In this document: in pieces, positions 1-64,000 of the stretch
How the letters are laid out: each line of letters opens with the position of its first letter
How positions within the stretch are numbered: position 1 is the stretch's first letter
Virus record (IMG/VR): IMGVR_UViG_3300006919_000039
Reading direction: 5' to 3' (one strand)
Source: an uncultured virus (IMG/VR IMGVR_UViG_3300006919_000039)
Taxonomy: Duplodnaviria; Heunggongvirae; Uroviricota; Caudoviricetes
Length of the DNA stretch: 64,000 nucleotides
Made by a program: the position numbers and the translations under genes
The notes under the pieces: generated by a model
The model's database searches: none
What the model was told of the DNA's origin: nothing
Seen by the model: the letters and a program-made list of their open reading frames with translations, nothing else

Positions 1-1209
1 ATTCAAAGTGCGGTACCTACTATATTAACAGGCGATCAAGGTAATCCAGTAATAGGTGACGGTAATACTATGTTATTTAATAGTGTTTCCATTACGTTTA
101 GTGGAACTGGCGGATCATCTAATATATCAGAAATTACTAATCAATTAAATGCAGAATCCAGTAATACTTTTATAGTTGCAAGTACATTACCCAAAGAAAG
201 TGTAGCAACAGCAGACAGTGGAAACACAATTTATGGACTAATTGGTGGATATGTACCTTTTAGTGCATACATTGATAATGGTAGTGGAAACACTCTTATT
301 AATTTTACCAGTAATGGTAGTGTGTATGCAACTGTTAGTACTCCACAAGATATGGCTACAGATATTGATGCGGCCAATATTGCAAACTTAACAGTTACAG
401 CAACAGCAACAGAATTATCTTTATCAGATTTAAATGGAAATGCCATTAATATCTATAATGGTAATGCTGATACCGGAGGTTACCATTTTGTGGGTTCTAG
501 TAACATTTCAGGTTTACCAGCAACTACAAATGCCACAAATGCCGATAAACTCAGACTTACTAGAGATGACGGTGGTGAAATACTAATATACGAAGACAGC
601 ACACTATTCCAAGATCAAACAGGAATCTTCTCAGCACATACAGGTAGTGTACCTTTAGCAATGAACATTGAACAGGGTGTGCGTACAGGTGGTACTACTG
701 TGGTAGGTAGCACAAGTGCCAGAGATGCCTTAGCACCAGCGGCCGGAGACCAAGCATACGTTACAAACAAAGGCGACGGTGAATGGGGACTTTACTTATA
801 TACAGGTAGCACTTGGGTACAAGTATCAGATGCCGATAGTGCCAACGTTGATGCTAAAACACTCACAACAACATTCACAATGCCGGCAGGTGGTTTTGGT
901 ACTAGCACAACACAAAACCTCGGAAACATTTCAGCAGGTAGAAAGATTGTGTCAGTGTATGTTGATGTAGAAACAGCATATACCGGTTACTCAGGAAATG
1001 TTTTACCAAATGTAGAAGTTGGCAACATATCAGATCCTGATCAGTTTTGTGACTCTCCCAGTAACGATTTAACCACAGCAGGCTCTTATGTGTGTACTCC
1101 AGACTTTGTTTACCCTGAATCTGAAACACAAGATATGACTATTAGAGCTAGATGTAATCACTACCAAGCAAGTGCTGGAAACGTTACTGTTAAACTTACC
1201 TACGTATAA
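1..1209 (+). CDS. Virion structural protein (tail/baseplate-associated), 5'-truncated by the window
   Basis: Frame is open from base 1. Ser/Thr/Gly/Asn-rich beta-strand composition; lies directly upstream of a tail-fibre-like gene. Confidence 0.6.
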   Translation: MQSAVPTILTGDQGNPVIGDGNTMLFNSVSITFSGTGGSSNISEITNQLNAESSNTFIVASTLPKESVATADSGNTIYGLIGGYVPFSAYIDNGSGNTLINFTSNGSVYATVSTPQDMATDIDAANIANLTVTATATELSLSDLNGNAINIYNGNADTGGYHFVGSSNISGLPATTNATNADKLRLTRDDGGEILIYEDSTLFQDQTGIFSAHTGSVPLAMNIEQGVRTGGTTVVGSTSARDALAPAAGDQAYVTNKGDGEWGLYLYTGSTWVQVSDADSANVDAKTLTTTFTMPAGGFGTSTTQNLGNISAGRKIVSVYVDVETAYTGYSGNVLPNVEVGNISDPDQFCDSPSNDLTTAGSYVCTPDFVYPESETQDMTIRARCNHYQASAGNVTVKLTYV

Positions 1210-1227
1210 TCCATTTCCCCTAAATAA

Positions 1228-1235
1228 GATAAATA
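1228..1235 (+). promoter_or_regulatory. T4-like late promoter GATAAATA
   Basis: Octamer about 75 nt upstream of the tail-fibre gene. The same octamer occurs upstream of genes at 4940, 5283, 13007, 31659, 52172 and 59587. Confidence 0.6.
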
Positions 1236-1309
1236 CTATTAACGGATCAGCAAGTTCGCAGAACCGTTAATTCGAATTAGAACATATACTATGGTATTAG
1301 GAGAACATA

Positions 1310-4300
1310 ATGGCTGACATTAAAAACTTTGGTATCAAAGGTATTGCGGCTGATGTGCAAATGGGTAAAAGCGGTGGTAGACTTGTCTACGATAGCGGTA
1401 ACTCAAGATTTGACCTCACGCAATCTGATGGTTCCACATTAGAAGATGTTCGTTTCGGTACAGTAGGTGCAGGTACTTGGCAAGGTACTGCTGTTGGATC
1501 AACATATGGTGGACTTGGAGGAGACTTCAGTAGTTCAACAGGTGTATTGAAAATCAGTAGTGGTACAGTTAGTGCGGCGGCCTTGGATCTTACAGCAGAT
1601 GTAACTGGTGCTTTACCAGTAGCAAATGGTGGTACAGGTGCAACCGACGCCGGTGATGCAAGAACAAACTTAGGTTTGGGAAACATCTCAACACAGGCCA
1701 GTAACAATGTTAATATAGATGGCGGTACTATTGATGGTACTGTTATTGGTGGTACATCAGCGGTGGCAGGTAGTTTCACAACTATTAATGCCTCCGGAGC
1801 AATTACAGGTAACTTAACAGGTACAGCCGATGATGCAGATGCATTATCAAGTGCTGTAACTATTGCTTTATCAGGTGATGCTTCAGGAAGTGCTACATTT
1901 GTTAATGCAGGTGATACTGCAACTATTTCAACAACTCTTGCAAACTCAGGTGTGAGTGCAGGTAGTTATGGTAGTTCAAGTGCAATTCCTGTAATTACAG
2001 TAGATGCTAAAGGTAGGGTTACAAGTGTAACCACTGCGGCAACATCTAGTGTATTGACGATCGGAGCAGACTCCGGTTCAGACGATACTGTAACTGTAGG
2101 TACAGACACCCTTAACTTTGTTGGTACAAGCAACGAAATCGAAACAACAGTTTCTAATAATCAAATACAAATCGGTTTACCAAATGACGTTACAGTTGGA
2201 AACAACTTAACTGTAACAGGTAGTTTCTTATCAGATGATATCACATCTGCCTCAATTAGTATTGCAGGTGATGCCACTATTACTGGTAACTTAACCGTAC
2301 AAGGTACACAGACAACAGTAAATTCAACGACAGTTGAAACAGCAGATGCTATCTTCAGAGTAAACAGTAACGGTGCAGACACTGATGCTGGTTTTGAAGC
2401 AAATGCAAACGGTGTAATCAAACAAATCCTTTACACATCAGTTGGTGATGAGTGGGACTTTGGTTCAGAAAACGTTAAAGCAACTTCATTTGAAGGTGAC
2501 TTAACTGGTGATGTAACAGGTAGTATTGCAGGTGCAACTGCTACTATGACTGGTGCAGTAACTGGTAGTAGTTTAACAGACGGTACTGCTACATTAAGTA
2601 GTGGTGCTTTAAGTGGAGCAACTAACGGTACATTTAGTGGTACTGTACAGTACGGCTCATTAAGTGATGGTACAATCACAATCACAGGTTTTGTTGACGA
2701 AGACAACATGGCTAGTGATAGTGCTAGTTTAGTACCAACTCAACAGTCTGTTAAAGCATACGTTGACTCACAAGTCACAGCACAAGACTTAGACTTTGCT
2801 GGTGACAGTGGTGGAGCATTATCAGTAGATCTAGATAGTCAATCTTTAACTATCGCAGGTGGTACAGGTATTGAAACATCAGGTAGTGGTCAAACATTAA
2901 CTGTTAACCTTTCAGATTCAGGTGTAACAGCAGGTGACTACGGTGGTAGTGCAACTATTCCAACATTTACAATAAATGCTCAGGGACAGATCACAGCAGT
3001 AAGCAATAACTCAATTTCAACAAGTTTTGATATTGCGGCTGACAGTGGTACAAATGACACAGTAAATGGTGGTGAAACACTTACTATTGCAGGTACGGCT
3101 AATGAAATTGAAACAGCAGTAACAAATAATCAAATCCAAGTTGGACTAGTAGATAGCCCACAAGTTGGAAACATTACAGCATCAGGAACAGTAGAAGGTG
3201 GTACCGTAACAGACGGAACATTAAGTATTGCTTCTGGAAGTATTTCATCAGGTGTTGGTGCTACATTTAGTGGTACAGTACAAGGTGGTACTTTAACTGA
3301 CGGTACAGCAAGTTTAAATGCTGGTAACCTATCAAGTGCAGTAAATATTACAGCAAGTGGTACAGTACAATACGGATCTTTAAGTGATGGTACAATCACT
3401 GTAACTGGCTTTGTTGACGAAGACAACATGGCTAGTGATAGTGCTAGTTTAGTACCTACACAACAATCAGTTAAAGCATACGTGGATTCAGTTGCAACAG
3501 CGGCTGACTTGGACTTCCAAGGCGATTCAGGTGGTGCTTTAAGTGTTGACTTAGACTCACAAACATTTACAGTAGCAGGTGGTACAAACCTCAACACAGC
3601 AGGTAGTGGTCAAACATTAACTGTTAATCTTGACGATGCCATCTCACTTACAAATGTTACAGTTTCCGACACATTTACTGACGGTACTTTAAGTATTAGT
3701 GGTGGTGCTATTTCAGGTGCTACAACTGGTGCTTTCTCAAGTGACGTTACAATTGGTGGTAACTTAACTGTAAGTGGTACTACAACAAGTGTTAATTCAA
3801 CAAATACAACCATTGCTGATACATTGATTGAACTTCAATCAGGTTTAAGTGGTGCTAACCCTAACGACATAGGTCACATTTACGAAAGAGGTTCCGATGG
3901 AGACAACGGATTCTTAGGATGGGATCAAAGTGCTGATAGGTTCATGGCGGCAACTACAACAGCAACAGGTAGTGACACAGGCGACCTTAGTTTAACTGCG
4001 GCAGATTTTGAAGCGGCAGGATTTACTGGTACAAGTGCTACAATTAGTGGTGCTGTAAGTTTCGGTTCATTAACAGATAGTGGTGAATCAATTACAGTAA
4101 CTAAGTTTGTTGACGAGGCAGACGGAATCAGCAGTAACGATAACGATACTACTATTCCAACATCAGCGGCTGTTAAAGACTATGTCGATAACAACGGTGG
4201 TGACGGGTTAATACTTAGAAGTACAATAACTAGTGGTAGTGATACAATTGACATTGGTACAGTACCAAATGTTAGTGGTAGAACTTACTATGCAGATAAG

Positions 4301-4567
4301 ATTGTATTTAAGATCAGTACAGGATTTAGTGGTGGTTCTTTTAACCATATTCTTGTTAAAGAGAATGGTGGTTCAGGAAACGTTTTAGTTGCTTCAGCAG
4401 ATGCTGATGCGGCTACGGCTGGATCATACATCATCGAACTTGATGGTGATGATACACTTACTAAGAATGCTAGTATACAAGTACAATTTATGCAATCAGA
4501 TGGAACTACAGCGGCAACTACGTCAGCAGGTGCTGGTGTGGCTACTGTGCATTACAACTGGGTATAA
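1310..4567 (+). CDS. Long tail-fibre/virion fibre protein with internal repeats (1085 aa)
   Basis: G/T/S/D-rich. Fibre motifs LPVANGGTGA, AGSYGS..IPVITVDAKGRVT and PTQQSVKAYVD (2 copies plus a degenerate third). SD AGGAG upstream. Confidence 0.75.
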   Translation: MADIKNFGIKGIAADVQMGKSGGRLVYDSGNSRFDLTQSDGSTLEDVRFGTVGAGTWQGTAVGSTYGGLGGDFSSSTGVLKISSGTVSAAALDLTADVTGALPVANGGTGATDAGDARTNLGLGNISTQASNNVNIDGGTIDGTVIGGTSAVAGSFTTINASGAITGNLTGTADDADALSSAVTIALSGDASGSATFVNAGDTATISTTLANSGVSAGSYGSSSAIPVITVDAKGRVTSVTTAATSSVLTIGADSGSDDTVTVGTDTLNFVGTSNEIETTVSNNQIQIGLPNDVTVGNNLTVTGSFLSDDITSASISIAGDATITGNLTVQGTQTTVNSTTVETADAIFRVNSNGADTDAGFEANANGVIKQILYTSVGDEWDFGSENVKATSFEGDLTGDVTGSIAGATATMTGAVTGSSLTDGTATLSSGALSGATNGTFSGTVQYGSLSDGTITITGFVDEDNMASDSASLVPTQQSVKAYVDSQVTAQDLDFAGDSGGALSVDLDSQSLTIAGGTGIETSGSGQTLTVNLSDSGVTAGDYGGSATIPTFTINAQGQITAVSNNSISTSFDIAADSGTNDTVNGGETLTIAGTANEIETAVTNNQIQVGLVDSPQVGNITASGTVEGGTVTDGTLSIASGSISSGVGATFSGTVQGGTLTDGTASLNAGNLSSAVNITASGTVQYGSLSDGTITVTGFVDEDNMASDSASLVPTQQSVKAYVDSVATAADLDFQGDSGGALSVDLDSQTFTVAGGTNLNTAGSGQTLTVNLDDAISLTNVTVSDTFTDGTLSISGGAISGATTGAFSSDVTIGGNLTVSGTTTSVNSTNTTIADTLIELQSGLSGANPNDIGHIYERGSDGDNGFLGWDQSADRFMAATTTATGSDTGDLSLTAADFEAAGFTGTSATISGAVSFGSLTDSGESITVTKFVDEADGISSNDNDTTIPTSAAVKDYVDNNGGDGLILRSTITSGSDTIDIGTVPNVSGRTYYADKIVFKISTGFSGGSFNHILVKENGGSGNVLVASADADAATAGSYIIELDGDDTLTKNASIQVQFMQSDGTTAATTSAGAGVATVHYNWV
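2636..3630 (+). repeat. Intragenic direct repeat, about 2636-2910 vs 3356-3630 (offset 720 nt)
   Basis: SGTVQYGSLSDGTIT.TGFVDEDNMASDSASLVPTQQSVKAYVDS...DLDF.GDSGGALSVDLDSQ...GSGQTLTVNL occurs twice, with long identical DNA stretches. Confidence 0.9.
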
Positions 4568-4596
4568 TAACTAGTCTAAGAAGAAATTCTTAACTG

Positions 4597-4627
4597 AAAA
4601 GGGCGGTAATTTACCGCCCTTTTTTTA
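4597..4627. terminator. Bidirectional intrinsic terminator
   Basis: AAAAGGGCGGTAA-T-TTACCGCCCTTTTTTT between convergent genes. Confidence 0.9.
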
Positions 4628-4632
4628 TGAAA

Positions 4633-4797
4633 TCAATACCAAGGATTGTTAGTTACATACTCAGGTAGTTTTCTTTCCTCTGAACGAGGAAAATCAACTC
4701 TGCTGACTTTATAACTCTTAGCTCTAGGGCCAAGGACTTCCTTAGTAAGATCACGTTTGACTGCACGTTTGAATCGTGCTATTTGATACTTAGTCAT
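4633..4797 (-). CDS. 54-aa basic microprotein downstream of the tandem riboswitch (not in ORF track)
   Basis: MTKYQIARFKRAVKRDLTKEVLGPRAKSYKVSRVDFPRSEERKLPEYVTNNPWY*. SD AAGGAG upstream; ends at the terminator. Confidence 0.8.
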   Translation of the reverse strand: MTKYQIARFKRAVKRDLTKEVLGPRAKSYKVSRVDFPRSEERKLPEYVTNNPWY

Positions 4798-4818
4798 GTC
4801 ATCTCCTTTTACAAAGAT

Positions 4819-4879
4819 GCGTTCCTTCGGTACTATTACCTACTTCCGTTCACTGCTACATTTAGAGTGAATGAACGAT
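4819..4879 (-). ncRNA. glnA-class glutamine riboswitch aptamer (proximal copy)
   Basis: AUCGUUCA-UUCAC..GUGAA-CGGAAGUA-GGUA..UACC-GAAGGAACGC: P1 CGUUC/GAACG, hairpins P2 and P3, and the E-loop segments GGAAGUA and GAAG typical of the glnA motif. Confidence 0.88.
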
Positions 4880-4883
4880 TTCG

Positions 4884-4933
4884 GCGTTCCTTCGTCTTAT
4901 GACTACTTCCGTCCTAATGAATAGGATGAACGT
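4884..4933 (-). ncRNA. glnA-class glutamine riboswitch aptamer (distal copy)
   Basis: ACGUUCA-UCCUA..UAGGA-CGGAAGUA-GUC..GAC-GAAGGAACGC: same conserved core as the proximal copy, with different but still paired P2/P3 stems. Confidence 0.88.
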
Positions 4934-4939
4934 ATAAAA

Positions 4940-4947
4940 TATTTATC
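4940..4947 (-). promoter_or_regulatory. Late-type promoter GATAAATA directly 5' of the riboswitch
   Basis: TATTTATC on the + strand, 6 nt from the first aptamer. Confidence 0.55.
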
Positions 4948-4955
4948 TTATCTAA

Positions 4956-5171
4956 TTATTTAGAATTAACAAATTCGTTCAGTTCAGTCGCAACAGCAAC
5001 AATATCTGCCGCAGAAATTTGTTCTACCGGCAATTCTTGTTTGTTTTCAGGATCAATCTCATTGTGGTTAAATACCGCATCGATTTTTCTCTGTTGGTTT
5101 ATATTGATTATACCTTCTGCAAGGTTTAATAGATCGGCTCTGATTTCAAAGCCACTTTTTGTGTTTGACAT
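4956..5171 (-). CDS. Small conserved-type phage protein (71 aa)
   Basis: Strong SD ACAGGAG. The FEIRxxLLxLA...IVxVAxELNEFV pattern resembles small proteins of T4-like phages. Confidence 0.7.
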   Translation of the reverse strand: MSNTKSGFEIRADLLNLAEGIININQQRKIDAVFNHNEIDPENKQELPVEQISAADIVAVATELNEFVNSK

Positions 5172-5277
5172 AATTTTCTCCTGTGTGTCAGTGTGTTAAT
5201 CGACCGTGCCCTCCCGGGAGGGCCGACCTTGTACCATAGTAACATTCTTCTCCTAAGAGGTATATACCTTTGGTACT
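5172..5277 (-). ncRNA. Candidate structured 5' leader RNA
   Basis: GUACCA/UGGUAC stem enclosing AGGUAUAUACCU, then the perfect palindrome GCCCUCCCGGGAGGGC flanked by GGUCG repeats. Starts just after GATAAATA (5283-5290). Confidence 0.45.
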
Positions 5278-5289
5278 AAAAATATTTAT

Positions 5290-5847
5290 CTACTTAACTA
5301 GGAAGTTTACTGATAAAAAGAAATTATTCATCATGGATTCGTTAGATGTAAATCCAGTAATTAGATGACTTGGAAAATATACTACTTTGTTTTTTGCTGG
5401 TTTAATATAATGAGTCCATTCATCAAAGCCTTTAGGTGTAGCAAAATGTCTAGGTCCCATATCATCAAAATATAAATGACAGCCTTGATTAGATGTTTGT
5501 AACCAAACTACGGCCGTATACCAACTGTATTTTGTTATAAAGTGTGGCACAGAATGTTGTGGCATAACACAGGTGAGTTTTAAATCAGACATTTCAATTT
5601 TTTTATTACCTGTATTAAATTGAGGAGTTATTTCACTAGCAAATCTATTTACAAGTAGTTTTGTTAGTTTGCCTGTTTGTTCTCCCATTGTTCTTCCGTT
5701 AGGAGTAATCCAACCATAATTTGTTTCGTCAACTTGTTGTTTTTCAACTAAAAAATCTATTTCGTCTAAAATAGAATCTGATTGTTCTTTGCTTAGTTGT
5801 AAGTTTTCTGAAAAGACTCTGTTAGGGAATACATTAATTGATTTCAT
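5290..5847 (-). CDS. 2OG-Fe(II) oxygenase-like (DSBH fold) protein, apparently degenerate
   Basis: Architecture ...YTAVVWLQ...LYFDD...IKPAKNKVVYFPSHL...LSVNF. Canonical metal ligands are not evident. Start may be 5874. Confidence 0.55.
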   Translation of the reverse strand: MKSINVFPNRVFSENLQLSKEQSDSILDEIDFLVEKQQVDETNYGWITPNGRTMGEQTGKLTKLLVNRFASEITPQFNTGNKKIEMSDLKLTCVMPQHSVPHFITKYSWYTAVVWLQTSNQGCHLYFDDMGPRHFATPKGFDEWTHYIKPAKNKVVYFPSHLITGFTSNESMMNNFFLSVNFLVK

Positions 5848-5867
5848 AATACTATTTACCTTTTTAC

Positions 5868-5896
5868 TTGACATAAACTAAATATTCCTGTATAAT
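5868..5896 (+). promoter_or_regulatory. Sigma70 promoter
   Basis: TTGACA-N17-TATAAT, perfect consensus. Confidence 0.85.
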
Positions 5897-5919
5897 AAGG
5901 GCACAACATAGGAAATTAT

Positions 5920-6531
5920 ATGAAAAAAGATAAAATTATACTTACAGACTGCGATGGCGTAATTTTAGATTGGGAAGAAGGATTCTCAATATGGATGGAA
6001 CACCATGGTCATAGCAAGGTAGAAGGTTACCAATTTATGTATAGTATTGGTGATAGATATGGTATTGACAAAGATCAAGGCAATAAATTAGTTAAACAAT
6101 TTAATGAAAGTGCGGCAATAGGATTCTTACCTCCCCTAAGAGATGCACAATACTTTGTAAAGAAGTTACATGAGCAACATCAATACAAATTTATTTGTAT
6201 TACTAGTTTAAGTTTAGACCCTTATGCAAAATATTTGAGAAAAAGAAATCTCAAAAAACTTATGGGAGATGCATTTTTAGATGTAGTGTGTTTAGACACT
6301 GGCGCAGACAAAGATACTATTTTACAAGAGTATGGTGAAAAATATACTGGTAATTACTGGATAGAAGACAAACCAGAAAATGTTAATTGGGGTATAGACG
6401 CAGGTCTCAATGGCATACTTATAGAGCATGGCCACAATCTAGACTACAAAGGTGATGCAACCATAGTAAAAAATTGGCAAGAGATTTATAGTATTATTAC
6501 TTCACGTAAGAATTATATAAAAAACACTTGA
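5920..6531 (+). CDS. HAD-family 5'(3')-deoxyribonucleotidase-like phosphatase
   Basis: Motif I DCDGVI, motif II ITS, motif IV IEDK. Confidence 0.8.
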   Translation: MKKDKIILTDCDGVILDWEEGFSIWMEHHGHSKVEGYQFMYSIGDRYGIDKDQGNKLVKQFNESAAIGFLPPLRDAQYFVKKLHEQHQYKFICITSLSLDPYAKYLRKRNLKKLMGDAFLDVVCLDTGADKDTILQEYGEKYTGNYWIEDKPENVNWGIDAGLNGILIEHGHNLDYKGDATIVKNWQEIYSIITSRKNYIKNT

Positions 6532-6555
6532 CATATCTGTATTATTTGTTATACT
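6528..6555 (+). promoter_or_regulatory. Sigma70 promoter
   Basis: TTGACA-N16-TATACT with TG extension. Confidence 0.75.
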
Positions 6556-6579
6556 ATTATACATAGTTAGGAGTAAAGC

Positions 6580-7908
6580 ATGACAGATACACTAGAAAAA
6601 ACACCCAAAGCAACAGGAACTGCTAAAGACCGTGCGTCTAAAACATTAGTAGATATACCTGAAACTACACTTTCAGATGAAGAAGTAAGGGATAAACTTA
6701 TTAAAGCCAGAATAGAAATGCTGATGTCAGCACCATTTTTTGGTAACTTAGCAACTAGATTAATTATTAAAGACGCAACTAGTTGGTGTCCAACAGCCGC
6801 AACTGACGGCAAATACTTTTATTATAACAAACATTTTGTAGCCGCATTAAGTGATGCAGAATGTGTATTCCTTATGGGACATGAAGTATTACATTGTGTA
6901 TATGATCATATGGATGCAAATCGTAGAGGAGACAGACACCCTGTACTTTGGAATGTTGCTAATGACTATGTTATTAATGGAGACTTAATTGATGCCAGAG
7001 TAGGCGAAGAAATTAAGTTGGTACAAATATGTCATGATTGGAAATACAGAGGCAAAGTTTCTGAAGAAATATATGACGACTTATATAAACAAGCAAAAGA
7101 AGATGGCCGTATTATGGAAATGGATTCTTTTGACGTACACTTAGACAGAGAAGAAGGTGATGACGAAGGTTCAGGCTCTGCTAGTAAAGGAAACACAGAC
7201 GGTGATGAGGACGGTGACGGTCCTGCAAAATATACTGCTGAAGAAAAAGAGCAAATTTCTCAAGAATTTAAAAATGCTACTATGCAGGCCGCCAAGGCGG
7301 CTGGTGCCGGTAACTTGCCAGGAGGCGTAAAAAGGTTATTAAATGACCTGCTTAATCCTCAACTTGATTGGAGACAATTACTTGCTATGCAAATCCAAAG
7401 TGTAATGAGAAGTGATTACACAATGGCAACTCCTAGCAGAAAAGGTCTTAACGAAGGTTACTACTTGCCAGGACTTGATAGAGAAACAACAATTGATATT
7501 GTTGCCGCTCTTGATATGTCAGGTAGTATTTTTGATGATATGGCAAGAGACTTTTTAAGTGAATTAAAAGGTATAATGGATCAGTACACAGACTTTAAAA
7601 TCCACTTACTATGTTTTGACACAGAAGTTTACAATCCAAAAGTATTCACACAAAATGATATGGGCGAGTTTATGGAATATGAACTCAACGGAGGCGGTGG
7701 TACCGACTTTGATTGTGTGTTTAATTGGATGAAAGAAGAAGGAGTACAACCTAAGAAATTGGTTATGTTTACTGACGGCTACCCTTACGGAAGTTGGGGA
7801 GATGAAGGTTACTGTGACTCCTTGTTTATAGTTCATGGTGGATATGGCGACAGAATTCCAGAAGCACCTTTTGGTATTACTGTACCCTATAAAAGAGATC
7901 AAGAATGA
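6580..7908 (+). CDS. Metallopeptidase-like (HExxH) plus VWA domain protein (DUF2201 type), likely MoxR partner
   Basis: TAATDG, HEVLH, MIDAS motif DMSGS, GGGGTDF, FTDG. Confidence 0.9.
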   Translation: MTDTLEKTPKATGTAKDRASKTLVDIPETTLSDEEVRDKLIKARIEMLMSAPFFGNLATRLIIKDATSWCPTAATDGKYFYYNKHFVAALSDAECVFLMGHEVLHCVYDHMDANRRGDRHPVLWNVANDYVINGDLIDARVGEEIKLVQICHDWKYRGKVSEEIYDDLYKQAKEDGRIMEMDSFDVHLDREEGDDEGSGSASKGNTDGDEDGDGPAKYTAEEKEQISQEFKNATMQAAKAAGAGNLPGGVKRLLNDLLNPQLDWRQLLAMQIQSVMRSDYTMATPSRKGLNEGYYLPGLDRETTIDIVAALDMSGSIFDDMARDFLSELKGIMDQYTDFKIHLLCFDTEVYNPKVFTQNDMGEFMEYELNGGGGTDFDCVFNWMKEEGVQPKKLVMFTDGYPYGSWGDEGYCDSLFIVHGGYGDRIPEAPFGITVPYKRDQE

Positions 7909-8540
7909 TTGTATGGGTCTTTGGCGTTAGCTCAGACTTTGGACAAGTCATGCTGTCTGAGTTTGAGCAACATGCTACTGAAGTTCATGCCTTTGGTAGA
8001 AGTAATGTTAATTACAAAGACCCTAAATCATTTATAGATTCTAAGGCAAGCAAATTAGAAATACCTGATACTGTGGTGTTTAATATTAATGTAGGTGTGC
8101 CTTTTGAAATGAATCGCCCTATCCACACCCAAGATGTAGACACTCAAAAATTAATATTTGGAGAATGGTTTCATAACAGTTTAGACACAAACTTCTTTAA
8201 AGTCTATTTGTTTGATTGGTTAATTAATAATGGGTTTAAAGGACAGATATGTCATATAACAAGCCAAGTTGCTAGAGACCAGTATCCTGAACTTAAAGAT
8301 CTATTACAGTACAAAATGCTAAGATCTTTAGATTATCAGATAATACAAACACAGAAACAATATGGTATTAATGCATATGGAATGTGTCCTGCCCATATAC
8401 AAGATAGTACTGAATGGCCTAAGTATATGGCAAACCTTATACTAGATCAGGATAAAGAAACATCTTGGTTATATGGAGTTATAAAAGATGATGGTGTGAT
8501 GGGATATATAAGTTATCCTTCGGAAGGACTATATGATTAA
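7905..8540 (+). CDS. Short-chain-dehydrogenase-like Rossmann protein, degenerate
   Basis: WVFGVSSDFG N-terminus; ITS...Y..LRSL. Paralog of 57950-58552. Confidence 0.5.
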   Translation: MIVWVFGVSSDFGQVMLSEFEQHATEVHAFGRSNVNYKDPKSFIDSKASKLEIPDTVVFNINVGVPFEMNRPIHTQDVDTQKLIFGEWFHNSLDTNFFKVYLFDWLINNGFKGQICHITSQVARDQYPELKDLLQYKMLRSLDYQIIQTQKQYGINAYGMCPAHIQDSTEWPKYMANLILDQDKETSWLYGVIKDDGVMGYISYPSEGLYD

Positions 8541-8826
8541 AAGGACCACTTGTTTAACAGACCAGGATTGGCAAAACTTACATGGCAACGATCTATATAT
8601 AAGTATGTTGCGAAACAAAGTAAAATGTGAAGTAAAAAAGGATTCCGCAGATACAGATGTATTTGATTATATTAAAGAAGTACCGGAATTTTTAGTATAC
8701 TATACAGCAGAAAATGTTTATGGGTGGATTACATTGTATGTATATTTTGAAAGCCCTACAGACATGGAAAATTTTATTCATTTTTATAATTCAAACAATG
8801 GTATTAAGAAAATAGAAAATTCCTAA
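8533..8826 (+). CDS. Hypothetical protein
   Basis: 97-aa ORF overlapping the upstream stop. Confidence 0.6.
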   Translation: MIKRTTCLTDQDWQNLHGNDLYISMLRNKVKCEVKKDSADTDVFDYIKEVPEFLVYYTAENVYGWITLYVYFESPTDMENFIHFYNSNNGIKKIENS

Positions 8827-8890
8827 CCGTTTTTTCCATTTTTTAAAATCATATAAAATAAATATTACTATAAATTAACAGGAGTTTATA

Positions 8891-9202
8891 ATGGCTGAAA
8901 AGCAAATTTCAAATGAAGAGGCAGTATCAGAAGAGCAAGTTGCTGTAGATGGTGCCCCAGAAGGACAAGTCCCAGAAAGTATTGGTTTACAAGACTTACA
9001 ATTATTAGCACAAATTGTTGATCTAGCATCACAAAGAGGTGCCTTTAGAGGTAATGAACTTACGCAAGTAGGTACAGTATTTGATAAACTAAATGCATTT
9101 TTAGGATATGTAGCAGAGCAACAAGCCCAGGCGGCTGAAGCTCAGGCAGAATCAGGTGAGGGCGAAGAAGCACCAGAACCTGAAGCAACAAACGGAGAAT
9201 AA
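8891..9202 (+). CDS. Acidic hypothetical phage protein
   Basis: SD AGGAG; core IVDLASQRGAF; ATAAATA motif upstream. Confidence 0.75.
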   Translation: MAEKQISNEEAVSEEQVAVDGAPEGQVPESIGLQDLQLLAQIVDLASQRGAFRGNELTQVGTVFDKLNAFLGYVAEQQAQAAEAQAESGEGEEAPEPEATNGE

Positions 9203-9203
9203 T

Positions 9204-9779
9204 ATGGCAGATATAATGAAACATGTAGGAGCATATGGAGACAGACCTTGTGTTGTAGTCTTTAGAGAAGTTCCAAACGAGCCTGAAAATTGTCTAATAG
9301 TTGAATCAAGTGCTTTACCAGATAACAAACATGACGACTTAATGAACGTTGTTGCTAGTTTAGAAGGACAAGAAGCAAATGATATTTCAGAAGTTCTTGC
9401 AAGACGTCAATTTAGTGACGGTGCTAACATGCTGAATGATTTACACTTTAGTAAAAAACTACAAAAAGTAGCAACAGATATGGTGTTCTTAACTCCTGTA
9501 CCAAATCAGCGAATTCCCTTATCTGAAGTGAATGTAGAAATCAACAAATTAGATGCTGGATCTAATCCTCCACTTAATACGGAGATAGATTCATCAACTT
9601 TGGCAACACCTAATCCTGTAGAACCAGTAGCAGATGTCAGTGCGGCAGAAGGCATATTGATACAAGCAGAATTAATGGAACAAGATGCTAAGAGTATGTT
9701 GGCAGAAGCAGAAAGCAAAAGGGCAGAAGCATACAAATTAGATCCTAGTTTAAAGCCAAGTAAAAAAGCCAAGAAGTAA
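9204..9779 (+). CDS. Hypothetical phage protein
   Basis: ATG at 9204 after SD GGAG (MADIMKHVG...). Confidence 0.75.
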   Translation: MADIMKHVGAYGDRPCVVVFREVPNEPENCLIVESSALPDNKHDDLMNVVASLEGQEANDISEVLARRQFSDGANMLNDLHFSKKLQKVATDMVFLTPVPNQRIPLSEVNVEINKLDAGSNPPLNTEIDSSTLATPNPVEPVADVSAAEGILIQAELMEQDAKSMLAEAESKRAEAYKLDPSLKPSKKAKK

Positions 9780-10117
9780 TGCCTGATAAGAGCACCAAAA
9801 TTGTGCTCCTAGGTAAACGTACTAAAGAGGGCGAAAATCTTAATCATTTAATTAAAGGTATTCTCCCTCAATTCTTACCTAACGATTTTATATATGAGAT
9901 GTCATTTACATATAATGACGATCATACTTTAAAGATAGAAAGAGAAAACTATCCAGAAACTGTAAATCTAAAAAATCCCCAAGAATTAGTTCAACATATT
10001 CATTATAAATATCCAGAAAGTTTAGACGTAATAGAAATAATATTAAACTTGGATAATATAAAAGGATTTTTAGAAGGAAAATCATCAGAGATTTTAGGTA
10101 AAATTTTTGATGAATAA
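9779..10117 (+). CDS. Hypothetical protein
   Basis: TAATG stop/start coupling with the upstream gene. Confidence 0.65.
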   Translation: MPDKSTKIVLLGKRTKEGENLNHLIKGILPQFLPNDFIYEMSFTYNDDHTLKIERENYPETVNLKNPQELVQHIHYKYPESLDVIEIILNLDNIKGFLEGKSSEILGKIFDE

Positions 10118-10153
10118 TTTATAAAATAAATCCGCATATACCTTTTTAAACTC

Positions 10154-10181
10154 TTGACATATTTGTAATATTTGCTATAAT
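10154..10181 (+). promoter_or_regulatory. Sigma70 promoter
   Basis: TTGACA-N16-TATAAT with TG extension. Confidence 0.8.
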
Positions 10182-10216
10182 ATTGACATAGTTAGGTAAG
10201 TAAGGAGAAGAGAAGA

Positions 10217-10876
10217 ATGTTCCCAACTAAAGAAGTATTATCAGTAAGTGCCGCGGCACACAGAATAAACGAAGGTTTTATCAAAAAAGACCAAGTTCGT
10301 TTCGACGAAAAACATAAAAATAAAACTTGTAACAGTGATTTGTTATACAATCATTTCTACAGAGAAAATGAAAAGTTACAGGTACTTGAAAAAGATACTG
10401 ATCTAGCAGAAATTATTATTGATTATCTTAAGGGTCTTAGTTTTAAAGCAATTGAAAGAGAACTTACAGATTTTGAAAAAAATGTACTTAAACTTGTTAG
10501 TGGAGAAAATATTGAAAAAGAAAAAATTGGTATTGCGGCAAGTTTACCTAAAGTTTATCTAAATAAATTGGAACAGGATTCCTGGACTGACAGAGAAAAT
10601 ATTTTGTCTGCTACAAGCAAAGCTCAAGGAACACTTCATGAAAGAGGTACATTTGATGTTGTTATTGAATTTTGTAGATACATTCCAAGAACCATGAGTT
10701 ACTTGATTACTACTAGTATTGATGATAAACATATACTAAAATTCTTTCATGATAAAAATATTAAAGTAGGTAGTAATATCAAAATAGATGGTTATGTAAA
10801 AAGCCAGGGTAGAGGCAGATACCATAATGGACAAGAAACTATCATCAATAGAATTAAGGTTCACGAAGACGTATGA
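10217..10876 (+). CDS. Hypothetical early protein with a probable C-terminal OB fold
   Basis: C-terminus KVGSNIKIDGYVK...YHNGQETIINRIK. Confidence 0.6.
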   Translation: MFPTKEVLSVSAAAHRINEGFIKKDQVRFDEKHKNKTCNSDLLYNHFYRENEKLQVLEKDTDLAEIIIDYLKGLSFKAIERELTDFEKNVLKLVSGENIEKEKIGIAASLPKVYLNKLEQDSWTDRENILSATSKAQGTLHERGTFDVVIEFCRYIPRTMSYLITTSIDDKHILKFFHDKNIKVGSNIKIDGYVKSQGRGRYHNGQETIINRIKVHEDV

Positions 10877-11700
10877 GTAGATTAGTTACTATAGGATGTA
10901 GCCTTACAGAGTATGCTTACCCAACTTGGGCTGATATGGTTGGAACACATTTTGATGAATATTATAATCTAGGAAATCCTGGCTGTGGGCATAATTACAT
11001 GCTAAACATCTTCACTGAAGCAGATTTGATATTAAAATTAGGAAAGGGAGATACTGTTATTGTAATGTCTACATCAATGACTAGGAGTGATGTTTTTCTT
11101 CCTCAAAAACTTCCAGGCAAAGAAAATTATTGGGGATGGCAAGGTTCTGGAAATGTTTGGCATAAATTTAAAGACGATCCTACATTTTTAAAACGGCATT
11201 ATAGTAATACTTATGCTGTAATGCAAACACTTTCATCGTTAAAGTCTATAAAAGATATTTGTAATTATAAAAATATTAATTTTATATTATTAAAAGGATT
11301 TTCAACTGAACAAATTTTATCTGAACAGTTCGAAACTATAAATTTAGAATTTTTTAAAAATCGAATAGATAATCTTTTCGAAAAAAACTATGCTAAAAGT
11401 TTTTATGAAAGATTTACAAATGAAGATGATATTTTATATGGCTATGAATATGACGACACAGAACAAATAGACCATCATCCTACAATTACACAGCATAATT
11501 CTTTTTTAAAAGATGTATTACCTCAATATGCTATTTCAGATGAATACGTTCTTATGCTTGAAAAACGATTAGATTTATCTAGTCAAGAAAACAATAGGAA
11601 TCTTAAAATATTTGAAAAAATGAGAGGTAAAAAATTAGGTAGTTTAATTACTAGAGATTTTAGTAATTATAATATGAAAAATTTTATATACTCTGATTAG
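10873..11700 (+). CDS. SGNH/GDSL-like hydrolase-fold protein
   Basis: IGCSLT, NLGNPGCG, C-terminal DHHP. Confidence 0.6.
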   Translation: MSRLVTIGCSLTEYAYPTWADMVGTHFDEYYNLGNPGCGHNYMLNIFTEADLILKLGKGDTVIVMSTSMTRSDVFLPQKLPGKENYWGWQGSGNVWHKFKDDPTFLKRHYSNTYAVMQTLSSLKSIKDICNYKNINFILLKGFSTEQILSEQFETINLEFFKNRIDNLFEKNYAKSFYERFTNEDDILYGYEYDDTEQIDHHPTITQHNSFLKDVLPQYAISDEYVLMLEKRLDLSSQENNRNLKIFEKMRGKKLGSLITRDFSNYNMKNFIYSD

Positions 11701-12991
11701 CAATTAGCCATTCACTTTCGGTTTTAAACCAGTCTGTATTTACTAAATGATTAAAATTAAATTTTAAATCTTCTTCTAGACTTTTATAAAATTCAATATT
11801 ACATCCTAGATTATTATAGTGATTTACTGCCTGTTCTAAACTCGTTAAAAATTCCCTTACGTCTGTTCCTGCATATCGATGATCGTTATTATTTAAAAAT
11901 AGATGTTCAAAAGTTTTAAATCCTAAGTCTCTTAAAAACTCATGATTGCGTCTGTGTCCAATTACTAAGAATGGCAAATGATTTAATATAGGCCATAATA
12001 TTTTTTCAGACAAAATACTAATATCTTTATCAAAAATGTTCATATCGTGAGTTTCAGCAACTAACTCATAATAAACTTCTCTACGTTGTTGGTTTATTAT
12101 GTGATTTAGTCTTTGATTATCCGTATCGTCTAAATGCATTTTATAAGGAAAATTTCTTAAAAAGGTAGTTATTTTATCTTTTTCTTCTGGTACATTACTA
12201 ACATTACAAATTAGCTCTATTCGTTCTTTCAACTCATCCTTTGTTAATTCCTGGCCTATATCTATTCCTAAAAATGTAAACACACCTTTATCTAAATACG
12301 GTGTTAATTTTAATGCTGACAAACATCTTATATCTCTTAAAAGTCTATTCAAGAATATAAAGGTTTTTGATTTTATGTTTTCATATTTTATATGATCTTC
12401 AAATTTAACTAATGAGTTATAATGTGAATTATCTTGATCTAAATAAAATTTTCCCTGATTTAAAAATTCTGTACTAAAAATATCAAATATTTTTCTTTGA
12501 TTTAAATTATGTGGTTGTCGGTGAACTTTTGATATGCCGTGTATAGCAATATTATTTGTATTTAATCCTTTAGATGACAGTAATGTATCTAATGACATTA
12601 TTTTATGATCTAATCTATTTAAGTTATTTTGTCCTACATCTATATAGTCATGTGTATGTTCTAACGGTTGGCTTAATAAAATTGGAATATTATGTTGTTT
12701 TAAAATATTTATAGTATCTTGTGTTAAAAATCTTGCCCATATTGTATTAAATCTGTCTATAGTGTGCGGCATAGTAACCAGATAATATGCTGGGTGTGAG
12801 GCATCATATTCTTGTATAGTTATATTTTTGTAATGTTCTGTCTTAAATCTTTTGTTCCAGGCATTATGGTTTCTATCTTTCCATTCTATATTATAATCTC
12901 CTGAATGCTGGATTGCTAAATCTTGCACAAGATCATTGATGCATAGGAAATCATTAGGTCCTTTCTTTTCTGTAATTATTTGTATCATCAT
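11684..12991 (-). CDS. Glycosyltransferase-like protein (SEK..PF..G..GF.TF family)
   Basis: ELVAET...LSEKILWPILNHLPFLVIG...LGFKTF. Paralogs at 47130 and 61478. Confidence 0.5.
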   Translation of the reverse strand: MMIQIITEKKGPNDFLCINDLVQDLAIQHSGDYNIEWKDRNHNAWNKRFKTEHYKNITIQEYDASHPAYYLVTMPHTIDRFNTIWARFLTQDTINILKQHNIPILLSQPLEHTHDYIDVGQNNLNRLDHKIMSLDTLLSSKGLNTNNIAIHGISKVHRQPHNLNQRKIFDIFSTEFLNQGKFYLDQDNSHYNSLVKFEDHIKYENIKSKTFIFLNRLLRDIRCLSALKLTPYLDKGVFTFLGIDIGQELTKDELKERIELICNVSNVPEEKDKITTFLRNFPYKMHLDDTDNQRLNHIINQQRREVYYELVAETHDMNIFDKDISILSEKILWPILNHLPFLVIGHRRNHEFLRDLGFKTFEHLFLNNNDHRYAGTDVREFLTSLEQAVNHYNNLGCNIEFYKSLEEDLKFNFNHLVNTDWFKTESEWLIANQSI

Positions 12992-13006
12992 TTATATTTA
13001 TTACCA

Positions 13007-13014
13007 GATAAATA
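13007..13014 (+). promoter_or_regulatory. Late-type promoter GATAAATA
   Basis: Octamer 30 nt upstream of the ATG at 13045. Confidence 0.55.
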
Positions 13015-13044
13015 GTAATACACAGTTAAAAGGAGTAGCATATA

Positions 13045-13347
13045 ATGGCGGACATAGAGAAAAAAACTGTACAGATAGAACTAGAAGTAGATACAAAAAC
13101 AGTAGATAGCAGTAAAAATCCATATCAAAAATGGATAGATTTAGCAAAAGCCGTAGACGCATGGAGAATATTTCCCAGAGCATTTTTAAGTGTTTACATA
13201 TTTTTGCTATATTATTCCACAATCTGGTTTATGGGACTTGAAAATCCAAGTCTTGAACAGAGTGGTTTGATAAGTATTATTGTTGGTGCTGGTGCGGCCT
13301 GGTTTGGTTTGTACGCAGGAACAAGTAAAAATAAAAACAGTGATTAA
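13045..13347 (+). CDS. Small two-TM membrane protein (holin-like)
   Basis: DAWRIFPR followed by two hydrophobic segments and a basic tail. Confidence 0.55.
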   Translation: MADIEKKTVQIELEVDTKTVDSSKNPYQKWIDLAKAVDAWRIFPRAFLSVYIFLLYYSTIWFMGLENPSLEQSGLISIIVGAGAAWFGLYAGTSKNKNSD

Positions 13348-13483
13348 AAAAATTTTAAAATGGCACAAAGATTTTACTACTAAAATGGTAGCCAAGTTGC
13401 CTTCAGAATATGTGGCTTTATGGATAGCCTGGTTTGAGGGTCTTGTATTAGGTGGTATAATTGTTTGGGCAATAATGAGATAA
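13340..13483 (+). CDS. Small membrane protein (47 aa, GTG start)
   Basis: Overlaps the upstream stop; hydrophobic C-terminus YVALWIAWFEGLVLGGIIVW. Confidence 0.55.
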   Translation: MIKKILKWHKDFTTKMVAKLPSEYVALWIAWFEGLVLGGIIVWAIMR

Positions 13484-13484
13484 T

Positions 13485-13793
13485 ATGTTTGTAAAACACT
13501 TTGTAAGAATGTTGACACGAGAAGAACTTTCTGATCAGGAAGTAATAGTGTATTATGATATTGTTCAAAGTATTGTGGAAACAAAATTACTTACTGCATA
13601 TGACGAGAAAAAATCTAAAGTTGGTGTGGAAGTAATGGCATACACTTCAGAAGATTCAGAAGGTGATATGTGGATATATGAAATTGTATTACAAGAGCAT
13701 ATAGACTCAGATGAAGGAGATGCTATCTCAGAAATGCTATTTGATGAATTTGACGATATTCAATTTACATTTGAAGCATCTATAGAGGTATAA
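13485..13793 (+). CDS. Acidic hypothetical protein
   Basis: 102-aa ORF in operon. Confidence 0.65.
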   Translation: MFVKHFVRMLTREELSDQEVIVYYDIVQSIVETKLLTAYDEKKSKVGVEVMAYTSEDSEGDMWIYEIVLQEHIDSDEGDAISEMLFDEFDDIQFTFEASIEV

Positions 13794-13796
13794 CAT

Positions 13797-14627
13797 ATGG
13801 CATATAATCATCCATCAACAGGAACAGGTGCAAACTGGCAATTAAACAATATGCATACTGCAATGGATCGCAACAGCACTGGCGAGCCAGTTCTTCGCAC
13901 AGTGGGTGGTTCATTGGATTACAGCATCAGTATATCAAGCGGTAATTTAGAAGGTGTTGCATACATTGAAAAGTTTGGCATGAACGAAGATGTAGACGGC
14001 AACAAAGAAACCATATGGGACGGCGGCGCACTTTACGATTATTTGACTGCTCCCGAAACTGTGAGTGTGACCAGCAGTAGCGGTAACGACAGTGCATCTG
14101 GCACAGGTGCCAGAACCGTTCAAGTACAAGGTTTGGATGCTGACTATAACGTGGTAACAGAGAGTGTTACTGTGGGTGGCCCAGCAGGGTCACAGCAATT
14201 CCTACGTGTGTTTCGTGTGCTAGTTGTAACATCTGGAACACTTGGTACTAATGCTGGTGTTATCAGTGTTACCAGTACAGGAACTGCCAAAACACTTGCA
14301 AAAATTGTTGTGTCAGGCGGCAGTGGTTTAGGGCAAACATTTATGGCATTGTACACAGTTCCTGCAGGTAAAACAGCATATCTCACACAATGGACTGTTG
14401 GCTCTGGCAAGCAGAATACAGATGCTATCTGTTTCCTAGCATGTAGACCGTTGGGTGGCAGTTGGAACAGCAAGGACGTGATCACAGTCAGTGCTACCAC
14501 ATCATTTAAAAACTACACTATACCGATGATGTTTGAAGAAAAAGCAGACATTGAGATTAGAGGATACTCATCTACTAACAACAGTTTAGTCAGTAGCACA
14601 TTTAATCTTGTTCTCATCGACAACTAA
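13797..14627 (+). CDS. Hypothetical beta-rich phage protein (possibly virion-associated)
   Basis: IEKFG..ETIW..SSSGND..GTGARTV..GLDADY..YTVPAGKTAYL. Visibly more GC-rich than neighbours. Confidence 0.6.
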   Translation: MAYNHPSTGTGANWQLNNMHTAMDRNSTGEPVLRTVGGSLDYSISISSGNLEGVAYIEKFGMNEDVDGNKETIWDGGALYDYLTAPETVSVTSSSGNDSASGTGARTVQVQGLDADYNVVTESVTVGGPAGSQQFLRVFRVLVVTSGTLGTNAGVISVTSTGTAKTLAKIVVSGGSGLGQTFMALYTVPAGKTAYLTQWTVGSGKQNTDAICFLACRPLGGSWNSKDVITVSATTSFKNYTIPMMFEEKADIEIRGYSSTNNSLVSSTFNLVLIDN

Positions 14628-14827
14628 TGATTGTAACAGTTCATTATCTAGACAACGAATTCGTTGCTTTTGACGAAAATGGAAATAGCATAAAAAATAG
14701 AGCAATACTAGAACAAATTTCGTTCGAGCCATTCCCAGGCTATAAAGGTGTTATACACTTAAAAATTCCGGACCAACCAACCCAAGAGATTGTACCAGTC
14801 GATATTAAAATAAATCTATTGACATAG
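14627..14827 (+). CDS. Hypothetical protein
   Basis: TAATG coupling; 66 aa. Confidence 0.55.
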   Translation: MIVTVHYLDNEFVAFDENGNSIKNRAILEQISFEPFPGYKGVIHLKIPDQPTQEIVPVDIKINLLT

Positions 14828-14846
14828 CCAGAATTTCTGTTATACT
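14819..14846 (+). promoter_or_regulatory. Sigma70 promoter
   Basis: TTGACA-N16-TATACT with TG extension. Confidence 0.7.
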
Positions 14847-14886
14847 AATATTCATTTAATTAAATATTATTATATAAGGAATAAAT

Positions 14887-15150
14887 ATGTCGTTCAATAA
14901 AGTATTCAATCAAGAAGAAGTCGCAAGGCTTAAAAAATTAATCCAGGAAGGAGATCAAGTCCTTCATGAAGTCGATGCTCTTAGCACAGGACTCAGAGAA
15001 ACAGTTAAAGCAATAGCAGAAGAGATGGACATTAAACCATCTATCCTGATGAAAGCAGTTAAAGTAGCCCACAAAGCCAAGTTTACAGATGAACGTGATA
15101 ACTTTGATGAGCTAGAAACAATTTTAGAAGTTGTTGGAAAAACACTTTAG
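14887..15150 (+). CDS. Small helical dsDNA-binding protein (T4 DsbA/GapR-like)
   Basis: 87 aa coiled-coil followed by AEEMDIKPSILMKAVKVAHK; upstream of the polymerase. Confidence 0.55.
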   Translation: MSFNKVFNQEEVARLKKLIQEGDQVLHEVDALSTGLRETVKAIAEEMDIKPSILMKAVKVAHKAKFTDERDNFDELETILEVVGKTL

Positions 15151-15153
15151 TTG

Positions 15154-15181
15154 TTGACTAATAATTGAAAACCGTTATAAT
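15154..15181 (+). promoter_or_regulatory. Sigma70 promoter
   Basis: TTGACT-N16-TATAAT. Confidence 0.65.
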
Positions 15182-15204
15182 AAAGTTTTACAGGTAAATT
15201 ATCT

Positions 15205-17886
15205 ATGAGTTATGTAGACGCATTTTATGAGCAGTCTAAGGATATCGTAACCGTCATTGAAAGAGTTGATGGCGAACGTATCATTAAAGAACTTAAACCT
15301 GTACACAATTTTTATTATAAAGATCCTAAAGGTAAATCCACAAGTATATATGGCGATCCTGTAACAGAGGTACGTTGTGCTAATATAAAAGATTTTAAAA
15401 AGAATGTTGGTATAAACAAACATAATGGCTTATATGAGAGTGATATAAGACCTCTTAATAAAACACTCGCAGAGCATTATACAAATGGACAAGCACCTAA
15501 ATTACAAACAGCATTTATAGATATTGAGGCAGACTTTGATCCTGCTAGAGGATATAGTAGCCCTCAAGACCCATATTCAATAATAACAGCAATAGGTGTT
15601 TATTTAGACTGGATGGACAGCATGATATGTTTGGCTGTGCCTCCTAAAAGAATATCTTTTGAGCAGGCAAAAGAAATGACAAAGCACATGCCTGAGGTTA
15701 TCTTGTACAAAACAGAAAAAGAAATGCTAGATGCATTTTTAACAGTTATAGATGATGCAGATATTATAAGTGGTTGGAATAGTGAGGGTTATGATATACC
15801 TTACATTGTAAACCGTATTATAAGAGTTATGGGTAAAGCAGAAACTAGAAGGCTTTGCTTGTTAAAAAAATTACCAAAAGAAAGAAAGTTTGAACAATAT
15901 GGCAGAGAAATTACCAGTTACGACCTAGTTGGTCGGGTTCATCTAGACTATCTTAACTTATATAGAAAATACAATTATGAAGAACGACATAGTTATAGGC
16001 TAGACTTTATAGGTGAGATGGAAGTAGGCGAGACTAAAGTTCCTTATGAAGGTAGTCTAGATAGACTTTATAACCATGACTTTGAAAAGTTTTTAGAATA
16101 TAATATACAAGACGTTATGCTGTTGGCTAAAATGGATAAGAAGTTACAATTTATAGATTTAGCAAACATTATTGCACATGAAAATACAATATTATTACCT
16201 CAAACAATGGGTGCTGTAGCAACAACAGAACAAGCAATTATTAATGAAGCACACAGAAGAGATTTTGTAGTGCCTGATAGGCCTAAAGCATCTGACAGAG
16301 ACCAGGCGGCTGGTGCCTTTGTGGCAACTCCTAAGAAAGGATATCATGAATGGGTAGGCAGTATGGACTTAAACAGTCTGTATCCTAGTGTATTTAGAGC
16401 ATTGAATATGGCACCTGAAACTATTGTTGGGCAGTTGCGTTTAGATTATACAGAAGAAACAATAAACAATGCTATGCGATTAGAAAAGAAATCATTTAGT
16501 GATGCATGGCATGGAAAGTTTGGTACTGATGAGTTTGAGTTTGTTAGGGATAAAGATGTAGACCATATAATGCATTTAGATATGGAAGATGGTGCTAGTA
16601 TTGAGGTAACTGGTGCTGATGTTCATACTTTAGTATTTAACAGCGGCCAGCCTTGGAACATAAGTGCTAATGGTACTATTTTTAAAACAGACTTCCAGGG
16701 TATTGTTCCTGGACTATTAGAACGTTGGTATGCAGAAAGACAAGAAATGCAGAAGAAGAAAAAGGAGGCAACGGATTCTGAGGAGATAGCATTTTGGGAT
16801 AAAAGACAGTTGGTTAAAAAGATTCAGTTAAACAGTTTGTATGGTGCTATACTTAATCCAGGTTGTAGATTTTATGATAAACGTATAGGTCAGAGTACAA
16901 CATTAACAGGCAGAAGTATTACTAGACATATGGGAGCTCAAACTAATCTCATGTTTACTGGAGAGTATGATCATGAAGGAGACACAATAATTTATGGAGA
17001 TACTGACTCTGTATATTTTACTGCCGTTCCAGCCTTGCCAGAAGGAGAGGAGTTAAACATGGATAGTGCTATTGCATTATATGATCATGTTTCAGATAAA
17101 GTAAGTGAAACTTTCCCACAGTATCTAAAAGACACATTTAATGTGCCGTTAGAAACAGGACAGGTAATGAAAGCAGGTAGAGAAGTTGTTGGCAGATCTG
17201 GTTTGTTTCTAACCAAGAAGAGATACGCAATATTTTGTTTAGATATAGAAGGTTATCAACCTGAAGGCGGTAAACTTAAAGCAATGGGTTTAGAGATTAA
17301 ACGTAGTGATACTCCTGAATTTATTCAAGACTTTTTAGAAGAAACTTTGGTAGACTGTTTACAAGGCATGGGCGAAGATCATGCTATACAAAAAATTAAA
17401 GATTTTAAGGAATACTTTAAAGGTTTAGAGCCTTGGAAGAAAGGTATGCCTAAACGTGCAAACAATGTTACTATGTACACCGCCAAACTAATGGCTAAGG
17501 CTAAAGTGCCTGAAAATTACAGACTACACAAACTAGATGCTGTTAAAAATGAAGGGCAAAGTAACATGGTTCCAGGGCATGTAAGAGCAAGTATAAACTG
17601 GAATAACTTAAGACAAGCAAACAGCGACAACTACAGCCTTCCTATAACTGATGGTATGAAAGTGGTTGTTTGTAAATTAAAGAACAATCCCATGGGATAT
17701 ACGAGCGTCGCATATCCTACAGATGAACTGAACTTACCACAATGGTTTAAAGAGTTGCCTTTTGATGAAGAAGCAATGGAAGAAAGTGTTGTGGATAAAA
17801 AAGTAGAAAATGTATTAGGTCCATTTGGATACGATTTAAGTAGGACTACAGAAAGTGAGACACTTTCTACATTTTTTGAATTTTGA
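15205..17886 (+). CDS. Family B DNA polymerase (gp43-like)
   Basis: ExoI DIE, ExoII GWNSEGYD, ExoIII YNIQD; polymerase motifs DLNSLYPS, KIQLNSLYG, YGDTDS, KKRY. Confidence 0.97.
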   Translation: MSYVDAFYEQSKDIVTVIERVDGERIIKELKPVHNFYYKDPKGKSTSIYGDPVTEVRCANIKDFKKNVGINKHNGLYESDIRPLNKTLAEHYTNGQAPKLQTAFIDIEADFDPARGYSSPQDPYSIITAIGVYLDWMDSMICLAVPPKRISFEQAKEMTKHMPEVILYKTEKEMLDAFLTVIDDADIISGWNSEGYDIPYIVNRIIRVMGKAETRRLCLLKKLPKERKFEQYGREITSYDLVGRVHLDYLNLYRKYNYEERHSYRLDFIGEMEVGETKVPYEGSLDRLYNHDFEKFLEYNIQDVMLLAKMDKKLQFIDLANIIAHENTILLPQTMGAVATTEQAIINEAHRRDFVVPDRPKASDRDQAAGAFVATPKKGYHEWVGSMDLNSLYPSVFRALNMAPETIVGQLRLDYTEETINNAMRLEKKSFSDAWHGKFGTDEFEFVRDKDVDHIMHLDMEDGASIEVTGADVHTLVFNSGQPWNISANGTIFKTDFQGIVPGLLERWYAERQEMQKKKKEATDSEEIAFWDKRQLVKKIQLNSLYGAILNPGCRFYDKRIGQSTTLTGRSITRHMGAQTNLMFTGEYDHEGDTIIYGDTDSVYFTAVPALPEGEELNMDSAIALYDHVSDKVSETFPQYLKDTFNVPLETGQVMKAGREVVGRSGLFLTKKRYAIFCLDIEGYQPEGGKLKAMGLEIKRSDTPEFIQDFLEETLVDCLQGMGEDHAIQKIKDFKEYFKGLEPWKKGMPKRANNVTMYTAKLMAKAKVPENYRLHKLDAVKNEGQSNMVPGHVRASINWNNLRQANSDNYSLPITDGMKVVVCKLKNNPMGYTSVAYPTDELNLPQWFKELPFDEEAMEESVVDKKVENVLGPFGYDLSRTTESETLSTFFEF

Positions 17887-17910
17887 TCTAAAAAAACTGG
17901 TAAAAATATG

Positions 17911-17939
17911 TTGACAGATCTAAATAATAAGTGTATAAT
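17911..17939 (+). promoter_or_regulatory. Sigma70 promoter
   Basis: TTGACA-N17-TATAAT. Confidence 0.8.
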
Positions 17940-17964
17940 AGCAATATATTCTTGGAGATAAAAT

Positions 17965-18711
17965 ATGGCAATTAAAGATGTATTTAAAGATGTTCTAAAA
18001 CACACACATGGTTTAGGTATTTTTGATATGGTTAAGGTTACTGGAACATTAGATAAAACAGAAATTGAAACTGTTGATGCTGATAAAACTGTAATTTTTA
18101 AAGGAGAAACAATTAATCCAGTACCTGAGTTTGTTGACTCGACTGTAGGTTTGAGCAGAATGCAAGTGCTACAAGGTTACTTACAATATCCTGGATTTGA
18201 TGACGAAAATGCAAAACAGGAAGTTGTTATGCAGGAAAGGAATGGAGAAAATATTCCTGTAGAAATTAAATTTACTGCGTCAGACGGAAACGATGCACAC
18301 TATAGATTTATGTTAGCAGATGTAGTAAATCAGCAACTTAAAGCAATTAAATTTAAAGGTGCTGATTTCGATGTAAACATAGTTCCTACACAAAAGAACT
18401 TAAAAGATTTAGGCTACTTTAATAGTGTGTTAGGCGGTTTTGAGGCAAACTTTAGTCCTAAAACTGATGGCACTAGTTTATGGTTTCATATTGGTGATGG
18501 CGTTAGTGACAGAACTAAAATTTTAATTAGTAATGAAATTGACGGTAGTATTACTAAAGATTGGAGATGGCCACTTGATATTGTACTTAAAATTTTAAGA
18601 TTAAGTGATTCAGGTAATTGTGTAATGAGCATTAATGATCAAGGCCTTTTACAAATTATTGTAGATAGTGGTATTGGAAAATACACATACCTACTTCCAG
18701 CAAGAAGTTAA
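17965..18711 (+). CDS. Probable sliding clamp (gp45/PCNA-like)
   Basis: 248 aa, directly after the polymerase; two-domain alpha/beta pattern ending YTYLLPA. Confidence 0.6.
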   Translation: MAIKDVFKDVLKHTHGLGIFDMVKVTGTLDKTEIETVDADKTVIFKGETINPVPEFVDSTVGLSRMQVLQGYLQYPGFDDENAKQEVVMQERNGENIPVEIKFTASDGNDAHYRFMLADVVNQQLKAIKFKGADFDVNIVPTQKNLKDLGYFNSVLGGFEANFSPKTDGTSLWFHIGDGVSDRTKILISNEIDGSITKDWRWPLDIVLKILRLSDSGNCVMSINDQGLLQIIVDSGIGKYTYLLPARS

Positions 18712-19395
18712 ATGGACGAAAGTAAAATAGAAAAATATTACAAATTAAGTATTGCAACTATATTAATTGCATTCTTTTTATTTTTAGGCTTTCCAGTGAG
18801 TGCTAAAGGTAGTGCTAGTTTAGGAGGAACCTTTGTAAATAGTGACTCCGCTACTGCTACTGGAAGTTTCAATTATCAGTGGGAACAGAAAAACTGGCAA
18901 CAAACATTTGAAAGTGATTACCAGTTTAAAGAAGAAGATAACAAAGAAACAATGAACGAATTGTTCCTTAATACTAAAGCAAATTATACTTTTACTCCAA
19001 AACACTATGTATTTGGTGTTGCTCAATATGATTACGATAAGTTTAGATCAGATGGAGATAGAAAAGTTTTAGGTTTTGGATATGGATATAAACTACTTAG
19101 AACTGAAAGAGTTAAAGCAAGTAATGAATTTTCAATAGCACAACTGAATACTGATACTATAAGTGAAATGATTTACAGGAACAGTTTATGGTTTCTTTTC
19201 GGTATTACTGATACTATAAATTTTACAAATAAATTTTTATATGAAGAAGGTAGTGATAGTAAAGTTTTTATCAGAAACGAAACTGCCTTAAACTATAATT
19301 TTAGCAATGGGATTATTTTTAGTTTAAAAAATACTTACACAGAAGATCCTATAGATAATAATGTTTTAAGTTTTTCAATAGGTAAAAAATGGTAG
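18712..19395 (+). CDS. Outer-membrane beta-barrel protein, DUF481/YdiY-like
   Basis: Signal peptide, alternating beta-strands, YDYDKF..GFGYGYKL, C-terminal SIGKKW. Confidence 0.75.
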   Translation: MDESKIEKYYKLSIATILIAFFLFLGFPVSAKGSASLGGTFVNSDSATATGSFNYQWEQKNWQQTFESDYQFKEEDNKETMNELFLNTKANYTFTPKHYVFGVAQYDYDKFRSDGDRKVLGFGYGYKLLRTERVKASNEFSIAQLNTDTISEMIYRNSLWFLFGITDTINFTNKFLYEEGSDSKVFIRNETALNYNFSNGIIFSLKNTYTEDPIDNNVLSFSIGKKW

Positions 19396-19532
19396 AACAA
19401 AACGAATTAGAAATAGAAAGTGGTTGGTCAGACGAAGAACGAAAGGCTTGGTTAGACAAAAAAGCCAGGCCTGATGGATTTATTTTTGATGAAATAAAAA
19501 AAGAACAACAGGAAAATAAAAAGGAAAATTAA
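19389..19532 (+). CDS. 47-aa microprotein (not in ORF track)
   Basis: MVEQNELEIESGWSDEERKAWLDKKARPDGFIFDEIKKEQQENKKEN*; TAATG-coupled to the next gene. Confidence 0.55.
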   Translation: MVEQNELEIESGWSDEERKAWLDKKARPDGFIFDEIKKEQQENKKEN

Positions 19533-21064
19533 TGTACGATTTAGGAAAAACACAAAAAGATTATGCAATTTATTTGCCTGCTATTAGTAGTTTCTATGTA
19601 AAGCAGTTAGACAAACTTCAGAAAGAAGGAGCACCAAGAGTACCTGAAGGTCTAGAATTAGGTCATGAAGGCATGGATTTCTTAAAAGATAAAGATACTT
19701 ATTGGCATTATCCTTGGGGATTATATTCAGCCGGTCATGCTCAGTTAGATTTAAATAAATTAGACACTGAGCCTATGATAACTGACAGAGACAGAAATAA
19801 AACACTTATACTTGGTGACTCAGGTGGTTTCCAGATTGCTACAGGTGTTATTAAAATGGATTGGGCTAATGCAATTAATCCTAATGATCCTGAAAGAGAA
19901 AAACTTGTAGAAAAAATTCTTAAATGGGAAGAAGAACAATGTGATTGGGCAATGACTTTAGACGTTCCTCCTTTTGCGGCTTTCCCTCCTTTTAATAAGA
20001 AAACAGGATTAGAAACTTTTGAACAAACAATGCAGATCAGTTTATATAACTTAGACTACTATATGAAGAACAGAACACCAGGCAAGTGTAAGTTTTTAAA
20101 TGTTATGAGTGGTGTAGATGAACCTACTTGTGAAGAGTGGTATGAAAAAGTAAAACATTTTAGTGATCCTAAATTTTGCCAAGAAGCATATGGTAATAGT
20201 GAACTTGCATTGGAAGGATATGCATTTGCTGACTTACAAAAACGTAATATGAGAATGGCACTAAGACGTATCCTTAAATTAAGAGAAGATGGATTACTAG
20301 AAGGCAAAGGCTGGATACATTTCTTGGGTACAGGTAAACTTGACTGGGCATGTTATTTAACTAGCATACAAAGAATGTTAAGAAAACATGATAGTCCAGA
20401 AATATGTTTGAGTATGGATGCCGCAAGTCCATTTGTTAATAGTGCATATGGTAGTACATATACCCATAACAGTTTCCATCCTAAAAAGTTCAGTTACTTA
20501 ATGGATAGGGCAATAGATAATCAGGCACTTAAAGGATCTAAGTTACCTATGCCTTTTGCACACTCTCCTATAATGAGCAGACTAACTGCTGGAGATATTT
20601 GTGCAATGGCAGAAGGAGACTTAGACAGAAACGGTAAAGCAAAAGGTCCAGACAGTACAAGTTGGGACACACAAAGTTACTTATATTATATGGGACATAG
20701 TGTCTACAATCATATTACTGCGGTACAAGAAGCAAACAGACTAGCAGATGTAGAAAGATTTAGAGCTAATATTCATTATACTGATTACATTAATGATAAA
20801 AAGTCAGGTAAGAGTAATGAATTTAGTCCTTATGTTCCTGCAAAAGCATTATACTTTGACAGTTTCTGTCAGGAAGTATTAGACCCTGCTTGTCCTAATC
20901 CATATGAATTAATAGAAGAAAATATTAAACTGTTAGATGAGATGAGTTTTGGTGCTAAAACTAATGCAGGATTTGGTGCATTTTTTGAAGAAGAAGAGTT
21001 TGACCAAGACGATGATGTAAATGCAATGACACACGAAATAATGTCAGGAGATTTTGAGGCATGA
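19532..21064 (+). CDS. dpdA: TGT-fold guanine transglycosylase, DpdA-like (7-deazaguanine insertion into DNA)
   Basis: DSGGFQ, MTLDVP, IHFLG and DAASP motifs; clustered with folE, queE and a queD-like gene. Confidence 0.8.
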   Translation: MYDLGKTQKDYAIYLPAISSFYVKQLDKLQKEGAPRVPEGLELGHEGMDFLKDKDTYWHYPWGLYSAGHAQLDLNKLDTEPMITDRDRNKTLILGDSGGFQIATGVIKMDWANAINPNDPEREKLVEKILKWEEEQCDWAMTLDVPPFAAFPPFNKKTGLETFEQTMQISLYNLDYYMKNRTPGKCKFLNVMSGVDEPTCEEWYEKVKHFSDPKFCQEAYGNSELALEGYAFADLQKRNMRMALRRILKLREDGLLEGKGWIHFLGTGKLDWACYLTSIQRMLRKHDSPEICLSMDAASPFVNSAYGSTYTHNSFHPKKFSYLMDRAIDNQALKGSKLPMPFAHSPIMSRLTAGDICAMAEGDLDRNGKAKGPDSTSWDTQSYLYYMGHSVYNHITAVQEANRLADVERFRANIHYTDYINDKKSGKSNEFSPYVPAKALYFDSFCQEVLDPACPNPYELIEENIKLLDEMSFGAKTNAGFGAFFEEEEFDQDDDVNAMTHEIMSGDFEA

Positions 21065-21537
21065 TATTTTCGGTTGGTAAAGAAATAGATAGAACTATTT
21101 GCAAAGGCAAAGAAACTTTGTTTGTTTCTGGTTGGCAACCTAAAGAAGAAATATTAGCAAGAGCTCTTAATCAAAAAATAAATTATATACATTTTACAGA
21201 TTTTAATCCTGTATTAGGAAAACAGTTTAACTTATGGGAAAAATTAATTAAAGATTTGTTAAAAGTAAAAGATTTAGTTGTATCATTAGAATTTGAACCA
21301 AAGTATTGCAGAGATATAATTGAAATGAAATTTAATGAAAAAGAAAATTTTGTGCCTATTATATGCTTTTGTATTCCAGATGCAGAAAAATTTAATATTA
21401 ATTCCAGTTTTAAAATAACAGATAAATGGTTTGCAGGTAGTAATGAAGGTATGTGGACCGCCCCTTTAACTAATTTGTTTAAAAAATCATATTTAAATAG
21501 TTGGCACAAATATATGGGAAGAACAGAAATACTATGA
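21061..21537 (+). CDS. Hypothetical protein coupled to dpdA
   Basis: ATGA overlap; G.E......G.ETLFV and FKITD...SNEGMW. Confidence 0.65.
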   Translation: MIFSVGKEIDRTICKGKETLFVSGWQPKEEILARALNQKINYIHFTDFNPVLGKQFNLWEKLIKDLLKVKDLVVSLEFEPKYCRDIIEMKFNEKENFVPIICFCIPDAEKFNINSSFKITDKWFAGSNEGMWTAPLTNLFKKSYLNSWHKYMGRTEIL

Positions 21538-21722
21538 AATTTAACTTGACAGGAACCGACAAACATAATATAATATCAACATTAGAGTTTGATGCTGACT
21601 TATCTGAACAGGAAGATTTAGAAATAGCACTTATAAAAATTTTAATATTTTTAGAAAAACATGGTGCTGATTTTCCCGATGAGTTTCAAGACTTTATTGA
21701 GGAATATTTAGATGAAGAATAA
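21534..21722 (+). CDS. Hypothetical acidic protein
   Basis: ATGA overlap at 21534. Confidence 0.55.
   Translation: MKFNLTGTDKHNIISTLEFDADLSEQEDLEIALIKILIFLEKHGADFPDEFQDFIEEYLDEE
21546..21574 (+). promoter_or_regulatory. Internal sigma70 promoter
   Basis: TTGACA-N17-TATAAT inside a small ORF. Confidence 0.55.
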
Positions 21723-21894
21723 ACAGCAAAAAAATAAATTTGTGCAAGACCTTTTAAAAGGTGTTACTGTAAATGAAGAAGGTGAAGAAGTACAAGAAGA
21801 ACTTCCTACTGATTTTGAATCATATGAAGAGGCAGTTAAATTTGCATTAAACAAAGCAAAAAATTTTAAACCTAAAGCAGATGGAAATAATTAA
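21712..21894 (+). CDS. Hypothetical protein
   Basis: SD GAGG; 60 aa. Confidence 0.55.
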   Translation: MKNKQQKNKFVQDLLKGVTVNEEGEEVQEELPTDFESYEEAVKFALNKAKNFKPKADGNN

Positions 21895-22005
21895 AAAGGA
21901 TAATGATAGTAATTAAAGAACATAGTCCATATGGACATGTAGTTTTGAAGGAAAGACCTTTAGAATTTAACAACGAAGGTAAGACTTCAAAAAGAGGAAA
22001 ATAGA

Positions 22006-22203
22006 ATGGCGACAGGAAAAGTAAAATGGTTTGATTCAAGTAAAGGATTTGGATTTATAGCACCAGACGATGGCAGTAAAGATGTGTTTGCACATCATAC
22101 AGCAATAGCAGGTGATGGATATAAGTCTTTACAAGAAGATCAAGCAGTTACATATGACGTTACTGAAGGTGCGAAAGGACCACAGGCAAGTAACATAGTA
22201 TAA
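22006..22203 (+). CDS. cspA: Cold-shock protein
   Basis: GKVKWF, RNP1 KGFGFI, RNP2 VFAH, GAKGPQA. Confidence 0.97.
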
Positions 22204-22213
22204 GGAGAATTGT

Positions 22214-22594
22214 ATGAGAAGTATTTGGGTAACATTTAGTAAAGAAGGTATACATAAGTATCCTGCGGCATTAGAAGATCCTAAGTTGGCAACTGGTGAC
22301 GAATACGACGTATCCTTTTTAGGATACCCTCATAGACATATTTTTCACTTTAAGGTATGGATAGAAATATACCATGCTGATAGAGAAATAGAATTTATAC
22401 AGTTTAAAAGATGGTTGGAAAAATTATATGGCGAAAGTATTATCCAACTAGATTTTAAATCGTGTGAAATGATTGCTGATGACTTGGCTGAGCAAATTAA
22501 AGCGAAATATCCAGGTCGTTGGCTTAAAATATCCGTAGCCGAAGATAATGAAAACGGTTGCGAAATGGAATATCCAATAGAAGGAGAAAAATAA
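22214..22594 (+). CDS. QueD-like T-fold protein with the DpdL-type LxxxHRHxF motif
   Basis: LGYPHRHIF, SCEMIA, VAED; lies within the deazaguanine cluster. Confidence 0.7.
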   Translation: MRSIWVTFSKEGIHKYPAALEDPKLATGDEYDVSFLGYPHRHIFHFKVWIEIYHADREIEFIQFKRWLEKLYGESIIQLDFKSCEMIADDLAEQIKAKYPGRWLKISVAEDNENGCEMEYPIEGEK

Positions 22595-22770
22595 TGGAAA
22601 ATCATTTAAAACTAAAAGCACTATTTGAAGAATATCAAATGGAACAAGAAAAATTTGAGATTAACGGTGTTAAGGCATCAGCCGCTAGAGCAAGAAAGGC
22701 TCTCATGGAAATTTCAAAACTTTGTAAAGTTAGAAGAACTGAAATCCAAGACAAAAAGAACTCTATGTAA
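22594..22770 (+). CDS. Histone H1-like (Hc1-type) small protein
   Basis: KFEINGVKASAARARKALMEISKLCKVRR. Confidence 0.7.
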   Translation: MENHLKLKALFEEYQMEQEKFEINGVKASAARARKALMEISKLCKVRRTEIQDKKNSM

Positions 22771-22772
22771 TT

Positions 22773-22928
22773 ATGACTGAAGAGAAGAAGAAGCCTTTAA
22801 TTAAAATTAGCAAAGAGCAGGCAGATAAAAATAACGACTATGCTCAAAGTCTAGACGATGAAATTACTCACGTTGTAGACTATGGAGGAGTCAACGGCTT
22901 AGGAGAGGAAGACAAAGAAGATGAGTAA
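22773..22928 (+). CDS. 51-aa acidic microprotein (not in ORF track)
   Basis: MTEEKKKPLIKISKEQADKNNDYAQSLDDEITHVVDYGGVNGLGEEDKEDE* fills the gap and overlaps the next start. Confidence 0.55.
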   Translation: MTEEKKKPLIKISKEQADKNNDYAQSLDDEITHVVDYGGVNGLGEEDKEDE

Positions 22929-23904
22929 AATAATTTATATACCTTTAGAACACATTGATGGTAGATATACTGTTCATATGGACAGAGATATTGAAAATTA
23001 CCTTAATGAACAGAATATTGAGTATGTAAAAGTTATGCCCACTTACGAAACTCCTCCACTTCCTGAAGGACAATTTTTAAATGCCGCCTTTACTAGCAAA
23101 TTTAAATCTTTACAAATGGCAGAAATATCTGCTATGTTTGAAAGAGGAGAAATTGCTGATGGCGACAGATTCTTTTTTAGTGATATTTGGTTTCCTGGTA
23201 TTGAGAATATTGCCTATATGAAATACTTCAATAAAATTGATGTAAAGATTACAGGCATTATTCATGCAGGAAGTTTTACAGACACAGATTTTGTTCGCGA
23301 TATGGAACGTTGGGCAAAGAATTTTGAAGACATTATATTTGATATAAGTGATACAATTTTTTGTGCAAGTGAATTTATCAGACAAGATATTATTAAAAAA
23401 CGTATCGTGAGCCCTGACAAGTTAGTTGTTACAGGATTACCTGTAGACTACACAGGGCTCGATTCACACAAAGGCCAACAAAAAGAAAACATTGTTATCT
23501 TTAATGGCAGAATTTGTGATGAAAAACAACCTTGGTTGTTTGATGAATTAGCAAAACAAGTTTCTGAAAGAGTTGATGTTCCTGTTAGATTTGTGAAGAC
23601 ACAGGAAGAAAACTTATCTAAGGAGGAGTATTATGCTCTACTTGGTAAAAGTAAGGCTATAGTAAGTTATGCCTTACAGGAAAACTTCGGTTTCGGTGTT
23701 GCTGAAGCCGTGTATTTAGGTTGTACACCTGTACTGCCTAATAGGTTAGTGTATCCTGAACTATATCCTGACTTTAAACTGTTTGACAGATTTGAAGAAA
23801 GTGTGGATATGGTTGTAGAGGCTATTACTAACTTTAATTTTAATGGAGTTTCTGCTTGTGATTCACAGCAAGTACTTGACTCCTGGTTTAGTGAGAAAAG
23901 ATGA
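22921..23904 (+). CDS. GT-B (family 4-like) glycosyltransferase
   Basis: FNGRICDEKQ and QENFGFGVAEAVYLGC (EX7E motif), PNRLVYPE. Confidence 0.85.
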   Translation: MSKIIYIPLEHIDGRYTVHMDRDIENYLNEQNIEYVKVMPTYETPPLPEGQFLNAAFTSKFKSLQMAEISAMFERGEIADGDRFFFSDIWFPGIENIAYMKYFNKIDVKITGIIHAGSFTDTDFVRDMERWAKNFEDIIFDISDTIFCASEFIRQDIIKKRIVSPDKLVVTGLPVDYTGLDSHKGQQKENIVIFNGRICDEKQPWLFDELAKQVSERVDVPVRFVKTQEENLSKEEYYALLGKSKAIVSYALQENFGFGVAEAVYLGCTPVLPNRLVYPELYPDFKLFDRFEESVDMVVEAITNFNFNGVSACDSQQVLDSWFSEKR

Positions 23905-24857
23905 ATAATGAAGATAAAACTATACTAGTAACCGGCGGAAGTGGGTTTATTGGTAGTGTTACCTGTAAACTACTAGTAGAGTCAGGTTTTAATGTAATTA
24001 ATATTGACAGAGTAAAACGTCAGTTAGACGGTGTTACTCAGTATCCTTTTGATATTGATAACCATCAATTAAAAGGTGTTATAGAACTTACAAAACCCGA
24101 TGCTGTTATTCATTTGGCGGCTGACCATAGTGTACCTGAGAGTTTAGTAAATCCAGCATCTACATATAATAATAATGTTGCAAATACTATATCTCTTTTA
24201 GATCATTCTATCAATGCAGGAGTAAAACATTTTGTGTTTAGTAGTTCAAGCTCTGTTTATGGAGACTCAGATAGTCTTCTTAATACTGAGAGCGACGAAA
24301 CTAATCCTAAAACTCCTTATGGTAGAAGTAAATTAATGATAGAAAATGTATTAAAAGATTTTTCAGAAGCATACGATTTTAATTTTGCTAGTTTAAGATA
24401 TTTTAATGCGGCAGGTAGTTATGAAGGTTTGGGATATCAATTAAATCCTAAACAACATTTAATTCCTATTTTAGTAGAAAAGGTTCTTAATGGAGAAACA
24501 TTTACTATAAATGGAGATGATTATGATACGCCAGATGGAACATGTATTAGAGATTACACTCATGTTTTTGATATAGCGGTTGCACACATATCAGCATTAC
24601 ATTACTTAATGGATGGTGGCGACAGCAATATATTTAACATTGGTGGCGGCTCTGGTTCTAGTATTAAACAAGTTATTGCAGAAGTAGAAAAGCAATCAAA
24701 TAAAACAGTGAATGTGAAAGTTGGTCCAAAAAGAGAAGGCGATGCTGAAAGAACAGACGCCAACATAGCCAAAGCATTTGAAATGACTGGTTGGGAACCA
24801 CAATATTCACTGGAAGATATTGTAAAAGACGAAATTGCTTATCAAGATAAAAAATAG
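23901..24857 (+). CDS. galE: UDP-glucose 4-epimerase
   Basis: TGGSGFIGS, SSSSSVYG, YGRSK, LRYFNAAG, DGTCIRDY. Confidence 0.92.
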   Translation: MNNEDKTILVTGGSGFIGSVTCKLLVESGFNVINIDRVKRQLDGVTQYPFDIDNHQLKGVIELTKPDAVIHLAADHSVPESLVNPASTYNNNVANTISLLDHSINAGVKHFVFSSSSSVYGDSDSLLNTESDETNPKTPYGRSKLMIENVLKDFSEAYDFNFASLRYFNAAGSYEGLGYQLNPKQHLIPILVEKVLNGETFTINGDDYDTPDGTCIRDYTHVFDIAVAHISALHYLMDGGDSNIFNIGGGSGSSIKQVIAEVEKQSNKTVNVKVGPKREGDAERTDANIAKAFEMTGWEPQYSLEDIVKDEIAYQDKK

Positions 24858-24858
24858 T

Positions 24859-24886
24859 TTGACAATAACATAAAACCTGCTATACT
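24859..24886 (+). promoter_or_regulatory. Sigma70 promoter
   Basis: TTGACA-N16-TATACT with TG extension; predicted start is close to the ATG, so the mRNA may be leaderless. Confidence 0.7.
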
Positions 24887-24892
24887 ATACAT

Positions 24893-25384
24893 ATGGAAAA
24901 ATTATATTACTCTAACGATGATCTGCGTAATGATCTTAGTGAAATAACAAGACAAATCCATATCAGCGACTTTAAGCCTGATGTAGTAATTGGACCTGGT
25001 AGAGGAGCCTATGTAATGGGCGTAATGCTGAGTCACTACTTTGAAGTTCCTTTCCATGGCTTTGAATGGCAAACTAGAGATCATGAAATGATCAAGGAAT
25101 CCACTAGGTTGGAAACAATTTTGTCTAAATACAGTAGTGATGATATTTTACTTGTTGATGACATAAATGATTCAGGACATACTTTAAATGGTATTAAAGG
25201 TGTCGTTGACTTATGGGACTCACAAGAAAATAATAACCTTTTGGCATTGCATGAAGGCATAAAGTATGCTACACTATTTGATAAAGAGAGTAGTGCATTT
25301 GAGCATGTAAGTTTTACAGGTAATGTAGTTACTCCAGAAGAAGAAAAATGGATTGTATTTCCTTATGAGGAGTGGTGGAAGTGA
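24893..25384 (+). CDS. Type I phosphoribosyltransferase (xanthine/guanine PRT-like)
   Basis: GRG, PRPP loop LLVDDINDSGHT, C-terminal WIVFPYE. Confidence 0.85.
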   Translation: MEKLYYSNDDLRNDLSEITRQIHISDFKPDVVIGPGRGAYVMGVMLSHYFEVPFHGFEWQTRDHEMIKESTRLETILSKYSSDDILLVDDINDSGHTLNGIKGVVDLWDSQENNNLLALHEGIKYATLFDKESSAFEHVSFTGNVVTPEEEKWIVFPYEEWWK

Positions 25385-25587
25385 GTACGGTACAAAGTCT
25401 AACAAATCATTTAAAACATTTGGAAGACATGCACCGAGAACTAGATAAAAAGATTACAAGGCATTGGGAACATCATGATAGTGATGATAAAGTTAGGCAG
25501 GAAAAGTTTGAGAAACTTGCTCTTAAAAGAGAAATTGAAGAGCTAAAAATTAAAATCGAGGAAATAAAGCAGAATGGAGACGAGTAA
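25381..25587 (+). CDS. DUF465/YdcH-like coiled-coil protein
   Basis: GTGA overlap; HRELDKKI...EKLALKREI. Confidence 0.55.
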   Translation: MSTVQSLTNHLKHLEDMHRELDKKITRHWEHHDSDDKVRQEKFEKLALKREIEELKIKIEEIKQNGDE

Positions 25588-26263
25588 AAAGATAAAGCAA
25601 AGATTAGTTGAAGCCGGTAAAAGGCATTGGGCTGGAGACAATATTGCTGACTTTATCCAAGAGGGAGAAAAACAACAATTAATTGACGAACTTGCAGTTA
25701 AGTTTGAAGATGTATTACAAGGCTTAGTAATTGATACTGAGAATGACCCTAACAGTAATGACACTGGTAGACGTCTTGCTAAAATGTATATTAATGAACT
25801 AATGGCTGGTAGGTATGAAGTAATGCCTAAAGCCACAGCATTTCCTAACGATACAGATGAGAGATATGAGGGTATGTTGGTTGTTAGATGTGAGCTTACA
25901 AGTATGTGTTCACACCATCATCAGATAGTAAGAGGTGTAGCATACATTGGTATTATTGCCTCAGATAAACTAATTGGTTTGAGTAAGTACACTAGAATTG
26001 CACAATGGTGTGCGGCCAGAGGCACACTTCAAGAAGAACTTGCAAACGACATTGCTAGAGAAATACAAAAGGCAACAGGCGCCAAACACCTAGGAGTTTA
26101 TGTACAAGCAACACACGGTTGTGTAGAAAATAGAGGTGTTAGGGCACATAGTAGTCTTACACAAACAACTGTATTAAAAGGTCAGTTTTTTGATGATTAT
26201 GGTACTAAGAAAGAGTTTTTTGATAATATTAAATTACAGCAACAATATGCATGTGACAAATAA
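25574..26263 (+). CDS. folE: GTP cyclohydrolase I
   Basis: SMCSHH, GLSK, LQE, HGCVENRGV. Confidence 0.95.
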   Translation: METSKKIKQRLVEAGKRHWAGDNIADFIQEGEKQQLIDELAVKFEDVLQGLVIDTENDPNSNDTGRRLAKMYINELMAGRYEVMPKATAFPNDTDERYEGMLVVRCELTSMCSHHHQIVRGVAYIGIIASDKLIGLSKYTRIAQWCAARGTLQEELANDIAREIQKATGAKHLGVYVQATHGCVENRGVRAHSSLTQTTVLKGQFFDDYGTKKEFFDNIKLQQQYACDK

Positions 26264-26766
26264 TGAGTAGTATTGTAAACATAAATGGTCATTTAGTAAT
26301 AGGTAAATTACAAGTACCTGTAAGAAATATTACTGACTATATTTTAAACAGATATTCTTTAGAGGAAATCCGTAAAAGATTTCCTGTAACAACAGATGAA
26401 ATTTTTGAGTGTTTAGATGCTATTGCTGACCATGATACTATTCAAGTAAATGATAGATTAGTTGTAGTTAATCAGTCAACAGACAAAGACAACATTTTAC
26501 TTGTTACAACCAATATTTCAGATATTATTTTTTTAAAAATATTACAATTTGGGTATTTAAAAACTCCAAATGAAAATGATTTAAATAAATTATTTGATAT
26601 AGGATTTAGAGAATTAGCAATAGAATCTTTTGAAGATAAGATTGCAGGAACAGGTGTAGTAGAACAAAGTAGTGAAATACATAGTATTGTTAGTAGTGCT
26701 ATAGAAAATGCTATACCTGAAATAACAACAGAAGAAATTTTAAGATATTTAAAAGATGAAACTTAG
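26263..26766 (+). CDS. Hypothetical protein with a DUF433-like N-terminal HTH
   Basis: VPV..I......YSLEEI...FP.T.DEI..CL pattern. Confidence 0.45.
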   Translation: MSSIVNINGHLVIGKLQVPVRNITDYILNRYSLEEIRKRFPVTTDEIFECLDAIADHDTIQVNDRLVVVNQSTDKDNILLVTTNISDIIFLKILQFGYLKTPNENDLNKLFDIGFRELAIESFEDKIAGTGVVEQSSEIHSIVSSAIENAIPEITTEEILRYLKDET

Positions 26767-27640
26767 ATATAGCGAAGCATTTTACTCAGTACAAGGAGAA
26801 GGCAGATTTGTTGGTGTGCCTAGTGTATTCCTTAGGGTATTTGGTTGCAATTTTGAATGTGCTGGGTTTGGCCAATCACGTGGTGATTTAATTGCTAGTG
26901 ATAAAATGCCTTACATGATAGACCCTAAAGCGGATAAAGATCATCCTGAAGCATACAAAGACATAAGTGAACTTCCAGTAACACCCGTAGGGTGCGATTC
27001 AAGTGCCAGTTGGGCAATGAAGTATAAACATCTACAGTTGACTCGATCTGTAGACGAGGTTTTTGATCACATTACCTCTTTACTCCCAAATGGTACTTTC
27101 ACTGGCCAACACGGTGAAGACATACACTTGGTGATCACAGGTGGTGAACCGCTACTAGGGTGGCAACGTGTTTGGCCAGAGCTTTTAGAAAGATGTAAAA
27201 ACGTTGGACTAAAGAATGTAACATTTGAAACAAATGGTACACAATCAGTTAAAAGCGAATTAATAAATTACTTTAATCTAGTTGGTCAAGACTTGCATGT
27301 TACTTGGAGTACAAGTCCTAAATTAAGTATAAGTGGAGAAAGTACTGATGATGCACTTATACCTGATGCTTTAAGATCAATGAACGAAGTTGAGAACAGT
27401 TATTTGTATAACAAATTTGTTGTAAGAGACAATTTGTGTATAGATGAAGTAGATATGTTTGTCGATAGTTATAAAGAATCTGGCGTAAAATTAGATTCTA
27501 TCTATCTTATGCCTGAGGGTGCTACACTCGAGCAACAAACTCTTACAGAAAAAGGTGTAGCAGAAATCTGTATGAATACAGGATACAAATTTAGTCCCAG
27601 ATTACATATTAATTTATTTGGTAATGCCTGGGGTACTTAG
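26756..27640 (+). CDS. queE: 7-carboxy-7-deazaguanine synthase (radical SAM)
   Basis: EAFYSVQGEG..G.PSVFLR..GCNFEC...CDS, TGGEPL, ETNGT, SPKL, PRLH. Confidence 0.93.
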   Translation: MKLRYSEAFYSVQGEGRFVGVPSVFLRVFGCNFECAGFGQSRGDLIASDKMPYMIDPKADKDHPEAYKDISELPVTPVGCDSSASWAMKYKHLQLTRSVDEVFDHITSLLPNGTFTGQHGEDIHLVITGGEPLLGWQRVWPELLERCKNVGLKNVTFETNGTQSVKSELINYFNLVGQDLHVTWSTSPKLSISGESTDDALIPDALRSMNEVENSYLYNKFVVRDNLCIDEVDMFVDSYKESGVKLDSIYLMPEGATLEQQTLTEKGVAEICMNTGYKFSPRLHINLFGNAWGT

Positions 27641-27648
27641 GAGTTATT

Positions 27649-28077
27649 ATGAGTAGAGTTAAAAAATTAACATTAGCAGTTGTAGGAATATTTTTTATAC
27701 TTGCATTTTTATTTTCGCAAAAAGCAAATGCTGATGATAATAAAATTATAGGTTATACTGAACACGGTATTGCTGTTACTAAAAATGACATAGAGATTAA
27801 AAGTGTTAGAGTCGATACAATTAGAAGTTGGAAATGGATAGAAGAAACAGATACATTAAGACTTACACTTAACAGGAAAAAGCAAGTAGATGTCACATTT
27901 TTTAATAGATGTTTTGATATGCCTTATGCTACAGGATTACAATTTAAACCGTGGGGCGGATTTAACAGTATTGGAAAGGGAGATAGTATTATGCCTATAA
28001 GTTGGTCAAATAGAACAGCACTATGGCCGTGTACTATAAAAAGAATAACAGAAGTAATTGAAAAAGAAAATGACTGA
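27649..28077 (+). CDS. Secreted/periplasmic protein with signal peptide
   Basis: Hydrophobic N-terminus ending ANA-D; two Cys. Confidence 0.6.
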   Translation: MSRVKKLTLAVVGIFFILAFLFSQKANADDNKIIGYTEHGIAVTKNDIEIKSVRVDTIRSWKWIEETDTLRLTLNRKKQVDVTFFNRCFDMPYATGLQFKPWGGFNSIGKGDSIMPISWSNRTALWPCTIKRITEVIEKEND

Positions 28078-28486
28078 AAAAACATATATTTTAAAACCTA
28101 AAAACAAAAAAAGTTTAGTGGAAAGAGTTATCTACGAAAAAGACGGAACTGTATTTTCTTACACTGAAGGCTATACCGGTGGCGAGTGGTCTTTTGTTGG
28201 TACTGAAGAACAAATGAAAATGGTACTTCCACCATTAGATGATGACTCTGTAGATATGAATATGCACCCTGATTGGGAATTTGTAGAGTCTGGACAAGGA
28301 CACACAAACAATTGGGAATTTGTAGGACCTGCTGATGCTGAACTTGTAGAAGAAGCAGAGAACATCATGGAAGAAGATGGTCATTGGGCATTAGAAGAAG
28401 CAGGTTGGTGTTATGAAGATACTGAATGGCTTGTTTATAATGGACTTGTATTAACTGAGGAGAAAAAAGATGGCGAAGAAAACTAA
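28070..28486 (+). CDS. Acidic hypothetical protein
   Basis: ATG at 28070 overlapping the upstream gene. Confidence 0.65.
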   Translation: MTEKTYILKPKNKKSLVERVIYEKDGTVFSYTEGYTGGEWSFVGTEEQMKMVLPPLDDDSVDMNMHPDWEFVESGQGHTNNWEFVGPADAELVEEAENIMEEDGHWALEEAGWCYEDTEWLVYNGLVLTEEKKDGEEN

Positions 28487-28985
28487 GTTACCATTTAGTA
28501 TGATGCCTGCTAGTTGGGGTCTTAAAGGTAAGACTCGTGCAATAGCAGAAGCAGAATATTACTATGATGGTGAAGAATTAGAAGAAGTATTAGCAGAACT
28601 TGGAGCAAATAGTGACGAAGATAAATCACTTGCTAAACTTGATGTTCAACTAAAAAATGGCAAAATTGGTCAGTATGAATATGATAAACAAGTTGCTGAA
28701 ATTAAAAAAGAGCCTTATGTAAATGTTTTAAAATTAGATGTAAATCCAGAGAATGCTCAAGCAGGCTATATGGAGTTAGACTGGAACGATCACTTTGTTA
28801 AATTTTTACACGATAATGGATATACTGGTGACAGTGACGAAGCAGTGGTCAACAAATGGTTTAATGATGTTTGTAGAACAGTATTAGTACAGGAAATGGC
28901 TGATCAAGACTATGGACTACAAGAAGAAGGTATGGAAGGACAAGATGTCATCATCAAACAATCTAGAACTGACAGCGAAAACTAA
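28470..28985 (+). CDS. Hypothetical phage protein
   Basis: SD GAGGAG; EPYVNV...GYMELDWN..F...L...GY.G. Confidence 0.7.
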   Translation: MAKKTKLPFSMMPASWGLKGKTRAIAEAEYYYDGEELEEVLAELGANSDEDKSLAKLDVQLKNGKIGQYEYDKQVAEIKKEPYVNVLKLDVNPENAQAGYMELDWNDHFVKFLHDNGYTGDSDEAVVNKWFNDVCRTVLVQEMADQDYGLQEEGMEGQDVIIKQSRTDSEN

Positions 28986-29196
28986 ACTTGCAGAACTATC
29001 TGCTAAGTTAGACTTTGTTATTAAAGAGGTCATGGAAGATATGTCGCCTCAAGAAGTTACTTATGTTTTAGAGAATTATTCAAAATATCTTACATATGAT
29101 ATTAAAAGAAATTTTGAAGAAAAACGTGAAAAAGACTTGAAAGAATCACCTTTTGATGCTATAATAAATGATAACTTGGGAATAAATGATGAGTAA
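28945..29196 (+). CDS. Hypothetical protein
   Basis: ATG at 28945 after AAGGA. Confidence 0.55.
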   Translation: MSSSNNLELTAKTKLAELSAKLDFVIKEVMEDMSPQEVTYVLENYSKYLTYDIKRNFEEKREKDLKESPFDAIINDNLGINDE

Positions 29197-30184
29197 GAAA
29201 ACATACATTTTAGTAGACAGCCTTAATATGTTTATGAGAGCAAAACATGTGGGCGGTGGTAAAGATATTGATATGCGAGTTGGAATGGCTATGCATATTA
29301 TGTTTAACAGTATTAAAAAAGTATGGCGTGACTTTAATGGCTCACATGTAGTAATGTGTTTAGAAGGCAGAAGTTGGCGTAAAGACTTTTATACTCCGTA
29401 TAAAGCAAACAGAAAAGTTACAATGGATCAAAGAACTCCTAAACAAATGGAAGACGATGAATTGTTTTTTGAAGCATATGATGACATGATTACATTCTTT
29501 ACTGGTAAAACTAATTGTAGTGTAATACAGCAAAAGAATGCAGAAGCAGATGATTTAATTGCTACATGGATACAAGAACATCCTGAAGATGATCATGTTA
29601 TTGTAAGCACAGACAGTGACTTCTATCAGTTAATTGCAGAGAATGTTATACAATATAACGGAACTACAGATCAAATAGTTAGTTTAGAAGGATTTAAGAA
29701 TGCTAAGACAGGAGAATCAGTTATAGATAAAAAGACTGGAGAACCTAAAGTTCCTGTAAATCCTGAATATGTATTATTTGAAAAATGTGTAAGAGGAGAC
29801 AGTTCAGACAATATTTTTAGTGCCTATCCTGGTGCTAGAACTAAAGGTACTAGAAATAAAACAGGAATATTAGAAGCCTATAATGATAGAAAAACAGGCG
29901 GATTTAATTACAATAATTTTATGCTACAACGTTGGGTAGACCATGAAGAAGTAGAACATAGAGTAAAAGACGATTACGAAAGAAATAGAATATTAATTGA
30001 CTTGACAGCACAGCCAGATGAAGTAAAAGCAGAATCTAGGCAAATTGTTAGAGAGGCAATAAATAAAGAGCCATCCACACAGGTTGGTATTCATTTTATG
30101 AAATTCTGTGCCAAATGGAATTTACAAAGAATGAGTGAAGACGCGACTGCTTATGCTGAGTTTTTAAATGGACAAGTTAGATAG
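29186..30184 (+). CDS. 5'-3' exonuclease / T4 RNase H-like flap endonuclease
   Basis: LVDS.N, SWRK..Y..YKANR, EADD, STDSDFYQL, GDSSDNI. Confidence 0.92.
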   Translation: MMSKKTYILVDSLNMFMRAKHVGGGKDIDMRVGMAMHIMFNSIKKVWRDFNGSHVVMCLEGRSWRKDFYTPYKANRKVTMDQRTPKQMEDDELFFEAYDDMITFFTGKTNCSVIQQKNAEADDLIATWIQEHPEDDHVIVSTDSDFYQLIAENVIQYNGTTDQIVSLEGFKNAKTGESVIDKKTGEPKVPVNPEYVLFEKCVRGDSSDNIFSAYPGARTKGTRNKTGILEAYNDRKTGGFNYNNFMLQRWVDHEEVEHRVKDDYERNRILIDLTAQPDEVKAESRQIVREAINKEPSTQVGIHFMKFCAKWNLQRMSEDATAYAEFLNGQVR

Positions 30185-30398
30185 AGCAGTTAAAAGGCTA
30201 ACTGACGATTGGCCTGCTAATCCATTCTGGATTTATACAACTCCAGATGGTGGCAAAAATGTTTATAGAGCGATGCGAACAGATGTTTGTCCAGAAGGCT
30301 TTAGAGATTCAAATGGGCAACCTATAAAGCAATTACATTCTATAGACGGAAAAATAGTTGCTCGTGATGAGGACTACGGATTTAAGGAGAAAAAATGA
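30168..30398 (+). CDS. Hypothetical protein
   Basis: IYTTPDGGKNVYR. Confidence 0.6.
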   Translation: MDKLDRAVKRLTDDWPANPFWIYTTPDGGKNVYRAMRTDVCPEGFRDSNGQPIKQLHSIDGKIVARDEDYGFKEKK

Positions 30399-30919
30399 GT
30401 ACAAAAACACAAAAAAATAAAGCACAGTTACAGCAAATATCAGATGTTGCTTGGCTTGTTAGACAAGGCCCTAGAAAATTAGGCATTTTAAATAAAGATA
30501 TTCAAGAGCATTATTTTTATATTACAGGCAAAGAGTTTGTAACTTTAGATAACCAAGATGAAGTTACAGATTATTTTGGTAATATAAACTTATTTGAAGA
30601 ACAGATTGAAGTTCAAGAAAACTTCATTGAAGAGTTTTATATTAAAGGACATAAAGTAGATTATGCTAACCCTTTTCCTATAGATTTTGGACATCCTGAT
30701 TATAATCCAGACGTTCCTTTATATAGTAAAACCTCTGATAGTGATATCTATTATGCGGCAGGTTGGTATTGTATCAAATTTGATAAAGGTTGGAAACATG
30801 CTAATAGTCCTAAATATTCTACACTTGTAAATTATGGATTCGAAGGCCCATTTAAGACAGAAATTGAATGTAGACAGTATCTTAAACTTTTAAATAAAAA
30901 ATTAAGAAGTAGTGAGTGA
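30395..30919 (+). CDS. Hypothetical phage protein
   Basis: SD AAGGAG; YYAAGWY...GPFKT. Confidence 0.7.
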   Translation: MSTKTQKNKAQLQQISDVAWLVRQGPRKLGILNKDIQEHYFYITGKEFVTLDNQDEVTDYFGNINLFEEQIEVQENFIEEFYIKGHKVDYANPFPIDFGHPDYNPDVPLYSKTSDSDIYYAAGWYCIKFDKGWKHANSPKYSTLVNYGFEGPFKTEIECRQYLKLLNKKLRSSE

Positions 30920-31172
30920 TTATAGTTTGCCAGATGATTGTGGGTATAACAAAATATACCAATATCAATGGAAAACGACCCAACACGGACTGCCAATGAA
31001 CTCAACACACGAAATATGTAAACATGCTGAAGGTAGATGGGGTTGGCATTTTTTACCACACAAAACTATGGATTATAGTAGAGAAGATTGGTATAAAGAC
31101 CAAACCTTAGTTTTATCTTTTGAAGATAAGATGGACCTAATTATCTGTAAGTTGCTAGTAGACATAACATAA
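30912..31172 (+). CDS. Hypothetical protein
   Basis: GTG start overlapping the upstream gene; GRWGWHF. Confidence 0.55.
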   Translation: MSDYSLPDDCGYNKIYQYQWKTTQHGLPMNSTHEICKHAEGRWGWHFLPHKTMDYSREDWYKDQTLVLSFEDKMDLIICKLLVDIT

Positions 31173-31180
31173 ATAAAGGC

Positions 31181-31396
31181 ATGAATAAAGGTACATTAAA
31201 TTTTTGGAATACTAGGAAAAACTATGGAGTAGTTTCTGAAGGTAAAAATAATGTATACGTCAAAAGACATCATATTGTAAATCCTCCTGCTCCTGTAGAG
31301 TTATCTAACGGTATGGAAGTAGAATTTGATAGAGAAATTAACGGTATGGAAATTAACTCAACGTGTGATCTCACACCTAAAACTAAAAGCGAATAA
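31181..31396 (+). CDS. Divergent cold-shock-domain (OB fold) protein
   Basis: KGTLNFWN..KNYGVV....NVYV.........L..G.EVEF. Confidence 0.6.
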   Translation: MNKGTLNFWNTRKNYGVVSEGKNNVYVKRHHIVNPPAPVELSNGMEVEFDREINGMEINSTCDLTPKTKSE

Positions 31397-31629
31397 TGAA
31401 AGTAGAAATTTATAGCAAACCACAATGTCCTTTTTGTGTTCAGGCAAAAGCATTAGCAGAAAGGGAAGGATATGAGCTGACATATAAAATGTTAGATGAA
31501 GATTTTGATAGAGAAACACTAATGGAAACATTTCCAGGTGCTAGAACATTCCCTCAAATCATTGTAGACGGCGAGAAAATAGGCGGTTTTACAGAGTTTA
31601 AAGCACTAGTAGACGCCTCTAAAGAATAG
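31396..31629 (+). CDS. grx: Glutaredoxin
   Basis: CPFC, RTFPQI, IGGF. Confidence 0.93.
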   Translation: MKVEIYSKPQCPFCVQAKALAEREGYELTYKMLDEDFDRETLMETFPGARTFPQIIVDGEKIGGFTEFKALVDASKE

Positions 31630-31658
31630 TATTAAGTACTGTTTTAACTGCAAAATAA

Positions 31659-31666
31659 GATAAATA
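31659..31666 (+). promoter_or_regulatory. Late-type promoter GATAAATA
   Basis: Octamer upstream of the ATG at 31688. Confidence 0.55.
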
Positions 31667-31687
31667 AGTGTATAGGAGACTATACAC

Positions 31688-31990
31688 ATGAGCAGACCAA
31701 AACCAAAAGTTTTATTAGAAGTTGTTAATAAAACAACTTACAAAGCAGAGCAGGTTCTAGAAGCAGAAGCAATCTATAGTGTTTTCTACAAGGACCAGCC
31801 TATTAATTTACGAACATTACACACCTTAGTTTCTTATCCAGGACCTAAATATAAAAAAGTATCCTTTAGTAATCCAGGCCATGCTTTTAACCTTGCTGAA
31901 CGTTTAAATGGCATTTTTTCTTGTGAAGACTTCAAGGTTTGCAAAATGGTAAAAGGACCTGAAGTGTCTGAAAATGACCTCAAAAAGTGA
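31688..31990 (+). CDS. Conserved-type hypothetical phage protein
   Basis: SD AGGAG; MSRPKP...YKKVSFSNPGHA. Confidence 0.7.
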   Translation: MSRPKPKVLLEVVNKTTYKAEQVLEAEAIYSVFYKDQPINLRTLHTLVSYPGPKYKKVSFSNPGHAFNLAERLNGIFSCEDFKVCKMVKGPEVSENDLKK

Positions 31991-32411
31991 AATACCATTA
32001 CAATATAAAGTAATAGATACTATCTTTAAAATTATACAAGAAGGCTTGTTAAAAAATTCATCTAGAATACCTGGAATACCTAAGAACAGTAAACATTACG
32101 AAACATTTAAATCTTTACCTAAAGAAAAATTAGGTTATAAAATTTTTCAAAACTTTAGAATCAGTAAAGGAAAGCCAGAAGGATTAAGACTTACCCATTT
32201 AGGAAATGAATTATTAAAACGTAATTTTGAGTACTTTGAATTTAATCACAGCATATTTCCTACTCCCAGAATGTATTTGGTTTTAGATAATCAAATGCAA
32301 TGGCCATACTATTTTACTAAGAAAAAGATGGTTCTCTACAATCGTGAAGATGCTAGTTGGTATAAAATCAACGGAAATGACATAGAATCGTTCATTGATA
32401 TAATAGAGTAA
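31974..32411 (+). CDS. Hypothetical protein
   Basis: GLRLTHLG...LDNQMQWPYY. Confidence 0.65.
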   Translation: MTSKSEIPLQYKVIDTIFKIIQEGLLKNSSRIPGIPKNSKHYETFKSLPKEKLGYKIFQNFRISKGKPEGLRLTHLGNELLKRNFEYFEFNHSIFPTPRMYLVLDNQMQWPYYFTKKKMVLYNREDASWYKINGNDIESFIDIIE

Positions 32412-32440
32412 AAAAAGTTAAAAATAATTTAAAAAAGGTG

Positions 32441-32468
32441 TTGACAATATCTCTTTTTGTGCTATAGT
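32441..32468 (+). promoter_or_regulatory. Sigma70 promoter with A-rich UP element
   Basis: TTGACA-N16-TATAGT with TG extension. Confidence 0.75.
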
Positions 32469-32499
32469 ATATACATAATTTAAAGGTAAGGAGTAAATT

Positions 32500-33609
32500 A
32501 TGGAAACACTTAAAGTAAGAGCATCGGAAGTAAAACCTGTAGTCCTAAGGGCTATGAAGGCTAACAGACCGATTTTTGTCTGGGGAGCACCAGGCATAGG
32601 TAAATCAGAACTTGTTGAACAAATTGTTAATAGTGGCGATCTTGGGACTGCTTCAATTATTGACATGCGTTTAGCACTTCTTGAACCAACAGACCTAAGA
32701 GGGTATCCTTTTAGGAATCCTGAAACAAACACTATGGAATGGTCACCGCCAACAGACTTGCCATCAAAAGAATTTGCTGAGCAGTTTGATACAGTGGTAC
32801 TATTTTTAGATGAGTTAAACTCAGCACCTCCTAGTGTACAAGCGGCGGCTTATCAGTTAGTATTGAACAGAAAAGTTGGACAATACGAACTACCTGACAA
32901 TGTAAGAATTGTTGCGGCAGGTAACCGTGAGACTGACAGAGGTGTTACATTTAGAATGCCGGCACCGTTGGCAAACAGATTCCGTCATATCAACATGGAT
33001 GTCAATTTTGAAGATTGGCAACAATGGGCAGTGAATAACAATGTTCATCCTGATGTTGTAGGTTACTTAACTTACAGTAAAGGCGACTTGTTTGACTTTG
33101 ACGCAAAAAGTTCCTCACAGGCATTTGCTACACCAAGAAGTTGGAATTTTGTAAGTGAAATGCTTAATGTTGATGGCTTTAATTCTGCTAGTTCATTTGA
33201 ACAAAAAGCAGAAATATCAGGAGCCATAGGCGAGGGAATGGCTATTAAATTTGTAGAACACAGAAAGGTTGCTAAACATCTTCCTAACCCAAGTCAAGTT
33301 ATAGACGGTTCCGTTAAAAAACTTGATGGTAAAGTTAGTTCAGAGATTAGTGCAAAGTATTCATTAGTTGTAGGCCTTGCTTACGAACTAAATGAGGAAT
33401 ATCAAAAGAAACCAAGTATTACCCCAGAGTTTAAAAAGGCTTTAAACAATGTTGTATCGTTTGCTTTTGATAATTTTGAGCCTGAAATGGTTGTGTTCTT
33501 GTTAAGAACAATTATGAAAGACTATCAGATTAAGTTCAATGTTAGAACTGATTTAGATACTAAACTTAGGGAGACCTTTAGTAAAAGGTATATCAAATAT
33601 ATAGTCTAA
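32500..33609 (+). CDS. MoxR-like AAA+ ATPase
   Basis: Walker A GAPGIGKS, Walker B LFLDE, AAGN, LANRF, TPRSW. Confidence 0.92.
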   Translation: METLKVRASEVKPVVLRAMKANRPIFVWGAPGIGKSELVEQIVNSGDLGTASIIDMRLALLEPTDLRGYPFRNPETNTMEWSPPTDLPSKEFAEQFDTVVLFLDELNSAPPSVQAAAYQLVLNRKVGQYELPDNVRIVAAGNRETDRGVTFRMPAPLANRFRHINMDVNFEDWQQWAVNNNVHPDVVGYLTYSKGDLFDFDAKSSSQAFATPRSWNFVSEMLNVDGFNSASSFEQKAEISGAIGEGMAIKFVEHRKVAKHLPNPSQVIDGSVKKLDGKVSSEISAKYSLVVGLAYELNEEYQKKPSITPEFKKALNNVVSFAFDNFEPEMVVFLLRTIMKDYQIKFNVRTDLDTKLRETFSKRYIKYIV

Positions 33610-33614
33610 TTATT

Positions 33615-33668
33615 AAAATCCTTGTGCGCCTACCTATGTTACTCCCTACCTAAGAGCACCTGGATTTT
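33615..33668 (+). ncRNA. Candidate small RNA: hairpin with a C/U-rich anti-RBS loop
   Basis: AAAAUCC..GUGC-[GCCUACCUAUGUUACUCCCUACCUAAGA]-GCAC..GGAUUUU. The loop is complementary to leaders at 5905, 6570, 10192, 32484 and 33765. Confidence 0.55.
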
Positions 33669-33669
33669 G

Positions 33670-33696
33670 AAGACCCCTTAATGGGGTCTTTTTTTG
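33670..33696 (+). terminator. Intrinsic terminator
   Basis: AAGACCCC-TTAAT-GGGGTCTT followed by a T run. Confidence 0.9.
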
Positions 33697-33719
33697 ACTT
33701 AAAAATCTACATTTATAAC

Positions 33720-33747
33720 TTGACATTATAGTAAAATTTGCTATAAT
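33720..33747 (+). promoter_or_regulatory. Sigma70 promoter
   Basis: TTGACA-N16-TATAAT with TG extension. Confidence 0.8.
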
Positions 33748-33774
33748 ATGTAGTATAAATGTTAGGAGTAACAT

Positions 33775-34080
33775 ATGATTGAGATACTACAGGAAATAAC
33801 TGATTGGGGCAAATACCCAGTTGCAAATGGTGTTTATCATATTAATAGTGCAGGGCAACTTGTTCAACACAATGATAAAGTATTTAAAAATCCAATAAAA
33901 CAATTTAGCAAGACAAGACGCAAGTTTAAAAAGATAGGCGAAAGACCAGAACAATTAGCCTCTGATATTATTCAGGTAAAAGGCAGTAATGGTAAAGTTT
34001 ATATTATAGATGACGGCAAATGTAGTTGTCCAGGTTACACATTTAGGGGGAATTGTAAACATGTTAAAGAAAACACTTAG
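33775..34080 (+). CDS. SWIM zinc-finger protein
   Basis: CSCPGY....CKH. Confidence 0.8.
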   Translation: MIEILQEITDWGKYPVANGVYHINSAGQLVQHNDKVFKNPIKQFSKTRRKFKKIGERPEQLASDIIQVKGSNGKVYIIDDGKCSCPGYTFRGNCKHVKENT

Positions 34081-36472
34081 TATTGTTTTAGTATTATTTT
34101 TAGGTGCCTGTGCTAGTGGTGGAGGCTCCGCAGGAGTTACACCAACACCAACTCCACCTTCTAATAGTGGAGGAACAACGACAGAGACTGATAAACGTAT
34201 TCCTTTTACTGATTGGAGTATTACAACAAGTTTAGATATAGAAGGCTATAGCGATGAAGTTAAAATAGTTCATACAATGACTTCATATACAACTACAGGT
34301 TTACCTGCCCCTACAGAAAAATTTAAGATAGCAGATTATGGTTTTTTACAATCTACAATATATGGAAACCATAATGGATGTGACGACTGTGGTGATGAAA
34401 GTAATGGTCCATGGTCATTTGTAAATGAAGGAATGGTTAGACAAGCAGATCTTAACGGAGATGGACATTGGGATTTTTATTTATGGAATTGGTACGGAGG
34501 AGATAACGAGTTTGTTCCTGAATCCACTCTTATGGCATGGATAAATGATGGATCAGGACATTTTGAGTTAAGCCAAGATTTATTTGAAGGTGGTGCACCT
34601 TGTCTAAATGGTGGTGGTATAAATTTACAATTTGTAACACAGGAAACACAAGGCGATCCTTATAGAAGTTGTGGTTGGAGTGGGCATTTTAGAAATCCAG
34701 CAGTAGCAGATTTTAATGGAGACGGCATTGATGATTTCTTTAGTGTTAGTAATCTAATATTAAGTAATAATGGAAAGTTAGTTGATGTTAGTCATAGTCA
34801 TTTGCCCAATGAATTATTTTTTAATACAGATTACGGGCCTATATTTTCACATGATATTGCTATAGGCGATAGTGAAGGAGATGGTGACATAGATATATTT
34901 TTACCTATCCACGATAATACTTGGGATAATAAAATATTACCTTGGGCTATGCTTATAAATGACGGCAATGGAAATTTTTCAGTTAATAATAATTTTCCTA
35001 AAATACCTGAGCCATGGCAAGTTAATCAAGACCCTAGTAAAGGCATGTTATGGGCTACAACGGCTTCAGTTGGTGATTTTGATAATGATGGTTTTGGTGA
35101 TGTAGCAGTTGGATGGTTCAATCCTGTATTATCCAGAGAATATGGATTTGGAGAAACATACGAAAATAGCACTGGTGCTGTATTCTTTAATGACGGCACA
35201 AATGATTGGCGCAATAGACCTTGGTTAGAATTACCTGACAATTACTATGGAGAAAATGGTAATGCTAACAGCATGGCTGTAATAGATTTTAATGGTGACG
35301 GTTATTTAGATATTGTAGTTGCTTCTACAAAAAAAGACCCATATTATCAAGGTAGAATGATTCAGTTTTTTAAAAATAATGGCGGTAATAGTTTTACTGA
35401 TGTCACATCACAATATGGAAACACTACATACGCAAATGGAGGCATAAACAATCCTCAATTATGGAACGGTGAAGGATATCTTATGATAGTTGATTTTGAT
35501 AATGACGGTGATTTAGATATTGTTGATAGCAATAGTGAAACTTATGTGCTATTAAATGATGGCGATACATTTACATTATACAACGATTTTCCAAGGTTTG
35601 CAGATGGTAGGTCTTATCATGCTGTAGAAATAGATGGGAAACATTGGTATGACTTTATAGGTTCTAGGAATACTGATTCATCTAATCAGTCTACAAATAC
35701 ATTTTTCCAAGTGTTAGATCCACCTTTTGCTGAAATGCAACACGATATTACTACAAAACCTTATGGTTATGTGGATGGTGTGTTTAACAACTTTAAACTC
35801 ACAAGAGATTTACGCAAACAAACTTTGGGTACTAAAGTATTTTACAGTAATATAGACAATAATACATTAAAAGGATACAGTTGGAGCGGCAATGATTACG
35901 GAATAACGGTAGGAGAGCTGTCTGGCAATGCTCAGGGCGGTTTATTTGCTATAGATACTAATATAGATAATATGCACATAGGTGTATTTTATACAGATGT
36001 TACAAATAAAGGACATAATAGAACTAAATGGTATGGCACTGGTGTTGCTGATGTTGAGTATAAGTCTTTAAACACATTTACAGAGTTCATGATGCCTTTA
36101 AAAGACAACTATTTTTACAGAGCTGGTGCTGGTTTTAGTTACACCTGGATTGAAAGTTTTAAAGAACAAAATAGCAATTATAATGTAAAAGTCAATGAAT
36201 TTAGTATGCAAGGTTTAAATGTTTTTGCAGATATAAATGCCTTATATAATACCAAATTAGGACAAACTTTCTTAACTGCGGGTATCGATTATTATACTAC
36301 TATGGGGAATACTAAAATAAATTTTGCTGATGTTTTAAAATATTCTTATAACAATGAAAGTGTTATTGGGAGAGCTAGTTTTACTCATGTATTTGGGGAT
36401 TTTTATTTAAATGCTTCTGTAGATACAGAAAATAACGAAACTTATGAATTAGGTTTTAGATTTGCTTTTTAA
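34061..36472 (+). CDS. Lipoprotein with FG-GAP/VCBS repeats and a C-terminal autotransporter-like beta-barrel
   Basis: Lipobox LGA-C, Pro/Thr linker, six D(F/L)(N/D)xDGxxD-type motifs, amphipathic strands ending ELGFRFAF. Confidence 0.75.
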   Translation: MLKKTLSIVLVLFLGACASGGGSAGVTPTPTPPSNSGGTTTETDKRIPFTDWSITTSLDIEGYSDEVKIVHTMTSYTTTGLPAPTEKFKIADYGFLQSTIYGNHNGCDDCGDESNGPWSFVNEGMVRQADLNGDGHWDFYLWNWYGGDNEFVPESTLMAWINDGSGHFELSQDLFEGGAPCLNGGGINLQFVTQETQGDPYRSCGWSGHFRNPAVADFNGDGIDDFFSVSNLILSNNGKLVDVSHSHLPNELFFNTDYGPIFSHDIAIGDSEGDGDIDIFLPIHDNTWDNKILPWAMLINDGNGNFSVNNNFPKIPEPWQVNQDPSKGMLWATTASVGDFDNDGFGDVAVGWFNPVLSREYGFGETYENSTGAVFFNDGTNDWRNRPWLELPDNYYGENGNANSMAVIDFNGDGYLDIVVASTKKDPYYQGRMIQFFKNNGGNSFTDVTSQYGNTTYANGGINNPQLWNGEGYLMIVDFDNDGDLDIVDSNSETYVLLNDGDTFTLYNDFPRFADGRSYHAVEIDGKHWYDFIGSRNTDSSNQSTNTFFQVLDPPFAEMQHDITTKPYGYVDGVFNNFKLTRDLRKQTLGTKVFYSNIDNNTLKGYSWSGNDYGITVGELSGNAQGGLFAIDTNIDNMHIGVFYTDVTNKGHNRTKWYGTGVADVEYKSLNTFTEFMMPLKDNYFYRAGAGFSYTWIESFKEQNSNYNVKVNEFSMQGLNVFADINALYNTKLGQTFLTAGIDYYTTMGNTKINFADVLKYSYNNESVIGRASFTHVFGDFYLNASVDTENNETYELGFRFAF

Positions 36473-37000
36473 ATATCTTTTTTGTACATACTTATATGCA
36501 ACATCTACACTATCTTTATTTACATCTAAATGATAGAATGGTATCTTATAATCTCTAAACATTTTATATATAGACTCGTCTATTTTTAGTGCATTTTCAT
36601 AATCTAAAGATCTTTGATTTCTTGTATATCCTTGATTTTCTCTTTTACACATAAAATTAATATTATAATATCCGTTGTAACACTCGTGTGACAGTTTATC
36701 TATAAGATCACTATAGTGAGGTTCTCCGTATGCTGTTCTATATATTGAACTAAGTAATATAGGAGAGTCTGTAACACAAAAATCAACCTTACCTTTTAAT
36801 CTTTTTACTCTACGATTTTGTTTCGCCATTACATAAAGTTGGTCTTCTAATATTTCCATTCTATTTTCCCAAACACACATCTTTGCGTATTCGTTTACAT
36901 GTTCAATACTATAGCCTTCTATTTTCATTTTATGAAATAAACCAGCCGCCTGTGTAGACTTACCCGAATTAGGGCCTCCAAAAAAATTAATTACTATCAT
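36449..37000 (-). CDS. P-loop kinase/ATPase, NadR/AAA_28-like
   Basis: GGPNSGKST, EYAK, TDSPILLS. Confidence 0.8.
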   Translation of the reverse strand: MIVINFFGGPNSGKSTQAAGLFHKMKIEGYSIEHVNEYAKMCVWENRMEILEDQLYVMAKQNRRVKRLKGKVDFCVTDSPILLSSIYRTAYGEPHYSDLIDKLSHECYNGYYNINFMCKRENQGYTRNQRSLDYENALKIDESIYKMFRDYKIPFYHLDVNKDSVDVAYKYVQKRYLKSKSKT

Positions 37001-37674
37001 TTATATCCTATTTGCATAAATCTTGTATAAGCAGGAGTTTCCATTGCTCCTATATAATGTAATTTAGATAGGGGATATTTTTCTTGCATATCTTTTGCAG
37101 TATAACATGGGTTTATATGTCCGTCAAACTCTTCTGAATTATTTGTTTGCATAATAATTAGTTGATCACTATCTACAGTATCAAACCAACCTGTACTCAT
37201 ATGCTCACAACTGGTGTTAATTATCCAATCTGGTTTTACATTAATTAATTCACCACTTGTTTCAAACTCCATAGCACTACAATCTAACATATCTACATCT
37301 GCTACTACGCCTTTATACTTCCAACTGTCCTGTACAAAAGGTTGATTAAGTTTTTCTGATTTTTCTATTGCTTCTGCATCTGCGTCTATGCCATATATAC
37401 GTTCTATAGGAATGCTTTTATGTAAAGGCTCTATCAAAGCACCAATCCAACTACCTAATATTGCTATTGTAGGTTTGGGTACTTTAGGATAAGTATGATT
37501 TAATTCCTTGAGTAGCCAACTCTTACTGGCTAACTGTCCTTTACTGAAAGCATGTTGTGGATAATAATTGCCATGTTGAACTATATGTTCGAAATAACTA
37601 GGTGTAGGTTGCCAAAAGCCATTGTCTATATATTCTGTAACTTTTTGCCAATTTACTAAATTGATTTCTTCCAT
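36997..37674 (-). CDS. Class I SAM-dependent methyltransferase
   Basis: ILGSWIG, GIDAD, IINTSCEHM. Confidence 0.7.
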   Translation of the reverse strand: MEEINLVNWQKVTEYIDNGFWQPTPSYFEHIVQHGNYYPQHAFSKGQLASKSWLLKELNHTYPKVPKPTIAILGSWIGALIEPLHKSIPIERIYGIDADAEAIEKSEKLNQPFVQDSWKYKGVVADVDMLDCSAMEFETSGELINVKPDWIINTSCEHMSTGWFDTVDSDQLIIMQTNNSEEFDGHINPCYTAKDMQEKYPLSKLHYIGAMETPAYTRFMQIGYK

Positions 37675-40600
37675 AATTTCTCTAGCCAGTCAAAGTCATT
37701 TATATTATTTAATTGTTCAGCATTATTTTTATTTTCTAATGCGAACTGTTTTCCCTCTAGTGCTCCTTTTACTGCTTCTGCACTAAACTCCTCATCGCCC
37801 CTAGTGTTGATCCAAGTGTCTAATCTTTGTCTACTTTCCTCATCATCATTAATTGTAAGTTTAACACATTCTCTAAAAGCACTTCTCCATGTGCTAAATG
37901 CGTCTGTGTTAAACTTGGTTATACAACTAATCTGAGGCATGGATTTAAATCTACTACTTAAACCAGTTGTAAAATCCATCCCCCAAGAATTTGCATTTAA
38001 AACTAATTCTGTAGGAAATAATTTTACTCCTCCATAACCATATTCTAATCCATTTACTGGATTTTTACTCCCCCAAACATGAACAACTTCTTCATCATAA
38101 ACATCTGGTATATAACTGAAGTCAAAATCTTTCATTAATTTAGCATCAGCATCTATAACCCAAAACATTTTACTTTGTACTCTTGTAGCCGCAGTTTGAT
38201 GTGCATTAAATATTCCTTTTATGTCTCTTATCCATATAAGTTTAAGTGTAGCATTTGTGCTTCTGATATGATCCTGTAAATTACTAAAATTCTTATCAGC
38301 ATCAGGTTCATGATAACTTAAATACACAATATCGAAAGGCTTACTAACACTACCTACTTCTCTAACATATTGCAAATTTCTAAATCTATTTAATCTAAGC
38401 TCGTCTGATTTAATCTTGTCAAAATTCATACTTGTTGGCCATAGTCTTACACCGCCATAACCATGAACATTCATATTTAGTGGGTTTTGTTTTTGCCAAC
38501 AATGTATTTTATCTACATCGGTTATCACAGGCATAAAACCACTGTCTAATAAACTTTTATTTTCTGTTACATCTGGGTCTACAGTCCATACAAAAGGTTC
38601 TTTTACTTTTTTAATTTTTTCTTTGAACTCTTTTATATCTAAAGTGTCTAATTTTATTACTGGCCATTTAGGTTTTACACTTGCAACAACATTTATTTCT
38701 TTTAAGTTTTTAAAACTGTTATTTGCTATCTCTTTATCTGAATATTGGTTATCCAAAAATGTATTTTTAGGCACTAGTCTTACATTTCTAAACTCATTTT
38801 TACTGTTACTGAATACATGTACATTATTTTTATCCCACTGAGTAGGGTAAAAACTAAAGTCAAAGTCCTGGTCTAATTGTGTAAATGCATCTACTACCCA
38901 GTACATGTCAAGCTCAGACATGCCCGATAGACGCTCGTATGTGCTCTGTAAGCCGTTTTTATAGTCTTCTGGTGTAAGATTATATATAGGATATTGCTTT
39001 TGTGTACAGACTGGTTCTCGCATGTATTTGGGTCTACCTTTTGTTTGTGCCTTTTTAGGACATAGCATTACACCTCCATAATCGTACTGTCTGCCTGTAA
39101 TAGGATTTAGTTTTTGCCATACATGTGTCTTATTTTCGTCCCAGGTGTCTGGAATAAAGTCAAAATTAAAGTCATCATGTACATCTACATCTGGGTCTAT
39201 TACCCAAAACCATTCGTGTTTAGTATTTTTTCTACCTTCTTGTTCATTATCAAATTTTTCAAACTCTATAATTTCTACATCTGTTAGTAAGCCTTGGTAT
39301 TTTGTGTCTTGTGTATTAAAATCCTTTGGTACAAGTTTTATTCCGCCACACCTGTTATCACTTACATTTGTTATACTACGTGGGTATTTGTGCTCTAATT
39401 GGCCTGGTAGTTTAAATATATTAATATATCCTTGTTCACTGTAAGGAGGTACCCATTTAATAACCTCAGATAAAACATGTTCAGAATCTACTAACCAGAA
39501 TGCATCTGTTCTACTTTTTCTACTAAAAGTATTATAGTCATTTATATTATCTGTAAAGAATATATCATATCTTACAGGTACTATTTCAGTATGTAATTTT
39601 TGTTTTGTGAAATCAAATTCTTTATGTACTAGATATATACCTGCAACTCTATCGTCCCAAAGTTCTATTACCTCAGGTAAATATCTATGCTCTAATCCCC
39701 ATTTAAATACATGTATATATTCTTTTTCATGCTTTCCAGGCACATATAAAAGTTTACCATTAAAGTCGTAATCTCTATCTATTACCCAAAACCAATCTGT
39801 TTCTGAACGTTTAGCATAAAACTCAAATGTTTCTGCATCAAACTTTTTGTTTGTATAAAATACATCATAATTTTGATCTTCTATAGGACAATCTTTATGT
39901 ATTTTTATTTCTGCGTCCTTCCATTTTTTAGGTATTAAACGTATGCCTCCCATCTCTTCTGGATACTTTTCTGTAAGTTGATAAGGCATACGAAAAACAT
40001 GTATCATATCTTGCTCAAATGGATTAGGCACCCAATCAAAAGTTTTATGATTTACATGATGTTTTGCATCTATAAGCCAAACATAATCATGATCAAAAGT
40101 ATTTCTTTGTGAATAGTCATCTACATCCTTTACAAACATAACAGGATATTCTAAATTTATATCTAGAAAATTATGATATTTTACATCAGCAGTTTTCCAT
40201 TCTCTGGGATATAATTTTATACCGCCTTCTTCTGCAGGATACTTATGCTCTAATTGTCCACGTAAATGAAAACTATGTATAAAGTTAGGTTCAAAATTAC
40301 TTGGAGCCCAATTTATATCTTCTGGTAGTATGTATTCTTTATCAATACACCATACATGACTTGCATATGGATTTTTATCAAAATATTTTGCTGGTGTTTT
40401 TGTATAAAGTTTATCAAAAGTTTTTTTACAAACAATTTTGTTTATTTCTTTTGTGCCTTCAGATTTACTTTTTGGTATTAATCTTATTCCACCATAATTT
40501 TGTTTATCCCATTTCCATATATGAGTATAATTCATATCATAAGTTTCTGGTCTAAAATCAAATATATCTGTATCGGTTATCTCTATATTAGGGTCTACTA

Positions 40601-40712
40601 CCCAATACATCTTTGTTTTGGCCTTTATTTCAGAAGTATCTTCAATCTGTGTTGCAAATGGCAGTAGCGAACTTAATTGTTTATTATTACCTATGTAAAA
40701 TATATCAAACAT
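37656..40712 (-). CDS. 1018-aa protein of tandem glycosyltransferase-like repeats
   Basis: About 8-9 units of W(V/L)(V/I)D...F.(F/W).P......H.(W/F)....GG(I/V).L.P; the last unit is complete (WVIDAD, WRSAFRECVKL) and resembles 58552-59550. Confidence 0.65.
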   Translation of the reverse strand: MFDIFYIGNNKQLSSLLPFATQIEDTSEIKAKTKMYWVVDPNIEITDTDIFDFRPETYDMNYTHIWKWDKQNYGGIRLIPKSKSEGTKEINKIVCKKTFDKLYTKTPAKYFDKNPYASHVWCIDKEYILPEDINWAPSNFEPNFIHSFHLRGQLEHKYPAEEGGIKLYPREWKTADVKYHNFLDINLEYPVMFVKDVDDYSQRNTFDHDYVWLIDAKHHVNHKTFDWVPNPFEQDMIHVFRMPYQLTEKYPEEMGGIRLIPKKWKDAEIKIHKDCPIEDQNYDVFYTNKKFDAETFEFYAKRSETDWFWVIDRDYDFNGKLLYVPGKHEKEYIHVFKWGLEHRYLPEVIELWDDRVAGIYLVHKEFDFTKQKLHTEIVPVRYDIFFTDNINDYNTFSRKSRTDAFWLVDSEHVLSEVIKWVPPYSEQGYINIFKLPGQLEHKYPRSITNVSDNRCGGIKLVPKDFNTQDTKYQGLLTDVEIIEFEKFDNEQEGRKNTKHEWFWVIDPDVDVHDDFNFDFIPDTWDENKTHVWQKLNPITGRQYDYGGVMLCPKKAQTKGRPKYMREPVCTQKQYPIYNLTPEDYKNGLQSTYERLSGMSELDMYWVVDAFTQLDQDFDFSFYPTQWDKNNVHVFSNSKNEFRNVRLVPKNTFLDNQYSDKEIANNSFKNLKEINVVASVKPKWPVIKLDTLDIKEFKEKIKKVKEPFVWTVDPDVTENKSLLDSGFMPVITDVDKIHCWQKQNPLNMNVHGYGGVRLWPTSMNFDKIKSDELRLNRFRNLQYVREVGSVSKPFDIVYLSYHEPDADKNFSNLQDHIRSTNATLKLIWIRDIKGIFNAHQTAATRVQSKMFWVIDADAKLMKDFDFSYIPDVYDEEVVHVWGSKNPVNGLEYGYGGVKLFPTELVLNANSWGMDFTTGLSSRFKSMPQISCITKFNTDAFSTWRSAFRECVKLTINDDEESRQRLDTWINTRGDEEFSAEAVKGALEGKQFALENKNNAEQLNNINDFDWLEKLWKKSI

Positions 40713-40902
40713 TATGCTTCTCTATTATACCTTGTGCTATATCACTTATTTTTTTTACGGATTCATTCAAGGAGTCATATCTTTTCTTAAGTTCTGCTCC
40801 ATAAACTGGACATACGCCTCTATGGTTAGGTAATTCGCCACCACAAGTTGTACATTTGCCTTCTAATTTATATTGTATTGAGCGCCAATCAGTCTCTGAC
40901 AT
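40705..40902 (-). CDS. Small zinc-binding protein
   Basis: CTTCGG....H...C. Confidence 0.55.
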   Translation of the reverse strand: MSETDWRSIQYKLEGKCTTCGGELPNHRGVCPVYGAELKKRYDSLNESVKKISDIAQGIIEKHNV

Positions 40903-42403
40903 GTACCTTTACTCCGTAATGTTTGGCAAAGGCTTCTGCGTCTGCTTCATCATTTACAATGGGTTGTCCTTTTATGTTTAAACTGGTATTAAGTAACATT
41001 GGGCACCCACTCTTTTTGTAAAAAGATGTAAGCAGTTCATGTAGATCAGGATGTTCTTCCTGCCTGACTGTTTGCACACGGCTAGTTCCGTCTGCGTGAA
41101 TTATAGCAGGGAATTCATCTGGTTTTTTACACTTTGCTACAAACTGCATATATGGAGCATGATTTATACCACCGGGCATTTCAAAATAATCATGTACATG
41201 CTCCTCCAGTATCATTGGCGCAAATGGTCTAAACTTTTGACGTTTCTTGATCACATTCATTTGATCTTTTACGTCTGGCCCTCTAGGGTCAGCACATAGG
41301 CTTCTATTACCTAATGCACGTGGCCCGAACTCAGCTCTACCATTTGCTATCCCAAAAAGTTCCCCCTTTTTTAAACTTGCTAATGCTTTTTTAATTGGAT
41401 ATTTTCCTTCTATATTGTAACCTAGGTAAGGTGTTTTCCAATTAATACGTTCTCCTGTAGTATTGTATAGTTCAAGTGCGGCGGCACCTAAACTGCTCCC
41501 ACAATCTCCAGGGTTAGGCATTATAAAAATATTTTTAAAAGTATCAAATAGTAAACTGTTTGCTACACAGTTTAGTGCTACACCTCCCATGTAAACTAAA
41601 TTGTTACTTCCTGTTAGTTCTTTGGCAAATTGGGCATAAGAATTTACCCTTTCTTCCACTTGTTCTTGAGCCGCGGCCGCCAAATCAAAATCATCTACAC
41701 CTACAAAACTGTTAATAGGTAATCCTCGTTGTAAATTTTCTTTCATTATAATAGACTGTCTATGACTTACCCAAGGATGTTTGTATTTAAAAAATCTTTT
41801 ACCCATCTTTTTACTTAATGGCTTCCAATTTTCTCTTTTACCATATGCCGCCATGCCCATTAAGATGTATTCGTCTTCCATAGGTTTTAGTCCTACATGC
41901 TGTGTTACTGCACTATAAAATAAACCTAAACTGTTTGGGAAATTTACACTATGTAACCTTTTTAATTTGCCTTCTTGCCAATGCCATATGGTTGCTGTGT
42001 TAAATTCACCTATAGCATCTATAACCATAACAGCACATTCGTCAAAATTACTGCTTAATACACCTGCGGCCGCATGTGTTTCATGATGTAAATATTCTTT
42101 AATTGGAATGTCTTTAAGTTCAGGATAAAACTTTTTGATCCATTTCTTTTGTGTTGGCTCTAATAATGCTCTCCAATTACCGTTTACTAAATTTCTGCAT
42201 TTTTTAAGCCATGCTTTTTCGTGTAATACAATTACATCTGGTTTACCACCCGCTAAAGCATCTGAAATTATTTCATGATTAATCCAGGCATCATTTTTTA
42301 TTTTGCTGTATCTTTCTGAATGACTAGCAAATTCTATTTCATTGCCGTCCAGCATACAAACACCAGCATCGTGAAATCCAAAACTTAATCCAAGTGTTCT
42401 CAT
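40889..42403 (-). CDS. O-carbamoyltransferase (NodU/CmcH/TobZ family)
   Basis: HDAG, ERYS..K, HHETHAA, GGVALNC, EFGPRALGNRS, RPFAP, LNTSLN. Confidence 0.95.
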   Translation of the reverse strand: MRTLGLSFGFHDAGVCMLDGNEIEFASHSERYSKIKNDAWINHEIISDALAGGKPDVIVLHEKAWLKKCRNLVNGNWRALLEPTQKKWIKKFYPELKDIPIKEYLHHETHAAAGVLSSNFDECAVMVIDAIGEFNTATIWHWQEGKLKRLHSVNFPNSLGLFYSAVTQHVGLKPMEDEYILMGMAAYGKRENWKPLSKKMGKRFFKYKHPWVSHRQSIIMKENLQRGLPINSFVGVDDFDLAAAAQEQVEERVNSYAQFAKELTGSNNLVYMGGVALNCVANSLLFDTFKNIFIMPNPGDCGSSLGAAALELYNTTGERINWKTPYLGYNIEGKYPIKKALASLKKGELFGIANGRAEFGPRALGNRSLCADPRGPDVKDQMNVIKKRQKFRPFAPMILEEHVHDYFEMPGGINHAPYMQFVAKCKKPDEFPAIIHADGTSRVQTVRQEEHPDLHELLTSFYKKSGCPMLLNTSLNIKGQPIVNDEADAEAFAKHYGVKVHVRD

Positions 42404-42537
42404 CTGTATATAAAAGGGTCTCTTTTGCGAAGCTCTTCTAACTTCTTTTTAAGTTGTTCTTCTTCCTCTTTTGTTAATGATAAATCATCTACTTTAGAGT
42501 TATCCTCTTTTTTGTTTTCTTCTTTTTTATTATCCAT
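42400..42537 (-). CDS. 45-aa microprotein ending RKRDPFIYR (not in ORF track)
   Basis: MDNKKEENKKEDNSKVDDLSLTKEEEEQLKKKLEELRKRDPFIYR*; ATGA-coupled to the carbamoyltransferase. Confidence 0.7.
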   Translation of the reverse strand: MDNKKEENKKEDNSKVDDLSLTKEEEEQLKKKLEELRKRDPFIYR

Positions 42538-43159
42538 TATAAGTATCCATAAAACTTTTTAACTCAAGAAATATTTTTTTATATAATAATTGATGCGATA
42601 TGTGTTTACTTTCATCAAATCCTTCAGGATATAATTTTAAATATCTCTCTATAAAACTATCATGTGGCATATAATATTTACTTGTATCTATGCTATTCCA
42701 TAAAGGTTCATGGCAGTCTTTAGGTATTGAATTGTACATATTACAATAAATATAATCTATATTTTTACTTTTAAAATACTCTTGCAAACCTATCTGATAT
42801 ATTAATAAATTATACAAACCTACCTTCCAATTAGTCATATGCAAATCAGCAAAATTTAAAAATTTTTGTAAGTCTGGATTATCTGATTGTTTGCCTAGAG
42901 AATATTGATATACTCCTTCGTCAAAATTAAACTCGAATCGTTCGTGAGTTGTCCAACCTATTATAACTAAGTCAACATTGTGTCTTTCACAATATTCTAT
43001 GGTTGATTTAAAAATAGCAAAGTTACTGTTGCCACCTACAGCAATATTATTTGTATCATAACTTTTAAAATAGTCATTAAATGAGTGTGGCTTATATTCT
43101 AAACTAGGTCCTTGTATTCCTGAGGTATGACTACACCCGTTAATTAAAAGTTTTTTCAT
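42530..43159 (-). CDS. SGNH-like hydrolase-fold protein
   Basis: NGCSHT, NIAVGGNSN, IIGWT..ER, C-terminal His. Confidence 0.6.
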   Translation of the reverse strand: MKKLLINGCSHTSGIQGPSLEYKPHSFNDYFKSYDTNNIAVGGNSNFAIFKSTIEYCERHNVDLVIIGWTTHERFEFNFDEGVYQYSLGKQSDNPDLQKFLNFADLHMTNWKVGLYNLLIYQIGLQEYFKSKNIDYIYCNMYNSIPKDCHEPLWNSIDTSKYYMPHDSFIERYLKLYPEGFDESKHISHQLLYKKIFLELKSFMDTYNG

Positions 43160-44475
43160 CTATTGCTTTTGTACATCAAATTAAATAACTCTGGAAATGC
43201 TTCTTCCATAGATTCGTCTCTATTATTATCTAATAGCTCAGTATATTTTTGGAATGTTGCTAGTTCCTGTCTCCAATTTGCATGTCTTCTTTCTTTAAGA
43301 GCATTAATCGTTGCTGTAACTGTTTGTATATTAATATCTCTTTTGGCTAATATTTCACTTCTCTGTAACCACTGCTCTAATCTACCAATTGCAACTTCTC
43401 TTACTTGATCAGGACAGTTTCTAAAGTCTAAACTTGTAGGATAATCGCAAATTAAGAATGTAACAAATATTTCTCTACCGTATTCCTTTTCTAATTCTTC
43501 GCAATAGTCTAATAATTTTGTTATTGTTAAAACATTATAAATTTGTATTACAGGAGAAAAGTTTACGGTTCCAACTACATCGCTTTCACAATATTTTCTT
43601 ATGTTTTTATCTACTTGTTTCCAATGACTTGCACCACGGATATATTCGTTTTCACTTCCATAAGCATCAACACTAACACACATTAATACACTTTTAAATT
43701 GCTCTACAAGGTTTATAAAACGTTTTTGTACATTAGTCATGTTACTGTTAAAAACTAAATCTATATCTTTTGCTATACCCATTTCAACACATTTTTCCAT
43801 TATCCAATATACACGTTCTATAATGGTAGGCTCACCGCCAGTAAAATATAATCTGTTTACACCAGGTAACCATTCTTCTACTTGTCTTAAAAACTCAGGA
43901 TCGTCTTCCCAAGGTGTTACGTGGTCAGCAAAATGCCCCCATGTAAAATTATCCTTTATAAATTGTGCTGATTCAGGACTTTTACTTTCTATCTTTTTAT
44001 ATTCTTTTTGTATTTGGCTTGAATTTTGTGGCTGACACATTCTGCATTTCAGGTTACACATGTTGCCAAGTCTAAAGTCTAAGTACATAGGAGGTTCTTC
44101 CACGTGGTAATCGCTTTCAATACTTTTTTCTATTATGTCATGTATTTTTTCTCCATAAGGACTGTACTCAAACCAATCTCTTATGTAATTCAATCTGTAA
44201 CTTGGAAATCCCATATCTTCTTGATCGTAACACCTAGTACATTGAGGTACTGACTCTCCTTCAATCATTTGGCGTCTTACTTCTTTCATATGATTATTGT
44301 TCCATACACTTTCAATTTTATCGCCGTTGTTTAAATTAAACATTGTACCGTCATCATTTTGGAATTGTTTTCTAGCCACACAACAAAAATTAGCCGCTCC
44401 AGTAGGTTGAGTCATTATAGAAATCCATGGATATGGACAAAATGTTTTGTTGTTCATGTAATCTCTATTGCTCAT
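43156..44475 (-). CDS. Radical SAM protein with N-terminal Twitch/SPASM-like domain (#1)
   Basis: CPYPW..CC..CTRC; CNLKCRMC; TGGEP. Confidence 0.9.
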   Translation of the reverse strand: MSNRDYMNNKTFCPYPWISIMTQPTGAANFCCVARKQFQNDDGTMFNLNNGDKIESVWNNNHMKEVRRQMIEGESVPQCTRCYDQEDMGFPSYRLNYIRDWFEYSPYGEKIHDIIEKSIESDYHVEEPPMYLDFRLGNMCNLKCRMCQPQNSSQIQKEYKKIESKSPESAQFIKDNFTWGHFADHVTPWEDDPEFLRQVEEWLPGVNRLYFTGGEPTIIERVYWIMEKCVEMGIAKDIDLVFNSNMTNVQKRFINLVEQFKSVLMCVSVDAYGSENEYIRGASHWKQVDKNIRKYCESDVVGTVNFSPVIQIYNVLTITKLLDYCEELEKEYGREIFVTFLICDYPTSLDFRNCPDQVREVAIGRLEQWLQRSEILAKRDINIQTVTATINALKERRHANWRQELATFQKYTELLDNNRDESMEEAFPELFNLMYKSNR

Positions 44476-44493
44476 ATTTTTTCTCTTTTAAAC

Positions 44494-44511
44494 GGGCTGG
44501 CGAACCAGCCC
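44494..44511 (-). terminator. GC-rich UUCG hairpin (terminator or processing/stability element)
   Basis: GGGCTGG-TTCG-CCAGCCC followed by GTTT. Confidence 0.55.
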
Positions 44512-44597
44512 TATGCTCCTTTATTATCTAGGTTAAAGTCTTCTACACTTCCTTTTACTAGAAATTAATGTGTTACATAAGGTTTACTCCTCTATTG

Positions 44598-45815
44598 CTA
44601 AAACTCCTCTGGGGCATTCCCATAGTTTTTTAATAGTTCATAAAACTCTGGAAATGTGTCTTTAAAACTTTCGCCTCTGAATTGGTCGCTAAATTTCGTT
44701 GATGAATAAAACTTTTCTAATTCTGCTTGGTCGTAATCTACGTCTGTACAATACTTTACTGAACTTACAATATCTGGATGATTGTTACCTCTATACTTAT
44801 CTGCAATTTTTTCTTTTACTGTTGAAGGGAGGACCTTACAACTATAATGTTGTGGAGTATAAACATGATTAAAATATACTGGTAAATCTTGTTTAAAACT
44901 ATCTCGCCATTGCAGTATTTCTTCCATATAATAAATGTTAAAAATACCCACAGTATAACAAATATCTAAATGTATAGAAGGAATATTTAAATCAATAATA
45001 CGTTGTAAATTTTCTTGCACCTGGTCCCATTTAGCAGGGTGTCTGATATATTCAAATTGTTTACCAACACCGTCAAAACTAAAACTAAGAAGTACTCTGT
45101 CAAAATGTTTCCAAATGTCTACACCTTTGTCAGGATATACACTTCCATTTGTATTATACAGTAAAGTCATTTCTTTACTTCTGCCAGACTCTACTAATTT
45201 TTCTAATATATCATAATGCCTTTCTATAAGCAGTGGTTCTCCACCATAAAATTCTAATACTTTTAAATCTGTACTTATGTTTTCAAAATCTTCCCAAAAA
45301 CTTTCATTTGTTTCAGGCCATCTACCTACTTGTCTCATATGGTCCCAAAACTGATTACCATATCCTCTTTGCTCTTGTAAAAACTTGTCGTATTTTTTCT
45401 CTTCTGGTACCCACAAACTACTAGCATAACTACTACAAATTCTACATTTGTTATTACAAATATTACCTAATTTTAAATCCATAGCAATAGGTTTTTCGTT
45501 AATTTTACCTTGCTCTGCTTCTGCTTTTGCATTAGGAAAATCACGTAATGCTCTCTGACGTTTACTATCTATACCGGCGTCTTCGGCAGTCCAGCAACTA
45601 TAACAGGCCTCTGGTTTTTTACCGTCCAAAAAGTCCTGCCTAAGTTTTGCTAACCATTCACTTTTCCAACCATCACTTAATGTGTCTTCTGTTAAGCAAA
45701 ATTTATTTTCAGAATCTTTTTGCATTACTTCGTCCATTTGACAGCAGATAGCAATACCGCCATCAGTTCTGGCTTCTAAATTTACAAACGGCATTGGGCA
45801 AAAATGTTTACTCAT
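44598..45815 (-). CDS. Radical SAM/Twitch protein (#2)
   Basis: Start MSKHFC (ATGA overlap); CNNKCRIC; YGGEP. Confidence 0.9.
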   Translation of the reverse strand: MSKHFCPMPFVNLEARTDGGIAICCQMDEVMQKDSENKFCLTEDTLSDGWKSEWLAKLRQDFLDGKKPEACYSCWTAEDAGIDSKRQRALRDFPNAKAEAEQGKINEKPIAMDLKLGNICNNKCRICSSYASSLWVPEEKKYDKFLQEQRGYGNQFWDHMRQVGRWPETNESFWEDFENISTDLKVLEFYGGEPLLIERHYDILEKLVESGRSKEMTLLYNTNGSVYPDKGVDIWKHFDRVLLSFSFDGVGKQFEYIRHPAKWDQVQENLQRIIDLNIPSIHLDICYTVGIFNIYYMEEILQWRDSFKQDLPVYFNHVYTPQHYSCKVLPSTVKEKIADKYRGNNHPDIVSSVKYCTDVDYDQAELEKFYSSTKFSDQFRGESFKDTFPEFYELLKNYGNAPEEF

Positions 45816-45922
45816 GCTCTGTGCCACTCACCGTTTTTAAATACCACAAGTTCTCCATATTGGTCTAAACTGTATTCTCCTTCTTCAGGATTCTGTGGTT
45901 CTTTTACTTTTATTTTTGTCAT
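45812..45922 (-). CDS. 36-aa microprotein coupled on both sides to radical SAM genes (not in ORF track)
   Basis: MTKIKVKEPQNPEEGEYSLDQYGELVVFKNGEWHRA*; ATGA overlaps at both ends. Confidence 0.7.
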   Translation of the reverse strand: MTKIKVKEPQNPEEGEYSLDQYGELVVFKNGEWHRA

Positions 45923-47154
45923 AACTCTGCTAACTCTGGAAAAACATTTTCAAATGTTTCGTTCCTTAATTTATCAAATTCTACATTAAAATCTTTAAAC
46001 TCTTGCCATAGTTCTGTATGATCATCATCTAAAAACTTAATTGCACTTTTATATCCTTCTGTTGCTCTACCTATATGGTCCTGTGGTTCTAACCATGCTA
46101 AATGTCTTTGCCATTTATTTTTAATTTTATCCTTAAACTCTGTAGGCAACACACTCATTCTAAAACGTGGGTTATTTAGTAGCACATTCATATACCAATC
46201 GCCTGGTTGTATGTAGCCTGCCTCTACCCAGTTCCTATGAAAGTCAGTTATATGCCAGGCATTATAGGCACTTACCGTTGCACTTACATAAAAATCTATT
46301 TCAGGTGCTTTTAATCTTAATCTCTCTATGTTATTTACTACATCTGCCCATTTTGTACCTTTACGTTGATACTCTCCGCGTATTCCTTCTGCATCTAAAC
46401 TTGCACCTATACTAATATTGTCAAAGTTTTTCCATAATTCTAAAACATCATACTTTTTATAATTTAATTTTGTAAAGTTTGTATTATAAAATATTCGTAT
46501 ATCCGTTTTCCCCATCTCTACAAGTTTATTCATTATGGCCCAATGCTCGTCCATTATAATAGGCTCACCACCAGCCCAATATATTTGTTCTATATGTTCT
46601 AACATAGGTTCAAACTCGTCCATAAATCCATCAACATCTTTACGAATCTGTATTATTTGTTCTGTAGGGCTAATGTTAAAACTACTCTTTACAGCATCAG
46701 CAAACCAATTACTACTCAGTTCTGGACCACAGTATCTGCAACGTAAATTACAAACATTACTAAAACGGAAATCTAAATATACAATATGTAAATCATCTAA
46801 ACTACCGTCCGTATTTGTTTTTTCAACTTTATCCCAATGAGGTTCTAACCAGTCTCGGTTACTTCTTACTCTCAAACTGTCGTGTCCTTTATCTTCTTTT
46901 TCATAGCAACGTACACATTGCGAACACTTTTTACCGTTTAACATGTTTAAGCGAACTTGTTTCATTTTTTCGCTATTCCAAACTTCTTGTAAACTATTTT
47001 CTCGCAAATCACCTATATGATCTTCCCAAGGAGAATCACAACATAACATTGTTTTACCATTAGGCCAAGGGTGCATATGAATCCAGGGCAGGATACACAT
47101 TACATCATTTTTACTAATGTCTTCAAAATTTAAACTATTTGACTGTTTATCCAT
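45919..47154 (-). CDS. Radical SAM/Twitch protein (#3)
   Basis: CILPW..CC..CVRC; CNLRCRYC; AGGEP. Confidence 0.9.
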   Translation of the reverse strand: MDKQSNSLNFEDISKNDVMCILPWIHMHPWPNGKTMLCCDSPWEDHIGDLRENSLQEVWNSEKMKQVRLNMLNGKKCSQCVRCYEKEDKGHDSLRVRSNRDWLEPHWDKVEKTNTDGSLDDLHIVYLDFRFSNVCNLRCRYCGPELSSNWFADAVKSSFNISPTEQIIQIRKDVDGFMDEFEPMLEHIEQIYWAGGEPIIMDEHWAIMNKLVEMGKTDIRIFYNTNFTKLNYKKYDVLELWKNFDNISIGASLDAEGIRGEYQRKGTKWADVVNNIERLRLKAPEIDFYVSATVSAYNAWHITDFHRNWVEAGYIQPGDWYMNVLLNNPRFRMSVLPTEFKDKIKNKWQRHLAWLEPQDHIGRATEGYKSAIKFLDDDHTELWQEFKDFNVEFDKLRNETFENVFPELAEL

Positions 47155-48263
47155 TCTATCTCTAAATTTATATCACCAAGTTTTTTACATAATTCAATAT
47201 TGTGATCGAATCTTGATTTTAAATTTTCTAAATGTTTGTTCCAATTTTCTACAGGAAGAGAAGTATAATCTTTAAGATTGTCAGCAATAATATCACATCT
47301 TTTAAAAATATTATCTTCTTTATCATAATTGTGATCTAACAGATCATCAAATACGTCAAATCCTAGTTTTCGTAAATGTTCAACATAACCTGCAGAAGCA
47401 ATAAACAATGGTAATTGTCTACAATAAAAACTTTTTGTGGTTTTTTCTGTTAAAAAATATCTGTCAGTGTTGTTTCTGCACCATCCATAACTCTTATTTT
47501 GATAAACAGATTCAGCACATGTTTCATTATACCCTACACCACTTTCCATAACTATATTAAAAACGGCATTATCAAAATTGTGTAAATTATCCCATTGCTG
47601 ATGGTCATCATCTCCCAAATCTATTGGAAATTTTTCTATAAAGTCTGGATTTATTAAAAATTCTTTTATTAAATCTCTGTTATTATGGGAAAATGGTCCG
47701 TTGCTGTCAAAAAAATCTTTTTGCCCCCAACCACAACTGACCATACCATGCTGTACTAAATTTTTATCTAATAATTTTCCAGTAAAATAAATTCTTTCTG
47801 CTCTGGGCATTCTTGCTAATGACACAAAATGTACACTTTTAGGCTGTAATCCTTTTTCTATTATGGATTTATAATTGTATTCCAGTCTGTTAAAAGAAAA
47901 ATAACTGGTTTTATGGCATATAGGTATATCCACTAAATGTCTTAACAAATGGCCTTCTGTTAGGCCTCCATCTGTCCATATTATTTTTTTATACCCTTTA
48001 AATTTTACTATATCAAATATGATATTCCAGTATGTACTGTGCATTGCTTCTTCAGAATAGGTTAAATATATACTATGAGTAACAGGCAACTTCTCTAATG
48101 CTTCTTTAGTATATGTTGGAAGCTCAGACTCCAGAGTATTACTATAATTTATAATACAAACATCTCCAGATATATTTTCAAATATAGGATTAAAATTTTC
48201 CTCTTCCTTGTGAGCAACTAATATATTATTTTTTGTTTTACTTATATACATGTTGTATTCCAT
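47130..48263 (-). CDS. Glycosyltransferase-like protein (TEK..P.F..GF.VF..YD family)
   Basis: R.PR.ER; NIVMES; LTEKTTK; LGFDVFDD...NYD. Confidence 0.5.
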   Translation of the reverse strand: MEYNMYISKTKNNILVAHKEEENFNPIFENISGDVCIINYSNTLESELPTYTKEALEKLPVTHSIYLTYSEEAMHSTYWNIIFDIVKFKGYKKIIWTDGGLTEGHLLRHLVDIPICHKTSYFSFNRLEYNYKSIIEKGLQPKSVHFVSLARMPRAERIYFTGKLLDKNLVQHGMVSCGWGQKDFFDSNGPFSHNNRDLIKEFLINPDFIEKFPIDLGDDDHQQWDNLHNFDNAVFNIVMESGVGYNETCAESVYQNKSYGWCRNNTDRYFLTEKTTKSFYCRQLPLFIASAGYVEHLRKLGFDVFDDLLDHNYDKEDNIFKRCDIIADNLKDYTSLPVENWNKHLENLKSRFDHNIELCKKLGDINLEIEWINSQIV

Positions 48264-49479
48264 ATTTCTCTAATAAGTCTATAAGCTCTGGGAATATTTC
48301 CCTCCAACCTTTTTCGTGTAGGCGTATTTTATCTAACTCGTCATTGTACCGACAAAAGTGTTCCCATTTAACTTCATCCCAATCATCGTTATCATACATA
48401 CTCAACAATGTTCCGAGTTCATATCTGTTACCCATCGTTTTTCTAAACTTGGTATGGGCCGCAAGTCTCACGACGGGCGGTAATATTCCGGGCGATAGGT
48501 AATCAGGGTCATAAACAAAGTTCATATCCACAGGCACTGGTGCCCAGTCTAAAAACTTATCTAAATAAATGTAACTGTAAGCACTAACAGTTTGAGTAAT
48601 TCTAACTGTGAGCTCAGGTACATCTTTTATCAGACTTAAATTTTTCTCTACATCTGACCATTCTGTAGGAAATCTGATATATTGATTTCTGTGTTCCAGG
48701 TCGTCTATACTAGGACAAACTCTGGCTTCTTTAAATTCTTTCCAAAGTGGTATTGCTTCTTCAGGCAAATTTGTCATGTTAATATTATACCACAGTATAA
48801 TATTTTTACTGCGGCCACTATCAACTAATTTGCGTAAGTAATTCCAATGTGCTTTAATAAGTGTTGGCTCACCACCATTGATATATAAAACTTCCATGTT
48901 AGGCGCACACTCAAATAAATCCTCATAAAAATTTTCATCTTCTGGCCACTGAAAGTCGTGTTTGTGGTCTAACCAACTGTATCCGTCATTTACGAAGTCC
49001 AAGGACTCAACAATTTCTTTATAATCTTTAACCCACCTTGAACTACTTGCTGGATTACAAGTGCGACAGCGGACATTACATACATTACCAAGACGCAACT
49101 CGACAAAACGAAGATCCAAAGGTATGCTACCATCCTCACTTGTAATTCTGGATGAGTAATCGGCGTCAAAGTCCTTATATATCTTGGACTCGTAGATACG
49201 TTTGCTCTCAATTCCTTTTCTTTCTTCATCGTAGCATCTTTTACATGCTTTAGGCTCCACATCATTTAACATCTCCCTTCTAATCTGCTTAAAATAATCA
49301 CTATTCATATGTGTATCAATATTGTGATCATTTAAATTGAAAAATACATCTCCCTTTTCAGTAAAGTCTCTTGCTCTGTTTTTACCTGCTGTCATGTCAG
49401 AGATACAACAAGGAGTTACACCACCATGTGGGTGTGTACCTAAATGCATCCAAGGTAAAGGACAAAATGTTTTACTCAT
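48238..49479 (-). CDS. Radical SAM/Twitch protein (#4)
   Basis: CPLPW..CC..CKRC; CNVRCRTC; NGGEP. Confidence 0.9.
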   Translation of the reverse strand: MSKTFCPLPWMHLGTHPHGGVTPCCISDMTAGKNRARDFTEKGDVFFNLNDHNIDTHMNSDYFKQIRREMLNDVEPKACKRCYDEERKGIESKRIYESKIYKDFDADYSSRITSEDGSIPLDLRFVELRLGNVCNVRCRTCNPASSSRWVKDYKEIVESLDFVNDGYSWLDHKHDFQWPEDENFYEDLFECAPNMEVLYINGGEPTLIKAHWNYLRKLVDSGRSKNIILWYNINMTNLPEEAIPLWKEFKEARVCPSIDDLEHRNQYIRFPTEWSDVEKNLSLIKDVPELTVRITQTVSAYSYIYLDKFLDWAPVPVDMNFVYDPDYLSPGILPPVVRLAAHTKFRKTMGNRYELGTLLSMYDNDDWDEVKWEHFCRYNDELDKIRLHEKGWREIFPELIDLLEKYGIQHVYK

Positions 49480-50807
49480 TATATGTATGTTCCTTTTTCT
49501 ATTGCTCCGTACATTGGGTCTTTTTCTGCCCTATTGTACAATAAATCATAATCAAAATCTTCTTTTACTATTTCCCATAACTCTGGAAATATTTGTCTAA
49601 AATCTTCTTTTCTGTATTGGTCTCCAGATACAACCTGTTTTCTAAACATATTCCATCTTACTGCTATTTCACTTTCTACAGTATTGTTTTGGTCCTCTCC
49701 GTATGCTGTAACAGTATCTTTTTGTCTTGCTGTAGCATGACGTAATATGCCTTTCATTTCTGAAATATATTTTTGCTCAAATAATCCTTCTCTTATTGCT
49801 TTTTGTAATCCTTCAACACTTCGTTCTTTCATCTCATCTGGTAAAACATTAGGATTAAACCAACTAGGTAAGTTTGCTATATTATGAAAAATATCAAATC
49901 TAGGCCAACGTTCCCTAAATTCTTGATGAAATTCTACCAAATACATCAAATTTAAAATAGTAACAGTATTGGTTATACCTGCATGTATTTTTCCGTCCTC
50001 TACCCACTTATGTATTTTGTCTAAGTTAGCAGAAACTTCTTCCCAATTACCTGGAAATCTTAGATATTCAAATCTTTTACCTATTCCATCTATGCTTACA
50101 TTAAAAGCAACATTGTCAAAATTTTCTATAACTCTTTCTAAAAACTCTCCACCTGCCTGTGTTCCATTAGTACTAAAATTTATGCCGATGTTTTTAGCAT
50201 ATCCTTGATCTATTAATTTTTCGGCAAAAGTTTTAAACTCTTTCATGTACAACGGTTCGCCACCCATTATTTCTAAATTTTTTATGTGTGGAATCCAGTC
50301 ATCCATTTCGGTCCAAAACTTTGATCGTTCCTGATCGTCCATTGGTACTGGTACTACTTCTTTAAAATAAGGCAAACCTCTGGCATTTGCTTCTTTTACC
50401 CACTTGCTACTGTAATTTGGATTACAACTTCTGCATTTTAAATTACATGTCGTGCTTAAAATAATTTGCATATCCTGAGGCATGTCAGGTTCTACTGAAT
50501 AATCTATAGGATCTAATCTCCATTCGGCATATTCATTGTAAATTTGCCTTTTGGATTTTTTACCGTTTGCTTCTTCTCTCCAACAAGGCTCACAGTTTTC
50601 AGGAAGTTTACCTTCCCTGATTTCTTGTCTTATTTTTTTATAATAATTGCTATGAAATATATCGCGTACTGAAGTTGAACCTAGTGTAAAGTCTTCTCCA
50701 TTATCATCTTTTACTCGCTCTTTTGCTATACAGCAAGTTCTGACTTGGCCTAAAGGCTCATTACTAAGATGAGCCCATAGTAAACTACAATACCTAGGTT
50801 CTGACAT
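49479..50807 (-). CDS. Radical SAM/Twitch protein (#5)
   Basis: CSLLW..CC..CEPC; CNLKCRSC; MGGEP. Confidence 0.9.
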   Translation of the reverse strand: MSEPRYCSLLWAHLSNEPLGQVRTCCIAKERVKDDNGEDFTLGSTSVRDIFHSNYYKKIRQEIREGKLPENCEPCWREEANGKKSKRQIYNEYAEWRLDPIDYSVEPDMPQDMQIILSTTCNLKCRSCNPNYSSKWVKEANARGLPYFKEVVPVPMDDQERSKFWTEMDDWIPHIKNLEIMGGEPLYMKEFKTFAEKLIDQGYAKNIGINFSTNGTQAGGEFLERVIENFDNVAFNVSIDGIGKRFEYLRFPGNWEEVSANLDKIHKWVEDGKIHAGITNTVTILNLMYLVEFHQEFRERWPRFDIFHNIANLPSWFNPNVLPDEMKERSVEGLQKAIREGLFEQKYISEMKGILRHATARQKDTVTAYGEDQNNTVESEIAVRWNMFRKQVVSGDQYRKEDFRQIFPELWEIVKEDFDYDLLYNRAEKDPMYGAIEKGTYI

Positions 50808-50808
50808 A

Positions 50809-52125
50809 TTACTTCCGTCTAGTGTTACCGTAATGAATTACTTCAACACCCATAATATCAGGAGTTTTTCTCCAAGGATCTACTACAACACTACCTGGTG
50901 CAAATGTTAATTCAGTACCATTACCTGTCGATACCAGAGCAGTATCACAATCTGTAACGTGTTGCTCATTGTACCAACCTGGTACTGTATCTAATTGATC
51001 GCCATATGTAATACCTGGATTATGTGCTAGTAGATATACTGCTGGATTATTTAAAACTTCCTCTGGAGGAATATCACCTGTTTTTTCATCATAGTAGTAA
51101 AGATCATGACCATGTTTTTGTACATAGTGTCCAACTAACATGCTACTAGAGCCTGCTTCATATTCCACTAAAGGTTTATATGCTTTACCTACAATAATAA
51201 TAGGCATGCTTGGTACTAAGCCAAATGCTGGGTGTTGATCACCTGCTAGTGTCATTAGACGTTTTGCCATGTTCTCTGCTTGTACTTCTCTTGATAACAT
51301 TACTGCATCAAACAAGTCATATCCTAGCTCAAGTTCTTCTGCCATCCAACGTAAAGCGATATTATCTCGGGGGTGACAAGCACCACCATCGCCCATACCT
51401 GGCTTCATATAACCTGGTCCCATAATACGTCTGTCACTAGTAGCAAGTGCATCACAAACAACTTCTGCGTTTATGTTGCCCAAGTTTTCTGCAACATCTT
51501 GTATCATGTTTACTAGACTTACTTTTGCTGATATAAATGTGTTGTAAAATACTTTAATACATTCTGTTTCGTCCCAAGTACCTATAATGTATCTGGGTTC
51601 GTTTTGCATTATTGTTTTATAGAAGTCTACAAGTTCCAATGCGTCACCAGTTTCACTTCCATCTTCTGTTCCAATCATTACCATTTCTGGATTAACCATA
51701 TCCCACTTTACTGTACCCATAGCAATAAGGTAAGGATTGTAAACAAACCTTGCGTTTGGTATTAAGTCAATAAACTCTCTTCTGGTAGTTCCAGGTAAGA
51801 CTGTTGATATAAGGACTACTAATTGGTCTTTTGTAGCAACCGCATTTACTTCACTAAGTACTTGCTTGACCAATGTATAGTCAAAGTCTTTGTTTGGTAA
51901 ATGGCTGGTTGGTGCTTTTCCATCATATTGTGGATCATGTGGTGTAGGTACTGCTATAAAAACAATATTTCTACCACGTACAGCATCTGCTATACTGTCT
52001 ACCATTGTAAAGTTTTCAGGCTCTACATGGTTTACATCATATCCAACAACATCATGTACTTCAGCGACCATCTCGGCACAGGCTTGTCCTAACTTTCCTA
52101 CACCGATAAATCCGACTGAGGCCAT
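50809..52125 (-). CDS. UDP-glucose/GDP-mannose dehydrogenase family protein
   Basis: GVGKLG, FIAVPTP, STVLPGT, KVFYN, catalytic GGACHPRD. Confidence 0.9.
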   Translation of the reverse strand: MASVGFIGVGKLGQACAEMVAEVHDVVGYDVNHVEPENFTMVDSIADAVRGRNIVFIAVPTPHDPQYDGKAPTSHLPNKDFDYTLVKQVLSEVNAVATKDQLVVLISTVLPGTTRREFIDLIPNARFVYNPYLIAMGTVKWDMVNPEMVMIGTEDGSETGDALELVDFYKTIMQNEPRYIIGTWDETECIKVFYNTFISAKVSLVNMIQDVAENLGNINAEVVCDALATSDRRIMGPGYMKPGMGDGGACHPRDNIALRWMAEELELGYDLFDAVMLSREVQAENMAKRLMTLAGDQHPAFGLVPSMPIIIVGKAYKPLVEYEAGSSSMLVGHYVQKHGHDLYYYDEKTGDIPPEEVLNNPAVYLLAHNPGITYGDQLDTVPGWYNEQHVTDCDTALVSTGNGTELTFAPGSVVVDPWRKTPDIMGVEVIHYGNTRRK

Positions 52126-52171
52126 CTCTATCTCCTGTTGTGTTATTGTGTGTAGTTTTTAAACTACTGAC

Positions 52172-52179
52172 TATTTATC
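52172..52179 (-). promoter_or_regulatory. Late-type promoter GATAAATA
   Basis: TATTTATC on +, about 47 nt upstream of the dehydrogenase. Confidence 0.55.
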
Positions 52180-52216
52180 GGGTCGGAATTAGCAGTATTA
52201 CTGCTTATGGCAGGGA

Positions 52217-53620
52217 TTATCGTTGATTATGTTTGCGGTCTACTCTCATCCACCAATCATATAGTTCTGTATCTTGCTGGTAAATTTGTTCTATACGCAA
52301 TTTTTCTTCTGGTCTAATTTGTGCTATTTGATTTTGCCAGTTCCTGCCTTTAAAAAAGGCTTCTTCGGCCTCGTCTGGCCATTGTTCCTGAAATGTTGGT
52401 GAGGTTTTCATACCTTCCAGTTCATTTATTAATGTTTGTTGCTTATGTGTAGATCTAGGCCTTATATAGTCTAGCACATCATCTATTATTCTGTCAAGTA
52501 TTTCTCTTGGCCAAGCCATCATACTCATAACAATATCAGGATGGAATGCAAACATGCGTTTTGTTTCTATTTTTACGTCAAGTTCTAATGCATAATCAAA
52601 AAAGTTTTTAAGATCAAACATACCAGGGCCTGTTAATGTTAAGTCCATCAACATTTTATCATTACCACCTGGTAGTGCAACACCCTCTCTAAAGTTTTTA
52701 TCCCATTGTTCCCAATTTAAACCTGTGCGAATAAACTCGCCTATATCGCCTGTTCCATCTATACTGGCACACATAGTCCAATCTTTTGCCTGTGGTAACC
52801 AATCGTACAAATAATAATCCTTAAATCTTACACGACTTAAATTACTGTTATATCTTAAATGTACTTTTTCAAGATTATTATCTTGTGCTAATCTATCCAT
52901 TGCTCGCCAATGTATATCATACATTAATGGTTCGCCACCTACCCAGTATAATTCTTCAACTGTACCACTGCAAATATATTCCCAAAATTCTTCTTCTACT
53001 ACCTCTTTTTGAAACTTCTCGATAATCTTTTTGTTCTCAGGTACCATAAAAGGTTGATTCTCTGGAGTCCAAAGATCGTGTTTACGTTTTTCTGCCTCCC
53101 ATGTTGAGCTGAGCGGCTCGCCACACATACGGCATTTAAAATTGCATAAATTACTAACCCTATAATCAAAAGAGATAGGTTCCATTGTAGTATATCCATT
53201 TTCATCAGTCTCCTCAAAACATTGATCTATTTTATTCTCGAACAAGTAACCTGTAAACCATTGTCTATATGTACTTTGGCTTAATACACTATCATTACAA
53301 ACATTACATTGTGGTATTTCCTCACCTGCCATAAGTTTCTTTCTTATGTCCATCATGTAAGGTGAGTTCCAATGTTCTTTTAAACTAATAGGTTTGTAAT
53401 CTGCTATTGTGCCTACTTCCTTATATTTTCCTGTGCTTTTATCATTACTGGCATCAATGTATTGCCTTTGCATCATGTGTTCTTCCCTACTAGCACAGCA
53501 CATACGCCTCTCTGACTGCGGAGAAATATAGGTATGGGTCCAGGGTGCTGTACAAAACACCTTGTTTTCAGACTCTGGGTGCATAGCACCGTGTTCCCAT
53601 TTAGGCTTTATCTTACTCAT
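52217..53620 (-). CDS. Radical SAM/Twitch protein (#6)
   Basis: Start MSKIKP (ATGA overlap); CTAPW..CC..CNVC; CNFKCRMC; VGGEP. Confidence 0.9.
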   Translation of the reverse strand: MSKIKPKWEHGAMHPESENKVFCTAPWTHTYISPQSERRMCCASREEHMMQRQYIDASNDKSTGKYKEVGTIADYKPISLKEHWNSPYMMDIRKKLMAGEEIPQCNVCNDSVLSQSTYRQWFTGYLFENKIDQCFEETDENGYTTMEPISFDYRVSNLCNFKCRMCGEPLSSTWEAEKRKHDLWTPENQPFMVPENKKIIEKFQKEVVEEEFWEYICSGTVEELYWVGGEPLMYDIHWRAMDRLAQDNNLEKVHLRYNSNLSRVRFKDYYLYDWLPQAKDWTMCASIDGTGDIGEFIRTGLNWEQWDKNFREGVALPGGNDKMLMDLTLTGPGMFDLKNFFDYALELDVKIETKRMFAFHPDIVMSMMAWPREILDRIIDDVLDYIRPRSTHKQQTLINELEGMKTSPTFQEQWPDEAEEAFFKGRNWQNQIAQIRPEEKLRIEQIYQQDTELYDWWMRVDRKHNQR

Positions 53621-53766
53621 AGTTCTGGGTCGTATAAACAATCTTTATCTAGTTCTTCGTTCTCTATATCTTCTTCAGTAACGTCACAATAATTACACGG
53701 TTCACCTCTTAATGTTGATGTTATACCTAAGCCGTGTTTACAAATATGTGTCCAAAATTTATGCAT
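53617..53766 (-). CDS. 49-aa Cys/His microprotein (not in ORF track)
   Basis: MHKFWTHICKHGLGITSTLRGEPCNYCDVTEEDIENEELDKDCLYDPEL*; overlaps both neighbours. Confidence 0.65.
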   Translation of the reverse strand: MHKFWTHICKHGLGITSTLRGEPCNYCDVTEEDIENEELDKDCLYDPEL

Positions 53767-54517
53767 TTGCAACCTCTAGTTGGTTCATATTTACAAAAAA
53801 ATCATAAAACTTTTGATGCGTTAAAACTGCTGTATTAAATTCTTTCTCATCTCCTAAATATTTTTCAATATAATCTACATTTTTAAGAGCTACAGCACAA
53901 TCAGGATAAACATCTTCACATTTGCCTTCATATCCTATCCTGGCATGTGGGAATTTATTTCTTAAATCTTCTATTCTGGATAATTTTAATTCTTCTATTT
54001 GTGTAGGAAATTTAAAAGCAGTATGATATATGTATAATCTTTCTCCTCTCTGAGTCCTGTTATATTTGTCATAAAGTTTTTGTATGTTTTCGTCAGTTCC
54101 TGAATATCTAACAACATGAAAGTTATTAAAACAAAATTCTACTAGTGCCCAATCATCTCTAGAATCAAAATGTATTTTTACGTCTTGTGCTTTTGTTCTT
54201 TCTTTTACCCATTCACCTGCTTCAGTATCAGTTACACACCATATTAATGGAATACCAATCTGTTCTGTTAGATCCAAAAGTTTTTTACAATTTAAATCGT
54301 CCAGTTCACTTTTTTGTGCGGCTTCTATATAAGGTATAAACCCCCATTTACTTTGTATGCCCACATACTTTTTATTTTCTGGGATAGAAAGTTTGGGTGT
54401 TGTTTTAGTCATTACTACAGCATCAGCATTACATTGTGCCGCGGCTACTACTCTGGACTTTATAACTTCCCAATCATTTTCATGACCTATACCAATGTTA
54501 GCATATAAATCAATCAT
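53759..54517 (-). CDS. NeuB/PseI (nonulosonate synthase)-like TIM barrel, degenerate
   Basis: ANIGIGH...NADAV...YHT...FPT....L..I..L...IGY...IEK. Confidence 0.65.
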   Translation of the reverse strand: MIDLYANIGIGHENDWEVIKSRVVAAAQCNADAVVMTKTTPKLSIPENKKYVGIQSKWGFIPYIEAAQKSELDDLNCKKLLDLTEQIGIPLIWCVTDTEAGEWVKERTKAQDVKIHFDSRDDWALVEFCFNNFHVVRYSGTDENIQKLYDKYNRTQRGERLYIYHTAFKFPTQIEELKLSRIEDLRNKFPHARIGYEGKCEDVYPDCAVALKNVDYIEKYLGDEKEFNTAVLTHQKFYDFFVNMNQLEVANA

Positions 54518-56174
54518 TTCCTGCTTCTCCTCCTAAACCGTCTGTTTCTGTGTCCCAACCAATACTGCTACCAACTTTGTTTTGTTTTTCATCGTCAGCA
54601 TACTTTTGGTCATCATAATCATCTTGACTTTCACCTGTGTTACGATTACGCATTTTCATTTCTACAACTTTTACTTCACCGTCTTCTGTTACAACACGTT
54701 TTGCATAAAGTCCGCCTGTAACTCCTGCTGTTTTAGGTGCTTGTATATCTTCCTCTTCATTATTAAAGTCTAATAATTTAATATTATCATAAAACTCTAC
54801 CATGTTAGGAAATGTTTTTCTAAAATCGAAACCACGTCTAGCATCATATTGTTCATAAAATAGTTTAAAGTCATGTTCTAATAACTCTCTGTCAGCAGTA
54901 TTTCTGTGTGGAGTTTTTACAACGTCAAGGTATTCTATTAGTCTACTTACTTGATCTTGTTCCCAAGGTTGCACTAACAGTTGTCCGTCTTTGTCCTTTT
55001 CTTCCTTTTCTCTTACGGCATTTAACCAGGCAAAAACTTCGTCATGATATTTTTTACGCAAGTCATCAGGTAATGTTAGGGGTGACTGGAAACTAGGAAA
55101 ACGTAAAATGTTACAGGTAAATCCAGGACGATTATGACCGTATTTACGTTTCATTTCTAGCATCCAGTCAAAAAATTCAACAATACTATCCAAGCATAAT
55201 GCATTGATAGTCATCATCATATGCATACCTTCAAGTCTTGCTTCACTACAAACTTTTTCAAAAGCACTAGTCCATTGTTCCCAATTAAGACCGTCTCTTA
55301 TATATTCTGCTTGTGGACCATATGCTTCACAACTTGTATATAAATGGAATCTGTTTATGTTTTGTGTACCAGCAATCATTTTATCTAACAAATCTGGTTT
55401 TGCCATTAAGTTACTGTTAATAGCAAATCTCATATTTTCTTTGTTAGGCTCATCAGTTGTTTCAAACCAATTAAATAACTGATAAATGTCAGGCGTCATA
55501 AGTGGTTCACCACCTGTAACTCTTATTTCTTCCAATTCTGTACTTAGTTCAGGCCACCATCTCCAAAATGCATCTACATAGGGATTAAATTCTCCCTGAT
55601 CAAAAGGCTCGGCGTAGGGGGCATCATCTATAAAGTGTCCTCTAGCATCTGATTTAATACCTTGATAACCTCCGTTTACTCTAATGTCTTTTACCCATGT
55701 ACTACTAAAAGCAGGATTACAATAACTACATGCTAATTGACAAGTTCTATTAAAGGCAATTTCTAATGTTTTTAAGTTTACATCAAACTGCGGATCTAAT
55801 GTAGCCGCAGTATGCAAGTCATCATCTTCATATATAACTGTTTTATATACTCTATCACTTACAGGCTCATTACCGTCTGCGTCTTTGCCCATGTCTTCTA
55901 TCTTCCAACAGTATTCACATTCTTTAGGACGTTGTCCTATTTGCATCATATCTCTCATTTTCTTTTTATGACGTGTATTATGAATTGCTGATGGATTTTC
56001 TTTAATTTCTTCTAAATCGATTTGGTGTGCTGGAGGGTGATGACAACTTGTAGTTCCGCCATGTCCTAACCATATAGTAGCATTATACCACTTTGCACCA
56101 CAAAAGGATTCAGAAACAGAATCTATCATTCTCTTTTTAAATTCTCTATGAGATTCACCTGCTTGTCTTCCCAT
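54510..56174 (-). CDS. Radical SAM/Twitch protein (#7, AKW/SCHHP subtype)
   Basis: CGAKW..SCHHPP..CEYCW; CQLACSYC; TGGEP. Confidence 0.9.
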   Translation of the reverse strand: MGRQAGESHREFKKRMIDSVSESFCGAKWYNATIWLGHGGTTSCHHPPAHQIDLEEIKENPSAIHNTRHKKKMRDMMQIGQRPKECEYCWKIEDMGKDADGNEPVSDRVYKTVIYEDDDLHTAATLDPQFDVNLKTLEIAFNRTCQLACSYCNPAFSSTWVKDIRVNGGYQGIKSDARGHFIDDAPYAEPFDQGEFNPYVDAFWRWWPELSTELEEIRVTGGEPLMTPDIYQLFNWFETTDEPNKENMRFAINSNLMAKPDLLDKMIAGTQNINRFHLYTSCEAYGPQAEYIRDGLNWEQWTSAFEKVCSEARLEGMHMMMTINALCLDSIVEFFDWMLEMKRKYGHNRPGFTCNILRFPSFQSPLTLPDDLRKKYHDEVFAWLNAVREKEEKDKDGQLLVQPWEQDQVSRLIEYLDVVKTPHRNTADRELLEHDFKLFYEQYDARRGFDFRKTFPNMVEFYDNIKLLDFNNEEEDIQAPKTAGVTGGLYAKRVVTEDGEVKVVEMKMRNRNTGESQDDYDDQKYADDEKQNKVGSSIGWDTETDGLGGEAGND

Positions 56175-56425
56175 TATTTCTCCTTTGGATATCCTTCATA
56201 CCATTCTATGATAGTATTAATTCTTACATCTCTCCATGCCTCAACATCTAATCCATAGCATACAACTACATCTGGACTAGTATAATTTTTTATTGTAAAA
56301 GATTGTTTATGTATATCTTTATTCAATGTACAAGGCATTGTTCTAATTTCTTTAGTGTATAATTTTTCAAAAACTATTGTAATGACACCTTTTTTTAGAG
56401 CTTCAACTATTTGGCCTGAATTCAT
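56174..56425 (-). CDS. SH3-like/WYL_2 (DUF2693-like) small protein
   Basis: V.FEK....IR.M.CTL...V.Y.LD..AWR. Confidence 0.6.
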   Translation of the reverse strand: MNSGQIVEALKKGVITIVFEKLYTKEIRTMPCTLNKDIHKQSFTIKNYTSPDVVVCYGLDVEAWRDVRINTIIEWYEGYPKEK

Positions 56426-57957
56426 ACCATAGCCTCCGCTTCTTTACAAATGTTCCACCAGTCTTCCATTTCTGGATAAACACTTAAAAAATCTGTTCCT
56501 CTTCTTTCATCATGTTGCGTAAAAAATTTATAAAAATTTGCTCTGGCTTTTAGCAGTTCTTCTTTATCCATATTTGCACCTGCTTTCATCCATTCTAAAT
56601 TACGCCTTACCTTATCTATTTCAAAATCTTTAAAACCTCTATAGTCTATATTTACTTCATCTGCTTGATTCATTTCCATAAATGCTATTGCTTCTTCCAG
56701 ATAGTCCTGATAGTAATCTGGAAGTATCTGAATACATTGCCAAAGCGGTGCTCTTAGTAGGGGTATATCGAACCAAACTCTTTGTTTAGGCCTTACTTCA
56801 TAATCTGGGTGTTTGTAATCTCCATTATCTGGAACAGGAATATATTTTATTCCTTGCCTGTCTTTAGCAAACTCCTCTCGCAAATCTAAAATCCATTGTA
56901 AATAATCACGTAGGCTAGTCAAACTTAAAACATTAAATGTATTAATAAATGTAATAGTGCTGTTGTGAGTTTCCCTTAATATTCTTAAAACATTATCCTG
57001 TAGCATAGGAAAATCCATACCATTTCGCATATACTCTGCTTGAGGGCCGTATCCATCACATGATACAAATGTTGCGAAGTTCTTACATGCTGGTGCTACA
57101 TACCAGTTATTCCCTGAGTTTGGATTAAACTTTTCCGGGTCCTCCCATATTTGTATCTCTTCTAATCTTTGTAGCGACTGTATAAACATGTCCATTAATT
57201 TTAGTTTAGGTGGACACATATTTGATGTTACACTCATTTCAAGCCAAGCATTTGGATTTTTATATACATAGTCTAACACTTTAAAAGTATTACTATCCAT
57301 TAATGGTTCACCACCTGTCATACGAAAAACTTCTAAGTTTTTATATAACTCGGGCCACCATTTCCAAAATGCTGTAAGGTATGGATTTTCATCTTGTGCT
57401 ATTTTAGGCGGCATCAAACCTGAATTAGTTAGACTGTCCATATTGTTATGTTCGCCCTGTACAATTTGATAAGGACCATGTTCTTTAATTTCTTTTTCCC
57501 ATGTATTACTTAAATGTGGTGAGCAATAACTACACTTCAAGTTACAGGCCTGATTGAAGTTTACTTCAACATATCTGGGATTTATGTTACCATCAGCACC
57601 TGCTTCTTCTATTTCTTCTCTGGCGTTCTGTGCCCAATATTCACCACTGCGATATACACGATCACTTCTACCACCAACATCTTCTATACGCCAACAATAA
57701 CTACAACCTTCTGGTCGTTCACCTGCTAACATTTGTTTGCGTTGATCTTTTTTCTCAGATGTATTGTGTAGTGCAGAAGGATTTGTTTCTAATTCTTTTA
57801 AATCTATTTTATGTGTCGGAGGATGATAGCAACTATGTGTCATGCCATTAGTAAGGTGCATAGAAACTTGCGTCCACTTTGCATAACACATTGTAGGACT
57901 TATTGCGTCTAATTGTTCCTTGGCCTTGTCTGCGGCCTGATCGTATATACTACTCAT
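56422..57957 (-). CDS. Radical SAM/Twitch protein (#8, AKW/SCYHP subtype)
   Basis: CYAKW..SCYHPP..CSYCW; CNLKCSYC; TGGEP. Confidence 0.9.
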   Translation of the reverse strand: MSSIYDQAADKAKEQLDAISPTMCYAKWTQVSMHLTNGMTHSCYHPPTHKIDLKELETNPSALHNTSEKKDQRKQMLAGERPEGCSYCWRIEDVGGRSDRVYRSGEYWAQNAREEIEEAGADGNINPRYVEVNFNQACNLKCSYCSPHLSNTWEKEIKEHGPYQIVQGEHNNMDSLTNSGLMPPKIAQDENPYLTAFWKWWPELYKNLEVFRMTGGEPLMDSNTFKVLDYVYKNPNAWLEMSVTSNMCPPKLKLMDMFIQSLQRLEEIQIWEDPEKFNPNSGNNWYVAPACKNFATFVSCDGYGPQAEYMRNGMDFPMLQDNVLRILRETHNSTITFINTFNVLSLTSLRDYLQWILDLREEFAKDRQGIKYIPVPDNGDYKHPDYEVRPKQRVWFDIPLLRAPLWQCIQILPDYYQDYLEEAIAFMEMNQADEVNIDYRGFKDFEIDKVRRNLEWMKAGANMDKEELLKARANFYKFFTQHDERRGTDFLSVYPEMEDWWNICKEAEAMV

Positions 57958-58552
57958 TTACATATTCACTTAAATTTACTACTTCTTCTACACCATTATA
58001 TAATTCATAAATTTTTAAGGTATTGTCACTTTCTATTTTTTGTTTTATAATTTTGGCATAATCTTCAAACCTTTCTGGACTTAAACCGCCAGGACTTATG
58101 CCTATAACTTTTAAATTCTCTGTTGCACACGTCATTAATGCTGTTTGCCCTAAACTTCGTAGTAAAGAATATGATAAATTTTGTTTATGTTTAAAAGGCC
58201 ATTGTGTTATACTACTGGTTATTAAACAGAAAGTTATAGGAGTTTTTTGATGTTCTAACCATTTTAAAAGTTTTACTAAAAAACAAAAAACATCATTAAA
58301 GTTTTCAAAAGAAGAAAGTAATTCTTTATTATCAAAATTATAATCTAATATATCTATAGAGGTTCTTTCTTCTATGTTAGCATTAAAAATAACTTTTTTA
58401 GGTGCTTTTTTATTTTCTATAAAACTATTAAAATTACTGTAATCTAAATTTGCTCTTCCAAATTTTTGTACGTTATAATCATTTAATTGTTCAAGTATAG
58501 ATTTAGAGAAGTCTGATGAGACTCCAAACATCCATAACTCATTTTGTTCCAT
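57950..58552 (-). CDS. SDR-like Rossmann protein, degenerate
   Basis: WMFGVSSDFS; ITSS; Y..LRSL; GISPG. Paralog of 7905-8540. Confidence 0.55.
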   Translation of the reverse strand: MEQNELWMFGVSSDFSKSILEQLNDYNVQKFGRANLDYSNFNSFIENKKAPKKVIFNANIEERTSIDILDYNFDNKELLSSFENFNDVFCFLVKLLKWLEHQKTPITFCLITSSITQWPFKHKQNLSYSLLRSLGQTALMTCATENLKVIGISPGGLSPERFEDYAKIIKQKIESDNTLKIYELYNGVEEVVNLSEYVNE

Positions 58553-59550
58553 TATTGAATTAAACCTTTCTCTAATAAATCTTGTATTTGTTTTTCTCTA
58601 ATCATTACACCCCAACGTCTAGGATTTACATAAGTTCTTTTAAAAAACTTACACATTTGCTCGTTAGGATCAAACAACATCATTTCATTAATGCCTTCAT
58701 TTAATCTTAATCCAATATCTTGAATTCCTATGTAAAGCATTTCTGGACTATATGTTACTTTTGAATATTTACAGACTGTGTCTCCTGGAAAACGTGGTAA
58801 AACATCTTTATTAAAAAAGTCTTTGAACCATTCGTAATCAGATATCTGATTGGTGTCCCATTTACTTAACACAGTCATCTCACAACCTAGTCTTGCACCA
58901 TAGATTGCCCACAGGCCGTTCTCTACATCACTGCCTATGTTACACCATGTTTGTAATCTGTTGTAATTTTGCCACCAAATTTTATCTATAAACTCGTCTG
59001 CTCTGACTCTAGCACCTTGGTCCAAACTCATTTTAACACCTTCTCTAAATCCTGCTCTAAAGGCCTGGAACGGTGAGGCCGTTTGATGAACTTCACTAAA
59101 TGTATCATTTAATTGAATATAATTTAATTTCCAACAAAACTCCATACCTTCTTCATCATCAGCCGCTTCATGAGTTTTCATATCCAATACATATTGTGTT
59201 GGCCAACATTTAAGTCCACCATTACCATATACTAATCCGTTTAGAATGTTTTTTGCATTCCAACTAAAAATACTTTCTGATATATCGTTACCATCATGAT
59301 CAGTTTCCGGTACCTCTAAAATTTGCTCAAAGAAATCATCCATAACAATATTATCACCATCTACGGTAATAAATCGGTCAGTTTCGGATTGTTTTGCACA
59401 TGCCTTGTGGGCCGCATCAAAGCCTTTGACTCCATGAACACGTTTTGCCCATGGTACTTTGTTTAGTAAGTCTGCCCAATGTTCTTCACAGTTGGGCTCA
59501 TCGTACGATATGTAGAATATGTCTAGTTCTGTAACATCTATTTTTGCCAT
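58552..59550 (-). CDS. GT-A-like glycosyltransferase
   Basis: ISYDEPN, GVKGFDAAHKA, DxD motif VDGDN, AFRAGFREGVK. Confidence 0.6.
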   Translation of the reverse strand: MAKIDVTELDIFYISYDEPNCEEHWADLLNKVPWAKRVHGVKGFDAAHKACAKQSETDRFITVDGDNIVMDDFFEQILEVPETDHDGNDISESIFSWNAKNILNGLVYGNGGLKCWPTQYVLDMKTHEAADDEEGMEFCWKLNYIQLNDTFSEVHQTASPFQAFRAGFREGVKMSLDQGARVRADEFIDKIWWQNYNRLQTWCNIGSDVENGLWAIYGARLGCEMTVLSKWDTNQISDYEWFKDFFNKDVLPRFPGDTVCKYSKVTYSPEMLYIGIQDIGLRLNEGINEMMLFDPNEQMCKFFKRTYVNPRRWGVMIREKQIQDLLEKGLIQ

Positions 59551-59573
59551 TTGTGTGTCCTGAATTTAAATTC

Positions 59574-60227
59574 TTAAATACACACATATTTATCAAATAT
59601 TTTGATAGTGTATATGCTACATTGATCAAGGTTTTTAGCAATCTTTTTTGTTACTGACTTTTTATCTAATAGTTCTGACAGCAATATATTTACAGTTTTT
59701 ACCATAAAATGTGGGTCGTTTTTGCTGGTAAAGTAAAATTTTAATACTTTTTTACCACTAGCAGTAGCAGTATTATTGTCTATGTCTTTGTATTTTTTTA
59801 AAATTTTATTATGAGGTTTTACTGTAAAGTTTCCTTTACTATACTTTACACTAATATCAAATGTTTTGCTTTTAGAATGTGGTATAAGTTGTAAAAAATC
59901 CTTTTCGTGTTCAACAAAAGGACTTTCAAGTGGCTTTAAATCTATACTAAATACTGTTTCTACTTCGGTGTCTTGTACAACTCTATATAAATTTACATCT
60001 TTTCCTTCTAATATTTGTAATTGTTCAGCAGTAAATATTACACTACGTTCTTTAACTGATTTTTTTCTTTTTTGTTCAGCACTAATTTGTAAAATATTTC
60101 CTTCCATATCAAACCAAACAGTTTGATCTCTGTTTTGATAATGTTCTACTAATTCGTTAAAATTATTAAATTTATTTTTTTCTTTAATAAATCGTCTACG
60201 TCTTTTTTCTGCTTCACTTAATGCCAT
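59574..60227 (-). CDS. Hypothetical protein
   Basis: Long ORF in operon; start MALSEAEK overlaps the upstream stop. Confidence 0.65.
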   Translation of the reverse strand: MALSEAEKRRRRFIKEKNKFNNFNELVEHYQNRDQTVWFDMEGNILQISAEQKRKKSVKERSVIFTAEQLQILEGKDVNLYRVVQDTEVETVFSIDLKPLESPFVEHEKDFLQLIPHSKSKTFDISVKYSKGNFTVKPHNKILKKYKDIDNNTATASGKKVLKFYFTSKNDPHFMVKTVNILLSELLDKKSVTKKIAKNLDQCSIYTIKIFDKYVCI

Positions 60228-61080
60228 AATCTGTCTCAAATTGTTTTATTTTATCAGCACTAAGCCAATCTTTTTCCACATAATGGAAAGGTAAAGACTG
60301 TTTAAAATTACCTATTTTAAAATCTTTATAACTGTTATAGTATGTGGGTAGTGTTTTAGTCCAAGTATCACTTATAGCAACACCCACAATATTCTGTACA
60401 TGACTTTTCATATGTACAAAAGTGGGTACTGTGTCTATATTTTCTCTGGTACACTGATGTTCTATACCTAAAATTTTCATAGCAAGGGCAAATGCCACAT
60501 CTCCACTAAGCCAATCTGGTTTACCTGCCGGCAAATATTTGTAAAACATTCTTTGCCAATGTTGAAAAATTATTTCTGCCATAGCAAATAGTTCACTTGC
60601 TAATTCTGATTTTTTAAAATAAAAAAATGCTGTATATACGTTTGGCAGATCGTTTGCTGTAAACCATGTTCTATAGTAATCACTTTTAGCAACATCTCCT
60701 CTATAAGTTCTAACTTTTGTAGTTGCCCACACATCACGTTGTGACATTATATCCCACCAGTGACTTACATCTGTAGGAAAAATCATATCAGTATCAAGTA
60801 TTACTGTTTCATCGTATGGAGTCATATAGTAATACTTCCACTTGTTATTAATTTTCCATTCTGCATCTGCGGCGTCGTCTTGCCAGGGAATATCTATAAT
60901 ATTATCAAATACTTTTCTGTGTTTGGCTTTGATTTGTTTTTTAGTTTTAGGGTCTACGCATACTGTCAGACTGTTGACCTTGCTCTGTGTTAGTTTTAAA
61001 TTCAAAGCAAGGGCATACGCCTGCTCTAGATAATCAACAGTATCGTTGTTCTGTGCTATTACTATATAGCCTCTACTCAT
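60214..61080 (-). CDS. GT-A (GT8-like) glycosyltransferase
   Basis: TPYDETVILDTD (DxD), FHY; start MSRGY. Confidence 0.7.
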   Translation of the reverse strand: MSRGYIVIAQNNDTVDYLEQAYALALNLKLTQSKVNSLTVCVDPKTKKQIKAKHRKVFDNIIDIPWQDDAADAEWKINNKWKYYYMTPYDETVILDTDMIFPTDVSHWWDIMSQRDVWATTKVRTYRGDVAKSDYYRTWFTANDLPNVYTAFFYFKKSELASELFAMAEIIFQHWQRMFYKYLPAGKPDWLSGDVAFALAMKILGIEHQCTRENIDTVPTFVHMKSHVQNIVGVAISDTWTKTLPTYYNSYKDFKIGNFKQSLPFHYVEKDWLSADKIKQFETDYGIK

Positions 61081-61250
61081 AGTTTTTTCCAATCCTCTCT
61101 AAACAGACAATAACGTTCTTCGCCACTATCTGTTTTATACATAAATTGCATACCCAATATTTCTACAACAACTCCTTCGTTTTGTCTGCCAAAGGCGGGT
61201 TCTTTATGTAGTATTCTATCTCCTAGTTTAGGCTGTTTACTTTTACTCAA
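61077..61250 (-). CDS. 57-aa SH3-like microprotein, TTG start (not in ORF track)
   Basis: LSKSKQPKLGDRILHKEPAFGRQNEGVVVEILGMQFMYKTDSGEERYCLFREDWKKL*. Confidence 0.55.
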   Translation of the reverse strand: MSKSKQPKLGDRILHKEPAFGRQNEGVVVEILGMQFMYKTDSGEERYCLFREDWKKL

Positions 61251-61470
61251 TGGTTACCTCTGCTTCTGTTTCTATTACAACTCTAGCACCACATGGTAGC
61301 AATGGCTTGTCGTTACCACCATAAACAATTTTACTAGGCCCGTGTATTTCTACACTATGTCCATATGTATTACTACGTCCTTCCTTGACTGTAATCACAG
61401 GCTCGTTAGTTCCGTGTTTTTTATTTGCACGAATCTTGTGCATGTTTACATGTATATATTTTTTTGCCAT
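61243..61470 (-). CDS. Small conserved-type phage protein
   Basis: IHVN.H.IRAN..PVITVK..PL..CGARV.IET; SD GAGG. Confidence 0.7.
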   Translation of the reverse strand: MAKKYIHVNMHKIRANKKHGTNEPVITVKEGRSNTYGHSVEIHGPSKIVYGGNDKPLLPCGARVVIETEAEVTIE

Positions 61471-61477
61471 ATTTTCC

Positions 61478-62557
61478 TCATCTTATATGAATATAATTAT
61501 CCTTATTTTTATTTGCTGGATAAATTTCTGCAGATTGATTAATTATTTCCTTAGCAAGATCATAATTATGTTCTAATATTAATTCAGTTTCTTGTGTGTA
61601 TATTTTATTGTGTAGTTTTTCACAAGTAAAACTAGTTAATTGATTTAATACATGATAAATCCTTTTATCATCTTCCATGCTATCATAACTTTCATCAAAA
61701 ATGTGTGGGAATGTTTTAAACCCTAACTTTTGTAACTCTTTTATAGAATTTTTCTGACCTATAATTATAAAAGGCCTTTTATTATAAATACTACGCCAAA
61801 TTTTTTCACTAAAAAAGACTGGTTCCCACCAATTAAATTTTTCTATATATTCGTATTCATGTTCGTAATATGTTTCTGTAACCAGGTCAAAATATGTGTT
61901 ATAATAAATTTCAAAAAATGCGGGTCCTGGATTATGCTTTGTAGGACGATCTTTTATGTTTGTATGACCTTCAAAAGATTTAGGAATTAAATTAATCAGT
62001 TTAGGATCTAGATTTTTATTTAAAGGGTCTACTTCATACCTGGATACCCAACTCCATTCTATTAAGTCAAGTAAATTATTTTCACATAAAAAATTAATAG
62101 TCTTAACTCTGTGATGTTTAGGAACACCAGATAAAAAAGTAAAATATTTTTCTTTTAAATTTGTTTTTCCTTTCTCATAATTATCGCTATGATCGTCAGT
62201 GTTGTCCATGAGCATACCTAACCAAAGAGGGTGATAATTTACTGATTTAAATTTTTTTATTGGATTATTTCTTTCACACCATTGCTCATATAATTCTGCA
62301 CCGTTTGTATTTCCCCACCATAAATTTAATTTATTAGGAGGAAAGTTTACATCTTCACAATGTTTATGTATAAGTGTAAAGAAATCTATATGATTTATAG
62401 CACAATAATCTTCCCTCGATCCTCGAGGATATATACCTCCTTCTCCACTGTGTAGTAAATGGGCTTCTCGACCATTACACATAGCAATTCTACCTTTTAG
62501 TGTATTTTGGAAATCATAATGCTCTTGAGCATGAATTACACATATATTATCTGACAT
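61478..62557 (-). CDS. Glycosyltransferase-like protein (SEK..PF..G..GFKTF..YD family)
   Basis: LVTET; FSEKIWR; RPFIIIG; LGFKTF..FDESYD. Confidence 0.5.
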   Translation of the reverse strand: MSDNICVIHAQEHYDFQNTLKGRIAMCNGREAHLLHSGEGGIYPRGSREDYCAINHIDFFTLIHKHCEDVNFPPNKLNLWWGNTNGAELYEQWCERNNPIKKFKSVNYHPLWLGMLMDNTDDHSDNYEKGKTNLKEKYFTFLSGVPKHHRVKTINFLCENNLLDLIEWSWVSRYEVDPLNKNLDPKLINLIPKSFEGHTNIKDRPTKHNPGPAFFEIYYNTYFDLVTETYYEHEYEYIEKFNWWEPVFFSEKIWRSIYNKRPFIIIGQKNSIKELQKLGFKTFPHIFDESYDSMEDDKRIYHVLNQLTSFTCEKLHNKIYTQETELILEHNYDLAKEIINQSAEIYPANKNKDNYIHIR

Positions 62558-63431
62558 AATCCAATAATTCCTTACTTACTCTGTTTATGGCCCATTTGTT
62601 CATAACATGTAAATCAATGTCTTTCCATTTTGTTAAAATAAAATCTCCAGGACTTTTAGGCTTTTCCAAATACATTATAATAGTGTTTTTGTCTACAGCA
62701 CTATGTATATCGTCAGTATCAAAACTTTTATACAGAGTAGTAGGCAACTGTGGTATTCCTTTATCAGTAAAACCTGACATCATATGAGCGGCAATAGAGA
62801 AACTGTAATCGTTTCTGTATAGAGTACCTTGCCACTTGTATAAGTCACGATAATATTGCGGATTATTTTTTACATGTTTGACGAAGTTAAAAAAACTTTC
62901 AGCATATTCTGTTTTGCGGAAATAAACCACAGTTGCCCAGTACATTGTTATACCTAAATGGTTTAACCTATTTAATGAGGGGTCTTTCCTTTCAAACATA
63001 ATGTCTTGAAAGTTCCAGTTCATCATTAGCTCGTTATTATGACCCCAACATTGATTTAGTGTATCACTTAATATTAAATAATCAACATCAAGTAATATTG
63101 TTTCATCATAAGGTGAGATATCGTAAGCATCGCACCTGTTTACATTATAAAATGGTAAATTTTTAACACTATGACTAGTGTCTTTGTATAATCTAACATT
63201 TGTATTTTTAAATTTTTTATCTTTTTCGATTATAATTATATTACTAATTGCTTTTTTAAGTAGTCTTTTGCCTAGTGTTTTTTCTGCATGTTTTAAACTG
63301 AACGGATCTGTTACTACTGTAATATCTTTTATGCCTAAATTTTTTTGTATTAGTAAAGCATTTACAACTGCTAATTTTATATAATCTATTTCCTCATTGT
63401 TATGAGCAAACATCAATATACCTCTAGACAT
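62547..63431 (-). CDS. GT-A (GT8-like) glycosyltransferase
   Basis: SPYDETILLDVD (DxD); RND; HVMNK. Paralog of 60214-61080. Confidence 0.7.
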   Translation of the reverse strand: MSRGILMFAHNNEEIDYIKLAVVNALLIQKNLGIKDITVVTDPFSLKHAEKTLGKRLLKKAISNIIIIEKDKKFKNTNVRLYKDTSHSVKNLPFYNVNRCDAYDISPYDETILLDVDYLILSDTLNQCWGHNNELMMNWNFQDIMFERKDPSLNRLNHLGITMYWATVVYFRKTEYAESFFNFVKHVKNNPQYYRDLYKWQGTLYRNDYSFSIAAHMMSGFTDKGIPQLPTTLYKSFDTDDIHSAVDKNTIIMYLEKPKSPGDFILTKWKDIDLHVMNKWAINRVSKELLDYVR

Positions 63432-64000
63432 TTTTTAATAACTCCCAACAATGTTTCCAATCTTTAATATGAAATACCTGATGTGGCTCTAAAAGATTTG
63501 CTACAGGATAATCATTACCTGCTTCATCACATCGGTCACCAAAAAATCTTATACTGGAAATATCATAATCATGTACTACTTGGCTTTTATCACAACCTTT
63601 GGCAAAAATATCTATTCCTGTTTCACCACCTACTTTGGCTGAAAGATCTGGAAATGTTTCATTAAATTGTTTGGCTATATCAATTCTTTCATTAACAATT
63701 TTATCCCATTCATGATATACTTTTCTTTGCTCTGTGTTTGCGTTTCTGCCAACCACACTAAAATTTATCATGCCTATCCTGTGTTCAATGTGTAAGCCTG
63801 TTCTAGTAGTAAATTTACTGTTTGTTAATTTTTCTGTTAAAAACTTTTCCGCTTCTGCTGGTAGTTTCCAATCGTTAAACTTAATTTGATTTTCTTTTTC
63901 GTATACATCATTACCACTACAATTATAAACACGTCTACATTTGTTGTATAATGTGGTGCCTATTTGTTCTATTGTTTTAGGTCTGTCACTGCCTGTAACT
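63424..64000 (-). CDS. HAD-IIB (eukaryotic-type) phosphomannomutase-like protein, 5'-truncated by the window
   Basis: Frame open to the window edge: VTGSD..K..EQ, HIEHR.GMINFS..GR, GG..GIDI, FFGD....GNDY. Confidence 0.85.
   Translation of the reverse strand, partial: VTGSDRPKTIEQIGTTLYNKCRRVYNCSGNDVYEKENQIKFNDWKLPAEAEKFLTEKLTNSKFTTRTGLHIEHRIGMINFSVVGRNANTEQRKVYHEWDKIVNERIDIAKQFNETFPDLSAKVGGETGIDIFAKGCDKSQVVHDYDISSIRFFGDRCDEAGNDYPVANLLEPHQVFHIKDWKHCWELLKNV

Follow-up and report, generated by a model that had tools for sequence, protein, structure and literature searches.

Riboswitches have long been considered rare in phages, and a pair of them lying in front of a very small gene of an uncultured marine tailed phage raises the question of what such RNAs control there and in which direction. 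The window, i.e. the whole stretch of DNA that was analysed, is 64 kb long. On its minus strand, positions 4947 to 4597 displayed a compact cassette composed, in this order, of a GATAAATA box, two aptamers, a hairpin carrying a Shine-Dalgarno (SD) sequence, an open reading frame (ORF) for 54 amino acids and a terminator. This cassette is most likely a self-contained transcription unit combined with a translational ON switch. The analysis established what the aptamers are, that their linkage is conserved, that the hairpin covaries, that the ORF bears a coding signal, and where the promoter box is placed.

A sequence-only reading had already recognised a tandem of glnA-class units, and the covariance model bore it out with two full-length minus-strand matches to RF01739, each extending over model positions 1-53 of 53. 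Aptamer 1 was located at 4934-4881 (cmscan 57.8 bits, E 3.9e-10) and aptamer 2 at 4879-4816 (60.3 bits, E 8.1e-11). They were the sole matches at gathering score when the window was compared with 4227 Rfam families and, being both full-length and far above the RF01739 gathering cut-off of 35 bits, they are far beyond chance. By the covariance model the two aptamers were assigned to the type-1 glutamine riboswitch class, and they would accordingly be expected to bind glutamine. The motif CGUUCA...CGGAAGUA...GAAGGAACGC, described in that reading as common to two adjacent units of the minus strand, was found in both at the expected place. Both units possess the whole conserved core, namely CGUUCA, ACGGAAGUA with the junction GG, and GAAGGAACG-C, which supplies the linchpin C; what G22/G23 and C60 do in the glutamine aptamer is described in PMC11477058.

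As also proposed from the letters, stems P2 and P3 differed in sequence between the two units and nevertheless paired in both. Aptamer 1 displayed P1 CGUUC/GAACG, P2 UCCUA/UAGGA and P3 GUC/GAC, and aptamer 2 displayed P2 UUCACU/AGUGAA with an 11-nt loop and P3 GGUA/UACC. Across 123 distinct viral aptamers, pairing reached 83% in P2 and 92% in P3; re-dealing the 3' arms between aptamers gave means of only 60% (maximum 64%) for P2 and 54% (maximum 60%) for P3. Each position of these two stems displayed several pair types.

The gap between the two Rfam matches was a single base (4880) and the P1 helices were separated by 7 nt. There is one SD hairpin for the pair, which makes this a two-aptamer, one-platform layout. 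The P1 strands of aptamers 1 and 2 were identical in sequence and the two units can therefore mispair into a strand-swapped nested fold, for which nearest-neighbour energies gave -29.4 kcal/mol, no worse than the -26.1 kcal/mol of the side-by-side fold. The nearest-neighbour minimum free energy (MFE) fold formed P1 in neither aptamer, as is expected for such a junction, and so lends the aptamers no support. Aptamer 1 has no platform of its own, and both aptamers would have to be loaded for the correct fold, a requirement that would render the response steeper and more switch-like.

The hairpin CAUCUUU-GUAAAA-GGAGAUG, which had been suspected of burying the SD of the ORF, was present at 4819-4800 of the minus strand in both MFE and centroid folds and ended 2 nt 5' of the ATG at 4797. 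It is made of an anti-SD arm CAUCUUU (4819-4813), a GUAAAA loop and the SD-bearing arm GGAGAUG (4806-4800), with a dG of -6.1 kcal/mol, a z of -2.3 and three of the four GGAG bases paired. Its first base, C4819, corresponds to the 'linchpin' C60, a conserved C found right after P1; the role of this C is discussed in PMC6212724 and PMC11477058. PMC6212724 describes the ribosome-binding site of the gifB switch as paired with C68 and the following bases, a pairing that glutamine is proposed to melt, and reporter output rises with nitrogen; the G23-C60 pair is described as ligand-dependent in PMC11477058. The hairpin at 4819-4800 is an expression platform of this type, with the C next to P1 and its following bases paired to the ribosome-binding site.

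This hairpin covaried between loci (CAUCU/AGAUG versus AAUCU/AGAUU and others). A C followed GGAACG in all 92 distinct viral tails, with a search pattern that did not demand it. In MFE folds, which are biased towards pairing, this C paired with a G just 5' of the start codon in 69 of the 92 tails, the hairpin enclosing the SD, and was unpaired in 23. Helix positions 3-5 displayed compensating changes (CG, UA, UG and AU), and the helix ended 1-5 nt 5' of the start codon in 65 of the 69 tails, as called by a survey script that misplaced some start codons. At least three of the four flagged SD bases were directly paired in just 42 of 91 tails, and in many tails the SD lay partly inside an interior loop of the hairpin.

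The ORF behind this hairpin extended from the ATG at 4797 to a stop codon at 4635-4633 (minus strand). It encodes a basic protein of 54 amino acids (pI 10.2) with the motif MTKYQ...RAVK...LP.Y..NP[WFY]Y. Fifteen homologue clusters shared an invariant N-terminus and an invariant C-terminus, and a profile search gathered 26 clusters, all of 41-66 aa and found on viral or metagenome contigs only. Differences within the family were distributed over codon positions as 295/150/546, the third position being the highest, and alignment gaps were in frame; the ORF thus bears a coding signal. Synteny in related contigs, suggested earlier as a check, was complete: RF01739 lay immediately upstream in all 15 viral loci encoding a relative of the ORF, and in tandem in 14 of them. 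The Rfam match always ended 18 nt 5' of the ATG (16/16 leaders), and six of seven more distant family members retrieved by a pattern scan were also preceded by a tandem.

Comparison with known proteins provided little. The 54-aa protein had no Pfam match at E<=1, nothing usable in PHROGs and PDB profile searches (best phrog_5489, E 0.07) and no usable match in the ESM Atlas; no relatives were found in 185,579 prokaryote species genomes, nor by tblastn in GenBank phage records. In the AF2 model (pLDDT 71, pTM 0.35) an N-terminal helix was confident and hardly anything else was. The product is predicted to be a small helical, strongly basic protein. The usual products behind RF01739 are glutamine synthetase inactivating factors of the DUF4278/IF17 type (PF14105). 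A link of the 54-aa protein to these factors was rejected at profile level: seven relatives, three of them with a central Y.YRGV.Y, had no Pfam match at E<=10, and hhalign against viral DUF4278-like ORFs gave a probability of 0.1%. PF14105 was passed by ORFs behind other viral riboswitches (L039, L067 and L080). Permissive single-linkage BLAST joined the 54-aa family and the DUF4278 group only via members with the YRG motif, which is a hint only.

The GATAAATA box, a T4-late-type promoter candidate, occupied 4947-4940 of the minus strand, 7 nt 5' of P1 of aptamer 1, as the sequence-only reading had it. An ATAAATA box preceded the first aptamer in all 16 leaders, at a distance of 6-23 nt, and stood directly after a terminator in 10 loci. 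T4-type late promoters consist of a -10 element resembling TATAAATA a few bases 5' of the transcript start of late (structural) genes. GATAAATA is one mismatch away from this T4 box, and the boxes of related loci read TATAAATA, AATAAATA or GATAAATA. The count of GATAAATA was not enriched in the window (7 observed versus a Markov mean of 6.75) and only its placement was non-random: all seven copies faced a gene start on the same strand 22-143 nt away, that of a tail-fibre-like gene among them, and five lay wholly in non-coding DNA, which makes up just 4.6% of the window. The exact T4 box TATAAATA occurred three times in the window, always inside genes. In two related loci (L124 and L134) the cassette was inserted between T4-type major head and tail tube genes. 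T4-type late transcription needs the gp55 sigma factor, the gp33 co-activator and the sliding clamp, and no homologues of gp55 and gp33 were detected within the 64-kb window. On its sequence and placement the NATAAATA box is a candidate late-type promoter, and transcription from it would presumably be late.

At the other end, an intrinsic terminator was identified by eye at 4619-4597 (minus strand), with a GGGCGGUA/UACCGCCC stem, an AAU loop and a following UUUU. It was missing from the output of a consensus terminator scan because just four T follow on the minus strand. The structure is bidirectional, as the plus strand displayed seven T after the stem, and there it closes the converging tail-fibre-like gene (1310-4567).

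The neighbour on the promoter side (4956-5171, minus strand) encodes a 71-aa acidic protein (pI 4.5) modelled as a two-helix hairpin (AF2 pLDDT 88). It had 22 homologue clusters, and its homologues adjoined the unit of riboswitch and small ORF in 11 loci, either upstream or downstream; it would be at most a putative part of the switch. Foldseek against PDB returned no match at E<=0.001. A gp33-like late co-activator was considered and rejected for now, on an hhalign probability of 0.9% and the absence of PHROGs or Foldseek matches. Its C-terminal LNEFV resembles QLNFLP of a protein of phage Melnitz.

The DNA polymerase of the carrier phage was closest to polymerases of jumbo phages. Among cultured phages close relatives were scarce: blastn with 3 kb around the cassette gave two marginal matches only, and blastn with its leader gave no match. 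The nearest record (G001, 33 kb) contained no RF01739 match.

How the cassette works is most likely told by analogy with cyanobacterial gifB, which designates it as a translational ON switch and suggests the direction of its response. With glutamine absent, C4819 and AUCUUU would pair with GGAGAUG and mask the SD 2 nt 5' of the start codon. L-glutamine bound to aptamer 2 would pull C4819 into the core, where it would pair with a junction G as in the G23-C60 'linchpin' of the solved aptamer; the hairpin would then be left without its closing pair and ribosomes could start. From its position, the 54-aa protein would most likely be an effector made only in nitrogen-replete hosts and late in infection, both role and timing being deduced from this arrangement.

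The same parts might also work in the opposite direction, as an OFF switch in which a ligand-stabilised P1 stacks on the SD hairpin and thereby stabilises it, the small protein being made only at low glutamine. The hairpin starts right after P1 without a spacer, so that coaxial stacking is geometrically possible, and the aptamer contains a purine run, GAAGGA, that in the apo state could, as read from the sequence, compete for the UCUUU of the anti-SD; moreover, the mechanism of the class is termed unclear in PMC6212724. The sole in vivo data for the class, however, are of expression rising with nitrogen (PMC6212724), and the hairpin begins with an invariant base, the same C that is taken by the ligand-bound aptamer for G23-C60. 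The two states are therefore mutually exclusive at the closing pair, and an OFF switch appears unlikely. That the aptamers control termination or antitermination of transcription, or else RNA stability, and not translation initiation, is much less probable still. Riboswitches often govern terminators and the cassette has its own 3' of the ORF. The stretch between aptamer 2 and the ATG, however, consists of the 20-nt SD hairpin and AC-AUG and is devoid of any terminator-like hairpin with a U-run; it is the SD hairpin that contains the SD and ends so close to the start codon in nearly all folded tails (the 65 of 69 mentioned above).

Just as improbable is the notion that the aptamers are inherited, non-functional remnants, or a stand-alone RNA such as a glutamine sponge or a trans-acting RNA, with the ORF translated regardless. 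In its favour, one published phage copy was assigned to tmRNA and not to an ORF (PMC9004378). All core bases were intact, though, and the stems covaried, the spacing to the ATG was fixed at 18 nt in every one of the 16 leaders, and the Melnitz copy also displayed a hairpin and a small ORF. The intact core, the covarying stems, the fixed spacing and the covarying anti-SD helix together show that the leader is under selection in its entirety, acting in cis. That the region is a chimeric host fragment, which would have undone the sequence-only reading, or that the resemblance is due to chance, is judged refuted, and nothing was found in its favour: E-values were about 1e-10, the 64-kb window is continuous phage DNA with phage genes to either side of the cassette, the cassette recurred on 15 viral contigs, several times within a T4-type structural module, and no relative of the ORF was found in the prokaryote genomes searched. 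The translational ON switch thus remains the preferred reading.

The distribution of the class among viruses was wider than this single locus. The RF01739 aptamer was present on at least 120 viral contigs, and a small downstream ORF was called by script in 106 of the at least 120 contigs listed, 102 of these 106 being basic. The called ORFs fell into 18 sequence clusters, ten of which had two or more members and one of which was composed of DUF4278/IF17-like proteins. The rarity first attributed to the locus was overstated, since tandem glnA RNAs and phage copies are already published (PMC5473149, PMC9964418, PMC9004378 and PMC2864571, where tandem glnA RNAs were noted as early as 2010). PMC5473149 gives only two cyanophage copies for phage genomes; T4-like cyanophages with glutamine riboswitches are found in PMC9964418 and PMC9602691, and Methylophilales phage Melnitz, Pelagibacter phage Mosig and pelagimyophage MAVGs with such a riboswitch in PMC9004378. 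Published work thus already covers the riboswitch class and its tandem arrangement, as well as copies in cyanophages and in phages of the Melnitz and pelagimyophage types. In the literature searched, no paper was found to describe small ORFs downstream of glutamine riboswitches in phages. What is new here is the target protein family and the general pattern, while the RNA itself is an ordinary member of its class.

Taken together, the window and the survey show marine viral contigs to carry the glutamine switch commonly and in a conserved layout: a late-type promoter, one or more aptamers, an SD hairpin whose first base is the linchpin C, and a very small basic protein. This offers a testable answer to what phage switches target, namely small proteins and not tmRNA or glnA, and the defined 54-aa family provides a handle on the use phages make of the host glutamine level late in infection. 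Tentatively, the glutamine riboswitch of marine phages might be a portable cassette, complete from promoter to terminator, that gates a whole repertoire of tiny basic proteins; the MTKYQ...NNPWY family could then form a new class of glutamine-gated effectors, directed at nitrogen assimilation by the host or at late functions of the phage, possibly with the 71-aa protein, in hosts that need not be cyanobacteria. In that case the target given in print for phage copies, for instance the Melnitz 'tmRNA control', would be wrong.

As in other tandem riboswitches, two complete aptamers of the same class, 5-8 nt apart, stand before one platform; here, in contrast, the P1 helices are identical and permit a strand-swapped nested fold, and cooperativity is only putative. 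The other marine phage copies belong to the same RNA class and likewise reside in large marine myoviruses. The Melnitz copy displayed the same hairpin between the C with its anti-SD and the SD, followed by a small basic ORF, but it has a single aptamer, and its 32-aa ORF, unannotated in the record, belongs to another family; the switch was assigned to the tmRNA gene upstream of it (PMC9004378). Another close parallel is the Synechocystis gifB (IF17) leader (PMC6212724). Both leaders have the three-stem aptamer with all conserved core bases, open their anti-SD strand with the C after P1, control a basic protein of very small size and, probably, respond to glutamine by switching ON. The phage cassette differs from gifB in having two tandem aptamers before one platform, a phage late-type box instead of an NtcA-controlled promoter, a product other than DUF4278/IF17, and a phage as its carrier.

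The Rfam 15 scan of the whole 64-kb window returned exactly two matches at the gathering score, both full length and both to RF01739, the glutamine riboswitch aptamer of the glnA leader (gathering cut-off 35 bits). Aptamer 1 (4934-4881, minus strand) scored 57.8 bits (E 3.9e-10) and aptamer 2 (4879-4816, minus strand) 60.3 bits (E 8.1e-11); the two minus-strand hits expected from the sequence-only reading, which had proposed tandem glnA-class aptamers, were thereby found, and its description of the minus strand over 4947-4795 was borne out on reading the window sequence. The matches were separated by a single base (4880) and shared CGUUCA, ACGGAAGUA and GAAGGAACGC. Their P2 stems (UCCUA/UAGGA in aptamer 1 versus UUCACU/AGUGAA with an 11-nt loop in aptamer 2) and P3 stems (GUC/GAC versus GGUA/UACC) differed in sequence and paired in each. 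No tRNA or tmRNA match was obtained in the window by the same scan. Judged from these matches, the phage carries a true tandem glutamine riboswitch of type 1; the RNA itself is an unexceptional representative of a class that is known and has been reported before in marine phages.

The ORF downstream (4797-4633, minus strand) encoded a 54-aa protein with a pI of 10.2. Homologues were found among 5.8 billion protein clusters in 15 clusters (51-67 aa, 63-100 % identical), which displayed an invariant N-terminus (MTKYQIA..KRA.KR.LTKE) and C-terminus (LP.Y..NNPWY) around a variable middle with gaps in frame; a central Y.YRGV.Y motif was present in a few members. When 1.84 billion representatives were searched with a profile, 26 clusters were recovered at E<=0.001, all of 41-66 aa. 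Differences at codon positions 1/2/3 numbered 295/150/546 in the conserved end segments of ten distinct coding sequences. The protein had no Pfam, PHROG or PDB match, and its family none to DUF4278 (PF14105), a known target of this riboswitch class; tblastn found nothing in 50,697 GenBank phage records and no relatives occurred in 185,579 prokaryote species genomes. The AF2 model was composed of a confident N-terminal helix (residues 3-22) and a low-confidence remainder. These comparisons indicate a real, conserved gene.

Fifty IMG/VR stretches carried the peptide pattern, of which 15 were confirmed as encoding relatives of the ORF; they represented nine distinct leaders besides that of the window. 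RF01739 was located directly upstream in all 15 (29 aptamer matches, 54-66 bits), in tandem in 14 and singly in L133, and the distance from the last Rfam match to the ATG was 18 nt in every one of them and in the window. Tandem aptamers were also displayed by six of seven more distant relatives, which ended in NP[FY]YP and were gathered by pattern scan.

Covariation was assessed on the core-pattern aptamers from the window and from loci L001-L135 (the contigs of the core-pattern search and those encoding ORF relatives), which among the matches listed amounted to 164 instances and 123 distinct sequences; being chosen by exact core pattern, this set is uninformative on core variation. Among the 123 distinct aptamers, 83 % of P2 cells were paired, compared with 60 % on average (maximum 64 %) after 3' arms were re-dealt among aptamers; for P3 the figures were 92 % and 54 % (maximum 60 %). 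Each position displayed three to six pair types. The 23-nt P2 hairpin of window aptamer 2 (4849-4871, minus strand; 6-bp stem and 11-nt loop) recurred unchanged, with a different P3 each time, in four loci: as part of aptamer 2 in L131 and L132, and of aptamer 1 in L134 and L135. Its recurrence in different units suggests that modules were exchanged between aptamers.

The stop codon of an upstream 71-aa ORF (4958-4956, minus strand) was followed by the candidate promoter box GATAAATA (4947-4940, minus strand) and the aptamers. Directly after P1 of aptamer 2 came C4819-AUCUUU, a GUAAAA loop and GGAGAUG (4806-4800, minus strand), with AC only between GGAGAUG and the ATG at 4797. The hairpin claimed from sequence to bury the SD of the 54-aa ORF was thus present: it had seven pairs (dG -6.1 kcal/mol, z -2.3 versus shuffles), paired three of the four GGAG bases, appeared in both the MFE and centroid folds of the whole leader and covaried across loci. 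A terminator, GGGCGGUA-AAU-UACCGCCC followed by a U-run (4619-4597, minus strand), was read from the sequence and was absent from the output of the consensus terminator scan; on the opposite strand the same stem-loop also terminates a converging 1085-aa tail-fibre-like gene.

The stretch from GGAACG to the start codon was surveyed in 122 leaders, giving 92 distinct tails among the matches listed; the start-codon rule was wrong for a few ORFs (e.g. those of L012, L023, L070, L075 and L085). The first base after GGAACG, left free by the search pattern, was C in all 92. In 69 tails the MFE fold paired this C with a G shortly 5' of the start codon, in a hairpin enclosing the SD, and in 23 it was unpaired. 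Position 1 of the 69 helices was always C-G, positions 3-5 varied between CG, UA, UG and AU, and sixteen arm combinations were encountered; within the 54-aa ORF family, CAUCU/AGAUG alternated with AAUCU/AGAUU. The helix ended 1-5 nt 5' of the start codon in 65 of the 69, and at least three of the four flagged SD bases were directly paired in only 42 of 91 tails. Observed helices were 99 % paired versus 89 % in the re-dealt control, figures biased towards pairing by their derivation from MFE folds.

For Synechocystis gifB, the part of Klähn et al. (PMC6212724) dealing with the mechanism describes a long-range G23-C60 pair, there G40-C68, made upon ligand binding. C68 and the following bases can base-pair to the ribosome-binding site; the authors postulate that glutamine melts this helix, and their reporter rises with nitrogen. 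The relevant section of a review (PMC11477058) states that only with ligand bound does G23 insert into P1, pairing C60. C4819 corresponds to C60/C68 and at the same time opens the anti-SD arm, and because of this double role the unit is read, by analogy, as a putative translational ON switch. Most likely, the conserved small basic protein (54 aa) is expressed from a candidate late-type promoter and its translation is gated by the riboswitch.

The P1 helices of both aptamers were of the same sequence, so that the 3' strand of the first can pair with the 5' strand of the second; the outer P1 strands could then close a nested fold. Nearest-neighbour energies were -29.4 kcal/mol for the nested and -26.1 for the side-by-side fold, and the unconstrained MFE fold (-33.7) included the inter-aptamer hairpin. 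The response would be sharpened if both aptamers must be loaded to hold the productive fold, a model in keeping with a passage of PMC2864571 in which tandem glnA RNAs are read as 'more digital'.

In 16 out of 16 leaders, ATAAATA with G, T or A before it formed a box 6-23 nt 5' of the first P1; in ten loci this box lay directly 3' of an intrinsic terminator, and the cassette therefore appears to be its own transcription unit. GATAAATA occurred seven times in the window (first bases 1228, 4947, 5290, 13007, 31659, 52179 and 59594), a total without enrichment (Markov mean 6.75). Each of the seven copies was followed, at a distance of 22-143 nt, by a gene start on its own strand; one copy preceded the tail-fibre-like gene, and five were wholly within the non-coding 4.6 % of the window (binomial chance ~4e-6, own arithmetic). 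T4's exact box TATAAATA was found three times, always inside genes. By its placement, GATAAATA behaves as a promoter box of this phage. In L124 and L134 the cassette was inserted between T4-type major head protein and tail tube genes; this position within structural genes, together with the placement of the box, makes late timing plausible. No gp55 or gp33 homologue was found in the 64-kb window.

The window has a G+C content of 33.8 % and is phage DNA; its genes include a family-B DNA polymerase, tail-fibre-like genes, a 7-deazaguanine pathway and a long radical-SAM block. The polymerase (15205-17886, plus strand) had its nearest matches in jumbo phages (Sinorhizobium Phosso, Agrobacterium Atu_ph07 and the Escherichia 121Q group; 42-46 % identity over 97-98 % of the length), cyanophages and pelagimyophages not being nearest; the riboswitch cassette is therefore common to distant myovirus lineages. 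A possible sugar or hypermodification pathway is encoded by the block at 40889-57957 (minus strand), which has genes for no fewer than seven radical-SAM-like proteins as well as for a Nol-like carbamoyltransferase and a UDP-glucose dehydrogenase. The gene set at 23901-27640 (plus strand) looks like the 7-deazaguanine (queuosine-precursor) pathway used by phages for DNA modification: its products are a nucleotide-sugar epimerase, a phosphoribosyl transferase, a GTP cyclohydrolase and a QueE-like radical SAM protein.

Cassette neighbours in L128, L131 and L133 were those of the window (tail-fibre, 2OG-oxygenase-like, NT5C-like) in other orders and orientations; L121-L125 and L134 displayed the cassette in a head-tail module, and L129 and L130 at yet other sites. 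The cassette evidently moves between genomic sites. The upstream 71-aa acidic protein (4956-5171, minus strand; pI 4.5) was conserved, was modelled as a confident two-helix hairpin and had no family or fold match. It also adjoined cassettes in L019, L057, L065, L114, L126-L130, L134 and L135, upstream in some and downstream in others. The cassettes concerned belong to three or more small-ORF families, for whose basic peptides the acidic protein could be a partner.

The aptamer core pattern was found in at least 120 viral contigs (L001-L120). Among the matches listed, a downstream small ORF was called by script in 106 of the 120 (14 gave no call), forming 18 clusters, ten with at least two members; the pI was above 9 in 102 of these 106. 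Families included MNRFDHL..NGxGTSGY..NNW, MNFKWDL..KDPRLQGI, MTYRPFxWK.., MDRFTFWCF.. and MKTKNNWQL... One group was DUF4278/IF17-like with YRG repeats, its members in L039, L067 and L080 scoring above Pfam's cut-off.

The glnA RNA class and its tandem form have been known since 2010, as set out in part of PMC2864571. McCown et al., in the section concerned (PMC5473149), counted two copies among cyanophage genomes and considered riboswitches rare in phages, and the motif is listed in cyanophage papers PMC9964418 and PMC9602691. The literature search found no description of small-ORF families behind phage glutamine riboswitches; new here are the target protein family, a layout of the cassette that is conserved, and small basic ORFs as its usual cargo. 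Passages of Buchholz et al. (PMC9004378) place the motif in Melnitz, Mosig, 10 pelagimyophage MAVGs and 5 GOV2 contigs and assign the riboswitch to control of tmRNA. The Melnitz aptamer (MZ577097, 46398-46446; 52.8 bits) was located at the 3' end of the tmRNA annotation. Downstream of it come CACUUAACC...GGGGAGAGUG and a 32-aa basic ORF (46469-46567) that is missing from the record, which has a 33-aa ORF on the opposite strand instead; the stretch 46398-46567 corresponds to L138:999-1168. This 32-aa ORF starts with MTLYQQWCY... and resembles the small ORFs of L042 and L077. For the Melnitz switch, this ORF is a likelier target than the tmRNA, and the same C-anti-SD/SD hairpin follows the aptamer in Melnitz as in the window.

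Follow-up and report, generated by a model that had tools for sequence, protein, structure and literature searches.

The antisense RNAs c4 of phage P1 and CI of phage P4 come from the same transcription unit as their targets, and their loops pair with ribosome-binding or leader sequences of those targets. Both RNAs arise by processing of 5′ leaders and serve in the control of immunity. C-rich loops carrying an anti-Shine-Dalgarno (anti-SD) sequence are found in sRNAs of the alpha-proteobacterial mmgR/suhB family (RF00519). Very few bacterial mRNAs are known in which the 5′-end pairs with the 3′-end, as outlined for icaR (PMC3868564) and hbs (PMC5737220). In Staphylococcus aureus, the 3′-UTR of the icaR mRNA has a C-rich anti-SD motif that pairs with the SD region of the same mRNA, which blocks initiation and creates a substrate for RNase III (outlined in Ruiz de los Mozos et al. 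2013, PMC3868564). Enterobacterial mRNAs can also cross-regulate each other by means of trans-acting sRNAs derived from their 3′-UTRs, NarS being one example (outlined in PMC7038943).

A hairpin located behind a moxR-like gene in the 64,000-nt stretch of viral DNA analysed here (the window) resembles each of these systems in part. As in icaR, an anti-SD motif in the 3′-UTR matches the SD of the same mRNA, here with predicted pairing. Unlike icaR as outlined in that paper, the element belongs to a phage and bears no sequence relation to icaR, and its motif is carried by a dedicated covarying hairpin at the terminator and is 24 nt long and invariant, that of icaR being 7 nt. In addition, the loop is complementary to partner-gene leaders, and repression and cleavage would apply here only by analogy. 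With the NarS-type sRNAs, as far as outlined in that source, the element shares a conserved seed at the mRNA 3′-end followed by a Rho-independent terminator with a U-tail, but its seed is presented in a large hairpin loop, its best target is the parent mRNA, and neither release by RNase E nor a role for Hfq is supported here.

A C/U-rich loop that includes an anti-SD word and is followed by a terminator is common to the element and to mmgR/suhB, and, like c4 and CI, the element is a phage RNA from the transcription unit of its predicted target with a loop complementary to the leader. However, no gathering-level family was found at the hairpin site in Rfam 15, where the best sub-threshold matches scored 15.7-22.5 bits against thresholds of 41-55. 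Among these sub-threshold matches, RF00519 scored best of the sRNA families that span both loop and terminator on the + strand, and its score of 15.7 bits against a gathering threshold of 41 (E 1.2) indicates that the hairpin is not a member. The P1 c4/P4 CI family gave no Rfam match at E ≤ 10. A literature search at the level of titles and abstracts returned the bacterial 5′/3′ cases (icaR, hbs and a review) and surveys of phage sRNAs, but no phage 3′-UTR element that mirrors its own leader. Judged by computation, such an element appears to be new for phages, the MoxR/VWA gene pair with which it occurs being already known.

The moxR transcript and its 3′-UTR hairpin

The window has a GC content of 33.8% and represents part of the genome of an uncultured marine jumbo phage. 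Its DNA polymerase and ATPase are closest to those of the jumbo-phage group that includes PA5oct, Atu_ph07, Phosso and 121Q (42-48% aa identity). The nearest homologues of the ATPase in isolated phages are from PA5oct (48% aa identity) and Phosso (38%), and homologues in jumbo phages carry the annotation 'ATPase'. No close relative among isolated phages was found by DNA search. The contigs related to the window are 33-250 kb in length, with an estimated completeness of 9-66%.

The ATPase gene (32500..33609, + strand), referred to here as moxR, predicts a 369 aa MoxR-like AAA+ protein with weak matches to Pfam AAA_3/AAA_5. A pattern scan places a sigma70-type promoter, with 11 of 12 consensus positions and a TG extension, at 32441..32468 (+). 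The leader is ∼25 nt long, and leader, SD and start codon together occupy 32475..32503 (+); the predicted pairing with the 3′ loop involves 32484-32503. An intrinsic terminator, made up of a GC-rich hairpin and a T-run, lies at 33671..33696 (+) according to the fold, and the pattern scan places it at 33669-33691 plus the T-run. The near-consensus promoter, the short leader, the terminator ending at 33696 and the absence of an internal promoter indicate that moxR is a single-gene transcript of ∼1.2 kb.

Group 2.2 jumbo phages are known to encode a MoxR-vWA pair that includes an N-terminal metallopeptidase, and a role in virion assembly has been proposed for this pair (outlined in Iyer et al. 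2021, PMC7824862). The window fits that outline of a MoxR AAA+/VWA pair, as it encodes the ATPase and a VWA-like protein with an N-terminal metallopeptidase domain (6580..7908, +; Pfam matches to DUF2201_N and DUF2201). The promoter and leader of this DUF2201/VWA gene (6528..6579, +) form a candidate target of the loop. In all 10 relatives tested, the DUF2201/VWA gene is the next large gene past the hairpin; in the window it is 26 kb off, and the hairpin has remained with the ATPase despite the distance from this partner. The gene that follows the hairpin in the window, a candidate second target, predicts a small SWIM zinc-finger protein of 101 aa (33775..34080, +). Its promoter and leader are at 33720..33774 (+), the promoter (33720-33747) matching the consensus at 12 of 12 positions. 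The SWIM SD and start codon fall in the loop of a weak 8-bp hairpin (33749-33791; −9.5 kcal/mol, z −1.06, not significant).

The earlier note had described a hairpin with a 28-nt C/U-rich loop and a repeated unit between the moxR stop codon and the terminator, and sequence and fold confirm it. The hairpin (33613..33670, +) has a stem formed by 33613-33627 and 33656-33670, which folds as 9 and 4 pairs flanking a 2 × 2 internal loop. The open loop occupies 33628..33655 (+), and an 8-nt unit is present in it twice, at 33629-33636 and 33645-33652. Within the loop the core 33629-33652 is invariant, and the predicted pairing with the leader involves 33634-33651. The minimum free energy is −27.2 kcal/mol compared with −13.6 ± 2.6 for 200 shuffled sequences (z −5.3), none of which was as good. 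A pattern scan of the + strand over 33042-33720 found no sigma70-type promoter directly upstream of the hairpin. The criteria of a scan for further hairpins with large loops rich in pyrimidines proved too permissive for the result to be informative.

In the window, an AU-rich spacer separates the ATPase stop codon from the hairpin. Many relatives (L004-L008, L019-L021, L055, L068, L069, L071 and L076) have an SD-like purine-rich word at or after the stop codon and before the hairpin. This word could pair with the loop and so act as a local competitor; L004, for which pairing between leader and loop is not predicted, is among those that have one.

Conservation and covariation in related phages

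Relatives were gathered by searching viral contigs with the ATPase protein, which gave 42 loci at 52-100% identity. The hairpin and terminator are directly behind the stop codon in every one of the 40 loci that include the 3′ flank, and in these 40 relatives the element never occurs apart from the moxR 3′-end, irrespective of the downstream sequence. When the hairpins were folded with the loop held open, all 36 distinct sequences formed an 8-14 bp stem enclosing a loop of 22-31 nt. A covariance model built from nine sequences and searched over 38 sources detected a single copy in the window and likewise in each of 29 further sources, with one weak extra hit (E 4.1), and the 250-kb relative also has one copy. 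The model found no match in six divergent loci, the loops of which differ, nor in PA5oct and Phosso. In the latter two, the gene for the ATPase homologue is followed by a terminator alone, with no hairpin.

The hairpin is a real RNA structure under selection. Covariation across related phages, a point raised in the earlier note, is seen at all 10 stem pairs, each of which has both-sided compensatory changes in an alignment that was fitted to the model and includes the weak extra hit. In the same model-fitted alignment, 89.9% of cells are paired compared with 34-45% when the partner is slid by 1-3 columns, and the covariation score of 0.693 was reached by none of 500 shuffles (0.253 ± 0.025).

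The stem is free to vary and the loop is not. An exact copy of the 24-nt core was found once each in 33 viral contigs, bearing out the conservation of the loop that the earlier note had looked to. Seven of these contigs had not already been seen, and in all seven the exact core is directly behind the C-terminus or stop codon of the ATPase. The core is 100% identical across 22 lineages with distinct ATPase genes, whereas the ATPase gene in those lineages has 75% DNA identity, falling to 49% at third codon positions, and the longest invariant run in 15 genes of the same length is 5 nt. Throughout an entire clade of uncultured marine jumbo phages, the element is conserved more strictly than the adjoining protein. 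The moxR leaders also drift (72.5% identity) while the loop is frozen. In each of six clades, a short pyrimidine unit occurs two or three times in the loop together with an anti-SD-like word, and the remainder of the loop varies.

A further conserved stretch of ∼115 nt is located just after the moxR terminator in L014 (about 3697-3810), where it is followed by a tRNA gene (3814-3887), and also in L015, L021, L055, L068, L069 and L076. It matched no Rfam family.

Complementarity between the loop and gene leaders

An unrestricted RNAduplex scan of the window returned no leader among the 30 best sites, G-rich coding stretches scoring better. Because such sites dominated that scan, complementarity was scored by local alignment of the reverse complement of each clade's loop with positions −40 to +3 of every predicted gene start, and loops shuffled with the anti-SD core kept served as the control. 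Scores were obtained for the window, five whole divergent contigs (G002-G006) and a 250-kb group-A contig (G007).

The complements to the loop listed in the earlier note are all present, at 32484-32496 in the moxR leader (12 of 13), 33765-33775 in the SWIM leader (an exact 11-nt complement, 11 of 11) and 5905-5912 (8 of 8), and also at 6570-6576 and 10192-10198. Its proposal that the loop is antisense to ribosome-binding leaders beyond a generic anti-SD is also supported. The leaders of 16 group-A moxR genes have a mean score of 18.75 compared with 11.2 ± 1.45 for core-keeping shuffles, none of which reached the native value in 1000 attempts. The 92 other starts in the same loci have a mean of 11.9, with 12 scoring at least 16. 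The moxR start ranks 1 of 82 in the window, 3 of 59 in G002, about 8 of 140 in G003, 4 of 99 in G004, 1 of 83 in G005, 4 of 188 in G006 and tied first of 267 in G007.

In the window alone, complementarity to gene starts is modestly above chance (p 0.03-0.05), and the relatives make the case much stronger. Seven of the 82 starts in the window score at least 16 compared with 2.4 ± 2.2 for core-keeping shuffles (p 0.047), and the mean of the top five is 18.2 compared with 15.4 ± 1.3. Against core-keeping shuffles, the top-five means of six genomes gave p 0.027 (the window), 0.057, 0.093, 0/300, 0.030 and 0.007, and the top-ten mean of G007 gave p 0.03.

Leaders of the partner genes also score highly. 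Five DUF2201 leaders have a mean of 16.2, which was reached by 1 of 1000 shuffles. The DUF2201 start ranks tied third in the window (score 17, 82 starts), first in G002, third in G003, tied fifth in G004 and tied third in G005; in G006 it is outside the top ten. Fourth in G007 is a 446-aa gene with a DUF2201-like leader. The G007 homologue of the SWIM gene (65% identical) has a leader that differs from its counterpart in the window and is nearly equal to the G007 moxR leader, and ties for first. A weaker match, also scoring 17, is found in the leader of an early gene predicting 219 aa (10182..10219, +).

Different leaders match different registers of the loop, and in several clades two separate leader boxes are collinear with it. 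Counted without bias, ten of the top 30 6-mers enriched in 52 sigma70 leaders fall in the reverse complement of the loops. Shuffled loops account for 2.7 ± 2.0 of them, with 5 of 1000 doing as well, and the sense loops contain only one. Exchanging loops and moxR leaders between the six clades lowered the score from 18.3 to 16.6, with 49 of 720 permutations equal or better, and in view of this weak result clade-specific co-variation is not claimed. Leaders folded alone showed no significant structure. In a subset of sigma70 transcripts (12-13 of the 52 pooled leaders), a conserved box lies a few bases past the −10 and apart from the SD. It was seen in the window at 6553-6579 and 10182-10216 and in leaders of G003, G004 and G006, and the loops of G003 and G004 are exactly complementary to it at their 3′-ends.

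Folds of full-length moxR mRNAs show a thermodynamic preference for pairing between leader and loop. In the minimum free energy structure of the window mRNA predicted by RNAfold, 32484-32503, which includes the SD and AUG, pairs with 33634-33651 in 17 bp, most with a probability of 0.85-1.0. The arrangement is that of icaR, the anti-SD being in the 3′-UTR of the transcript whose SD it matches. For five divergent genomes with loop and leader sequences of their own, the expected number of leader-loop pairs is 11.2-14.7, and the loop accounts for 70-89% of all pairing by the leader though it makes up only ∼2% of the RNA. Core-keeping shuffles of the loop gave fewer leader-loop pairs in all 18 folds (0-8.3). 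As RNAfold is unable to keep the stem and pair the loop together, the stem arms were held out of competition; without this, L004 and L007 gave ∼0 leader-loop pairs. Among 11 group-A mRNAs folded with the stem arms so excluded, nine gave 11-16 leader-loop pairs, and only 1.6 and 2.9 were expected for L004 and L032, respectively. These values are from a program that ignores ribosomes, kinetics and pseudoknots, and long-range pairs in folds of 1.2 kb are often wrong.

Possible modes of action

The explanation put forward here, with moderate confidence and an evenly balanced chance of being right, is that the hairpin masks translation of its own message in an icaR-like manner, probably with an extension to partner mRNAs. 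The stem would keep the 28-nt loop open, and once the 3′-end of the moxR message had been made, the loop would pair with the SD region and start codon of that message. Ribosomes would then be excluded, limiting each transcript to a burst of ATPase synthesis. The loop would probably also pair in trans with the DUF2201/VWA and SWIM leaders, tying their output to that of moxR. The full-length folds, the confinement of the element to the moxR 3′-end and the absence of a preceding promoter favour an action first on its own message. Feedback on moxR itself, which the earlier note had offered as one option, is in keeping with this, the moxR leader being the best-supported target both in the ranking of starts and in the folds of full-length mRNAs.

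The asymmetry between a frozen loop and drifting leaders would not be needed by a purely cis-acting pair and counts against an action in cis only. A frozen loop that each leader meets in a different register is the pattern expected of either a seed with multiple partners or a protein site. A less probable reading, proposed only tentatively, is that the loop is a hub seed and not just a self-mask, such that the moxR message or a fragment of it pairs in different registers with several leaders (moxR, DUF2201/VWA, SWIM and a few more) and sets the stoichiometry or timing of the chaperone module, for instance by keeping messages made early masked until late infection. If true, no conserved riboregulatory network would have been described in jumbo phages before this one.

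The earlier note went further and proposed that a stable trans-acting sRNA of ∼85 nt is released, the loop of which silences the whole class of sigma70 early mRNAs, and possibly mRNAs of the host, in an early-to-late switch. This appears unlikely. An open conserved seed followed by a terminator with a U-tail is the architecture of many 3′-UTR-derived sRNAs, the use of different parts of the loop by different leaders would explain why 24 of 24 nt are frozen, and the 6-mers enriched in leaders match the complement of the loops. The seed is invariant, the DUF2201 and SWIM leaders match it in addition to that of moxR, and the genome-wide excess in G007 is modest, only 7 of 267 starts scoring at least 18 compared with an expected 2.2 ± 2.3. 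Only 4 of 17 early starts in G007 score at least 16. Early starts do outscore others in the window (14.9 compared with 10.3, p 0.001) and in G004, but when sigma70-promoter starts are set against other GGAG-bearing starts, the class enrichment stands only in these two of the seven genomes (p 0.02 and 0.008, respectively) and is absent from G002 (p 0.07), G003 (0.52), G005 (0.63), G006 (0.99) and G007 (0.23). Class-wide silencing of the sigma70 early genes is therefore not supported. Many sigma70 transcripts are nearly leaderless, the hairpin has no promoter in front of it, and the element stays at the moxR 3′-end in all 40 relatives.

The frozen loop could instead be a platform for a protein or the ribosome (S1, Hfq or a phage RNA-binding protein reading the repeated pyrimidine unit, for example), with complementarity to leaders a by-product of SD-like and anti-SD-like words. 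The retention in six clades of two or three pyrimidine units and an anti-SD-like word in otherwise different loops would fit such a site, as would a loop far more conserved than any single leader, the low cost of swaps between clades and an energy ranking that does not single out leaders. It is nevertheless judged unlikely, since core-keeping shuffles never reached the native complementarity to the moxR leader (0 of 1000) or the native fold (lower in 18 of 18), two separate leader boxes are collinear with the loop in several clades, and no candidate protein was identified. The same leader-loop pairing could also have the opposite sign, closure of the 5′- and 3′-ends protecting the message from nucleases or storing an early message for later. 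This would predict the same pairing as self-masking. In B. subtilis hbs, as outlined in PMC5737220, an interaction of the 5′- and 3′-UTRs controls ribonuclease action, and virion assembly, the task proposed for MoxR-vWA in the outline of Iyer et al. (2021, PMC7824862), is a late one, yet the promoter here is of the early type. Protection or storage is nonetheless quite improbable, as the paired stretch covers both the SD and the start codon and should block initiation without an unmasking factor, and none is known. A hairpin that merely assists the terminator by stabilising the 3′-end, with no sequence-specific role, would account for its position next to the terminator in every relative, and the homologues in PA5oct and Phosso do with a terminator alone. 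A stabiliser would need the stem and not an invariant 24-nt loop, but it is the stem that varies and the loop that does not, which makes this very improbable.

Under the preferred explanation of self-masking, one fixed loop facing many drifting leaders would provide a natural system for the study of 3′-UTR control of translation, and the element would flag the MoxR, VWA and SWIM genes as a dosage-sensitive module.

Two other regions of the window were noted. Two tandem glutamine riboswitch aptamers (RF01739) are located on the minus strand at 4816-4934, with scores of 60.3 and 57.8 bits (threshold 35), just upstream of an ORF predicting 54 aa on the same strand (4633-4797). The segment at 43156-56174, also on the minus strand, has a run of at least seven paralogous radical-SAM/SPASM genes, accompanied by carbamoyltransferase and UDP-glucose dehydrogenase-like genes.
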